A DNA stretch of 43,196 bases from positions 396,275-439,470 of the forward strand of contig JBNAUL010000002.1 in the NCBI GenBank assembly GCA_049700835.1, read 5' to 3'. The stretch is from Candidatus Woesearchaeota archaeon. Its GTDB lineage: Archaea; Nanobdellota; Nanobdellia; Woesearchaeales; WAPY01. Shown here one piece after another: positions 1 through 43,196 of this stretch; position 1 is the stretch's first letter, and each line of letters begins with the position of its first letter. The notes under the pieces are model-generated. The model was not told where the DNA came from. It saw only the letters and a program-made list of their open reading frames with translations, and ran no database searches. A program made the position numbers and the translations under genes.

Positions 1-1
1 G

Positions 2-367
2 GAGAGGATTGATGCTCTTGCAGAAAAGATAAAGAAGCTTGATTTGAAAGCAGAAGCAAGCGTAAAAATCTCAGATGAACTCAAGAATTTTCTCAACAGA
101 AAATCAGAAATAGAAAAACTCCTGAACGAAATGAGAGATGAGCAGAATTCCCTTAAAAAGGAAACCCAAGAATTTTTGAAAAAACTCAAGGTCTTAAAGG
201 TTCTGTCAAAAAAACCAAGGGAGAATGAAATAAAGGAAATGGAAGAAAATTATTCAAAACTTGAAGAGAAGAGAGGAAAAATAGAAGAGCTCTACAACAA
301 GATTTCCTCTCTGCTAAAAAGCGTATCCAGCACATCCAAAAACCAGAATAAAGAAAAAAATAGATAG
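2..367 (+). CDS. Coiled-coil hypothetical protein, 5'-truncated by the window edge
   Basis: The frame of ORF 44..367 stays open back to base 2 (ERIDALAEKIKKLDL...), so the TTG at 44 is probably not the start. E/K/L heptad-rich; ends TAG at 365-367. Confidence 0.75.
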   Translation, partial: ERIDALAEKIKKLDLKAEASVKISDELKNFLNRKSEIEKLLNEMRDEQNSLKKETQEFLKKLKVLKVLSKKPRENEIKEMEENYSKLEEKRGKIEELYNKISSLLKSVSSTSKNQNKEKNR

Positions 368-666
368 AGAAGGAAAAAGAAATAAAAAAATAAGCAATAA
401 ATCATAAAAGTAAGCAATAATAAAGGTAAGTGCAATAAATCTTAGTGAAATCTTGCTGAAATCGTGCTGTTGCATGATGAATTAAAGAAAATAAAAGCTA
501 TAAAGAAATATAAATAATTTAAGGATAGAACATTGAGGGTAAATAATGCAAAGAGAACAAAAGAAAATAAAAATAAATTAATTATAATTTTATGGAATAA
601 TTTAAAGTAAAAAGGTAAAGTAAAAAGGCAAAAAGGATTAAAATAAAATGGTTTAAAGGTGATTTT

Positions 667-2199
667 ATGGAAAAAGAGGTGGTGATTGACAGTTATTCCT
701 TTCTTTCAAACAACATTCCTGTGAAAATATCAATAAAGAGAGAGAAAAATTCTTTCGTACCAATATACCATGTTGAACTCTCAACTATTTCAAATACGAC
801 AAAGATAATACTTGAAAAGATAAGGGAAGAACTTATACAAAAGATAGATTTAGGAGTTGTGGACATAACAGACACAAAAAAAGAAAATTTGATGGAAGAG
901 AAGTTCAAGGAAATGATAATTCTGTTGGTTAAAAAGCATTTTCCAGAAGCGGAAGAAAACATACAGAACCATCTTATAGCATACCTAATTCAAAGGAGCC
1001 TTGGTTTTGGAGATTTGGAAATCCTTATGGCTGACAAGTTGTTGGAAGAGATAGTTGTCAACAGCGCAGAAGAACCTGTATGGGTTTATCACAAAAAATA
1101 CGGTTGGTTGAAAACTAACATTGCAATAACAAAAGAAGAAGAGATAAGGCACTATGCAACAATGATGGCGCGCAGAGTTGGCAGGCAGATAACTGTGCTT
1201 TCTCCTTTGCTTGACGCCAATCTTAAAAGTGGGGATAGGGTAAACTGCACGCTTGAGCCAATATCTGCAAACGGCAACACAATAACCCTGAGAAAATTCG
1301 CTTCAGAACCTTGGACAATAACAAAGTTTTTGGAATCCAAAACAATATCAGAGGACTCAGCAGCATTGATATGGCTTGCAGTTCAATACGAACTTTCAAT
1401 ACTTATTGCAGGAGGAACAGCATCTGGAAAAACCTCAACGCTAAACGCAATAGCAAACTTCTTCCCACCAAACCAAAGAGTAATAAGCATTGAAGACACA
1501 AGAGAAATCGTGCTGCCAAAATTCCTGCACTGGGTTCCGATGGTTACAAGGCAGCCGAATACAGAAGGAAAAGGAGAGATAACCATGCTTGACCTGCTTG
1601 TCAACTCTTTGAGAATGAGGCCTGACAGGATAATAGTTGGAGAGGTTAGAAGGCAGAGGGAAGCTGAAATACTTTTTGAAGCAATACACACGGGACACAG
1701 CGTTTATGCAACAGTCCACGCAAACAATGTCCAAGAAACAATTACCAGATTGACAAGCCCTCCAATAAACATTCCAAAATCAATGATTCCTGCAATATCA
1801 ATGATAATGGTTCAGTACAGAAACAGGAGAACAGGAATAAGGAGAACATTCCAAATAGCAGAGATACTTCCTGACGCAACTCCAAACATTCTCATGCAGT
1901 TTGACATAAAAAAGGACGAGATGAATAAGATAAACAAATCAATATCCTTAATGGACACCCTGCAGCTTTACACAGGATATTCAAGAACAGAAATTGAAAA
2001 GGATATTGATCAAAAGATAAAGGTTCTGAAATGGCTTGTTCAGCACAAGATAAGCGATGTAAACCATGTTGGAAGAATAATGGCTGAGTACTACACAAAC
2101 AACGAGGAGTTTATGAAAATAGTTGAAAAGAACAAGGATTTCAACTTTGAGGAAGAATTGAAAGAAAACAAGGAAGAAAAGGTTAACAAAAAAGAATGA
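667..2199 (+). CDS. Type II/IV secretion (VirB11/TadA/ArlI-family) pilus assembly ATPase
   Basis: Walker A AGGTASGKTS, Asp box SIEDTREI, LRMRPDRIIVGEVR (Walker B), His box HTGH..TVH. SD-like AGGTGA upstream. Confidence 0.95.
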   Translation: MEKEVVIDSYSFLSNNIPVKISIKREKNSFVPIYHVELSTISNTTKIILEKIREELIQKIDLGVVDITDTKKENLMEEKFKEMIILLVKKHFPEAEENIQNHLIAYLIQRSLGFGDLEILMADKLLEEIVVNSAEEPVWVYHKKYGWLKTNIAITKEEEIRHYATMMARRVGRQITVLSPLLDANLKSGDRVNCTLEPISANGNTITLRKFASEPWTITKFLESKTISEDSAALIWLAVQYELSILIAGGTASGKTSTLNAIANFFPPNQRVISIEDTREIVLPKFLHWVPMVTRQPNTEGKGEITMLDLLVNSLRMRPDRIIVGEVRRQREAEILFEAIHTGHSVYATVHANNVQETITRLTSPPINIPKSMIPAISMIMVQYRNRRTGIRRTFQIAEILPDATPNILMQFDIKKDEMNKINKSISLMDTLQLYTGYSRTEIEKDIDQKIKVLKWLVQHKISDVNHVGRIMAEYYTNNEEFMKIVEKNKDFNFEEELKENKEEKVNKKE

Positions 2200-2234
2200 A
2201 AAATAAAATATAAGGTTTATTTAAATTTAAGCAA

Positions 2235-3041
2235 GTGGTTTTGATGCAAGCATACATAAGAAGATTTTTCCATGGGCTGAAATTGAAGTTGCTGCAGGCA
2301 GGGATAAACTATGGGGTTGAGGAGTTCATAAAGAGAACTTTGATAACGAGTTTGTACTTCACAGTATTCTTATCCTTCATTGTTTTTGTATTCGCGAAAG
2401 AACTGAAAAACAAGTTTCTATACCTCTTAATTCCAGTAATATTCATTTTTTCTTTTCAATACTTTCTAAAGCTTCCTGAGGTCATCATAAGAAAAAAGGA
2501 GAGAATGATTGGAAATGAGCTTGTTTTTGCAGGTAGGTTTCTGATAGTTGAACTTGAATCAGGAGTTCCTATATACAATTCAATAATTAATCTTTCAAAG
2601 AACTTTAAGGTTATAGGAAGTTATTTTCAGCAGATAATAAACAAGGTAAACATGGGAAGCACTATGGAGGAAGCAATAACAGAGGTTATTGAGATTACTC
2701 CTTCGCAAAATTTTAGGAGGATTCTGTGGCAGTTGCTAAATTCCTTAAAAACAGGTGCTGATGTAGCGCAATCCCTAAACGCTGTTGTTGAGCAGATAAC
2801 AAGGGAACAGATGATTGAGATACAGGAATACGGTAGAAAACTAAATCCATTAGCAATGTTCTACATGATGATTGCAGTCATTGTGCCGACACTCGGGCTT
2901 ACGATACTTGTAATAATTGGTTCTTTTCTTGGAATAAATATTGGAATAATGCACTTGCTGCTCATCGCGTTGTTCATAGGTTTCATACAATTCATGTTCA
3001 TGGCAATAATAAACAGCGCAAGACCATCTGTAGGCTTTTAA
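2235..3041 (+). CDS. Type II secretion system F family membrane platform protein (TadB/TadC-like)
   Basis: Two N-terminal TM helices, T2SSF-like cytoplasmic core (ELESGVPIY...GSTMEEAI...SLKTGADVAQSL), two C-terminal TMs; directly after the ATPase. Start may be ATG 2244. Confidence 0.88.
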   Translation: MVLMQAYIRRFFHGLKLKLLQAGINYGVEEFIKRTLITSLYFTVFLSFIVFVFAKELKNKFLYLLIPVIFIFSFQYFLKLPEVIIRKKERMIGNELVFAGRFLIVELESGVPIYNSIINLSKNFKVIGSYFQQIINKVNMGSTMEEAITEVIEITPSQNFRRILWQLLNSLKTGADVAQSLNAVVEQITREQMIEIQEYGRKLNPLAMFYMMIAVIVPTLGLTILVIIGSFLGINIGIMHLLLIALFIGFIQFMFMAIINSARPSVGF

Positions 3042-3071
3042 AAAAATTAAACAAAAATAAAAAATTGGGAA

Positions 3072-4394
3072 ATGAAAGGAAAAAAAATCAGTAGAAATGA
3101 AAGGAAAAGAGAAATTGAAAGCAAGGATAAAAAAGAAAATAGAGAAGAAAACAGAGAGAATAGAGCAAGAATAGAAGAAGCAAAGGAAATAGGGATTAAA
3201 AGCGTAGATTTTAATAAATTGGAAAACAAGAGCGAGCAGAAACCTCAGGAACAAAATAAAAAAAATAAAACTGAAAAAGGCATAGAAGGCATAGAGGAAA
3301 AAAAGAAAAGAATATTCTCAATAGCGCTAAAAAATGCAGGAGAAAAAAACAGGGAAATAAAAAAAAAATTAAAAACCATTGAAGGAGAAAAGGCAAAAAC
3401 TCCTAAAAAGACAACAAACATAAAGAAATTGTTGAAAGAGTACACGCTAAAGGCAGGAATTGAAACAGAGCCAGAGGTAATAAGAAGGAAAATATTTAAT
3501 GCTTCCCTTGTTCTGACGCTTGTTGCAACAATAATAATTTCCTTCAGAGCAATAATTAAAGGAACAGGTTTTATTGATGCTGCAAAATTCATTCTTGCGT
3601 TATGGATTGTTCTGCTCTTTGCTTCGATTGGCGTTTGCTGGCTTATTTTCTTTGTCTATGTTGATTTGCTTATCTACAAAAGAAAGATCGAGATTGAAAA
3701 TGTTCTTGCTGATTTCCTGCAGTTGACATCTGCAAATGTAAGGGCAGGAATGCCGATAGACAAAGCATTGTGGTATTCAATAAGACCGCGCTTTGGTGTT
3801 TTAGCAAAAGAGATGGAAACTGTTGCAAAAGAAACAATGTCAGGAGTTAGTTTAGAAGATGCTCTTACAAGGTTCTCCCAAAAGTACGACTCTGCAACGC
3901 TTAAAAACTCAATCAGCTTATTGATAGAGGGAATAAATGCTGGCGGTGAGGTTGGCTACATTCTTGATAGGATTTCCAACAACATACAAGAAACACAAAT
4001 CATAAGAAGGGAAATGGCTGCGAATGTTATAACATATGTAATATTCATAACATTTGCTTCAATATTGGCAGCCCCTTTTCTAATGGCTCTTTCATACCAA
4101 CTGCTAACAATAATAAACTCCTTAGGGTCTCAGATGGCTACTGAACAGGTTCCAAACACTATGGGACTAAGCATTTCATTCTCAAAGATTGCAATAAATC
4201 CAAGCCAGTTCAGAATTTTTGCAATACTTACACTATCCATAACATCAATGTTTTCTGCAATGATAATCTCAATAATACAGAAGGGAAGCATAAAAGCAGG
4301 GCTTAAATTAATACCAATTTACATAATGATTTCAATAGCATTGTTTTTAATACTGATAAAAATAACCTCATCTTTCTTCGCTAACCTGTTCTAA
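3072..4394 (+). CDS. Type II secretion system F family protein (TadC/TadB-like) with long K/E-rich N-terminal extension
   Basis: LADFLQLTSANVRAGMPIDKAL...GVSLEDAL...GINAGGEVGYIL T2SSF signature, multiple TMs; first ~115 aa are low complexity. Confidence 0.88.
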   Translation: MKGKKISRNERKREIESKDKKENREENRENRARIEEAKEIGIKSVDFNKLENKSEQKPQEQNKKNKTEKGIEGIEEKKKRIFSIALKNAGEKNREIKKKLKTIEGEKAKTPKKTTNIKKLLKEYTLKAGIETEPEVIRRKIFNASLVLTLVATIIISFRAIIKGTGFIDAAKFILALWIVLLFASIGVCWLIFFVYVDLLIYKRKIEIENVLADFLQLTSANVRAGMPIDKALWYSIRPRFGVLAKEMETVAKETMSGVSLEDALTRFSQKYDSATLKNSISLLIEGINAGGEVGYILDRISNNIQETQIIRREMAANVITYVIFITFASILAAPFLMALSYQLLTIINSLGSQMATEQVPNTMGLSISFSKIAINPSQFRIFAILTLSITSMFSAMIISIIQKGSIKAGLKLIPIYIMISIALFLILIKITSSFFANLF

Positions 4395-4398
4395 AATA

Positions 4399-5253
4399 CT
4401 AAAATTTACCGTGTTTAAAAGCAAGAATAGATTGCATTCTTTTGTTTTTAACAATTCCATTAAAACCAGCTTCTCTCAATCTTCTTATTGTTTTTCTTTC
4501 AAAATCAATTCCTCTCTTTTCTCCTGGTCTTCCAATGTAATGGCAAAGCCTGCCGTTTTCTTTTAGAATTCTATAAAAATTATTGTACAATTTCCTGGAA
4601 TAAAGTTCTGGAGCTATTTTCAGCGATGGCGGATCGTGCATTATCGCATCAAATGTTTTATCCATTGATTTTTCAGCAAATGATTCAACAGAATCAAAAA
4701 TGAATTTTATCTTTTTGTTGGAGAACAATTCTTTGCTCCAAGGATTAAACTTCATCAGTTCAATTACATTCCTATCCTTTTCAATAGTGAAAACTTTAAC
4801 CACTTCCTTTTTCTTTGCAATGTTTATAGCAGTATAACCCAAACCAGTGCATGTGTCTAAAACAGTTCCTCTTGGTTTTAAAAATTCGATCAAGTTTTTG
4901 GCGTTCTCAAAAGGTTTTGTATGCTTCAAGCAATGCATTCTTATGCCTGAAATTTCAAAAGTCGGGGCTTCTTGTGTGGGCAGCAATTTATAGAAGAGTT
5001 TTGTTTCTTCTGAGAAGAAGGCAATCCTTTTCAGAGAGTTTTTCTGCACAATAAAACAGAACCTTTCCTCGTCTCTTAGTTCTTTCAGTTGCTCAAAACT
5101 AAGGCGGTTTTTATCAGGGAAAAAAACCTTACCTTGATTTATCAGTATTTCTGATTTGCTAATCCCTAAATCAAGAGAAACCATTGCAGATTGCTTATTG
5201 TTTTCCAATGCTTCCAATATCTCCTTTATTTGAAAATGAGACAGCACTATCAT
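4399..5253 (-). CDS. Class I SAM-dependent methyltransferase (COG2521-like predicted archaeal methyltransferase)
   Basis: Motif I VLDTCTGLGYTA, acidic motif II TIEKD, motif IV HDPP; N-terminal VSLDLG and PTFEISGIRMH segments resemble this family. Substrate unknown. Confidence 0.8.
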   Translation of the reverse strand: MIVLSHFQIKEILEALENNKQSAMVSLDLGISKSEILINQGKVFFPDKNRLSFEQLKELRDEERFCFIVQKNSLKRIAFFSEETKLFYKLLPTQEAPTFEISGIRMHCLKHTKPFENAKNLIEFLKPRGTVLDTCTGLGYTAINIAKKKEVVKVFTIEKDRNVIELMKFNPWSKELFSNKKIKFIFDSVESFAEKSMDKTFDAIMHDPPSLKIAPELYSRKLYNNFYRILKENGRLCHYIGRPGEKRGIDFERKTIRRLREAGFNGIVKNKRMQSILAFKHGKF

Positions 5254-5308
5254 ATTTCTGAACTGAAAACTCCTTAAAAATTTAAAATTTTAAATTCGCT
5301 TCTTAAAA

Positions 5309-5950
5309 TCAGCCCTTTTTCAAATTCTTTACAATTGAAGAAAGTTCATTAACATTTTGGGTGAAGGAAGGCATTATCTTCTTGAAGACCTCTTCCATTG
5401 CCTTTATCTCTGTTCCAACATCAAGTATATGCTGGTCGTATTCCCCAACCTTTTCCAAAATACCCTTCTGCAATTCTGCATACAACTGCTTTAAATCATT
5501 TAGCTGCTGCTCTATTTTAACTATTCTTGCTTCCACCTTGTTTTTCCAGTCAATAACCTTGTTTATGCTCTCAACCAAGTCATTCCATTTCTCATCAATA
5601 ATTGCTTCTGCTATCTGTTCAATCTTTTCTGTTTCAGTATCCAAAATGCTTGGCTGAGCATAGTGAGAAAATTCTCCGTAGTTATAGTCCTCTTCTGACT
5701 GCTGTGTTTGCTGAAGCTGCTGCTGAAAAACTTGAGGGTTTTCTGTTGCCATCTGATTCTGTACATCGAAACTCTCAAGAGGCGGAGATTGCTGCAGAGA
5801 ACTCTTTACATCTGCCTGGCTCAAAGCATCAAATATTTGGTCAGAATTATAACCTTCCCTTTGGAGAACATCGATTATCTGTGCATTCGTAAGACCTTGG
5901 GTTCTCAGTTGCAGAACCTCATTTATAGGAGTTATAGAAGTATCAGCCAT
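5309..5950 (-). CDS. Hypothetical protein: small helical N-domain, Q-rich linker, C-terminal coiled coil
   Basis: 213-aa ORF, SD-like GTGGTGA upstream, heptad pattern from IEQIAEAIIDEKW onward. Confidence 0.8.
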   Translation of the reverse strand: MADTSITPINEVLQLRTQGLTNAQIIDVLQREGYNSDQIFDALSQADVKSSLQQSPPLESFDVQNQMATENPQVFQQQLQQTQQSEEDYNYGEFSHYAQPSILDTETEKIEQIAEAIIDEKWNDLVESINKVIDWKNKVEARIVKIEQQLNDLKQLYAELQKGILEKVGEYDQHILDVGTEIKAMEEVFKKIMPSFTQNVNELSSIVKNLKKG

Positions 5951-6063
5951 AAATCACCACTTTTGTTTTTTGTTCTTATTTTTATTATTCTAATAATTTT
6001 ATTTGCACTTTTTAAAATTTTTGTTTTTTAATTGAAAAAATGAAAATAACCTTTCAGGTTTTA

Positions 6064-6480
6064 TTATGGTTTTCCCAAGTATTCCTTTATTATCTTTTCA
6101 ACATCTTCCCTTGTAACAAACTTTAACGGCTCCCACAAATCAATGTATTTCTTTAAAACATTAACATCGTCCTTTTTTGCGCTGAGCTTCAGTTCTTTGA
6201 CAATCAAAATAATTCTGTCCTTTATTTCATTTATCTCCTGCTTAATCTCATCCAACTCAGAGGTTATCGTCTTAATCTCAACACTAAGTTTTTTATTGGA
6301 ATCAAGCATGTTCTCCTCTGTGAGGTGCAATCTATTCTGTATCTTTGTGTAGCGCTCCTCAAGCATTCTAACCCTTCTGCTTATGTTTGAGAAATCAGGA
6401 GCTAAGTTCTGTGGCGCTTCTTGTTTCTTTGGAACAACCTGCTGTTCTTGAACATCCTCTTTTTTTTGCATCAATGCCAT
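6064..6480 (-). CDS. Hypothetical coiled-coil protein
   Basis: 138-aa ORF; RRVRMLEERY...ELDEIKQEINEIKDRI heptads; co-oriented with 5309..5950. Confidence 0.8.
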   Translation of the reverse strand: MALMQKKEDVQEQQVVPKKQEAPQNLAPDFSNISRRVRMLEERYTKIQNRLHLTEENMLDSNKKLSVEIKTITSELDEIKQEINEIKDRIILIVKELKLSAKKDDVNVLKKYIDLWEPLKFVTREDVEKIIKEYLGKP

Positions 6481-6543
6481 TTTACACTTTCTAATGATTG
6501 TTTTTAATTATTATTTTAAATCTTTGCTTTTAATTTGAAAAAA

Positions 6544-8052
6544 TTATTGCTTGCATTGTTCTTTTAGTGTTTTTTCGCTCTTATAGTAAAGTTTTATCTT
6601 TGGTTTTTGTTCTGATTCTAAAGAATTTATTATAACATCAGCATTCAAAGACTCATCAACCGCTCTTAAAGCAAAACCAAAACCCTTCTTTTTCTTAACA
6701 TAATCAGTAACATCAATATCAAACAAACCTGTTTTCTCAATTTTTTTTGTTTCTATCTTTTCCCCAATCCTAGGCTGAACACTCCACTTTATAATAGAAG
6801 GATTAAAATTATTAGGCAATTCATAAATACTCACCTCAATATTATCACCCTTCAACTCCATAACATTAAACACAAACAAAGCCTTCAACAAATTATTAGA
6901 ATCCAACTTTGAAATGTCTTGATAGATGTAGCTTCTTAGTATGCCATCATCATTTCCAACATGCAAATCAATCCTATTATTAAAATTATTCCCAGGACTT
7001 TTTGAATAAAGATAAAAATCATCCTGCGGATAAACGACCCTTAACTCATAATTAGTTTTATAATCTTCTGTAATACTTATTTTGTCTTCAACACTATCAC
7101 TTATTTGATGATCACACTTGAATCTTGGAGCATCATACTCAACAACAACCTTAACATCCTTATTCAATAAATCACAAGGATCATCAAAGAATTTTTCAAG
7201 CTCTAAAACAACATCCTTGTTAGAACCAACACCAATCTCTGTATTAACTATGTTTAAAACATCAACAAAACTTAATTCCTTACCATTAAACAAAACTCTT
7301 ATATTCTTAATTCTTAACGGAATTTCACCATCATTTTTCAATTTAAAACTCAAAACAACTTTATCCAACAAATTAAGTTTTAAATCATTCATTGCAAGAT
7401 TATAATTTGGAGAAGAACTAACCATCTCAAAATTAATCTCCTCTGCCAAAGCCCTCAAAGCTTCACCACTAACCTGCTTTCCAAAAACAAACAACTCATA
7501 ACTATTACTCCCATTAGGAGCAAAAACATAATAATAATTACTGGCTCCAACAGCAATGGCTCCAACAGCAATGCACGCTATTCCTTTTTCCTCATCAGCG
7601 CAAACAACAGCGCCGCAGCNNNNNNNNNNNNNNNNNNNNNNNNNNNNNNNNNNNNNNNNNNNNNNNNNNNNNNNNNNNNNNNNNNNNNNNNNNNNNNNNN
7701 NNNNNNNNNNNNNNNNNNNGTCTCGTGCTTTTTTTACTACTTCTTCATCCCAAACTATGCTTGGACTCGACATTTGTCCTCCATTAAAATACCATTCCCC
7801 ATTTTCATCATCAAAAAAATTATCTCCCTTCAAGTTTTCTTTTGAAAAATCACAAACATAATCCCCTTCCTGCAAAACATTATTATTATTATCCTTTAAC
7901 AACTTTCCTGTTGTAGATATCTTTAAATCAACATCAAAAAAAGAGTTCTCGCCTGTGAAAAACAACTGCCTTTTCTCATAAGTTTCTGCTCTTGCAAAAA
8001 AACAAAGATAAAAACTCATTATCAAAAATAACAAAATAATCTTTTTGCTCAT
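6544..8052 (-). CDS. Secreted protein with Ig-like region and C-terminal DNRLRE-type domain (spans assembly gap; continuity uncertain)
   Basis: ATG 8052 preceded by GGAGGTG; signal peptide MSKKIILLFLIMSFYLCFFARA. C-terminus DDFYLYSKSPGNNF...LRSYIYQDIS...IKWSVQP...DIDVTDYVK...NSLESEQKPKIKLYY matches the DNRLRE pattern, as does the N-domain of 27365..31429. Confidence 0.65.
   Translation of the reverse strand: MSKKIILLFLIMSFYLCFFARAETYEKRQLFFTGENSFFDVDLKISTTGKLLKDNNNNVLQEGDYVCDFSKENLKGDNFFDDENGEWYFNGGQMSSPSIVWDEEVVKKARDXXXXXXXXXXXXXXXXXXXXXXXXXXXXXXXXXXCGAVVCADEEKGIACIAVGAIAVGASNYYYVFAPNGSNSYELFVFGKQVSGEALRALAEEINFEMVSSSPNYNLAMNDLKLNLLDKVVLSFKLKNDGEIPLRIKNIRVLFNGKELSFVDVLNIVNTEIGVGSNKDVVLELEKFFDDPCDLLNKDVKVVVEYDAPRFKCDHQISDSVEDKISITEDYKTNYELRVVYPQDDFYLYSKSPGNNFNNRIDLHVGNDDGILRSYIYQDISKLDSNNLLKALFVFNVMELKGDNIEVSIYELPNNFNPSIIKWSVQPRIGEKIETKKIEKTGLFDIDVTDYVKKKKGFGFALRAVDESLNADVIINSLESEQKPKIKLYYKSEKTLKEQCKQ
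7620..7719. other. Scaffold gap (100 N)
   Basis: Run of exactly 100 N; true length unknown. Confidence 0.99.
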
Positions 8053-8428
8053 CAAAAACACCTCCTAATTATTTTTTATGTTTTTTATCTTTTTTTTATT
8101 TTTGTCTTTTAAAAATTTTTAATCTCTTTTTAATGTTATCTAAATTTAATCTAACCTTTATTTTTAATTTTTGTTTTTTTATTTTTAATTTTTTACAATT
8201 CTGCTCAAAAACTTTTCACACTTTTGATTTTTAACAAATTATTTTTCTCACAAGATATTTTTATCATAAAATTTTCTTATTCTTTGTTACTTTTTTATTC
8301 TTCTTAGTTTTTATTCATTCATCTCTTTATTTATATTGTTTTTATTTATTTGCTTTTATTTATATTGCTTTTGCTTTTCTTGATCACTAATTTTTACCAA
8401 TGTATTCTTAAAATTTACTTAGAGTTAC

Positions 8429-10729
8429 TTAGAGCGTGCCGTTAATTATGTTTTTCTTGATATAGCGTTTATACCATTGCTCCCATTCAAATAAAATTTT
8501 GTTGCTGTCCAAAAAACCGACCTCTTCTTTAACAGAATCGCAAATTCTGTGGAATTGGTCGTTTCCTTGAATTACATGCTGTGCTTCCAACAAATCGTAC
8601 TTTTTTGTTTCCTCAGCATACTTTACCATTAATTCTTTTATTTTTGCCCTCATTAAAATATTGTTCCAAACAGCATCCCAATTTCCAGCCCATTCTTTAA
8701 CATTGCCTGCAATTGCTTTTATAACATCAGAGTCCCCGTTCTGCAAATCAGGAGTTACTTTTAGTTCGTCTGTTTTTGAATCATACTTCATCAAATCAAC
8801 AAAACCGTTTTCTAATAAAGGATCCTCCTCCCAGAATTTTCTTACTTCTGTTATTTGAGTTACTCTTCTCCATCTATGCAAACCATCAGAACTCCTTATT
8901 GGATTTGCAACTATTATTATGTCTGTTGCCTTGAAACTTGTTTTTGGAACCTGCAAGTCATTAACAACCCTGTCATAAACTCCGTAGGGAGAATCTCCGT
9001 GAATTGTTCCTGCAACAACATGAGCAAGAGCCCCAACTCTCATTGCTTCATACAGAGCCCTTGCTTCTGTGCTTCTAACCTCTCCTATTATTAAGCAAGA
9101 ATCTCCCATTCTAAGAGTAGTTCTTATTCCTTCGTCAGCAGGAACCTCTGAAGTGCCTTTTGTCATTGCGCTCGCAACCTTCATCGGCTGAATATTGTAA
9201 CCTATCTTTCTTAGAGAAGAAACAGGAAGTTCAAGAGTGTCTTCTATTGTTATTATCCTGTACTTTCTCATTATTTCTGTCATCAGAGATCCAAGTATCG
9301 ATGTTTTTCCTGCTGACCTTGTTCCTGCAACCAGCAATGTTCTTGAACCATCTATTATAAAGCTCAGTATTCCTGCTGCCAATGGGGTAATCATCCTGTT
9401 CTTTATAAATAATGGTAAGGTCCAAGGTTTGTCCCTGTGCCTTCTAAAAGCATACGCCAATCCATTTGGATTCAATGGTTCTGAAATAACAGCAACTCTT
9501 GCACTTGCTCCTGGAAGTTCTATTTCTGTGTCCAATATTGGATTTGCTTCGTCCAAAGGCCTTCCTGAAATCATTCTCAGTTTTGAAGCCCATGACTCTG
9601 CCTCTCCAATTGTTGGTATTATGTTTGTTATGCAATCCTCAAAATCTTGGTGGACAATAAAAATAGGGGTCTGCCCCATAGGGCTGTTTATGGTAACATC
9701 CTGAACTTTGTCATCCTGCAACAAAACCTCTATCAGCCCAAAACCAACAGTATATCTCACCAGTATTTCTGTAAGTTGTGTTATCTCTGAATCCTTTAGT
9801 TTTAATCCCTGATAAGAACCAAGCTCCTCTATCAAGTCATAGCCAACATTGTAGAAAACCTGTCTCATTCTGTGAGGATCCACGAACTCTGATTTCTTTG
9901 GCTTGTGCTCTGAGATTATCTTCCTTGCCATGTCAAGCAATTCATATTTTTCCTCAAACAACTTGAATTCAGGAGGCATTAAGTGATAAAGGTTTTGTAT
10001 TGAATCGTAGAGCTTGAATATAGTTACTTCTGTGTCAGGACCTATGAAGTATGTTGCTATCTCGTCTGCATTCTCAGGATAGGAAGCCATGAGTTTTGTG
10101 AACATGAAATCCGGCTTTATGCTCGGACTGAAGAACCTCCTGTAAAGGTCCCTTATTCCGAGAATATATCCTCCAATATTCGGCTTAGCAAGGATTATGA
10201 GTTTTGTCTGTTCAAGCTGTTTTATAAGATAGTTTAGAATTGAGATGTATTTTTCTCTTGCTTTTGCCTCGTCCTCGTCAGATGTTTTGTCGAGTTCTAT
10301 CTCTTCAATCCTTTTTAATCTCCTCAACTCTGCGTAAGCGCCCAATGGGTCGCTCTTAAGCAGATTGAATACAATCTCGTGGAGTTGGTTGTACCATGTA
10401 TTAACGAATTTTGTTGTCTTCAAACCTGAAGAAAGCGCATGATAACTTATGATGTCCTTTTCCTTAACTAATTTGTTGTAAAGATTCGCTATTTCCAAGA
10501 GGAGCTGCAGTTGGTTGAATTCATATTCAAAATCCCTTTTCTGAGAGAAAACAACCTTTGTTACATCCTTGTTCTCCAAGAGTTTTGTTATCACCGAAGC
10601 CATACAGGCAGGAGTGTCCTCTATTGAAGGAACAAAAGGACATTGAGAACAATCAATCTTTAGAACAGTGTCTTCTCCTTCCCTCACAATCTCGCTTGGA
10701 CAGCTTGCTCTTGTTATGTTTGCAGGCAT
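8429..10729 (-). CDS. Large type II/IV secretion system ATPase subunit (VirB11/ArlI-like) with N-terminal Cys motif
   Basis: Walker A AGTRSAGKTS, TIEDTLEL, CLIIGEVRSTEA, GTIHG; ~300-aa N-terminal extension beginning CPS...DCSQC...PACM. Confidence 0.92.
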   Translation of the reverse strand: MPANITRASCPSEIVREGEDTVLKIDCSQCPFVPSIEDTPACMASVITKLLENKDVTKVVFSQKRDFEYEFNQLQLLLEIANLYNKLVKEKDIISYHALSSGLKTTKFVNTWYNQLHEIVFNLLKSDPLGAYAELRRLKRIEEIELDKTSDEDEAKAREKYISILNYLIKQLEQTKLIILAKPNIGGYILGIRDLYRRFFSPSIKPDFMFTKLMASYPENADEIATYFIGPDTEVTIFKLYDSIQNLYHLMPPEFKLFEEKYELLDMARKIISEHKPKKSEFVDPHRMRQVFYNVGYDLIEELGSYQGLKLKDSEITQLTEILVRYTVGFGLIEVLLQDDKVQDVTINSPMGQTPIFIVHQDFEDCITNIIPTIGEAESWASKLRMISGRPLDEANPILDTEIELPGASARVAVISEPLNPNGLAYAFRRHRDKPWTLPLFIKNRMITPLAAGILSFIIDGSRTLLVAGTRSAGKTSILGSLMTEIMRKYRIITIEDTLELPVSSLRKIGYNIQPMKVASAMTKGTSEVPADEGIRTTLRMGDSCLIIGEVRSTEARALYEAMRVGALAHVVAGTIHGDSPYGVYDRVVNDLQVPKTSFKATDIIIVANPIRSSDGLHRWRRVTQITEVRKFWEEDPLLENGFVDLMKYDSKTDELKVTPDLQNGDSDVIKAIAGNVKEWAGNWDAVWNNILMRAKIKELMVKYAEETKKYDLLEAQHVIQGNDQFHRICDSVKEEVGFLDSNKILFEWEQWYKRYIKKNIINGTL

Positions 10730-10892
10730 TTTTTTATTTTTATTTTATCTACTTTTTTATGATAAAAAAACTTTATTAGTCCTTAATCTTGTTTAAGAGT
10801 AAAAGGACTTTCAAATAATAAAATATATTAAAATTCATTTATTTATAAATGTTTTTGTATTTTGTAAAACAGAACAAAAGGGTTGCAAAAAG

Positions 10893-13046
10893 ATGGCTTT
10901 CTCAGAAGAAGAGTTGAAGGATTTAATGCAGAAATACAAGGAAAGGATAAAGCAGAACTTGGTTATTGAAGATGAGCCAGGAGTAATCTCAAGGCAATAT
11001 TCTGAATTCAAGACAGAGCTTAAACCTGAGAAGGAAGGGCTTTACGAAAAACTATGCAACATAAGCGAAAAGATATTCAAGATAACTCCTGACAAAAAAA
11101 CAGAAGAGGCGTTGAAAGAGGCAATAGACATCTGCCATTTATCAATAACTCCTACAGGCGCTTTGAGTTTTGCAATACTATTCCCTTTGTTTTTAATCGT
11201 TGCCATGAGTTTAATCGGTTTCCTGATTTTCGGTTCTCTGATAGTTGTGCTGCTTGCTTTCATTTTAGGTTTAATACTCATGGTCATTTTCCAAAAGATG
11301 CCTTTTATACTCTCTGACAATTGGCGTTTGAAAGCAAGCAACCAAATGGTGCTATGCATATTCTATGTTGTAAGTTACATGAGGCACACTTCAAATCTTG
11401 AACTTGCAATAAACTTTGCAGCAGAACACTTGAGCCCTCCATTGGCAACAGACCTCAAGAAAGTTCTTTGGAATGTTGAAACCCAAAAGTATTCCTCTGT
11501 AAAGGAATCTCTTGACAATTACCTTGAAACATGGAAGAAGTGGAACATGGAGTTTGTTGAGGCGATGCACTTAATAGAATCTTCTTTGTATGAAAGTTCG
11601 GAAGACAGGAGAATAACTGCTCTTGAAAGAGCATTGCAATTGATTCTTGATGAAACATACGAGAGAATGCTTCATTACGCCCATAACCTAAAACAGCCAA
11701 TAACAATGCTGCACATGCTTGGAATAATACTTCCAATCTTAGGACTTGTAATCCTTCCTTTGGTTGTTAATTTCCTTGGAAATATAAAATGGTATCACCT
11801 TGCTGTTCTCTACAATGTGATGCTTCCAATTATCGTTTATTACATGGGGAGGGGTTTGTTGGAAAAGAGGCCTACTGGTTATGGAGATGTTGATATCTCA
11901 GAAACAAACCCTGAATACAAAAAGTTTTCAAACATAATAGTAAAGATTGGAAAATCAGAATTAAAGATAAGCCCAAAGGCAATAAGCGTATTCCTGCTTG
12001 TAAGCTGTATTTTGATAGGAATTATTCCGATTGCGCTGTACTACATCAGCCCTGATTTTGTCTCTGCAGTTGACAATACCTTTGAATCGTTCAAGTTTTT
12101 TGAATACAAGGAATCAACAATGCAGCCAGGAAAGATAATAGGTCCTTACGGCATAGGCGCTTCTGTTTTCAGTTTGTTCTTGACATGCGGAATTGGAATT
12201 TCAATTGGAATTTATTATTATTTGACTTCGAGGAATTTAGTTAAACTTAGGAACAGAACAAGGGACCTTGAAAAGGAGTTTGCATCTGCATTGTTTCAGC
12301 TCGGAAACAGGATTGGGGACGGACTTCCTGTTGAAATCGCCTGCCAAAAAGTAAGCGAAACAATGAAAGGAACGCTCTCTGGAAAATTCTTTGAGATAAT
12401 AAGCATAAATCTGCAAAAACTTGGGATGGGATTAAATCAAGCAATCTTTGACAAATCAAAAGGTGCACTAAGTTATTTTCCTTCAAACATGCTTGAAAGT
12501 TCGATGAAGGTATTTGTTGAAAGCGCAAAGAAAGGCCCTCTCGTTGTTTCAAATGCTCTGATGAATGTTTCAAGATACATCAAGGAGATGCACTCTGTAA
12601 ATGAAAGATTAAAGGACTTGCTTGGAGACATTATTTCTTCGATGAAAACCCAAATTTCTTTCATAACCCCTGCAATCGCAGGAATAGTTGTAGGTATAAC
12701 CTCAATGGTAACGACAATCATTGGAAAGCTTTCTGAGCAGTTAAGCGGAGGGGTTGAGGGTTCTGAACTTGGAGGAACCTATGAAATGATGAAAAGAATG
12801 TTTGGAGATGGAATTCCTACATATTATTTTCAGATTGTAGTTGGTATCTATGTAATTGAGATAATATACATACTTGCAATGCTCTCAAGCGGCATAGAAA
12901 ACGGTTCTGACAAGCTTGGGGAAAGAAATTACATTGGAAATTCCCTGATTAAAAGTTCCTTGCTCTACGGGCTTATTGCTTTTTTAGTCATGGTAATGTT
13001 TAATTTAATTGCTATTGGAATAATGAAGGGCACAGGGGTTATCTAA
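10893..13046 (+). CDS. Fused two-domain T2SS-F (TadB-TadC/ArlJ-like) membrane platform protein
   Basis: Two cytoplasmic T2SSF-like segments (YMRHTSNLELAINFAAEHL...; EFASALFQLGNRIGDGLPVEIA...), each flanked by TM helices; divergent from the 766-aa ATPase across a 163-bp spacer. Confidence 0.8.
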   Translation: MAFSEEELKDLMQKYKERIKQNLVIEDEPGVISRQYSEFKTELKPEKEGLYEKLCNISEKIFKITPDKKTEEALKEAIDICHLSITPTGALSFAILFPLFLIVAMSLIGFLIFGSLIVVLLAFILGLILMVIFQKMPFILSDNWRLKASNQMVLCIFYVVSYMRHTSNLELAINFAAEHLSPPLATDLKKVLWNVETQKYSSVKESLDNYLETWKKWNMEFVEAMHLIESSLYESSEDRRITALERALQLILDETYERMLHYAHNLKQPITMLHMLGIILPILGLVILPLVVNFLGNIKWYHLAVLYNVMLPIIVYYMGRGLLEKRPTGYGDVDISETNPEYKKFSNIIVKIGKSELKISPKAISVFLLVSCILIGIIPIALYYISPDFVSAVDNTFESFKFFEYKESTMQPGKIIGPYGIGASVFSLFLTCGIGISIGIYYYLTSRNLVKLRNRTRDLEKEFASALFQLGNRIGDGLPVEIACQKVSETMKGTLSGKFFEIISINLQKLGMGLNQAIFDKSKGALSYFPSNMLESSMKVFVESAKKGPLVVSNALMNVSRYIKEMHSVNERLKDLLGDIISSMKTQISFITPAIAGIVVGITSMVTTIIGKLSEQLSGGVEGSELGGTYEMMKRMFGDGIPTYYFQIVVGIYVIEIIYILAMLSSGIENGSDKLGERNYIGNSLIKSSLLYGLIAFLVMVMFNLIAIGIMKGTGVI

Positions 13047-13313
13047 TTCTTAATTCTTCATAATTCTTCATCAAAGCAAAGCAAAGAGCAATGGCAGTGA
13101 CAATGGCAAGGCAAGTTCAAAGCAATTGCAAAGCAACAGCAATAAAATTTTATGAAATCAAGATTCAATGTTTTAATTTTCAAGGTTTTAATTTGGTTTT
13201 GATTTTTTAGTTTAATTATAAAATTTTGCAAACCCTTCTTGAAAAACAAAAAATTTCGTTAAATTTATAAAGCAGTTATTAAAACAAAAATTAGTAAATT
13301 TTTGTTAAACAAA

Positions 13314-13385
13314 GCGCCGGTGGTCTAATGGCTATGACTGCGGCCTTCCAAGCCGTATGCCCGGGTTCGAATCCCGGCCGGCGCA
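13314..13385 (+). tRNA. tRNA-Gly (anticodon TCC), no intron, CCA not encoded
   Basis: Acceptor GCGCCGG/CCGGCGC plus discriminator A; anticodon stem GCGGC/GCCGT with loop CT-TCC-AA; T arm CCGGG-TTCGAAT-CCCGG. Confidence 0.97.
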
Positions 13386-13668
13386 TTTAAAAATTCAAAA
13401 AAAAGAAAAGAATAATAAAAAAGAAACTTCTTTAAAAAAATGCTTATTGGCTTAAAGTGCATTACTATTTTAAAGCAAAACTCATAGATTAATTTCTTTT
13501 AGAACCCCAACAATGAAATATTCCATTTTTGCATTTTTCTTTATTAAAAATGTTGCATTTGCCAAATCTCCAAGTGTTAGCTTCTAAAAGTCCTTTGCAA
13601 CTTTAACCTATCCTAAGTATTTTGAATCTTTTTAATATTTTAAATATTAACTTTTTGATTTTAGGATT

Positions 13669-14556
13669 TTATAGGTTTTCCAACGCCTTTATCCGCTCTT
13701 CAATAGGAGGATGCGTTGCAAACAGATTTGACAAAAAGTTTTTTGGCAGAGGATTTGAGATATAGAGGTGCGCTGTTGCTGTTGTTGCTCTCTTCATAGG
13801 AATGTTTTCCTGTTCTATCTTTTTGAGTGCTCCTATCAGACCCTTTGGATTGTGTGTGAGCAATGCAGAATCAGCATCTGCCAAAAACTCTCTTTTTCTT
13901 GAAATCGCAAACTTGATTATTTGGGCAAAGATCGGAGCCAAAGCAATAAATATCAGTCCTATTACCAAAATTACTAAATTAAGCCCTTCACTGTCCCTGC
14001 TTCTTTTTCTTCTGAAAGTCTCATACCAAAAATTTCTTATTGCAAAATCAGAGAGTATTGAGACAACTCCGACCAAAACCGCTGTTATTGTCATTATTCT
14101 CATATCATAATTTTTTATATGACTAATCTCATGCCCAATCACTCCTTCAAGCTCCTGCCTGCTGAGCTTTTTCAATGCACCTTCTGTGACTGCTATTGAA
14201 GCTCTTTGAGGAGAAGTTCCTGTTGCAAATGCGTTTATTGATTGTTCTGGCAGAACATAGATTTTTGGAACAGGAATTCCTGCTCCTGCAGCAAGTGCCT
14301 CGACACTGTTTACATAGTAAGGATAATCCTTTTTTTCAGCAGGATAAGCCCTTGTCATGGACAAAACTATCTTGTCTGAGTTATAATAACTTATTAAGGT
14401 TGTAGTCAATGAAATGATTAAAGCAACTATCAAACCAAGTGTCCCAAATCCTAAGAGATAATCAAATGCAAGCCCTAAGAGTAGTATGAACAGAATAAAG
14501 AAAAATATCAAAAAAAATGTTTTTCTCTTGTTTGATTCTATGCGCTTGTATATCAT
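13669..14556 (-). CDS. htpX: M48 family zinc metalloprotease HtpX
   Basis: INAFATG, ELEGVIGHEISH (HExxH), SRKREFLAD, FATHPPIEERI; downstream of lemA. ATG 14556 preferred over TTG 14574. Confidence 0.95.
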   Translation of the reverse strand: MIYKRIESNKRKTFFLIFFFILFILLLGLAFDYLLGFGTLGLIVALIISLTTTLISYYNSDKIVLSMTRAYPAEKKDYPYYVNSVEALAAGAGIPVPKIYVLPEQSINAFATGTSPQRASIAVTEGALKKLSRQELEGVIGHEISHIKNYDMRIMTITAVLVGVVSILSDFAIRNFWYETFRRKRSRDSEGLNLVILVIGLIFIALAPIFAQIIKFAISRKREFLADADSALLTHNPKGLIGALKKIEQENIPMKRATTATAHLYISNPLPKNFLSNLFATHPPIEERIKALENL

Positions 14557-14625
14557 TTTATCGTTTTTAGGCAAGCGTTAATAAAATTTAAAATTTAAAT
14601 CTGACTGCCAAACATTATTAATCTA

Positions 14626-15171
14626 TTAATCAAATTTCACTTTTGGCGCTTTTCTCTCTTCCTCTTTGATTTCAAACAATTCTGCTTTCTTGAACCCGAA
14701 GAGTTTTGCTATAATGTTTGTTGGGAAGGTCTCTATTTTCGTGTTCAGCATCATTACAGCATCGTTGTAAAACTGCCTTGAATACGCAATCTTGTTCTCT
14801 GTTCCTGCAAGTTCTTCCTGAAGCATCATAAAGTTCTCGTTTGCTTTTAGCTTTGGATAGTTTTCAACAACTGCAAATAGCGTTTTTAGGGTTGATTCAA
14901 GTGCAGAGTTTGCCTTTGCCTTTTCCTTTATTGTTTGGGCTTTGTTCAACATGTTCCTTGCTTCTGTTATTGATTGCAAAGTCTGCTTTTCATGCTTTGC
15001 ATAGCCCTTTACTGTTTCAACAAGATTTGGTATCAAATCAATCCTTCTCTTCAATTGCACATCAATCTGAGCCCATGCATTCTTTGCTCTGTTCTTCAAA
15101 ACAATCAAGCTGTTGTAGCTCAAAATAAAGTAAAGAACAAGCACTCCTAAGATAATCCATAACCAAAACAT
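14626..15171 (-). CDS. lemA: LemA family protein
   Basis: N-terminal TM; YNSL...[62 protein letters not shown]. Confidence 0.97.
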
Positions 15172-15671
15172 TTTTCCACCCCTATTTTTTATTTTTTATG
15201 CTTTTTATTTTTTATTTTGTTATTTAAAAACTTTATTGTTTTTAAATTTTCCCTTGCATCGTTCGCATAATTTGCATGATTCTTTCTTTCATCTTTCTTG
15301 CATTTATATTTTAAAGTTCAATTTATAAACATTTCTCTTTTTTATTTCTCTATTTGAATTTTTGATGCTGCGAGCATTTCTAATACATTTTTAATTTTTA
15401 TTTTTTCCGCATCAATGATTATTGCACTCATAATTAAGCTGCTCTTAAAATCGCTGCACTCAACAAAAAATCAACAAAAATCAATGAAATTAAATAAATG
15501 AATCAATGAAATTAAATGAAAAGATTATTACTTATAGGTTTTATTCATAAATAAGTACATTATTTTAATCTTTTGATTTTTAATTTGTTTTGCAATGTTT
15601 TGCGCTGATTTGCAAGCGTTTTATTTGAAAATTGTTTTGCTTTATTTTGCCTTATTTCAACTTATTTCAAC

Positions 15672-17918
15672 TTATTTTTCTTCCTTAGAATCCTGATTCA
15701 GGTATTCATCATAAAAAGAATCCAAAACCCTTCTTATCTGTTTTGCCTTCTTGTCTCCGATGAGTTCTACTTTTTTTAATTCTTCTTCTGTGGCATTGAC
15801 TATGTTTTTCACTGTGCCGAATTTTTTCAGCAGCGGCTTTGAAAGCGCATTTCCAATTCCTGGGAAAGAAGAGATTATGTATTCTTGCTGTTCTTTTAGA
15901 GTTAATGGCTTCTTTGAATGAAGTTCAAAATTGTTCTGTTTTTTTTCTTGCTCTTTCTTTGCAATCATAAAGAGCAGTTCCGCTGTTTCCTTTGGATTCT
16001 TGGTCCAAAGCATCGGAATGCCGTAATTTATGATTATTGTGGTTAACATTCCATTTATAGCGTTCTTGTGAACCTGCCTTATGCTGTAGATATCCTCAAC
16101 GCCTTCAATCAGCATGAGCGGCCGTTCATAGTTCTCCTTCAAGGATTTTATCTGTTCAAGCAACCTTCCGTCTACTATTGAGTCAATGAAATCATAGGTT
16201 GTTTTAACTTCAACAGCAACCCTGTCGCTCAAAACATAGTCAGCGATTTCCAAACTCTTTAGTTCTATCTTTACTCCTAAATCTATCAACTCTTTTATTA
16301 TTCTTGAATTCTTTTCTCTGTGGTCAACAATTATGACTATGCTGTTGTTTTTTATGTAGTTTGTTAAGTTAGTATCCCTTTTCTTTTCCTTTTCTGGTTT
16401 AAGCATTAGTTCGTCTTTCAAGGAAAGCAGGGTTCTCTTCATCTTCTTCTCTTTGTTGAATGCAGCCCACATGTATGCTTCATCTCTTGTATCCTTTGTG
16501 TAGAGGATTACAACCATTCCTTCTTCCTGCCTTCCTGTCCTTCCCCTTCTCTGTATTTGCCTTATTGCGCTTGGTATTGGTTCATAAAAAATAACCAAAT
16601 CAACTTGTGGAATGTCAAGCCCTTCCTCTCCTACAGAGGTGCTTACAAGAACATTGAAGTTGTTGTTTCTGAAATCCTCAATTATCTGCTTTTGTTCTTT
16701 TTGACTAAGCCCTGTTTCCAATTTCTTCATCTGCCCAACAAAGATTTTTGCCTTTACTCCTTTCTTTTCCAGTTCATTTATTATCTTGTTTGCAGAGTCC
16801 CTATACTGCGTGAAGAGAATGATTTTAATGTCTGCCTTGCTCTTGATGTATTCGCTTATAATTTCAAGAACCCTTTTCATCTTTGGATGTTCAAAACCTC
16901 TATCGTAGAGCATCTGCGTTTTTGCAATCGCTGTTCTGAAATTCAGGTCTTTTGCCAAGTTTTTAACAGCCCTTACCTTTGTGTTTGAGACAGATTCCAA
17001 AAATCTTTCAAAGTAGCTCTTTAGCTGAGAAATCCCTTGCGTTTCAAGCAATTCTATTGCATGCTGTATCTTTATTGCTTGGGAAACAAGAGATGATGCC
17101 TGCATTAGGACATAGTTCTTGGTCTCGTTTATTTGAAGGTGCAACTCGTTTTGCAGGTTCAAGAGTTCCTTTTTTGTTATTCCCCTGCTTATGTCAGTTT
17201 CCAAGAGTTCGCTTGCCTTGGAGAGTTTTTCCTCGTAACTCTTCTTAAGAAGGTTCCTTATCTCAATGAACTCTGTTGGAAAAACAACCTCCTCCCAAAA
17301 GATTTTTATTTTCTTCACATAAGGGCTTACATCAGGATCCTTCTCTGTTCTTACTTCAATGTTTTCTATGAAAAGGTTCTTACAGACTTCTCTTATCTTT
17401 TCAATATTGCTTCCAGGAGATGCTGTCAATGCAAGTATCTTTGGAAAGTTTGCAGAGTTATGGTATTTTTCTGCAATAAAAACATAGGAGTAGTTACCAA
17501 CAGCCCTGTGTGCTTCATCAAAAACCATCAAACTTACATTTGAAATATCAATCCTTGAGGAAATTATATCATTTTCAAAACCCTGAGGGGTTGAAAATAC
17601 TACTCTTGCCTTTTCCCACATCAGAACCCTCTTTTTAGGGCTAACGCTTCCTGTAAAAACAGCAAAATGCTCTTCATCCAAGTTCAGGTATTTTTTAAAT
17701 GTCTGAATGTGCTGCTCGACCAATGGCCTTGTTGGAGCCAAAATAACAACCTTTGAGTTTGGTATTGAGTTTAACCTCTGAACAGCGAGCATCAAAGCAA
17801 TTGCTGTCTTTCCAAGCCCTGTTGGAAGCACAACAAGAGTATTGTAATTTATAGCAGTCCCTAATATTGTTTGCTGATAAAGCCTTGGCTCAAAATTTCT
17901 CAGTATAACCCGTTCCAT
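15672..17918 (-). CDS. hef: Hef (FANCM/ERCC4-like) DEAH helicase-nuclease
   Basis: PRLYQ, LPTGLGKT, FDEAHRA, LTASPG, QRRGRTGR helicase motifs; C-terminal ERCC4 nuclease (VDHRE, ADYVLSDRVAVEVKT) and HhH (FPGIG, ELIGDKKA). Confidence 0.95.
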   Translation of the reverse strand: MERVILRNFEPRLYQQTILGTAINYNTLVVLPTGLGKTAIALMLAVQRLNSIPNSKVVILAPTRPLVEQHIQTFKKYLNLDEEHFAVFTGSVSPKKRVLMWEKARVVFSTPQGFENDIISSRIDISNVSLMVFDEAHRAVGNYSYVFIAEKYHNSANFPKILALTASPGSNIEKIREVCKNLFIENIEVRTEKDPDVSPYVKKIKIFWEEVVFPTEFIEIRNLLKKSYEEKLSKASELLETDISRGITKKELLNLQNELHLQINETKNYVLMQASSLVSQAIKIQHAIELLETQGISQLKSYFERFLESVSNTKVRAVKNLAKDLNFRTAIAKTQMLYDRGFEHPKMKRVLEIISEYIKSKADIKIILFTQYRDSANKIINELEKKGVKAKIFVGQMKKLETGLSQKEQKQIIEDFRNNNFNVLVSTSVGEEGLDIPQVDLVIFYEPIPSAIRQIQRRGRTGRQEEGMVVILYTKDTRDEAYMWAAFNKEKKMKRTLLSLKDELMLKPEKEKKRDTNLTNYIKNNSIVIIVDHREKNSRIIKELIDLGVKIELKSLEIADYVLSDRVAVEVKTTYDFIDSIVDGRLLEQIKSLKENYERPLMLIEGVEDIYSIRQVHKNAINGMLTTIIINYGIPMLWTKNPKETAELLFMIAKKEQEKKQNNFELHSKKPLTLKEQQEYIISSFPGIGNALSKPLLKKFGTVKNIVNATEEELKKVELIGDKKAKQIRRVLDSFYDEYLNQDSKEEK

Positions 17919-17941
17919 AATGGTTAGAAAGTGCTCGTTTG

Positions 17942-17955
17942 TTTAAAAAGTTTTA
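17942..17955 (-). promoter_or_regulatory. Archaeal BRE/TATA-like promoter of hef (probably leaderless)
   Basis: Minus strand reads TAAAACTTTTTAAA ending ~23 nt before ATG 17918. A similar motif at similar spacing precedes 5253, 19242, 20712, 23019, 24769, 25082, 27258 and 41827. Confidence 0.6.
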
Positions 17956-18005
17956 CAAAATAGTTGTCTTGTGAATGCATTGCTTTCATTAAATTTAGAG
18001 TTTGT

Positions 18006-18344
18006 TTAAAGTTTTATTATGCGCCTGTCATAGAGAAAATAAGAGCCAAATGAAGAAATCAGGAAAACAGTTACTATGATTTTCCATTCCTGAAAAAGAT
18101 TTCCTATCAAATAACCTATTAGGAATGAGAACATCCACGCATACTTTGGGATCCTCTCCTTGTTGTACTCATCGTAAAGCAATGTTCCGAATAGAAAACC
18201 AAAAACAACAATAATCGCGTAAGAAACAAATCTTGACCTTGAGATTATTGCAATAAGAAATCCTGTGCATAGAAAGATGAACATTAGGAGTTCTATCCAA
18301 TTGTCCAAGATGCTAAGAGCCCTTTTCATAGGACCTTTGAACAC
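18006..18344 (-). CDS. Small 4-TM hypothetical membrane protein
   Basis: 112-aa ORF with four hydrophobic segments; start may be ATG 18329. Confidence 0.7.
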   Translation of the reverse strand: MFKGPMKRALSILDNWIELLMFIFLCTGFLIAIISRSRFVSYAIIVVFGFLFGTLLYDEYNKERIPKYAWMFSFLIGYLIGNLFQEWKIIVTVFLISSFGSYFLYDRRIIKL

Positions 18345-18501
18345 ATTCTTTCATCATTCTTTCATTATTCTCGCGCTTTGCTTTTACTTTGCTTTTAATC
18401 TTTTCTTCTGATTTTTTTCTTCTAAAAATGCTAAACATTCTAAGAATATAAACATTTCTATGCAAAAAATATTTTTAAAGACAGTGCAACGATAGTGCAT
18501 T

Positions 18502-19242
18502 TCAGAATGGTTTTTCAATCCAAAGGAATGCTATTAAAAATAGAATTCCAAGCAGTATTGCGCTAAGCAAAATCCATAATATCCCGTTTATGAACAGCAG
18601 AAGGGAAGCTCCTGCTATGAAGCCCAAGCTGAAAAAATAGAAAGCCCTTGAAGCAAAAAATATCTTGCTCCCATCAAGAGGGGGTATTGGAAGCATGTTG
18701 AATATTGCAAAGTAGATGTTAACCACAATCGCAGAATGCACGAGTCCTGAGAGAGCGTAAGGCTGCAGAATTTTTAAGACAAGAGCCAACAAAATATTGG
18801 CAACAGGACCCATCAGAGCGACAACTCCCATTGCAAAATAATTCAGCCCATACCTAAAGTATCCTAATCTGTGCCCTGGCATGAAGTGTATTACAAAACT
18901 TCCTGCTGCGATGAAAAACCAGAAACCCCTACTTAAGAAGGTTATTAAGAGGCAAATTAACAATCCATAGAACCACATTTCGTATTCTGCATTAAAACCT
19001 ATGTGCAATGCATACATCTTTTGAGCAATGATTCTGACGAGCAGTGCCAACGAAACTATTAAGAACATGTTGAAAAGATTTTTAAGGCCAAGCATAACAT
19101 CAGGAGTTTCAGAAGGCCCCCACTGCCTGAAAGAGAGGCAGAATGCAAGAATAAGCGCGGTTATTATAAAACTCTTGACCTCTTGATCGTTAAATCTCAA
19201 GTACCTCTTTATTTTATCTTGCAAATCAAAAAGGCTGTACAT
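18502..19242 (-). CDS. Site-2 protease (M50)-like membrane protein lacking HExxH
   Basis: ALMGPVANI and NMLPIPPLDG motifs present; LVRIIAQK stands where HELAHK occurs in the paralog at 26671..27258. Confidence 0.8.
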   Translation of the reverse strand: MYSLFDLQDKIKRYLRFNDQEVKSFIITALILAFCLSFRQWGPSETPDVMLGLKNLFNMFLIVSLALLVRIIAQKMYALHIGFNAEYEMWFYGLLICLLITFLSRGFWFFIAAGSFVIHFMPGHRLGYFRYGLNYFAMGVVALMGPVANILLALVLKILQPYALSGLVHSAIVVNIYFAIFNMLPIPPLDGSKIFFASRAFYFFSLGFIAGASLLLFINGILWILLSAILLGILFLIAFLWIEKPF

Positions 19243-19393
19243 AACAATAAAAAGGAAACCTGTATTTTTAAAACTTGTTATAAACTTTTAAAGTATTACT
19301 CTCAGATATTGCAAATTTTAGGAAGGTATTGTAAAACAAAAAATTACTACTTTAAAAGAAAAATTTTTAAACAAGATGTTTTTATCTTTAGCA

Positions 19394-19894
19394 ATGGCTG
19401 ACTACTTTAAAATCCTGAAGCGGTTTGAAAGGATGTTTAATTTCAGCAAAAAAAGCAAATTGGAAGAAAAAATAGTTGAGGACATAAATAGAAAAGCAAA
19501 TTCAAAAAAGAGTTTTTTCTTCATAGACGAATTTGGGCAAAAATACTGCCTAAAGTTAATTCCTGTCATAAACTATTTTGACAATAAGATAGGATTAGAG
19601 GAAAGTTTGGTTTTGGAAAAAATTCTGAACAATAATCTTAGAGAAGAAATAGGAGTTCTGTGCCTACTAAAAAACGGTTCCAAGAGTTATTCAATAAAGG
19701 ATTATGAAACAGAAAAGATTTTAGAGGTTTTGGGTAATGAGTGTTCATTCTATTGTTTAAGTTATAATGCCAATGAAACAAACAATAAAGGAAACAAAGA
19801 AATAGACATCGTAGGACCTTTCAGCATAAAAGAAATATATAATGATTTCAATAATTTTAGCCAAAAATTTAAAGATTATAAGGAAAAAGAATAA
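19394..19894 (+). CDS. Hypothetical protein
   Basis: ORF (track start 19376; ATG 19394 or 19376); no recognisable motif; overlaps the convergent gene by 19 bp. Confidence 0.55.
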   Translation: MADYFKILKRFERMFNFSKKSKLEEKIVEDINRKANSKKSFFFIDEFGQKYCLKLIPVINYFDNKIGLEESLVLEKILNNNLREEIGVLCLLKNGSKSYSIKDYETEKILEVLGNECSFYCLSYNANETNNKGNKEIDIVGPFSIKEIYNDFNNFSQKFKDYKEKE

Positions 19895-20712
19895 GTGAAT
19901 TCGATTTGGTTTCTTGAGAGTTTTTCTTCAAGTTCTTTAATAATATTTATTATCTCTACCTTATGCCCTGCTCCTAAAACAGCCATAACCTTTAAGTTCT
20001 TGTTTTTTATCAAAATATTGAAAAGTTTCTTTGCAATGAAATCGTTTCTTTCTTCTATTAAAACCTTGTAGAGCCCAGGATATCTGCTCCTTATTTGTTC
20101 AATTATCTTTTTTATCAATTCCTCCTCAGGAATCTTGTAAATATCAAACTTTATCCTTCCAATGCCGAAAAATCCCTTTACTATGTCAATCAAAAAATTC
20201 AACTTTTCCCTCAATGTCAGATTCTTAGATAGTTTTTTCAGTGTCACTTCTATATCTTGGTCAACCAATGCAATTTGTTTATTGTTTTTCAACGCAAGGT
20301 TAACTGCCTCAAGCATTTCAGAACCAGGTTCTATGTTCAAGCTTTTTCCTATCCTGTTCTGTATGAATGAAGCAATCATCCCGAATAAGAAACCCTTTAA
20401 ACCAATCCTTTTTATTGAGGAGAATTTTAGTCCTAATCTTTCATTTTCCACTTGTTTTTTGAGTTTTCCATTTTCCTTCATATTTTTCATGCTCTTTCTG
20501 CCATTTCTGATATTTCTGTTCTCATTGTTCTTCTTGCTCTTTTTGTTCTTTCTGCTCTCTCTTTCCATCAAAGCATGAAATCTTTTGCTGCATAGTTCTA
20601 CTGCAACAACATCAGGATTTGTTTCGTTGAATGCATTTCTGACTGCATATATGCTGTCTCTTGAAACATGGGATACAGGAATTATTGTCAATCTTTCTAA
20701 AACACTTTCCAT
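19876..20712 (-). CDS. TraB/PrgY (pheromone shutdown) domain protein
   Basis: HVSRDS, PDVVAVELC..R, PGSEMLEA, LVDQDIEVTL, LIEERN, VLGAGH. ATG 20712 has a TATA-like motif ~24 nt upstream. Contains a basic low-complexity insertion. Confidence 0.88.
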   Translation of the reverse strand: MESVLERLTIIPVSHVSRDSIYAVRNAFNETNPDVVAVELCSKRFHALMERESRKNKKSKKNNENRNIRNGRKSMKNMKENGKLKKQVENERLGLKFSSIKRIGLKGFLFGMIASFIQNRIGKSLNIEPGSEMLEAVNLALKNNKQIALVDQDIEVTLKKLSKNLTLREKLNFLIDIVKGFFGIGRIKFDIYKIPEEELIKKIIEQIRSRYPGLYKVLIEERNDFIAKKLFNILIKNKNLKVMAVLGAGHKVEIINIIKELEEKLSRNQIEFTYSFSL

Positions 20713-20922
20713 AAAATGTGTTAGTGATGAAGTGGTTAAAAACTTAACGATTGCTAAATGCAAAAAGAATGCAGATGCTTTTTAGAATTAAAACCTTTAA
20801 AATATTCTTGAACTTTAAAATATTTTTTAAAATTCCTAAAAATCGTGTATTTCAATCAATATTCAATCAAGATTTATATCTTATATCTTATTCTATTTAA
20901 TTTTATTTATTTCTATTTACTT

Positions 20923-21459
20923 CTATTTTTTAGGAGTTATTGTAAGCCAGAAAGCAGCGAATGCAGCTACTAGAAACAATACTGCAACTCCCAAAAGTTT
21001 TGGCTGAAAAATAGCAGCAAGGGCTGATGCAGCTACATCGCTTGTGTTGGTTGCATTGGTGGTTATTGAAGTAAAGTAACTGCCATAAACTTGGGAAAAA
21101 ACAATGAGCATTATGAAGCCCAAAAAACCAAGGGTTGTTGTGTGAACAGGCCCCCACTTTGACAATAATCCCTTGATGCTTTCCTCGCTGGTTCCAAGAA
21201 ATCTAAAAATTAGCAGTATGAAAAAGGCGATGAACAGCATGAAAAAGAGCCAAGGAGTCAGTATCTTTATTGTTGTGCTGAGATTTGTTGAGAGCAATGT
21301 AAAGAATCCGAAAAGAAAAGCAACCATTGCATTCAAGCTCTTGTTCTCCTTGAAAAAGTTAAGGTTGCTTAAGATTCCATATGTGACAACAAAAACAAGG
21401 ATAAATGTGAATACTGAGGAAAATTTTTCCAAAAACAGCAAATCAAGGAAGTCAGCCAT
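20923..21459 (-). CDS. 5-TM hypothetical membrane protein (paralog 3 of tandem triplet)
   Basis: FTFILVFVVTYGILSNLNFFKENKSLNAMVAF resembles the N-termini of the next two genes; track start GTG 21468. Confidence 0.8.
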   Translation of the reverse strand: MADFLDLLFLEKFSSVFTFILVFVVTYGILSNLNFFKENKSLNAMVAFLFGFFTLLSTNLSTTIKILTPWLFFMLFIAFFILLIFRFLGTSEESIKGLLSKWGPVHTTTLGFLGFIMLIVFSQVYGSYFTSITTNATNTSDVAASALAAIFQPKLLGVAVLFLVAAFAAFWLTITPKK

Positions 21460-21557
21460 TTTAATCACAATCGTTCAATTATTAATCCAATTCTTAATTT
21501 TTAATTGCAGTTTTTAGCTCTTTAGACAAATTAATTCTTTATCTTATTGACTTTATC

Positions 21558-22148
21558 TTATTGAACCTTGTCAAACCAACTCTTTATTGTGTCTCCCATT
21601 TTTTGCCCAGTGGTCTTTGGAGGTTCCTTTGTTATGAACCAGATTATAAAAACGAACACAGCAATTATTATGATAAATGCCTGTGTCTTTGGATTATTTA
21701 GCCCGAGCATTGCAAGTATCTTAGGATCAATCCATCCTGCTGATGAAGCAAAGATTATGAGGACAATTACAAGACAAGCAACTCCCAAAACTCCCATAAG
21801 AGTTGAGTCCTCTTTCACAGTTATTCCAAAAACTCCTATCAACAAAAGGAAGGATATGAAGAGCACAATCCATACAGAAACATTCGGAAGTGCAGAATTT
21901 ATAACATTGACAATGTCAACCCCTCTGTAAGAGTCTGTTATGTGAGGAATAACTACCGAGAGTGCAATTACAAGTGCGATCATCACATTAAAATTCTTTT
22001 TTCCCTCTCCCAAAATCTTTGTCCTTGTAAGAATCGCATAAACAAGGGTGAATATCAATATGAATGGCAGAATTACATCAGCAATTCCGAGTTCAACAAG
22101 ATAATTGATAAAATCTCCGAAAAGTGTTCCGCTTGCAGAAGTTGGCAT
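21558..22148 (-). CDS. 5-TM hypothetical membrane protein (paralog 2 of tandem triplet)
   Basis: DVILPFILIFTLVYAILTRTKILGEGKKNFNVMIAL; SD-like AGGTGA upstream. Confidence 0.85.
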   Translation of the reverse strand: MPTSASGTLFGDFINYLVELGIADVILPFILIFTLVYAILTRTKILGEGKKNFNVMIALVIALSVVIPHITDSYRGVDIVNVINSALPNVSVWIVLFISFLLLIGVFGITVKEDSTLMGVLGVACLVIVLIIFASSAGWIDPKILAMLGLNNPKTQAFIIIIAVFVFIIWFITKEPPKTTGQKMGDTIKSWFDKVQ

Positions 22149-22449
22149 GTTCTCACCTTTTTTGTTCTTGATTTTTTATTTTAATATCGTGATTCAAATA
22201 TTCTAATTCTTGATTGAAATTTATCCTTAAAATTTACCTTTATTTACCTTTATTTTAATTTTTTTATTTTATTCTAACTAAATCAATTCTTTTTAAATAT
22301 TTTTTTATTTTGATAAAAAATTTTGAAAATTTTGCCAAGCAATAAAAAATAATTTCTTTTCTTGCTTTTTATTCTCTTTTTTGCTTCTTATTTTTTGCAA
22401 TTACTTGTTCAATTACTTATTTTTTTATGCTTCCAATTACTTATTTTCT

Positions 22450-23019
22450 TTATTTCTTCTCTTGCTTTGGCTTTGGAGTGTAGGTAACATAAAAGACAGC
22501 CCCTCCTAATATCAGCAAAAAGAGTATTGCTGTCCATGTCTCTGAACTAAGTCCTGAGTTCAGGAAGTTAAACAACAACTCCAGCCAACTCTTTCCTGAA
22601 CTTGTCTTCATTGAGTTCAAGAATATGACTAACAAACCAAAGAACATTATTAGGGTAAAGATTGTTGACCATGCGCCTTTCAGGAAAAATCCCTCTGTTT
22701 CCTCCTTGTGGAAAGAACCTACCAATATTAAAAAGAGTATTGAAATTACAAGCAAGAGCATTGCATTTGAGGTTGTGTCTGTTATCACTTGAACCAACTT
22801 GTTAGAAGCAATTACAAAGAAACCAACAACAAACGCAACCGTAGCATTGAGGTTTTTCCTTGTATAATTTTGGTCTCCTATCTTTTCAGTTCCAAAAATC
22901 TTTGTCTTTTCAAGTATTGCAAAAACGATTGTGAAAACAAGAAGAAACGGCAGAATGACATCAAACAGCCCGAATTTATCAACAAGAGTCATTAATGACG
23001 AACGCATTGCTGATTCCAT
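22450..23019 (-). CDS. 5-TM hypothetical membrane protein (paralog 1 of tandem triplet)
   Basis: DVILPFLLVFTIVFAILEKTKIFG...KNLNATVAF; promoter-like CGAAAGTTTAAATA ~23 nt upstream. Confidence 0.85.
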   Translation of the reverse strand: MESAMRSSLMTLVDKFGLFDVILPFLLVFTIVFAILEKTKIFGTEKIGDQNYTRKNLNATVAFVVGFFVIASNKLVQVITDTTSNAMLLLVISILFLILVGSFHKEETEGFFLKGAWSTIFTLIMFFGLLVIFLNSMKTSSGKSWLELLFNFLNSGLSSETWTAILFLLILGGAVFYVTYTPKPKQEKK

Positions 23020-23119
23020 GTTGTAAAACTATACAAGTATACTATTTAAAACTTTCGATTTTTATGCAGGACTTTAAATCATTGATGAATGCTTATTATT
23101 ATAATGATTTGCATAATTT

Positions 23120-23881
23120 TTATTTCATGACAATATGATAGTTCTCAACCCTAAAGTCATCTTCATTGTTTGTATCAAATATTGATTTCTGAGAGGAATA
23201 GCACTTCAGAGCCATTAATTTCTTATCAAGTTCTGTGTCAGAAAGTATTAGTCTTAAATGAACCTTCTGATGCTTTGTCTTCAACAGCCTGTTTGTGTTT
23301 ATGTTTCTTATCCTAAGTTCAGGAGCAAATGTCAACAACTTTAAACCAGAAAATTCACGAAATTCCTCTCTTAATTCCCTAAATGTTTCATAAACTATCC
23401 TATAAATTGTTTTGTGAAGGAAATGCCCATACTCGCCAAGGGAATTGTGCGTTACTATGAAATTTGGTTTAAAGTTCAGCGCAAGATTTTTTATCATCGG
23501 CTTCAACAATTCTTTTATTTTGTTAAATGTTTTTTCAGCCCCGTATTTTTCAAGCCATAAATGATAGTTCAAATCATCAATATTGTTTGCTATTTTGAAT
23601 TTCACATTCAGTTTTTTCAGGGCATTTTTAAACTCCTTTTCCCTTTTTTTCTTAACCTCTTTTCTCTCTTTGGAATTCTTTGCAACTCCAAGCCCATGGG
23701 TTGAGCAAAATACAAAAGAACTCCTACTGAATCTTGACAAGAGGCCTCCTGAAAATATGGTTTCGTCATCAGGATGCGCTGTTATTATTAGGAACCTGCT
23801 GAACTTTGAAAACCTTATAAATTTGTTTTTATTCTCTTTTTTTGCTGCCTTATTTTTTGTTTTCTTTCTATCTGCTTTCAC
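23120..23881 (-). CDS. PIG-L/LmbE family deacetylase
   Basis: AHPDDE metal motif, THG, REKE, THNSLGEYGHFLH, KLMALKCYSSQ; GTG start after GGAGATGA. Confidence 0.9.
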   Translation of the reverse strand: MKADRKKTKNKAAKKENKNKFIRFSKFSRFLIITAHPDDETIFSGGLLSRFSRSSFVFCSTHGLGVAKNSKERKEVKKKREKEFKNALKKLNVKFKIANNIDDLNYHLWLEKYGAEKTFNKIKELLKPMIKNLALNFKPNFIVTHNSLGEYGHFLHKTIYRIVYETFRELREEFREFSGLKLLTFAPELRIRNINTNRLLKTKHQKVHLRLILSDTELDKKLMALKCYSSQKSIFDTNNEDDFRVENYHIVMK

Positions 23882-23899
23882 AAAATCATCTCCTGCAAA

Positions 23900-24769
23900 T
23901 CATCTCCTATCAAATGATTTTATAAAGTTTATCAGCTGTTCGCTGGTTTCAAGATTGAAAAATTCTTTTTCATGCATTGAAGGAACCTTTCTCGGCTTCT
24001 TCTTCTTGAATATTACAAAATTGAAAGAGCTGAATATTGAAGAGAGCAAAGGAGATTTTAACCTTCTCTTATCACCTATCTCTGTGAGTATTATATCCTT
24101 TCCCTTCTTTGCTATAACATCAAAATCTGTTTTAACATCGAATGCTTCAAAGCCGAGATTGCTGTACTTTCTTGAATAGACAGATTTCAATTCTGGATTA
24201 AAATCAAAATTTTTGGAAAAATCAATATTAACCGGCTTGAACACATCCTTTCCAAAGAGCTTGTAAAATCTCATGGCTTTCTGCATCGTAACATAAGAAT
24301 CCCTTCTTTCGTATTCATAAGCCATTGCCCTGCTCACGCCTACAAAACTTGAGATGTCTGAAAGGGACATCTTGAGCATTATCCTGTTCCTCCTCAAGGC
24401 CTCACTGTTTATAACCAATGTTATGCCTGCCTTTGAACTCCTGAAAAAGACCTCTTTATTCAGAATTATCTTTTTGAAGGTCTCAAATGTAATGGTCTTT
24501 ATCCCAAATCTTTCATAAACAACATAATCAAGAAGTTTTTCCCCTGAGTATTCTGCAATTATTATTGGAGATGCGTTTATAAAGTGAGATATGCCCAAGA
24601 GTTGCAATGCGTTTTCTTTTGACAAGGAATTTGCATCCTTCAATATCTTTATCAGCATTACATTTTTGCCAAAAGCAACTATGTCAAAACACCTTACAAG
24701 CTTTACCTTATAGTCGTGCTTTAAAAGAAAATCGCTGACCTCTTCCAGCAAGCGCTCTTTTTCCTGCAT
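23900..24769 (-). CDS. Archaeal HTH transcriptional regulator (COG1395-like)
   Basis: N-terminal CFDIVA..MLIKILKDANSL, VVYERFGI, central Cro/XRE-like HTH (MSLSDISSFVGVSRAMAYEYE), second FDVIAKK repeat. Confidence 0.8.
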   Translation of the reverse strand: MQEKERLLEEVSDFLLKHDYKVKLVRCFDIVAFGKNVMLIKILKDANSLSKENALQLLGISHFINASPIIIAEYSGEKLLDYVVYERFGIKTITFETFKKIILNKEVFFRSSKAGITLVINSEALRRNRIMLKMSLSDISSFVGVSRAMAYEYERRDSYVTMQKAMRFYKLFGKDVFKPVNIDFSKNFDFNPELKSVYSRKYSNLGFEAFDVKTDFDVIAKKGKDIILTEIGDKRRLKSPLLSSIFSSFNFVIFKKKKPRKVPSMHEKEFFNLETSEQLINFIKSFDRR

Positions 24770-24896
24770 AATAAAAAAATATGCTGTTCAATTTAAAAAT
24801 CTTTTTGAACAAAATTATTTTTTAGCAAAACAAAATCAGCAATTTTTGGAATGAAAACATAAAAAGAGGAAAAATACAGAAAAAGAAATTAAGAAA

Positions 24897-25082
24897 TTAC
24901 AATCTGTACTTGGGGCACTTCCTGCACTGTTCAGGAGGATTGTTCTGGTCAATACTTTCAGGGCAGTCAGGATAGGTTCCTTTGCAGTTAGGGAATTTCC
25001 CTGTTCTTGACTCAAATGTCTTTTGCTCGCGAAGCCATCTCGGAGTTACCTTCAATTGAGCTCTTCTACTCTTTCTTGTCAT
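24897..25082 (-). CDS. Small basic protein with four Cys (putative metal-binding)
   Basis: ATG 25082 with TATA-like GAAAAGTTTTTAATA ~24 nt upstream; 61 aa, C-x6-C-x12-C-x2-C. Confidence 0.7.
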   Translation of the reverse strand: MTRKSRRAQLKVTPRWLREQKTFESRTGKFPNCKGTYPDCPESIDQNNPPEQCRKCPKYRL

Positions 25083-25207
25083 AGATTGTTTGAAAAACAA
25101 GGGGTATTAAAAACTTTTCTATTTTTTGCTTGCTAGAAAACACAAACAGTTAATTGAAAGACATTGAATAGCATTGAATAAAGAATCCAAGCATAAAATA
25201 AATAAAC

Positions 25208-25981
25208 ATGAAAGATTATTCAAAGTTTAAGATGGAAATTGAGGAATTTTCTGAAAAACTGAAAACTGCTTTGGAACAAAACTATGCAATTGTTTTTGCA
25301 TGCTTATGCAGAGTTCTATACAAGGGAAGGGCTGAGAGCTTTCTTCCAGAAGGGGAGAGAATAGTAATCATAAAGAAGGATCATACCATGCTAATACATC
25401 AACCAAAGTACAGCAACCCAATAAATTATATGAAAGAAGGAACAAGTTACTCAGTAGAGATTGATCAAAGCACAGGAGAAAAATTGGCTGTTGTGAAGGC
25501 AGCAAACCATAGGCAAAAGGAGTTCATGGATGTAATAATCAGCAGAATTTATTTTTTTGAAAGTTTGCGCTTGAATGATGATTCAAAGATAATAATCTCT
25601 GGAACAGAGCGAGACATGGCTGAAATGATAATGAAAAAACCTGATTTGATTGAACAGGGCTTCAAACCATTGAGCAGAGAAGAGCACACAAAGTATGGGT
25701 TCATTGATGTTTTTGGTTATGATAGCAAGAACAGGTTTGTTGTTATAGAAGCAAAGAGATATGCAGGGGATTTAAAAGCAGTTTCTCAGCTGAGAAGGTA
25801 TGTTGAAAAGATAAAAAGGCTTAGAGGGATAAGCAATGTAAGGGGAATACTTGCATGCCCAAAGATAAGCCCTAATGCTTTGAAAATGCTCCATGACTTT
25901 GGATTTGAGTTCAAGATGTTAAAGCCTCCAAAATATCTTGAAGAATTTGGTAAAAAACAAAAGAGGATATTTGATTTCTAA
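25208..25981 (+). CDS. nucS: Endonuclease NucS (EndoMS)
   Basis: CRVLYKGRAESFL, IIKKDHTMLIH, PINY, GTERDM, GFIDVFGYD, VVIEAKR, AVSQLRRY, RGILACP. Confidence 0.95.
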   Translation: MKDYSKFKMEIEEFSEKLKTALEQNYAIVFACLCRVLYKGRAESFLPEGERIVIIKKDHTMLIHQPKYSNPINYMKEGTSYSVEIDQSTGEKLAVVKAANHRQKEFMDVIISRIYFFESLRLNDDSKIIISGTERDMAEMIMKKPDLIEQGFKPLSREEHTKYGFIDVFGYDSKNRFVVIEAKRYAGDLKAVSQLRRYVEKIKRLRGISNVRGILACPKISPNALKMLHDFGFEFKMLKPPKYLEEFGKKQKRIFDF

Positions 25982-26128
25982 ACAATAAATTTATCTAATG
26001 CTTATTTTATTTGTGTTTTACGCTTATTTATGCTTATTCTAAAAATGCTTCGTCATCTGTCACAATTTTATTGTTCTGCATTTGTTCTGCATTTATTCTA
26101 TATCTTGCTCTTGAAACAAATTTTAAAC

Positions 26129-26659
26129 TCATTCATTAACGCTTATGAGTTTTATCTCAAAATTCAACGGCTTGCCTGCAAGAGGATGATTTAAATCAAG
26201 AACAACATCCTGATCATTAAAGTCCTTTATTTCAGCATAGGCCCTTGAACCATCTGGCGCTGTGAAGACTAATCTCTTTCCCTTTTCAAGTTCTACCTTT
26301 CCCTCAAATATGTTTCTCGGCATTGAAGCAACATAATTATCATTTCTCTCGCCATAAGCGTCCTTCGGCATTATTCTTATCTTCTTGACTTGTCCTGGCT
26401 TCATTCCAATGACAGCGTCCTCAAACGGCTTGAGAACTGATTTTGAACCAATCCTGAACTTAAAGCCCTCTTGGACAGAATCAAAGACCTTTCCATCATC
26501 AAATGTTCCTGTATAGCTTACCTCAACAAGAGAACCCTCTTTAGCAGTTATTTCTGCTGTTTCAGGAGTTTTTTTGTTCATTGAGCCCTTGCTCTGGTTT
26601 TTTTCCTTAATTTCTTCTTTTTTTGCATCTTCTTTCTTTTTCATTTTCTTTCCTCTCAA
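26129..26659 (-). CDS. FKBP-type peptidyl-prolyl isomerase with IF domain (SlyD-like)
   Basis: VSYTGTFDDGKVFDS, FEDAVIGMKPG, PKDAYG, DLNHPLAGKPLNFEI; K-rich N-tail; start may be ATG 26644. Confidence 0.93.
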   Translation of the reverse strand: MRGKKMKKKEDAKKEEIKEKNQSKGSMNKKTPETAEITAKEGSLVEVSYTGTFDDGKVFDSVQEGFKFRIGSKSVLKPFEDAVIGMKPGQVKKIRIMPKDAYGERNDNYVASMPRNIFEGKVELEKGKRLVFTAPDGSRAYAEIKDFNDQDVVLDLNHPLAGKPLNFEIKLISVNE

Positions 26660-26670
26660 AATTTGTTAAA

Positions 26671-27258
26671 TCAGATGAACGCCTTTATAAGCCCGTATAG
26701 GAACTGAAAACCGTCAAATCCAGGAATAGGGAGCATGTTGAATATGAACAGGAACAGATTTATCCTTGCTGTTAAAATCATAACTGGCAAAAAGTATTTT
26801 TTCCTTCTTAATTTCTTTGGGGCTTTGGCAACAACCAATGAGCTTATTATAAAAATCAGAAGGTTTGTTAATGGGCCTGCAAGCGCTGTCAATGAATAAG
26901 TCAGATAACTTCCAGAGCCTGTTATTGAAACATAGGCAGGAACAAAAAAGATGAATGGAAAGCCCAAAAACTTCATCAACAGGCCAACTGTTAACCAACC
27001 ATAAGCAGCGTGGAAAGTTGCACTCATTCCAAAACTCAAAGCAACAAATTTGTGGGCTAATTCATGGAGTATTATTCCAGGAGCAACAATCAGAGCAGAC
27101 AGTTTAAAAGCTTGGAAATCAAACGATTTGTTTATCAAATAGTAATCTTGGTAAGCGCTCTTAACTAAAAGATTTCTTAAAAATCCCTCAAATATCACTC
27201 CGACAACAATGCTCATCAGCACTATATCAAAAACCTCTAACAAACTTATCAATGCCAT
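26671..27258 (-). CDS. Site-2 protease (M50 family) zinc metalloprotease
   Basis: ILHELAHK (HExxH), ALAGPLTNL, NMLPIPGFDG. Confidence 0.92.
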   Translation of the reverse strand: MALISLLEVFDIVLMSIVVGVIFEGFLRNLLVKSAYQDYYLINKSFDFQAFKLSALIVAPGIILHELAHKFVALSFGMSATFHAAYGWLTVGLLMKFLGFPFIFFVPAYVSITGSGSYLTYSLTALAGPLTNLLIFIISSLVVAKAPKKLRRKKYFLPVMILTARINLFLFIFNMLPIPGFDGFQFLYGLIKAFI

Positions 27259-27364
27259 GATAAAAAAAAGAAAATAAACAACCCTTTAAAAGATTTTGGT
27301 TTTTGCAAGATTGAAAGCATTAAAGACAAAGAATTAAAAATAAAAATCTAAAAAGATTAAAAAA

Positions 27365-30300
27365 TTATATTTTTACATTAAACACCACTGTTTCGTGATT
27401 TTCGTTGCCAATGCTGTCATAAGCTCTTATTGTCAAAACATTTGTTCCATCTCTTGCTCCTAACATTCCGGTATAATAACTGCAATACCTGCAAAGTTGC
27501 GAATAACGCCCTCCATTCAAACTGTATTCAATGCTGTTTACTTGCTCTCCTGTTGACACAATCAACGGAACATTTCTTGTTGTGTAATTTATTCCATTAC
27601 TTGGTGATGTTATATTTATCATTGGTCCTGTAGTATCTAATATAAACCACCACTTTATAGTTCCAATGTTTCCTGCATTGTCAGCAACTCCCAAAGTAAC
27701 ATTGTATCTTCCATCGTCACTCAAAGTTGGATATGCATCCATGTAATAATTGCTAAATGATGCTGAAATGTTTATCTTTGTTCCATTAGTATCAGGGTAC
27801 TCAAGTTCAACAAAACTTAAACTCGGATTAATTCCCGAACCACCAGAAGTTTCTGAATAACTAGCCCAAAAATTAGGTTCTTTGTTATTTATTTTTGAGC
27901 CATTCATTGGTCTGAAAGCATTAATCACAGGAGGTTTTGTGTCAACCTTGAACTGCTGTTCATAAACAGAGCTGTTGTAGCCAAAACTATCACTTGCCCA
28001 AAATCTCAAAATATTATTTCCTTCTGGTGCTTGGAATGTTGTTTTAGTGCTGAATGAATAAATTGTTCCTGAGCCCCATATGTAATAACCCATTGCTCTT
28101 GGGTTATAAGTGCTGTTAACTTGCAAAGTAATGTTTGGCTTTGTCTTGTACCAACCATCAAAACCATCAGGAGTTAATGGGCTGAATGAATAATTCACAT
28201 CAGGCAAATCCACAACATAAACTGTTTTGTTGCAAATCTGACCAAACCATTCAACTCCTTCTTTTAACATCTGCCAACTGCAATTGTATTTTCCAAGAGT
28301 TAGAGGAGCTGTAATGTCAAAAACAAATGTGTAATTAGAGCCAGTATAAACTGTTATGCCTGATAGAATATCAACCCTGTTCAAACCCCAGATTGTATTA
28401 TCTTGGGGTTGTTGGCTTCCTAATCTAAAGTTTCCTGCAAGAGTCCAATCATTCGTTCCTAAATTCTTCATTGTTAATGAAACTCTTTTTGTTTCTCCTG
28501 CTAAAATTCCATTAGGAATTGTTGAGCCCCAACAAGCAGCATCTCTAGCAGGACAACCTTCGTCTATTGAAGCATCGCAATCATTGTCTAACTCATCACA
28601 AATTTCTGTTGCACCTGGATAAACATTTGCTCTTGTATCATCACAATCAGAATTGCATAATCTAAAACCATCTCCATCACTATCTGCTTCATTTGTAGGA
28701 ATACTTCCATCGCAATCATTGTCTAACTCATCGCAAATTTCTGTTGCACCTGGATAAACATTTGCTCTTGTATCATCACAATCTCCTCTAGGCACACTAG
28801 AATTTGCTTCACCAGGATCTAAGCAGTCCAAATCAGAACTTATAATAGTTGTAAAGTTATTAGGCCTATAACCATCATTGTCAGCATCAACATAACACAA
28901 TTCTAAAGCATCGCAGTTCTCATCAATTCCATCTGCAGGGATTTCTGTAGCATTAGGATTGATTGAAGTATTTTCATCATTACAATCACCGCTTGCCAAA
29001 GCCCTATATTTTCCATAAGCACTGCAATAGCATCTTGAATCAGTTATTCCAAAATAATCCTTGTCATTATCATAATAATAATTAATGCAGTTCAAAGCAT
29101 TCCTTTCATTAATCTTTCCATTGCAGTTATCATCATAAGTAGTTAAGCAGTCCTCAATCATTCCTGGATTAACAGTAGCATTATCATCATTACAATCATT
29201 TCCAACAGGACACTCTGAAGTTAAAGCATAATAACCATCATTGTCATTGTCTGTGCAGTTATAACCAACAGCAATCTGTTTTCTGCATGTTTCTCCAAAC
29301 CAAGTAACTCCTTCTTCAAGCATCTTCCAACTAAAGTTATAAACCCCTGATGCATTAGGAGCAGTTATGTTGAATTTGAAAGTATAATTCTTTCCTGTTG
29401 TTATAACAGCGCTATCAGAAATTTCAACCCTGCTCAAACCCCACAAAGAATTGTCCTGAGAGTCTTGAGAGCCAAGTTTGTAGTTTTTTGCTTTTGTCCA
29501 ACTATCCTTTCCAGTGTTTTTCATAACAACAGAAACCTCTGTTACTGAGTTTGCTGTTACCATGTCAGGAGCAATTATCCCTAAGCATTCTGAATTTCTA
29601 AAATCGCAAACTTCATCAACAAATGCGTTGCAATTATTGTCTATTCCATCGCAAACCTCAGAAGCGTTTGGATGTATTTCAGGATCATGATCATCGCAAT
29701 CATCTCCAGAAGGGCATTCAACAGGATGATATGCAAAATAACCATCGTTGTCATTATCAACGCAGTTTAACTCAACACTAACCATTTTCCTGCAAACACT
29801 ACCAAACCAAGCAACTCCTTCCTTTAACATCTGCCAATCACAATCGTAAATTCCAGGGGTGTTTGGAGCAGTAACATTGAATGCAAAAGTGTAATTTTCA
29901 TTCTTTCCTATACTTATGCTTCCTGATTCAATCTCAACTCTGTTTAAACCCCACCTAGTGTTATTTTCAGGATTTTGAGAACCCAATCTGAATGCATTGA
30001 ATTGTGTCCAAGGTTCTGCTCCTTTGTTTTTCATTGTTATTGAAATCTCATACTTTTTTCCAACATTCATAACATTGGGAATATTGGTTGCAATGCACTC
30101 AGCATCAAGGCAAACCTCATCATAACCATCGCAATTCTCATCAACTCCATTGCCACAAATTTCTGGTGCTCCTGGATAAATCAATGAATTGTTATCATTG
30201 CAATCTACCCTATAATCAAAACCGTCCCTGTCCATATCCAAGAAATCATCAACGCAGTCAGCAAAACCATCATGATCACTATCAGCAAATCCTTCATCAA

Positions 30301-31429
30301 TATGACCGTTGCAATTATTGTCTATTTCATCGCAAACCTCAGAAGCGTTTGGATTTACAGAAGGATTGTTATCATTGCAGTCATTATTAAACAAAGCAGT
30401 GTATTTTCCAATAGGACTACATAAGCACTTTGAATTATTGATTCCAAAGAAATCAGAATCATTATCATAATAATAAACAACGCAACCCTGAGCATTCTCC
30501 TCGTCGCTTATGCCGTTGCAATCATTGTCCAAACCGTCTCCGCAAATCTCAATCCTTGGGAATGCAGTTTCATAAGGAATTCCATTATAATAACATGAAC
30601 TCCATTCTGTCCAATTTCCAAGAATGCAAGTCCTGTTTTCAGTTCCAAACTCGCAAACTCCGATGTCTGTTCCGCAACTTCTGAATTCATAGATGTTTTC
30701 ATCTATCATTCCATTGCAGTTGTTGTCAATATTATCGCATAGTTCTGTAGCATTAGGATAAACCAAAGGATTATTGTCATCGCAATCTCCGCCTTCTGCA
30801 GAATAACCATCCATATCATTGTCAATCTCAAAAGTCAATTCTAAGAATGGCTTGTAAGTTGAGGATTCCCTTGAATTAAAGATTGCTTCATCGCTGAAAA
30901 CAGAACTCTCAGAACTATCAATTATTATCCAACCATAGTTTGGAAATCCATTATAAAATTTCTTAACATCATCGGTAACATCAAAAACAATCCATTGCCC
31001 TGGTGTTTTTGGGATTAAGGCATTAGAACTTGCATCCAAAACATAGTAAGGTTGGTTTCTCCAAGTAACAGAGTTTTCTTGCCAATCATTTGCAATCCTG
31101 TGCAGTTCATAAGTTCTTTCTGAAAACCAAGGAGCACTGCTCAAGTAAATGTTAAATTTTGCAGAGGTCAATGTATAATTGCTCGGTTTTGAAGGAAGGT
31201 CAAACTTTATTAATGCCCTCTTAGGATATAGTATGTTTGCCCTTACTTTTATATAAGAATCGCTTCCATAATTCGTGTTTGGATTTGCAAAACTCACATA
31301 ACTGTCTTTGGTTGCAACTGTAGAACTTGTTATCGCTGCAAAACTTTCTTGAAGCAGCAATAAAATTCCAATTGCAAAGAAGATTATTCTTGCATCTGTA
31401 GAGTTCTTTAAAAATTCTTTTCTCATCAT
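27365..31429 (-). CDS. Large secreted adhesin-like protein: DNRLRE domain, MopE-related Cys/Asp repeats, three NBR1-Ig-like domains, C-terminal Ig-like domains
   Basis: Signal peptide ending SFA; KDSYV...NTNYG...RALIKFD...DVTDDV...FNSRE..KPFLEL; eight DC(D/N)D..(I/V)xP repeats; three MKNxG..W...LGSQ...WGL.RV...F.(I/V)TAP...W.ML.EGV.WFG units. GGGGTG SD precedes ATG 31429/31426. Confidence 0.88.
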   Translation of the reverse strand: MMRKEFLKNSTDARIIFFAIGILLLLQESFAAITSSTVATKDSYVSFANPNTNYGSDSYIKVRANILYPKRALIKFDLPSKPSNYTLTSAKFNIYLSSAPWFSERTYELHRIANDWQENSVTWRNQPYYVLDASSNALIPKTPGQWIVFDVTDDVKKFYNGFPNYGWIIIDSSESSVFSDEAIFNSRESSTYKPFLELTFEIDNDMDGYSAEGGDCDDNNPLVYPNATELCDNIDNNCNGMIDENIYEFRSCGTDIGVCEFGTENRTCILGNWTEWSSCYYNGIPYETAFPRIEICGDGLDNDCNGISDEENAQGCVVYYYDNDSDFFGINNSKCLCSPIGKYTALFNNDCNDNNPSVNPNASEVCDEIDNNCNGHIDEGFADSDHDGFADCVDDFLDMDRDGFDYRVDCNDNNSLIYPGAPEICGNGVDENCDGYDEVCLDAECIATNIPNVMNVGKKYEISITMKNKGAEPWTQFNAFRLGSQNPENNTRWGLNRVEIESGSISIGKNENYTFAFNVTAPNTPGIYDCDWQMLKEGVAWFGSVCRKMVSVELNCVDNDNDGYFAYHPVECPSGDDCDDHDPEIHPNASEVCDGIDNNCNAFVDEVCDFRNSECLGIIAPDMVTANSVTEVSVVMKNTGKDSWTKAKNYKLGSQDSQDNSLWGLSRVEISDSAVITTGKNYTFKFNITAPNASGVYNFSWKMLEEGVTWFGETCRKQIAVGYNCTDNDNDGYYALTSECPVGNDCNDDNATVNPGMIEDCLTTYDDNCNGKINERNALNCINYYYDNDKDYFGITDSRCYCSAYGKYRALASGDCNDENTSINPNATEIPADGIDENCDALELCYVDADNDGYRPNNFTTIISSDLDCLDPGEANSSVPRGDCDDTRANVYPGATEICDELDNDCDGSIPTNEADSDGDGFRLCNSDCDDTRANVYPGATEICDELDNDCDASIDEGCPARDAACWGSTIPNGILAGETKRVSLTMKNLGTNDWTLAGNFRLGSQQPQDNTIWGLNRVDILSGITVYTGSNYTFVFDITAPLTLGKYNCSWQMLKEGVEWFGQICNKTVYVVDLPDVNYSFSPLTPDGFDGWYKTKPNITLQVNSTYNPRAMGYYIWGSGTIYSFSTKTTFQAPEGNNILRFWASDSFGYNSSVYEQQFKVDTKPPVINAFRPMNGSKINNKEPNFWASYSETSGGSGINPSLSFVELEYPDTNGTKINISASFSNYYMDAYPTLSDDGRYNVTLGVADNAGNIGTIKWWFILDTTGPMINITSPSNGINYTTRNVPLIVSTGEQVNSIEYSLNGGRYSQLCRYCSYYTGMLGARDGTNVLTIRAYDSIGNENHETVVFNVKI
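28573..28783. repeat. Intragenic direct repeat, 2 x 76 bp (28573-28648 and 28708-28783), one mismatch
   Basis: Both copies encode DCDDTRANVYPGATEICDELDNDCD; period 135 bp. Confidence 0.92.
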
Positions 31430-31509
31430 AGACACCCCCGACTTTCTTTTTATTGGATTTTCCTTATTTTAATCTATTTTTTCTCAATTTTTTTTCACCT
31501 TTTCCATTT

Positions 31510-32877
31510 CTATGGAATGTTAAGCGTTGATGTAAAAACTTCTGAAGTTGTGTTTCTGAAGACATCAAAAACCCTAAAATAGTATTCTATTAGGGCTGTT
31601 CTGTTGTAAAACAAAAGGTAATTAGTGTTTATTGTTTTAGAGCATCTTGTTTCGTTAAAATTGCAGTTGAATTCTGTTCCTAAAAACTCATTATCAACTC
31701 CTATTATTCTCCAATAAAAAACAACGGCTCTTGGATTTTCTTCTGAAAACTCTATTGTAAAATTTGAGTTTGTTATTGTTGAATTGTTTTGCGGAGAGAT
31801 TGAAATTATAAATGGAGGGATTGAATCAACTTTGAAATTGGTGCTTGCATAAGTGTAATCCCCATTCTTGTAAGCCCTGATTATCAGTTCGTGAATTCCA
31901 TTACTTGCTGTTATGTTTATGCTCTTTGAATTGCAGTTAGAGCATAGATTAACAAAAGGATTTTCATCAAGGGAATAGTCCAAATAAGTTGCTGTTTCAT
32001 TGACTGAAACAATTATTGGAATTGTTCCGTTGTAAAGAGTTAAATTGTTAGGAGAGGTTATGTTGATTTTGAGCCCTTTCTTTTGATAGAAAACCTCTGC
32101 TTCTTCTGTTCTTACGCTAAAGCCCCTGTAATCATCTATCTTGAAATAAAATTTAAGATTAGAGGAAACATTTATTGATGGATTAAAAGTGCAACTCACA
32201 TTTTGGCCAATAGGGCAATCAGTTCTCTTCAATGTTGAAAATGATGTTTCGTTTATTGATTTGTAAAGCAATGTTATGTTGAATTGCGAACTTGAATTAT
32301 AAATAGAGGAATTATAGTTAAGAGTGAAAACAGGGCTTGTTATTGTTTCCATGTTTTTTGGAGAGTAAGACAATATTTTAGGAATTGTTTGGTTTGTTGC
32401 ATAAAAGTTCATGCATACCGTGTTCGTAAATGAATAATAAGAATTACCTTGACATGGACCTTTAGGATAAGTTACAACTTTAAAGCAAAGCTGATAGTTT
32501 CCTGGTTTCAAATCAGATGTGTTTCCAGAGAAAGAATTGCAATTAGTGCATATTGTTTGAGAATAGGTTGTTGCTCCATTGACAACAATAACCAAACTTT
32601 GGACTGTTTCTGAGAGAGTAACATTGTAAAAGACCTTTGGAGTTTGATAGGTATTTTGGGATAATGGTCTTATTATGTTTATCGATGGAAGTTCAGGGCA
32701 AACAGGCGGTTCTCCGCAAACCCAGCACTGGTTGCTTGAACCAGGGCATGCAACGCAAGTTGCTGAGTAAGCAGGATTAGAATTTAGGGCAATGTTTATA
32801 ATGAAAGATAAAATTGAAATCAGCAATAGAGCATTCAGTTTTCCGCAGAACCCTCTAAAAAGTTCTCCACAATTCAT
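31510..32877 (-). CDS. Secreted, sequon-rich Ig-like repeat protein
   Basis: ATG 32877 preceded by GGAGGG; hydrophobic signal; Cys-rich N-terminal segment; alternating INI.SP/(L/I)CxxC and PxI.S.SP.N..TIT beta domains; about 20 NxS/T sequons. Confidence 0.8.
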   Translation of the reverse strand: MNCGELFRGFCGKLNALLLISILSFIINIALNSNPAYSATCVACPGSSNQCWVCGEPPVCPELPSINIIRPLSQNTYQTPKVFYNVTLSETVQSLVIVVNGATTYSQTICTNCNSFSGNTSDLKPGNYQLCFKVVTYPKGPCQGNSYYSFTNTVCMNFYATNQTIPKILSYSPKNMETITSPVFTLNYNSSIYNSSSQFNITLLYKSINETSFSTLKRTDCPIGQNVSCTFNPSINVSSNLKFYFKIDDYRGFSVRTEEAEVFYQKKGLKINITSPNNLTLYNGTIPIIVSVNETATYLDYSLDENPFVNLCSNCNSKSINITASNGIHELIIRAYKNGDYTYASTNFKVDSIPPFIISISPQNNSTITNSNFTIEFSEENPRAVVFYWRIIGVDNEFLGTEFNCNFNETRCSKTINTNYLLFYNRTALIEYYFRVFDVFRNTTSEVFTSTLNIP

Positions 32878-33558
32878 AGACCCTCCATTGTTTTTTGATT
32901 TTCTGCTCAAAAAAAAACACCCCTGAATTTTCACTCCTAAGCATCCTGAATTTATTTTTCTACTAAATTAAAGTTATAATTATTAATTATTATTTAGTAG
33001 AAACTAAGAATATCTTATTTAGTATTTAAATATTACTATTCTAAAAAATTAGCAATGCAAAACATATAAGAAAATAAAGAAATATTTTAAAGTATAGAAA
33101 CAGCAAAGTTACAAAAATTCATTAGAAACTAAAAAGGGACAAAATTGCAGTGAGAATAAAATAGAATAGAATGAATAAAAGAGAAAAAAACAAAAATTCA
33201 ACAAACTGGTTTGAGATTTAATCGAAATAAAATTAAAATTAAAAGAAATAATTTGAATTAAGATTTATCAAAAGCAAAAACAAATTAAATTATTAAATTG
33301 AATTCTTTCTGCGGATTTTTTAATTATTTTTTTCAATTTATCTTATCCCAATCTTTAATTGCTTACAAATAAATTGTTTACAAAGAATAATTTTTAATTA
33401 AACAATAATTTTAGTAATAAAAAATCTCTAATAAAAACTGCTACTAAAAAATAATATTATGAAAAATAAAAACATAAAACAATTAGTTTTAGCAAATAAA
33501 AATTAAAATAGAAAAGTAAGGAGAAAATAAATTTAAATAAAAAAACAAAAAAAATTTT

Positions 33559-34623
33559 TTATATTGCTTCTGCCCAGAAATAAATGCTTCCTGAGTTAAA
33601 GTTTCCATTACAAGGTTCTGGCAAACTCAATCTAAAGGTCAATGCCATCTCTGCACCAGGAGCCAAAATATTCGCCACATAATAAGGCCCTTGTTGTTGC
33701 ACTTGTATAATCTCATTTCTGTCATAGAATGTGCTATCAAAGTGATCTCCATATTCTATTCCAACATAACCCTCAACATCACTTCTTCCATCATCCCTTG
33801 TTGAATAAGCACCATTCACTCCATAATAAGCAAAGTTCTCAAGCCTTAAAACATTGCTGTCAGGACACTTTGCTCCTGAATGTGCAGGGTCATAGAAATC
33901 AGTTCCTGAAATAAACATATCCAACAAAACTCCTGAGTTGTTCTCGCAGCCATTATGCACAAGTATTGTTTTTGAATAAGCAGTTGTTCCTGGCTTTACT
34001 GTTCCAAAATCAAGGTTTGCTCCGATAATCTTTAATTCTAATCTTGGGTTTAAGAACCAGTATTCGTCCTCATCAACAGTGCTAAACAAATCATCTAAAT
34101 CAACAACTGTTGCATGAACCCAATACTCACCATGCATCTGCGGCTCAACAGTAAAAGTACACACATAATAAGCCATCATGTTATCCCCTGGAACATAGTC
34201 TAAAACTTCCTCACCAATCCTTGCATTACAACTCTCGTCTATATACTCTCCCCCTGAAAGAACCTCATCTAAAACACAATTTGCCTCAATATAATCCTCT
34301 GAACCTTGCTCTCCAACTGCAACATAAACATCCTTAATCTTCTCAATTCCATTCTTATCCATCACTAAAACCCTCCACTGAATCTGTTCACCAGTAAAGG
34401 CATAATTGTTAATCCTCTCAACAAGCTCTTCTTCACCACCACTAATCCTCCCTGACTCAAGATAGTCATCCAAAACAACCCTGCCATCACACATCCAAAT
34501 CAACGGCTTAAACTGTTCTGCTTCAATGCTTATTCCAACAGAACTTCCAATCTCAACAGCGTTTGCAAATGCTGTTAAGAGAACTGCTGCTAATAATACG
34601 TCTAATATTGTAGAAACCCTCAA
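33559..34623 (-). CDS. Secreted acidic beta-rich surface protein, copy B
   Basis: TTG start after GGGGTGG; signal peptide ending ANA; own TATA-like element ~34700; sequence from EQFK to the stop identical to copy A. Confidence 0.88.
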   Translation of the reverse strand: MRVSTILDVLLAAVLLTAFANAVEIGSSVGISIEAEQFKPLIWMCDGRVVLDDYLESGRISGGEEELVERINNYAFTGEQIQWRVLVMDKNGIEKIKDVYVAVGEQGSEDYIEANCVLDEVLSGGEYIDESCNARIGEEVLDYVPGDNMMAYYVCTFTVEPQMHGEYWVHATVVDLDDLFSTVDEDEYWFLNPRLELKIIGANLDFGTVKPGTTAYSKTILVHNGCENNSGVLLDMFISGTDFYDPAHSGAKCPDSNVLRLENFAYYGVNGAYSTRDDGRSDVEGYVGIEYGDHFDSTFYDRNEIIQVQQQGPYYVANILAPGAEMALTFRLSLPEPCNGNFNSGSIYFWAEAI

Positions 34624-35799
34624 TCAAACCACCCCTTTTTGTTTGTCAAATGCTTTTTTGCTTGTTCTTATTTATTTTTAAGTTAAAAAAACCTTTTAGT
34701 ATTTAAAAATTTATAATAAGAATTAGTGGTAAAAAGAGATCGTCCTAAGACAGAAGTTAAAACAGCAATAAAGCAGGAACAAAACAGAGAATAAAAAACA
34801 AATAAAAAAATAAAAAAAATTTTAAGTTGCTAAAACCTTATATTGCTTCTGCCCAGAAATAAATGCTTCCTGAGTTAAAGTTTCCATTACAAGGTTCTGG
34901 CAAACTCAATCTAAAGGTCAATGCCATCTCTGCACCAGGAGCCAAAATATTCGCCACATAATAAGGCCCTTGTTGTTGCACTTGTATAATCTCATTTCTG
35001 TCATAGAATGTGCTATCAAAGTGATCTCCATATTCTATTCCAACATAACCCTCAACATCACTTCTTCCATCATCCCTTGTTGAATAAGCACCATTCACTC
35101 CATAATAAGCAAAGTTCTCAAGCCTTAAAACATTGCTGTCAGGACACTTTGCTCCTGAATGTGCAGGGTCATAGAAATCAGTTCCTGAAATAAACATATC
35201 CAACAAAACTCCTGAGTTGTTCTCGCAGCCATTATGCACAAGTATTGTTTTTGAATAAGCAGTTGTTCCTGGCTTTACTGTTCCAAAATCAAGGTTTGCT
35301 CCGATAATCTTTAATTCTAATCTTGGGTTTAAGAACCAGTATTCGTCCTCATCAACAGTGCTAAACAAATCATCTAAATCAACAACTGTTGCATGAACCC
35401 AATACTCACCATGCATCTGCGGCTCAACAGTAAAAGTACACACATAATAAGCCATCATGTTATCCCCTGGAACATAGTCTAAAACTTCCTCACCAATCCT
35501 TGCATTACAACTCTCGTCTATATACTCTCCCCCTGAAAGAACCTCATCTAAAACACAATTTGCCTCAATATAATCCTCTGAACCTTGCTCTCCAACTGCA
35601 ACATAAACATCCTTAATCTTCTCAATTCCATTCTTATCCATCACTAAAACCCTCCACTGAATCTGTTCACCAGTAAAGGCATAATTGTTAATCCTCTCAA
35701 CAAGCTCTTCTTCACCACCACTAATCCTCCCTGACTCAAGATAGTCATCCAAAACAACCCTGCCATCACACATCCAAATCAACGGCTTAAACTGTTCTG
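33559..35799. repeat. Direct repeat, 2 x 962 bp (33559-34520 and 34838-35799), period 1279 bp
   Basis: No differences seen by eye and translations are identical. Identity begins exactly at the stop codon and ends in the codon before EQFK. Confidence 0.93.
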
Positions 35800-35899
35800 T
35801 CTCAATGTTTATGCCAACTCCAGTTCCTATATTAACTGCTCCTACTAATGGTAGTAAAAACAACAGAGCAGTTATTCCGCCTAAAAGTTTTTTATCCAT
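34838..35899 (-). CDS. Secreted acidic beta-rich surface protein, copy A
   Basis: ATG after GGAGGT; signal peptide ending VGA; mature start AVNIGTGVGINIET. Confidence 0.9.
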   Translation of the reverse strand: MDKKLLGGITALLFLLPLVGAVNIGTGVGINIETEQFKPLIWMCDGRVVLDDYLESGRISGGEEELVERINNYAFTGEQIQWRVLVMDKNGIEKIKDVYVAVGEQGSEDYIEANCVLDEVLSGGEYIDESCNARIGEEVLDYVPGDNMMAYYVCTFTVEPQMHGEYWVHATVVDLDDLFSTVDEDEYWFLNPRLELKIIGANLDFGTVKPGTTAYSKTILVHNGCENNSGVLLDMFISGTDFYDPAHSGAKCPDSNVLRLENFAYYGVNGAYSTRDDGRSDVEGYVGIEYGDHFDSTFYDRNEIIQVQQQGPYYVANILAPGAEMALTFRLSLPEPCNGNFNSGSIYFWAEAI

Positions 35900-36255
35900 T
35901 TTCCTAACCTCCGTTTATTTTTGTTTTTTATCAGCAAAGCATATTTTTGTTTAGCATTGCGCAATGCTTTGCTCTTTTTCCTGTTGGTCTTGCTTTTTAC
36001 TCAAGCTGCTCCTTTGCGAGCTGCTTGTTAAGTAAGCAAAACCAACGAGGAGCATAAGTGAATTTATCTTTGCATTATCTTTGCATCTTACTTTTGATGA
36101 ACTGATTAAACCCTTGATTCTTATGATGAGTGAGCGTGGAGATTTTCAGAAACATGCTCTCCGCCTTTCCTTCAACCCCCAACCTTTCCACCCCAAGCGA
36201 TTTTTTTATTTTATTTTAGTTAATATATATTACTATTCTTAAATAACAATTATTA
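35900..36255 (-). promoter_or_regulatory. Long structured 5' leader (or ncRNA) upstream of copy A
   Basis: TATA-like TTTAAATA (minus strand) at 36278-36285; imperfect 64-nt hairpin 35983-36046; 16-bp palindrome 35953-35968; stem 36134-36164; G-tract 36165-36198. GC content is higher than other spacers. Confidence 0.55.
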
Positions 36256-36530
36256 TTGATTGTTAATACCGCTCTTATATTTAAATATTTTTGAGATTAG
36301 AAATATAGATTAAATCACAGAAAAAATTGTTAATTACTGGTAGTTTATTAAATGCTATAGTAACTGCCATGTTACTAAAATTTCTTAGTCGGAAAAATGG
36401 ATTTTTTTAAAGTATTAACCAAACAGTTACTAATGATTTGTTGTAACTTGAAGTTAATATTTTTCATGGTTCTCAGAATGAATTAGTTAGAGAGAAAAAG
36501 AACAAAAAACAAAAGATTAAAAGAAAGAAT

Positions 36531-36980
36531 TCAGTAGAGGGATATATCCTCGTCGCTCTCCTCTTCTTCTTCCTCAGGCTCTTCGCTCTCTTCCTTCTTT
36601 GCTTCCTTTGACTTTGACCTGTAGACCTCAGCTGCCTGAGGGGTTGCCACTATGTAATCCTCTCCTATCCCTGCAATATCCCCATTTATTGCATCAACTA
36701 CCTTCTTTATCTTGTTTATTGAGCGCTTCAATTCAATCATGTCCTTTTCTTTTAATGGTTTTATATGAACTATTGCTATCGTGTTTCCCTCTCTTAAAGA
36801 ATCTATTATCGGCTTAACATCAGTGAAATCCGTTAGCGAGAAATTCCTTACAATCAACTTCTTGCCTTTTGCTTCAATATCTGAAGTGTCAAGTTCAACA
36901 TACTCTTTTTCTGCCTCTTCAAACATTTCATCGTCTTCGCTTACTCTTCTCCTCTTGAATATCGAAAAGAAGTTTTTCAT
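36531..36980 (-). CDS. sepF: Cell division protein SepF
   Basis: EYVELD, IIDSLREGNTIAIVHIKPL, ELKRSINKIKK, GDIAGIGEDYIVATP; amphipathic N-terminal helix; GGAGGT SD; acidic C-tail. Confidence 0.9.
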   Translation of the reverse strand: MKNFFSIFKRRRVSEDDEMFEEAEKEYVELDTSDIEAKGKKLIVRNFSLTDFTDVKPIIDSLREGNTIAIVHIKPLKEKDMIELKRSINKIKKVVDAINGDIAGIGEDYIVATPQAAEVYRSKSKEAKKEESEEPEEEEEESDEDISLY

Positions 36981-37105
36981 TTTTTAACCTCCGCTTTCTT
37001 GATTAAGAGTTTTATCCTAAAACCTCAATATAACCATTTGGTTTATTAAGGAATATTTAAAACTTGCGATTAATTTTAAAAATAAGTCGTGAAAATTGCT
37101 TTGAA

Positions 37106-37888
37106 CTAATCAACGATTACTGATTTCGGCCTCTTTCTTGAGGTCTCATAAACAAAGTAAATTATTATTAAGAGCATTACTACCAAAGGAGCAATGAGCC
37201 AATCTCTTGAATTCTTTCTTGTTTGTTTTGCATTTTCAATTCCTGTCTTGTTTTGTGCAGTTTTGTTTGCTTCGTTTGCTTTGTTTGCTCTTTCTCTGTT
37301 CTCCGATGCTTGCTCTTTTTTGTCATCGAGAACAATTTTGTAAGGGCTCTCTTTTAAAACTATGAGGATACTCTTCAAGGAACTCATTTCTGCCTTGAAA
37401 TAATGAAAGTGCTCATCTTTGGAATACTCTGTTGTTTCCTGCTCTTCAACATTCTTCCTGTCAAAGAGAAGCAGTGCTATGCTGCTCTGCCCTGATTTGC
37501 TTTTATTTTCTATAAATTCGTTCTTAACCTTGAAATAGAATTCTGTTCTGCTCAGAGCGCTTTCAGGAATGTTGTGAGTAATGTTCAAAAACGAATAAAT
37601 CTTAATGCCCAAAGCAGAGAGGTTCTCAAAGATACTATAATTGTGTGACTCTTCAATGCTTATCCTTGCATTTGTGATACTTTTGTTCATGTGCAAATCA
37701 AATCTTGTTATGCTGAAGTTTTCTGTCAACTGATGCTTTGGAATTTCTGTTGTTGAAACCCCTTCCATCAGCAAATCCCATTCCCTGAAAAAACTCTTTG
37801 TTCTGTTCTGAGCAAATCCGTTCTGAGAAAAAAACAGCAAGAATAATGCCAATTCAATAAATCCTAAAAATTCTTTTACCGTGCTCAT
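37106..37888 (-). CDS. PGF-pre-PGF-like domain surface protein with C-terminal TM anchor
   Basis: Signal peptide; IYSFLNIT...EFYFKVKNEFIE...YFKAEMSSLKSILI resembles the PGF-pre-PGF domain; polar linker, TM and basic tail. Confidence 0.65.
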   Translation of the reverse strand: MSTVKEFLGFIELALFLLFFSQNGFAQNRTKSFFREWDLLMEGVSTTEIPKHQLTENFSITRFDLHMNKSITNARISIEESHNYSIFENLSALGIKIYSFLNITHNIPESALSRTEFYFKVKNEFIENKSKSGQSSIALLLFDRKNVEEQETTEYSKDEHFHYFKAEMSSLKSILIVLKESPYKIVLDDKKEQASENRERANKANEANKTAQNKTGIENAKQTRKNSRDWLIAPLVVMLLIIIYFVYETSRKRPKSVIVD

Positions 37889-37998
37889 AAAAACTCTTGT
37901 TTTTTAAAAATTTTGTTTATTTATAAAATTTATCAAAAATCTTTCTAAAACAAGGAAAGAGCAAAAAAGATTTAAACAAAACAAGATATTTAAATTTT

Positions 37999-38925
37999 AT
38001 GGACAAAAATAGCCCTGTTGAGGATGCATTGGAGTTTAAAAAGTTCAAACCATTGAAGTTATGTTCTTCGTGCAAGAGAATAGGCTATAAGAACAGATGG
38101 TTTAAGCCAGATAAAGAACTCTTTTTAAGCATTTTAGCCAATAATTTAAAAAACCCGAAGGATGCAAAGAGTATAAGGATAGAGGATGTTTTTGCAGAGA
38201 AAAAAAGGTTCACAATAATATTTTCATTCAAAAAACAGGACTTTGTTGCTGAAATTCCTGCAACCACAGTTCTTTGCAAGGAATGCTCTGCAAAAAAATC
38301 AAGGGCCTACAGCGGGATACTTCAGATAAGAAACATAAATGAAAATGATTTTGAAGAGATAAACAGATTTGTAATGAAGACAATTGAATCTGAAAAAGGG
38401 GTTGCAACAAAGATTGAAAGATTGAACCATGGGATTGATTACTACATAAATTCAATGAAAACATTGAAGAAAGCAGGTTACAAAGTCGTGAGGAAGTTCG
38501 GTGGAGCAATAAGTTTCAATGAAAAAATTTTCACAAGGGACTCTTTGAAGAGCAAGGATGTTTATAGGGTTAATGTCCTTGTTAAACTTCCTGAATTTAA
38601 GATAGGGGATTTGGTGAGCAATGACAATGAAATAGTACTGTTAACAGGGCACAAAAAGAAGCTGAGCGGCATAAACATAATGAACAACAGAATGGTCATT
38701 TTAGATGAAAAAAAGATTAAAAACCTGAAAATAGAAGAGCCAAAAAGAGCAGTCGTTGTAAGAACATACCCGAGGATAGAGGTTCTTGACCCTGAAACAT
38801 TTGAGAGCGTTCCAATAGCGAATGAAGAATTCTTAAAGAGCAAAAACAAAAAGGTAAATATCAATGATGAAATCTTGGTAGTAATTAAGAACCAACTGGC
38901 TTATTTTTGTGACAAAGTTTCTTAA
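37999..38925 (+). CDS. nmd3: NMD3 family ribosome biogenesis protein
   Basis: LCSSC..W, LCKECS...YSGILQIR, GIDYYI..., FGG, TRD..KSKDVYRVNVLVKLP, C-terminal VLDPETFE OB-like region. Confidence 0.88.
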   Translation: MDKNSPVEDALEFKKFKPLKLCSSCKRIGYKNRWFKPDKELFLSILANNLKNPKDAKSIRIEDVFAEKKRFTIIFSFKKQDFVAEIPATTVLCKECSAKKSRAYSGILQIRNINENDFEEINRFVMKTIESEKGVATKIERLNHGIDYYINSMKTLKKAGYKVVRKFGGAISFNEKIFTRDSLKSKDVYRVNVLVKLPEFKIGDLVSNDNEIVLLTGHKKKLSGINIMNNRMVILDEKKIKNLKIEEPKRAVVVRTYPRIEVLDPETFESVPIANEEFLKSKNKKVNINDEILVVIKNQLAYFCDKVS

Positions 38926-39099
38926 GCGTTAATTGAAAAGAAGCAAATGAAAAATAAGACAAGAAAAAAGAAAAAGGCAAAAAAAGATTAAAAATAAACA
39001 AATGCAAAACAAATAAAGAATGAACAGATAAGAAATAATAAAAAATAAAATAAAAAATAGAAATAATAAACAAATAATAAGAAATAAAGACAAGCGCTG

Positions 39100-39741
39100 A
39101 TGAAAATGGCATTAAAAAAAATTAAAGAGTATGAGAATAATATTAAAGAAATCAAGAGAAAAGTCCTGCACATATTAATAGGAGTTGCTCTTTTATTTCT
39201 TTTGAATTACAAAGTTGTAAATGCTCTAATTATATTTTTGGTTATTATAATTTCAAGCATAGTGTCTTATTTGAGCAAGAGCTTCAAGATTCCTCTTGTG
39301 AGTTGGTTTCTAAAAAATTTTGAAAGGGAAAAAGAACTTAAGAGAATCCCAGGAAGGGGTTTCATAACATTCTTGATAGGAGTTTTGCTTGCAATAAAGC
39401 TATTTCCGCAGGAGATTGCTCTTGCTTCAATAACAATATTAATATTTGGAGACTCTCTTTCAGCAATATATGGGTCATTTAAAGGAAAGAAAAAAATTTT
39501 GTGGAACAAAAATAAAAATTTAGAAGGAAATATTTTTGGAGCAATAATCTCTGGATTGTGCGCAGCATTGTTCATTCCATTGGCAAGCGCTTTCATAACA
39601 TCATTTTCAGCGATGATTTTTGAGAGCTTTGAAATGAAGATGAATGAGGAAATAATTGACGACAACATTATAGTTCCGTTGGTTGCAGGAACAGTTGCAC
39701 TCCTCATAAAGTACTATGCTCCTTGGATAAACATAATTTAA
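39100..39741 (+). CDS. SEC59/DGK1/VTE5-like polyprenol (dolichol/phytol) kinase
   Basis: EIKRKVLHI, FGDSLSAIYG, KNLEG, IDDNIIVPL; multi-TM. Confidence 0.88.
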   Translation: MKMALKKIKEYENNIKEIKRKVLHILIGVALLFLLNYKVVNALIIFLVIIISSIVSYLSKSFKIPLVSWFLKNFEREKELKRIPGRGFITFLIGVLLAIKLFPQEIALASITILIFGDSLSAIYGSFKGKKKILWNKNKNLEGNIFGAIISGLCAALFIPLASAFITSFSAMIFESFEMKMNEEIIDDNIIVPLVAGTVALLIKYYAPWINII

Positions 39742-39784
39742 AGTTAAAAAAATCAAAAGATTTTTAATCAAAAATAAAATCCAA

Positions 39785-40273
39785 ATGGAGATTATGGCTA
39801 ATCTAAAAGAAATAATAATTGCTTCACTGCTTTCAGTTTTTCCAATATCTGAAATCAGAGGAGGAATTCCCTATGCAGTATACCAAAAGATTCCGCAAAT
39901 AATTGTTCTGCTTGTGATATTGAATATCTTGGTTGCACCTCTTGTATTCTTCTTTCTTGACAGTTTCAACAACCTGCTCTTGAGAATAAAAACTTACGAG
40001 AGGTTTTTCAAATCAACTGTTGAGAGAACAAGAAAAAAACTTCATAAGAAAATAGAAAGATACGGCTATTTGGGATTAACAATCTTTGTTGGAATACCCC
40101 TCCCTTTCACAGGCGCTTATACAGGAGCATTAGGGGCTTGGATTTTTGGAATGAATAGAAAAAAGGCGTTTCTTGCAATAGCATTGGGAGTTATAATTGC
40201 AAGCATAATAACAACAATCGTTGTTGTCTTTGGAATAAAAACACTGAGCATATTCGCAAAGAGTTTTGCTTAG
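39785..40273 (+). CDS. Putative small multidrug export protein (COG2426)
   Basis: PISEIRGGIP, YGYLGLTIFVGIPLPFTGAYTGAL. Confidence 0.9.
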   Translation: MEIMANLKEIIIASLLSVFPISEIRGGIPYAVYQKIPQIIVLLVILNILVAPLVFFFLDSFNNLLLRIKTYERFFKSTVERTRKKLHKKIERYGYLGLTIFVGIPLPFTGAYTGALGAWIFGMNRKKAFLAIALGVIIASIITTIVVVFGIKTLSIFAKSFA

Positions 40274-40342
40274 GCACTGCAATATTCTGCAAGTTTAATC
40301 TTGCTGAAAAGTTAAATAACCTTGGGATAACCTTTAAAGGTT

Positions 40343-41827
40343 TCACTTATTTGAAAACTCAAAGCAATTGAATTTTAAAACCTTGTCTTTCAGGAAATCA
40401 GAATTTATAACATTTGATATGAAATCATTTATGCTTCTAATTCTTCTATTTTCAACAGCAAATACAAAACCTTTTTTCTCAAAGGTTTTTTTATGTTTTT
40501 TCTTGAAATCAACCCCTGCCTGCTTGAACTTGAGGTTAGGCCCTTTTATTATTTTCTCTTTACTCAAAATCGGGTTCTTGACAATGAAATAAAAAACTCC
40601 TGGCTCTTCAATGTTCTTGTTCCAATAGAAGCCCTTTTCTTCAATAACAAAATCATTTCTTTTGAGTTCTGCTGAAATAAAATCATAGGCCTTCAAAAGT
40701 TTGCACCCAGCAACATCAATGCTCTTTTTTAAAGGCGATGCTTTAATCATTAACAAATATTTTTTGTTTCTGAGCGCTCTTTCCAAAATCTTGCTTTCAT
40801 CAAAAACTTTTGCTATGAAAAAATCCTTTGACGGTTTTTCCAAGAAAGCACTTGATGCTTTCAAGAAAATATTGAAATTTTCATATGACAAAGAAGCAGC
40901 AGCATTTCTTAAAGGGTCTATTGGATCAATAACTACCAATGGTCCTTGGATTTTTGACTTGTTAAGAACAAAGAGTGCTTTTCCCTTATGATGATTATTG
41001 ACATCAATTATTATTTTTTCATCATTATTAAACTTTTCCATCCAATAATTCGCTGCTGTTTTTAAGACATTGATGAAAGAATCATAATAAACTGAAATTA
41101 TGTCAATCACATGCCCTGAGAAACCATTTATGAAAGATTCTGCTCCATAAATGTTTTGCGCCTTGCAAAAGAGTTTTAATAATCGAACACAATCCCTTAT
41201 TTCATTATTGGCACGCTTATTAAACCAATCAACATGCAAAGGGCTGTAATCCATTATGTTCAATGCTTGTTTTAAACTTTTAATTTTCAAAACAGGAATA
41301 ACCTCAAAATTAACTCTATCAAAAGCGAATTGAAAATAATCCCTTGAACCATGAACTCTTTTAGGCTTGAAATCTGAAAGAACCATTTCCAAAATATTTG
41401 AAAGCTCCTTTTCCTTTTTCTTGAAATCGCTGTAATTAAACCTTACAAAGACATCGCAATCAAAATCGTTCTTTAAAAAAACATTCTTTGCAACAGAACC
41501 TCCAAGAACAACATCTGCTCTTATTTTCTTATGATCTAAATTATTGCTAATTTGCTTAATAACAAAATCAGCAATCTCTAGAATTTTTTTGTTAGGCTTA
41601 TTTTCTTCTAAAACAGATTTAAGTATTTCATTGTATTTTTTGTTATTATACTTCTTTTCATCATATTTCTTTTTATTCTGCTTCTTAAAATTATTGTTAT
41701 TTTGTTGAGATGTCCTTGGACTTAAAATTCTTTTTTTATTTGTACTTTTTTTATTTGTATAGTTATTTTTATCATCATTAGTATTGCCTTTCTTTATGCT
41801 AACCTTTTTTGAGTTTTTTCTTTGCAT
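40343..41827 (-). CDS. cca: Archaeal class I CCA-adding enzyme
   Basis: GGSVAKNVFLKNDFDCDVF (GS + DxD), EVIP, DYSPLH, YGAE..GFSG, VVIDPIDPLRNAAASL; ~60-aa K/N-rich N-extension. Confidence 0.92.
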   Translation of the reverse strand: MQRKNSKKVSIKKGNTNDDKNNYTNKKSTNKKRILSPRTSQQNNNNFKKQNKKKYDEKKYNNKKYNEILKSVLEENKPNKKILEIADFVIKQISNNLDHKKIRADVVLGGSVAKNVFLKNDFDCDVFVRFNYSDFKKKEKELSNILEMVLSDFKPKRVHGSRDYFQFAFDRVNFEVIPVLKIKSLKQALNIMDYSPLHVDWFNKRANNEIRDCVRLLKLFCKAQNIYGAESFINGFSGHVIDIISVYYDSFINVLKTAANYWMEKFNNDEKIIIDVNNHHKGKALFVLNKSKIQGPLVVIDPIDPLRNAAASLSYENFNIFLKASSAFLEKPSKDFFIAKVFDESKILERALRNKKYLLMIKASPLKKSIDVAGCKLLKAYDFISAELKRNDFVIEEKGFYWNKNIEEPGVFYFIVKNPILSKEKIIKGPNLKFKQAGVDFKKKHKKTFEKKGFVFAVENRRIRSINDFISNVINSDFLKDKVLKFNCFEFSNK

Positions 41828-42229
41828 ACTTAACTGCTAATAAGAAAGATTATAAAAATCTTATTAAAAAATAAAAAACATGTAATAAAAATCCTGTAAA
41901 AAAACAAGAGCAGTAATAAAATTCAAAAAAAGAAGAAAAAATAGGAAGAGGATTATAGAAAGAGGATCAATTTAGTAAAAGAAAATACAAAAAAGAATAA
42001 AAAACCAAATCAAAAATAAAATAAAAAAGGAACAATGCAATAAAAAAGTACAAGAAGATAAAAATTAAAGGTTAAAATCAAAATAAAAAATAAAGCGAAT
42101 AGTTATCAATAAAAACTCATAAAAATTTTAGAAACCTGTTTATTTTAGTTAAATAGTTGGAAACATAAAAAAAATGTATAAATGCAAAACTTCTAAAAAC
42201 AAAACACTTTGATTAATTCTCAAATTTTA

Positions 42230-42733
42230 TTATGGTTTTTCAACATAAATCTTCTTGCCAACTCCTTTCAAAATATAATCATCATTATTCTTAAAGCATT
42301 GAAGTTCATTGCTGACTATTTTATCAAAGTAAAAACTATAAGCAATTCTGTTCTGTTTTGAAATCAAAAAAACAGTTGGTTTGGAATCAACATTTGCTTT
42401 TAAAACCTCGTTTTGAATTAAGGTTTGAAGCAATTCATCGCCAGGAGCAGTTGGATTTCCACTCAAAAAACAAAGCAAATCATAACTAGAAGGAAGTTTT
42501 GCTTTAAAAGTATCCGATTCTCCAGCAGAAATGCTTTTTATTTGGTTTTCAAGCAATGTTTTGAATTTTGCAAACTCAAGGTTTTCATTTGCTTCTTTTA
42601 ATTTAGCAATATATTTGTAACCCAAAATAAGCGTTAATGAAATAACCAAAGCAACAAAAATGAAGATAAAAACTTGACTAACAGCTGTTTGCGCTCTTGT
42701 TTGAATTATTGTTTGCAATTTTGTATTCCTCAT
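42230..42733 (-). CDS. Type IV pilin-like protein (class III signal peptide)
   Basis: ATG 42733 after GAGGTG; RA|QTAVSQVFIFIFVALVISLTLILGY = basic residue + A/G + Q followed by a hydrophobic helix; Cys pair in the globular part. Confidence 0.6.
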   Translation of the reverse strand: MRNTKLQTIIQTRAQTAVSQVFIFIFVALVISLTLILGYKYIAKLKEANENLEFAKFKTLLENQIKSISAGESDTFKAKLPSSYDLLCFLSGNPTAPGDELLQTLIQNEVLKANVDSKPTVFLISKQNRIAYSFYFDKIVSNELQCFKNNDDYILKGVGKKIYVEKP

Positions 42734-42929
42734 TAAAAACACCTCTCAAAAACTTAAAAACTAAAAATGCTTAAAACAAAAGAAAATAAAAAGTTTTCTG
42801 TTTTTAATTTTACTCTGCATCTATTACCAGGTTTCCATTTTCATCATAAAAATAAGCAGCATACCTTTGAGAGGTTGTTACACTTGAACTATGAGTTGGA
42901 GTTGGATAAGTACTATAACACTTCATAGT

Positions 42930-43196
42930 TCATTTTATATAACAACAAACTCCTCCATCAGGACAATAACCATTATAATAAAGAGTAGCTTCATAAAAAA
43001 TCCAACAAACAGGAGAATAATAGGAATAACTACTATTACAAGAATCAACACAACTTGGATGCTCAAGATAAGGAAGCTGAATACATTCCCAGCTATTACT
43101 ATAATTATCTATATAACAATAAGGATAATAAAAAAGAATAATAATATTTTCACACCTTATGCAATCCTTAGGACAATTAGCAGGAGTTTCTCCACT
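42930..43196 (-). CDS. 3' end of a Cys/Tyr-rich extracellular protein (5'-truncated; absent from the ORF track)
   Basis: Manual translation: SGETPANCPKDCIRCENIIILFYYPYCYIDNYSNSWECIQLPYLEHPSCVDSCNSSYSYYSPVCWIFYEATLYYNGYCPDGGVCCYIK* (TGA 42930-42932). GETxxNCPxDC is a common Cys-repeat motif of secreted proteins. Confidence 0.75.
   Translation of the reverse strand, partial: SGETPANCPKDCIRCENIIILFYYPYCYIDNYSNSWECIQLPYLEHPSCVDSCNSSYSYYSPVCWIFYEATLYYNGYCPDGGVCCYIK

Follow-up and report, generated by a model that had tools for sequence, protein, structure and literature searches.

Known donor-strand fibres

Chaperone-usher pilins and adhesins (FimH/PapG; CfaB/CfaE of CFA/I) are built from Ig-like acceptor domains and strands donated from the N-terminus, and in the pilins the donated strand substitutes for a missing last strand. 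Two-domain chaperone-usher adhesins carry cargo before the C-terminal pilin domain and have no donor strand, and in engineered self-complemented pilins the strand is placed after the C-terminus. The archaeal protein family described here differs from chaperone-usher pilins in that its last strand is present and an extra strand would sit beside it, and the archaeon itself is without chaperone, usher or outer membrane. Two relatives, P0121 and P0223, naturally carry the strand after the C-terminus, like the engineered pilins.

The TasA superfamily, comprising TasA (8AUR) and the archaeal AbpA, AbpX and CanX cannulae, is described as Sec-secreted and assembled by chaperone-free donation of an N-terminal strand (PMC9674648, PMC9245690, PMC12518558). 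The AbpX and TasA genes often adjoin a signal peptidase I gene, according to PMC12518558. Our family shares the Sec-type signal peptide, and chaperone-free strand donation is what we propose for it; it differs from the superfamily in its two domains, the lack of a Pfam match and of an adjacent signal peptidase I gene, and its lineage. Another archaeal chaperone-free donor-strand fibre is the Sulfolobus thread (Saci_0406), for which PMC9715654 reports isopeptide bonds and heavy glycosylation and gives the anchoring as unknown. The thread belongs to Thermoproteota; relative to its published description, our proteins are unrelated in sequence and have one glycosylation sequon.

TLP-1 (9IKJ/9IKK) is a pond-water fibril with a single-domain protomer. 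Its N-terminal strand enters a long-looped Ig-like head, flanked there by the first strand on one side and the last on the other; in the tubule the donor is protomer n+4. That strand is also left disordered by AlphaFold2, and the nearest predicted relative of TLP-1 comes from a Flavobacteriales bacterium (all PMC11494351). Our family resembles TLP-1 in being secreted and in an N-terminal strand that is disordered in AlphaFold2; unlike TLP-1, it is archaeal, has an extra Ig domain between strand and acceptor and shows no sequence match.

The Pam pili (PamA/PamB) of CPR bacteria, ultra-small episymbionts, consist of two-domain pilins with a beta-sandwich and an Ig-like acceptor that undergo donor-strand exchange. 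As described in PMC13278184, the donor is a linker strand, the acceptor is a truncated Ig domain, and the operons encode membrane-anchored PapD-like chaperones as well as tip and terminating proteins. Compared with that description, our proteins likewise have two domains, but they are archaeal and no chaperone-like gene lies in their cassette.

Twin genes for secreted acidic proteins

The window analysed here is a 43,196-nt stretch of contig JBNAUL010000002.1 (positions 396,275 to 439,470) of a Candidatus Woesearchaeota archaeon. Its features are collected in Table 1. Copies A and B are the only family members in the 1.07-Mb genome.

Table 1. Twin genes, their parts and the linked genes, in window coordinates.
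Feature	Positions	Strand	Description
Copy A gene	34838..35899	minus	353 aa, ATG start; ORF list
Copy A Shine-Dalgarno-like motif	35907..35912	minus	GGAGGT, 8 nt before the ATG; read from sequence
Copy A signal peptide	35837..35899	minus	aa 1-21 (...LVGA/V); predicted cleavage site
Copy A N-terminal strand	35795..35836	minus	aa 22-35, VNIGTGVGINIETE; putative donor strand
Copy A domain 1	35324..35794	minus	aa 36-192; generic Ig/E-set beta-sandwich (AlphaFold2 boundaries approximate)
Copy A domain 2	34841..35323	minus	aa 193-353; PapD/ASH-like Ig domain, putative acceptor
T-rich run 3' of copy A stop	34797..34822	minus	T8 A T7; read from sequence
Copy B gene	33559..34623	minus	354 aa, TTG start; ORF list
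Copy B signal peptide		minus	aa 1-22
Copy B N-terminal strand	34516-34557	minus	aa 23-36
T-rich run 3' of copy B	~33535-33558	minus	near-identical to that of copy A; read from sequence
962-nt tract, 100% identical	33559..34520 (copy B) = 34838-35799 (copy A)	minus	longest common substring and alignment
Downstream partner 1	31510..32934	minus	474-aa secreted Cys-rich protein, Big_13-type Ig repeats
Downstream partner 2	27365..31435	minus	1356-aa secreted protein

Both ORFs encode secreted acidic proteins with seven Cys and no transmembrane or lipid anchor, as the earlier note on this DNA had described. The mature chains each have 332 aa, a pI of 4.1 and 56-57 D+E against 19 K+R. Six of the seven Cys are invariant in a 44-sequence family alignment. 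Neither copy has a C-terminal hydrophobic stretch, and the protein ends in ...GSIYFWAEAI. A hydrophobic helix occupies residues 4-13 of copy A in the AlphaFold2 model, and in the cleavage region position -1 is Ala in 85% of 290 relatives and position -3 is Val in 71%. Since the N-terminal helix and the conserved small-x-small site are combined with the absence of a C-terminal hydrophobic segment, the proteins are predicted to be secreted through a cleavable signal peptide and to be free of any membrane or lipid anchor. Only one N-glycosylation sequon occurs in the copy A/B protein, which is unusual for archaeal surface fibres and counts against the fibre proposed below. The Shine-Dalgarno sequence noted earlier for copy A is present, and the T-rich runs that follow both copies are likely archaeal terminators.

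The two proteins share 328 of 336 residues in BLASTP. The identical tract runs from the second base of codon 34/35 up to and including the stop codon in both genes, and about 25 nt of the T-rich 3' flank are also alike, past a 13-nt indel. In run X1, which may be the source sample, an 823-nt contig piece starts within copy B, takes in the unique 5' end of that copy and the entire spacer, and reaches 30 nt into the copy A 3' end, one letter short of the criterion for a bridging piece. Pieces from run X2 cover copy A, its unique 5' end included; the spacer and the unique 5' end of copy B have no X2 piece, a gap that carries no weight either way.

A protein family of DPANN archaea

The twin proteins belong to a family of Woesearchaeota/Pacearchaeota-type DPANN archaea that is without a Pfam or NCBIfam model. 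Neither copy matched Pfam at E up to 0.1, no NCBIfam match appeared at E up to 1, a profile search of the PDB returned only an unrelated acetyltransferase (E 0.85), and full-text searching found no description of the family in the literature. It comprises 1,139 matches at 90% clustering and 370 clusters at 50%, and 222 relatives occur in species-representative genomes. A viral origin, hinted at by an Atlas cluster label, was rejected: none of 19 pattern matches in viral contigs encodes a relative.

The commonest form is a stand-alone protein of ~350 aa that is highly conserved (~57% identity). The gene is duplicated in 13 of 73 loci, and where short and long members occur together they are clustered with the same orientation. 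Many carrier genomes have a single short member and lack a long one.

In genome searches with a cutoff of E up to 1e-10, the family is patchy. It was found in 30 of the 401 genomes of a phylum sample (23 of 281 genera; all genomes at least 90% complete, one unpublished genome, G359, included), in 29 of the 201 genomes of an order sample (24 of 166 at a completeness of at least 90%), and in none of the three other genomes of the source's own taxonomic family (94-100% complete). This distribution argues against a general S-layer, the alternative that the earlier note had named, and so weakens it. In an S-layer or other planar lattice the cell would be tiled with the module, and co-assembly would bring in the relatives that carry inserts or N-terminal cargo. 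A secreted, acidic, Ig-like and unanchored protein would suit such a lattice, as would a terminator of its own for each copy and the combination of two constrained termini with cargo in a loop. No anchoring partner was found for it, and we consider a lattice improbable.

Predicted fold of the twin protein

The AlphaFold2 monomer model of copy A (pLDDT 87.7, pTM 0.75) consists of the helical signal peptide followed by two beta-sandwich domains. The junction between the domains is confidently rigid (pLDDT ~90 with the same pTM), and the linker between the N-terminal strand and domain 1 has only 4-5 residues, with F37 and P39 invariant in the family alignment. Conservation among 290 relatives is highest in the last strand of domain 2, IYFWAEA (346-352), at 3.56 bits, and falls to 1.01 bits in a variable domain 1 loop between C115 and C131. 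The A' segment of domain 2, LDFGTV (203-208), forms no DSSP strand in this monomer model.

Domain 1 matches many unrelated Ig-like domains at VIA-align Z-scores of 8-9. Domain 2 is closest to the ASH/PapD chain 6fvi_A (Z 8.1, 102 residues aligned), which is top-ranked and not a filament protein. The solved chain that covers it most widely is TLP-1b (9ikk_A; Z 7.9, rmsd 3.5, 144 residues aligned, 12% identity), and TasA (8aur_A) aligns with residues 193-353 at Z 6.2 (rmsd 3.6, 128 residues), within the range of unrelated Ig domains. The likeness of domain 2 to TLP-1b and TasA is only moderate, and Z-scores under about 8 lie in the range of common arrangements. The whole model finds no clear relative in the PDB with Foldseek, only generic tandem-Ig matches at TM 0.14-0.32 (sialidase linker/CBM, CfaB fusions, MSCRAMMs, antigen I/II, CEP192 and RbmA). 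CfaB fusions and CfaE are weak matches in Foldseek and VIA-align, with TM-scores of only 0.2-0.3. The S-layer protein 7ptp_A gives a generic Ig match (Z 7.0) that could be counted in favour of a planar lattice, but it is no better than that of dozens of unrelated Ig domains.

The N-terminal strand and its natural variants

Residues 22-39 of copy A are modelled as coil of low confidence, with a pLDDT of ~58 for the strand, so the strand is left unpacked and not folded into its own chain in the monomer model; the idea of strand complementation thereby passes the check that the earlier note had set for its refutation. Its conservation, 2.55 bits in the 290 relatives, is close to that of the rest of domain 1 (2.65 bits). 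Because it is coil in the monomer, yet conserved, and because P0223 folds domain 1 without it, the strand appears to be a conserved terminal extension that lies outside the subunit's own fold. Strand pairing and the open edge of domain 2, here and below, are read from the DSSP strings of models.

Relatives that carry the strand elsewhere point to its partner. P0223 has no N-terminal strand and ends instead in a linker followed by SVGLGITPEIIVA, so that in function the strand goes with domain 2, at its C-terminal edge, and not with domain 1. P0121 is a natural two-module tandem protein, modelled at pLDDT 86.4 from an alignment in which module 1 is covered by only six tandem proteins, the query included. 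A strand copy between its modules (352-363) forms a 12-residue beta-strand at pLDDT 90-94 and begins 8 residues past the last strand of the preceding module (336-343). The A' segments of both modules (189-194 and 520-525) are strands, unlike the corresponding segment in the copy A monomer. P0121 ends in a further strand copy, SVGTGVGTTITVG, with no module behind it, which is modelled as a strand at 670-681 while the pLDDT drops from 78 to 50; the stop codon is genuine, and the contig continues for 322 nt behind it. A hairpin behind a beta-strand would be an easy prediction for AlphaFold2, which counts against the weight of this model.

Family proteins seldom extend beyond the module. Where the last module reaches the end of the profile, 501 of 518 distinct proteins stop exactly there and nine extend by 1-3 residues. 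Tails of at least 22 residues occur in eight entries, which represent seven different proteins. All seven tails open with a short linker, whose length is 7-11 residues in six proteins and ~15 in the seventh, and continue with a strand-like stretch, and four contain the G-x-G motif of the N-terminal strand, as judged by eye. Natural concatemers reach three copies of domain 2 (P0122, P0272). They join modules head-to-tail in line, so that linear assembly fits them better than a planar lattice does.

The earlier claim that the strand complements the next subunit therefore gains comparative support from the fusions, the tails and P0223; the filament itself is what we infer from them. A complex prediction with three mature chains and a sequence alignment, run without controls, gave ipSAE values of 0.16 and 0.00, which speak neither for nor against the linkage.

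Long relatives place their cargo in one of two positions. In 19 of 57 long representatives it lies inside domain 1, with the signal peptide and strand still N-terminal, and the insertion site is the C115-C131 loop. In N-terminal-cargo proteins the profile match begins inside or past the strand in 11 of 20. Profile start positions were used here because a strict strand regular expression, tried as a separator of the architectures, matched 4 of 13 against 3 of 21 and did not separate them.

The module sits at the extreme C-terminus, ending exactly at ...FWGEAI/V, in 49 of the 57 long representatives. By analogy with the targeting domains of type IX secretion, it could thus be a C-terminal sorting or cell-envelope-binding domain, of which the stand-alone proteins would be cargo-less copies. 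We regard this as highly unlikely: the stand-alone copies are the commonest, conserved and repeatedly duplicated, the loop cargo lies within the module and not in front of it, and no gene for a processing enzyme or receptor is linked.

Linked genes

The earlier note had linked the downstream Ig and adhesin genes to the subunit, and synteny supports this. Partner 1 matches a partner cluster (blastp E 1e-25) that is present in 56 of the 73 family loci; of its 76 ORFs, 47 immediately follow the family gene in the same orientation, no more than 600 nt away. Its own domains give weak Big_7/Big_5 matches, and Big_13 is found in its orthologues. Partner 2 has Pfam matches to CBM96, nine MopE metal-binding motifs and NBR1-type Ig domains; its C-terminal Ig repeats are common to the partner cluster, and it matches large partner proteins at blastp E 4e-18. 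Judged from sequence, twin-type genes with two Ig-repeat partners are a conserved three-gene cassette. According to their translations, the conserved Big_13 partner proteins are secreted and have no C-terminal hydrophobic segment. Apart from the partner family, just one other is shared by more than 10 of the 73 loci.

No membrane anchor, chaperone or dedicated peptidase was found in the cassette, where divergent chaperones could escape detection. A signal peptidase gene, which the earlier note had proposed to seek as a SipW-like one, is likewise missing near the locus: the two archaeal SPase I matches in the genome (C2:86947 and C2:157709) are more than 270 kb from the twin locus at about C2:430000. 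A search of stop-to-stop ORFs of at least 50 aa, with a regular expression and a small HMM, found the strand motif in no ORF of the genome other than the two copies, and no small ORF with the motif was found in the gaps flanking the twin genes. These absences of an anchor, a chaperone, a dedicated peptidase and a further strand carrier count against the proposed fibre.

The frequent linkage raises the possibility of a non-polymerising scaffold, secreted or attached to the surface, whose N-terminal strand attaches to the chain it belongs to or to a Big_13 partner and forms a small hetero-complex such as an adhesin holder. In variants such as P0223 and P0121 every edge is predicted to be occupied from within the same chain, and homopolymerisation is something that we infer. 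Because these variants, whose strand follows the module, show that one chain can fill the edge by itself, the canonical proteins might also fill their own edge and stay monomeric. The canonical proteins are nevertheless predicted to leave strand and edge alike unoccupied, and binding within the same chain would be sterically unlikely given the 4-5-residue linker with its invariant F37 and P39 and the rigid domain junction. The partners carry no strand-like motif, and the many carrier genomes with a single short family gene and no long one also count against a scaffold, which we consider rather unlikely.

Proposed fibre

Little is known of the ways in which DPANN archaea attach to hosts and surfaces, and their surface proteins mostly lack annotation. 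We think it somewhat probable that the twin proteins are two isoforms of the major subunit of a surface fibre, chaperone-free and donor-strand-complemented, that is made by a minority of Woesearchaeota/Pacearchaeota-type DPANN archaea. After Sec export and probable cleavage behind Ala21, the mature chain would consist of a free amphipathic N-terminal strand of 12-14 residues, Ig-like domain 1 and PapD/ASH-like domain 2. The secondary structure of the models predicts an open edge in domain 2, with the A' segment (LDFGTV) on one side and the last strand (IYFWAEAI) on the other. The strand of the next subunit would fill this edge, beside the free C-terminus, and would yield an open-ended linear chain joined head-to-tail; for both steps the natural covalent concatemers serve as the guide. 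The C115-C131 loop would face outwards, as the architecture of relatives with cargo at this site indicates. N-terminal-cargo paralogues, about half of which lack the first half of the strand, could be end subunits, and the two downstream Ig-repeat proteins may act together with it, probably in adhesion or attachment.

If the strand linkage is true, the known donor-strand fibres gain an archaeal class with two-domain subunits, and the confinement of cargo to one loop or to the N-terminus is explained. A family of strand-linked fibre subunits would be a candidate for how symbiont-type DPANN cells attach. The natural self-complemented relatives P0223 and P0121 offer ready-made monomeric controls.

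A broader picture is possible, and we put it forward tentatively. The family may be a DPANN-specific, chaperone-free 'plug-in' fibre in which plain subunits, loop-insert subunits and cargo-headed end subunits co-polymerise through one strand-and-edge connector, giving tiny episymbiotic archaea a modular adhesive filament with which to hold hosts or surfaces. The rarer relatives with a C-terminal strand would be self-capped. Gene conversion between tandem copies would preserve a uniform connector and leave the N-terminal strand and the surface loop to diversify.

Variation between copies

As stated in the earlier note, the N-terminal strand is the only part of the mature protein that differs between copies A and B. 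Outside the signal peptide, the differences are limited to five of the first 14 mature residues (VNIGTGVGINIETE in copy A, VEIGSSVGISIEAE in copy B), all at non-hydrophobic positions, and the bodies are identical. The 962-nt tract looks like the product of gene conversion or recent duplication, and the pattern of differences resembles the edge of a gene-conversion tract. In the proposed fibre, gene conversion would hold the two bodies identical, with the differing 5' ends outside the converted tract.

The further suggestion that the donor strand is the difference tuned between copies does not extend to the family as a rule. In the tandem pair at locus L007 a single residue distinguishes the two strands, and it is a domain 1 loop that varies; four other tandem pairs differ along their whole length. 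The twin genes show no restriction of third codon positions to G and T: these positions are composed of 27% A, 10% C, 21% G and 42% T.

The twin genes and their family

The twin genes encode secreted proteins with a signal peptide, an N-terminal strand (residues 22-35 of copy A) and two domains. They lie in a 1.07 Mb genome of four contigs that is 98.7% complete, with archaeal neighbors (SepF, NMD3 and an archaeal CCA-adding enzyme). The two proteins are identical at 328 of 336 positions, and either mature chain has 332 residues, a pI of 4.1 and seven Cys. Five of the first 14 mature residues differ, all on the non-hydrophobic face of the alternating pattern. The earlier note had described the pair correctly in every checkable detail.

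Features in the window (window positions)
Feature	Position	Strand	Description
Copy A	34838..35899	-	ORF, 353 aa, ATG start
Copy B	33559..34623	-	ORF, 354 aa, TTG start
474-aa partner protein	31510..32934		Ig-repeat protein
1356-aa partner protein	27365..31435		Ig-repeat protein, CBM96 and nine MopE motifs
Nested inverted repeats	35933-35973		34-74 nt 5' of the copy A ATG
PGF-pre-PGF protein	37106-37888	-	260 aa, PGF-pre-PGF domain (TIGR04213, E 1.6e-7), C-terminal transmembrane helix
505-aa protein	6544-8061	-	C-terminal CBM96, T-rich third positions
Type IV filament machinery	667-4394 and 8429-10729		T2SSE/PilB-like ATPase, two T2SSF platform proteins, second T2SSE-like ATPase
Cys-rich ORF	42930-43196	-	Start of ORF, open at window end

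From codon 34/35 to the stop codon inclusive, the copies share 962 nt without a differing letter; their first ~100 nt show only a loose likeness. Identity thus jumps from ~60% to 100%, so uniform divergence cannot be the source, and on sequence grounds the jump marks a gene-conversion or recombination tract. A T8-N-T7 run, similar in both, lies 3' of each stop. An 823-nt contig piece from run X1, which may be the source sample, contains the unique 5' end of copy B, the entire spacer and 30 nt of the 3' end of copy A. Over the twin genes (33559-35899), run X2, also from a hot spring but belonging to another study, has contig pieces that match copy A, including its unique 5' end, at no less than 99% identity. 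No piece from this run covers the unique 5' end of copy B or the spacer, an uncovered part that proves nothing by itself, and copy number may differ between populations. The nested repeats upstream of copy A consist of 10-nt arms (AGCAAAGCAT/ATGCTTTGCT), 21 nt apart, that enclose a perfect 16-bp palindrome, AGCATTGCGCAATGCT. They are absent upstream of copy B and are possibly an operator or an RNA hairpin.

The suggestion that the differing strand tunes assembly order is not borne out as a rule by other tandem pairs. At one locus (L007) only one strand residue differs, the divergent patch being a domain-1 loop, and in four other pairs differences extend along the whole protein, with the 3' part generally most alike. 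Judging from these alignments, recurrent 3' conversion, or stronger selection on domain 2, would fit better than strand tuning.

Neither copy matches a Pfam (E up to 0.1) or NCBIfam model, a profile of 44 relatives retrieved nothing relevant among PDB sequences, and a full-text literature search found no description of the family. There are 1,139 matches among 90%-identity clusters (E up to 1e-3), typically 55-60% identical and all "hypothetical", the nearest labeled Woesearchaeota, Pacearchaeota or Nanoarchaeota. The family comprises 370 clusters at 50% identity, and 222 relatives occur in species-representative genomes. In a phylum sample drawn only from genomes at least 90% complete, it turned up in 30 of 401 genomes and 23 of 281 genera (one positive, G359, is unpublished). 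An order sample gave 29 of 201 genomes, or 24 of the 166 that are at least 90% complete. None of three other genomes from the window's own taxonomic family carries it; in some taxonomic families all three genomes do, so it is inherited within lineages, though far from universal. The proteins could possibly form a planar lattice, but their patchy distribution argues against a general S-layer protein.

The N-terminal strand and the edge of domain 2

The AlphaFold2 model of copy A (44-row alignment; pLDDT 87.7, pTM 0.75) shows a signal-peptide helix, a coil at residues 22-39 and two beta-sandwich domains, with pLDDT of about 58 at residues 21-30. Domain 1 (about 36-192) resembles many unrelated Ig/E-set domains (Z 8-9). 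Domain 2 (193-353) matches the ASH/PapD-like domain of CEP192 (6fvi_A, Z 8.1, 102 residues aligned), TLP-1b (9ikk_A, Z 7.9, rmsd 3.5, 144 aligned, the widest coverage) and the TasA fibre subunit (8aur_A, Z 6.2, 128 aligned). Z values in this range may mean a common arrangement only, so the domain-2 matches are leads rather than proof of membership.

Over 290 relatives, the N-terminal strand is conserved at 2.55 bits per position, compared with 2.65 in the rest of domain 1 and only 1.01 in the variable loop 116-130. The last strand of domain 2 (IYFWAEA) is the most conserved segment, at 3.56 bits. The profile end is reached by 518 distinct family proteins, of which 501 stop exactly there and nine go on for 1-3 residues. 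In each of the eight longer tails (seven different proteins) a short linker comes first, then a strand-like stretch. The relative P0223 has no N-terminal strand and instead carries a linker and SVGLGITPEIIVA at its C-terminus.

Natural concatemers join several copies of the two-domain module. There are two modules in P0121, and domain 2 occurs three times in both P0122 and P0272. Gaps of 21-26 residues, counted from the sequences, lie between the "...FWG" of one module and the "F.P" opening the domain 1 after it; in single-module proteins the free tail at the C-terminus and the free N-terminal strand total 18 by the same kind of count. In the AlphaFold2 model of P0121 (pLDDT 86.4), the inter-module strand (352-363) is a 12-residue beta-strand with pLDDT 90-94 that begins eight residues past the preceding last strand. 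The A' segments of both modules (189-194 and 520-525) are also strands in this model, while their equivalent in the monomer, LDFGTV, is not. P0121 terminates at a real stop codon, the contig running 322 nt further, and its C-terminus is an extra strand copy without a following module, modeled as a strand at lower confidence.

Together, the conservation, concatemers, P0121 model, tails and P0223 suggest that the strand's partner is the C-terminal edge of a domain 2 and not the following domain 1. By sequence and model, the common single-module proteins are left with both one strand and one edge free.

P0269, a 462-aa relative, continues past its module with a linker, a strand-like stretch and a ~90-residue Ser/Thr-rich low-complexity run that looks like a stalk; this relative may serve the system as a base or anchor. 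In P0149 (1701 aa), a thrombospondin-type-3/MopE-rich surface protein that ends in a transmembrane segment is followed directly, in frame, by a signal peptide and full family module, so the gene call has probably merged two adjacent genes.

Proposed linkage between chains, and cargo

The linker between strand and domain 1 has only 4-5 residues, including near-invariant F37 and P39, and the junction of domains 1 and 2 is confidently modeled in the AlphaFold2 monomer. We infer that in concatemers the strand would hold domain 1 of module k+1 to the domain 2 that belongs to module k, while this domain 1 stays covalently joined to its own domain 2. One chain cannot fill both domain-1 positions, so an open-ended chain, like that of the natural three-unit concatemers, would be the simplest outcome. 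A non-polymerising complex is a possible alternative. Donor-strand exchange is the best-supported explanation, and comparative architecture and secondary structure in two models tilt our judgment slightly in its favor. If true, this would be a new two-domain variant of donor-strand assembly, from organisms in which surface biology has hardly been explored.

Among 149 representatives surveyed for architecture, 57 have at least 450 aa, and 49 of these end exactly at ...FWGEAI/V. In 19 of the long forms, domain 1 carries inserts of about 60-950 aa, mostly at profile positions of about 110-140, between conserved Cys115 and Cys131; their signal peptide and strand are still N-terminal. Twenty carry cargo (Cys-rich repeats, beta-helix and others) ahead of the module; for 11 of them the match to the profile starts within or past the strand, whose first half is replaced by the cargo end, and nine keep it. 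If a fibre forms by strand exchange, subunits that lack a donor strand could sit at one end only. A sorting module is another possible reading.

Comparison with known fibres

Known archaeal donor-strand fibres include AbpA, threads, cannulae/AbpX and Tat-dependent bundling pili. According to the available text of the cannulae paper (PMC12518558), homologues of AbpA, CanX and threads are found mostly in Thermoproteota; the paper's text never uses the terms DPANN, Woesearchaeota or Nanoarchaeota. The TLP-1a/b fibrils come from pond water, and in them, as described in the accessible part of PMC11494351, the N-terminal strand of another protomer enters between the first and last head strands. AlphaFold2 left the TLP-1 N-terminal strand disordered too, as in the twin proteins (same source). 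As far as lifestyle goes, the Pam pilus of CPR bacteria offers the closest parallel, and its pilins are also two-domain. However, Pam depends on membrane-anchored chaperones (both points from the accessible part of PMC13278184), and no chaperone-like gene recurs at loci of the twin-protein family.

Gene neighborhood

Two to four family genes lie within 6 kb at 13 of 73 family loci from genomes, and a long form usually lies downstream of a short form, with both on the same strand. At 56 of the loci there is also a second gene family, which encodes secreted proteins with Ig repeats (Big_13) and lengths of about 375, 560 or 730 aa; 47 of its 76 ORFs are directly downstream, at most 600 nt away on the same strand. 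Next there is often a larger Ig-repeat protein whose head (lamin-tail domain, beta-helix) is variable. Members of this partner set in the window are the 474-aa protein (E 1e-25) and the 1356-aa protein (E 4e-18). Across the 73 loci there is no recurrent chaperone-like, peptidase or anchor gene, and the strand motif is present in no ORF of at least 50 aa in the genome beyond the two copies. A search for a signal peptidase, proposed in the earlier note, did recover two archaeal signal peptidase I genes, but both are >270 kb from the twin genes.

The gene for the PGF-pre-PGF protein lies on the far side of sepF, two genes upstream from copy A, and is not among the recurrent neighbors. The type IV filament machinery genes are about 25-34 kb from the twin genes, so the organism also has the usual archaeal pilus system. 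CBM96, which heads the 1356-aa partner, recurs in the 505-aa protein, whose coding-strand GC skew (0.46) exceeds that of the twin genes (0.38). The Cys-rich ORF at the window end possibly encodes a further surface protein.
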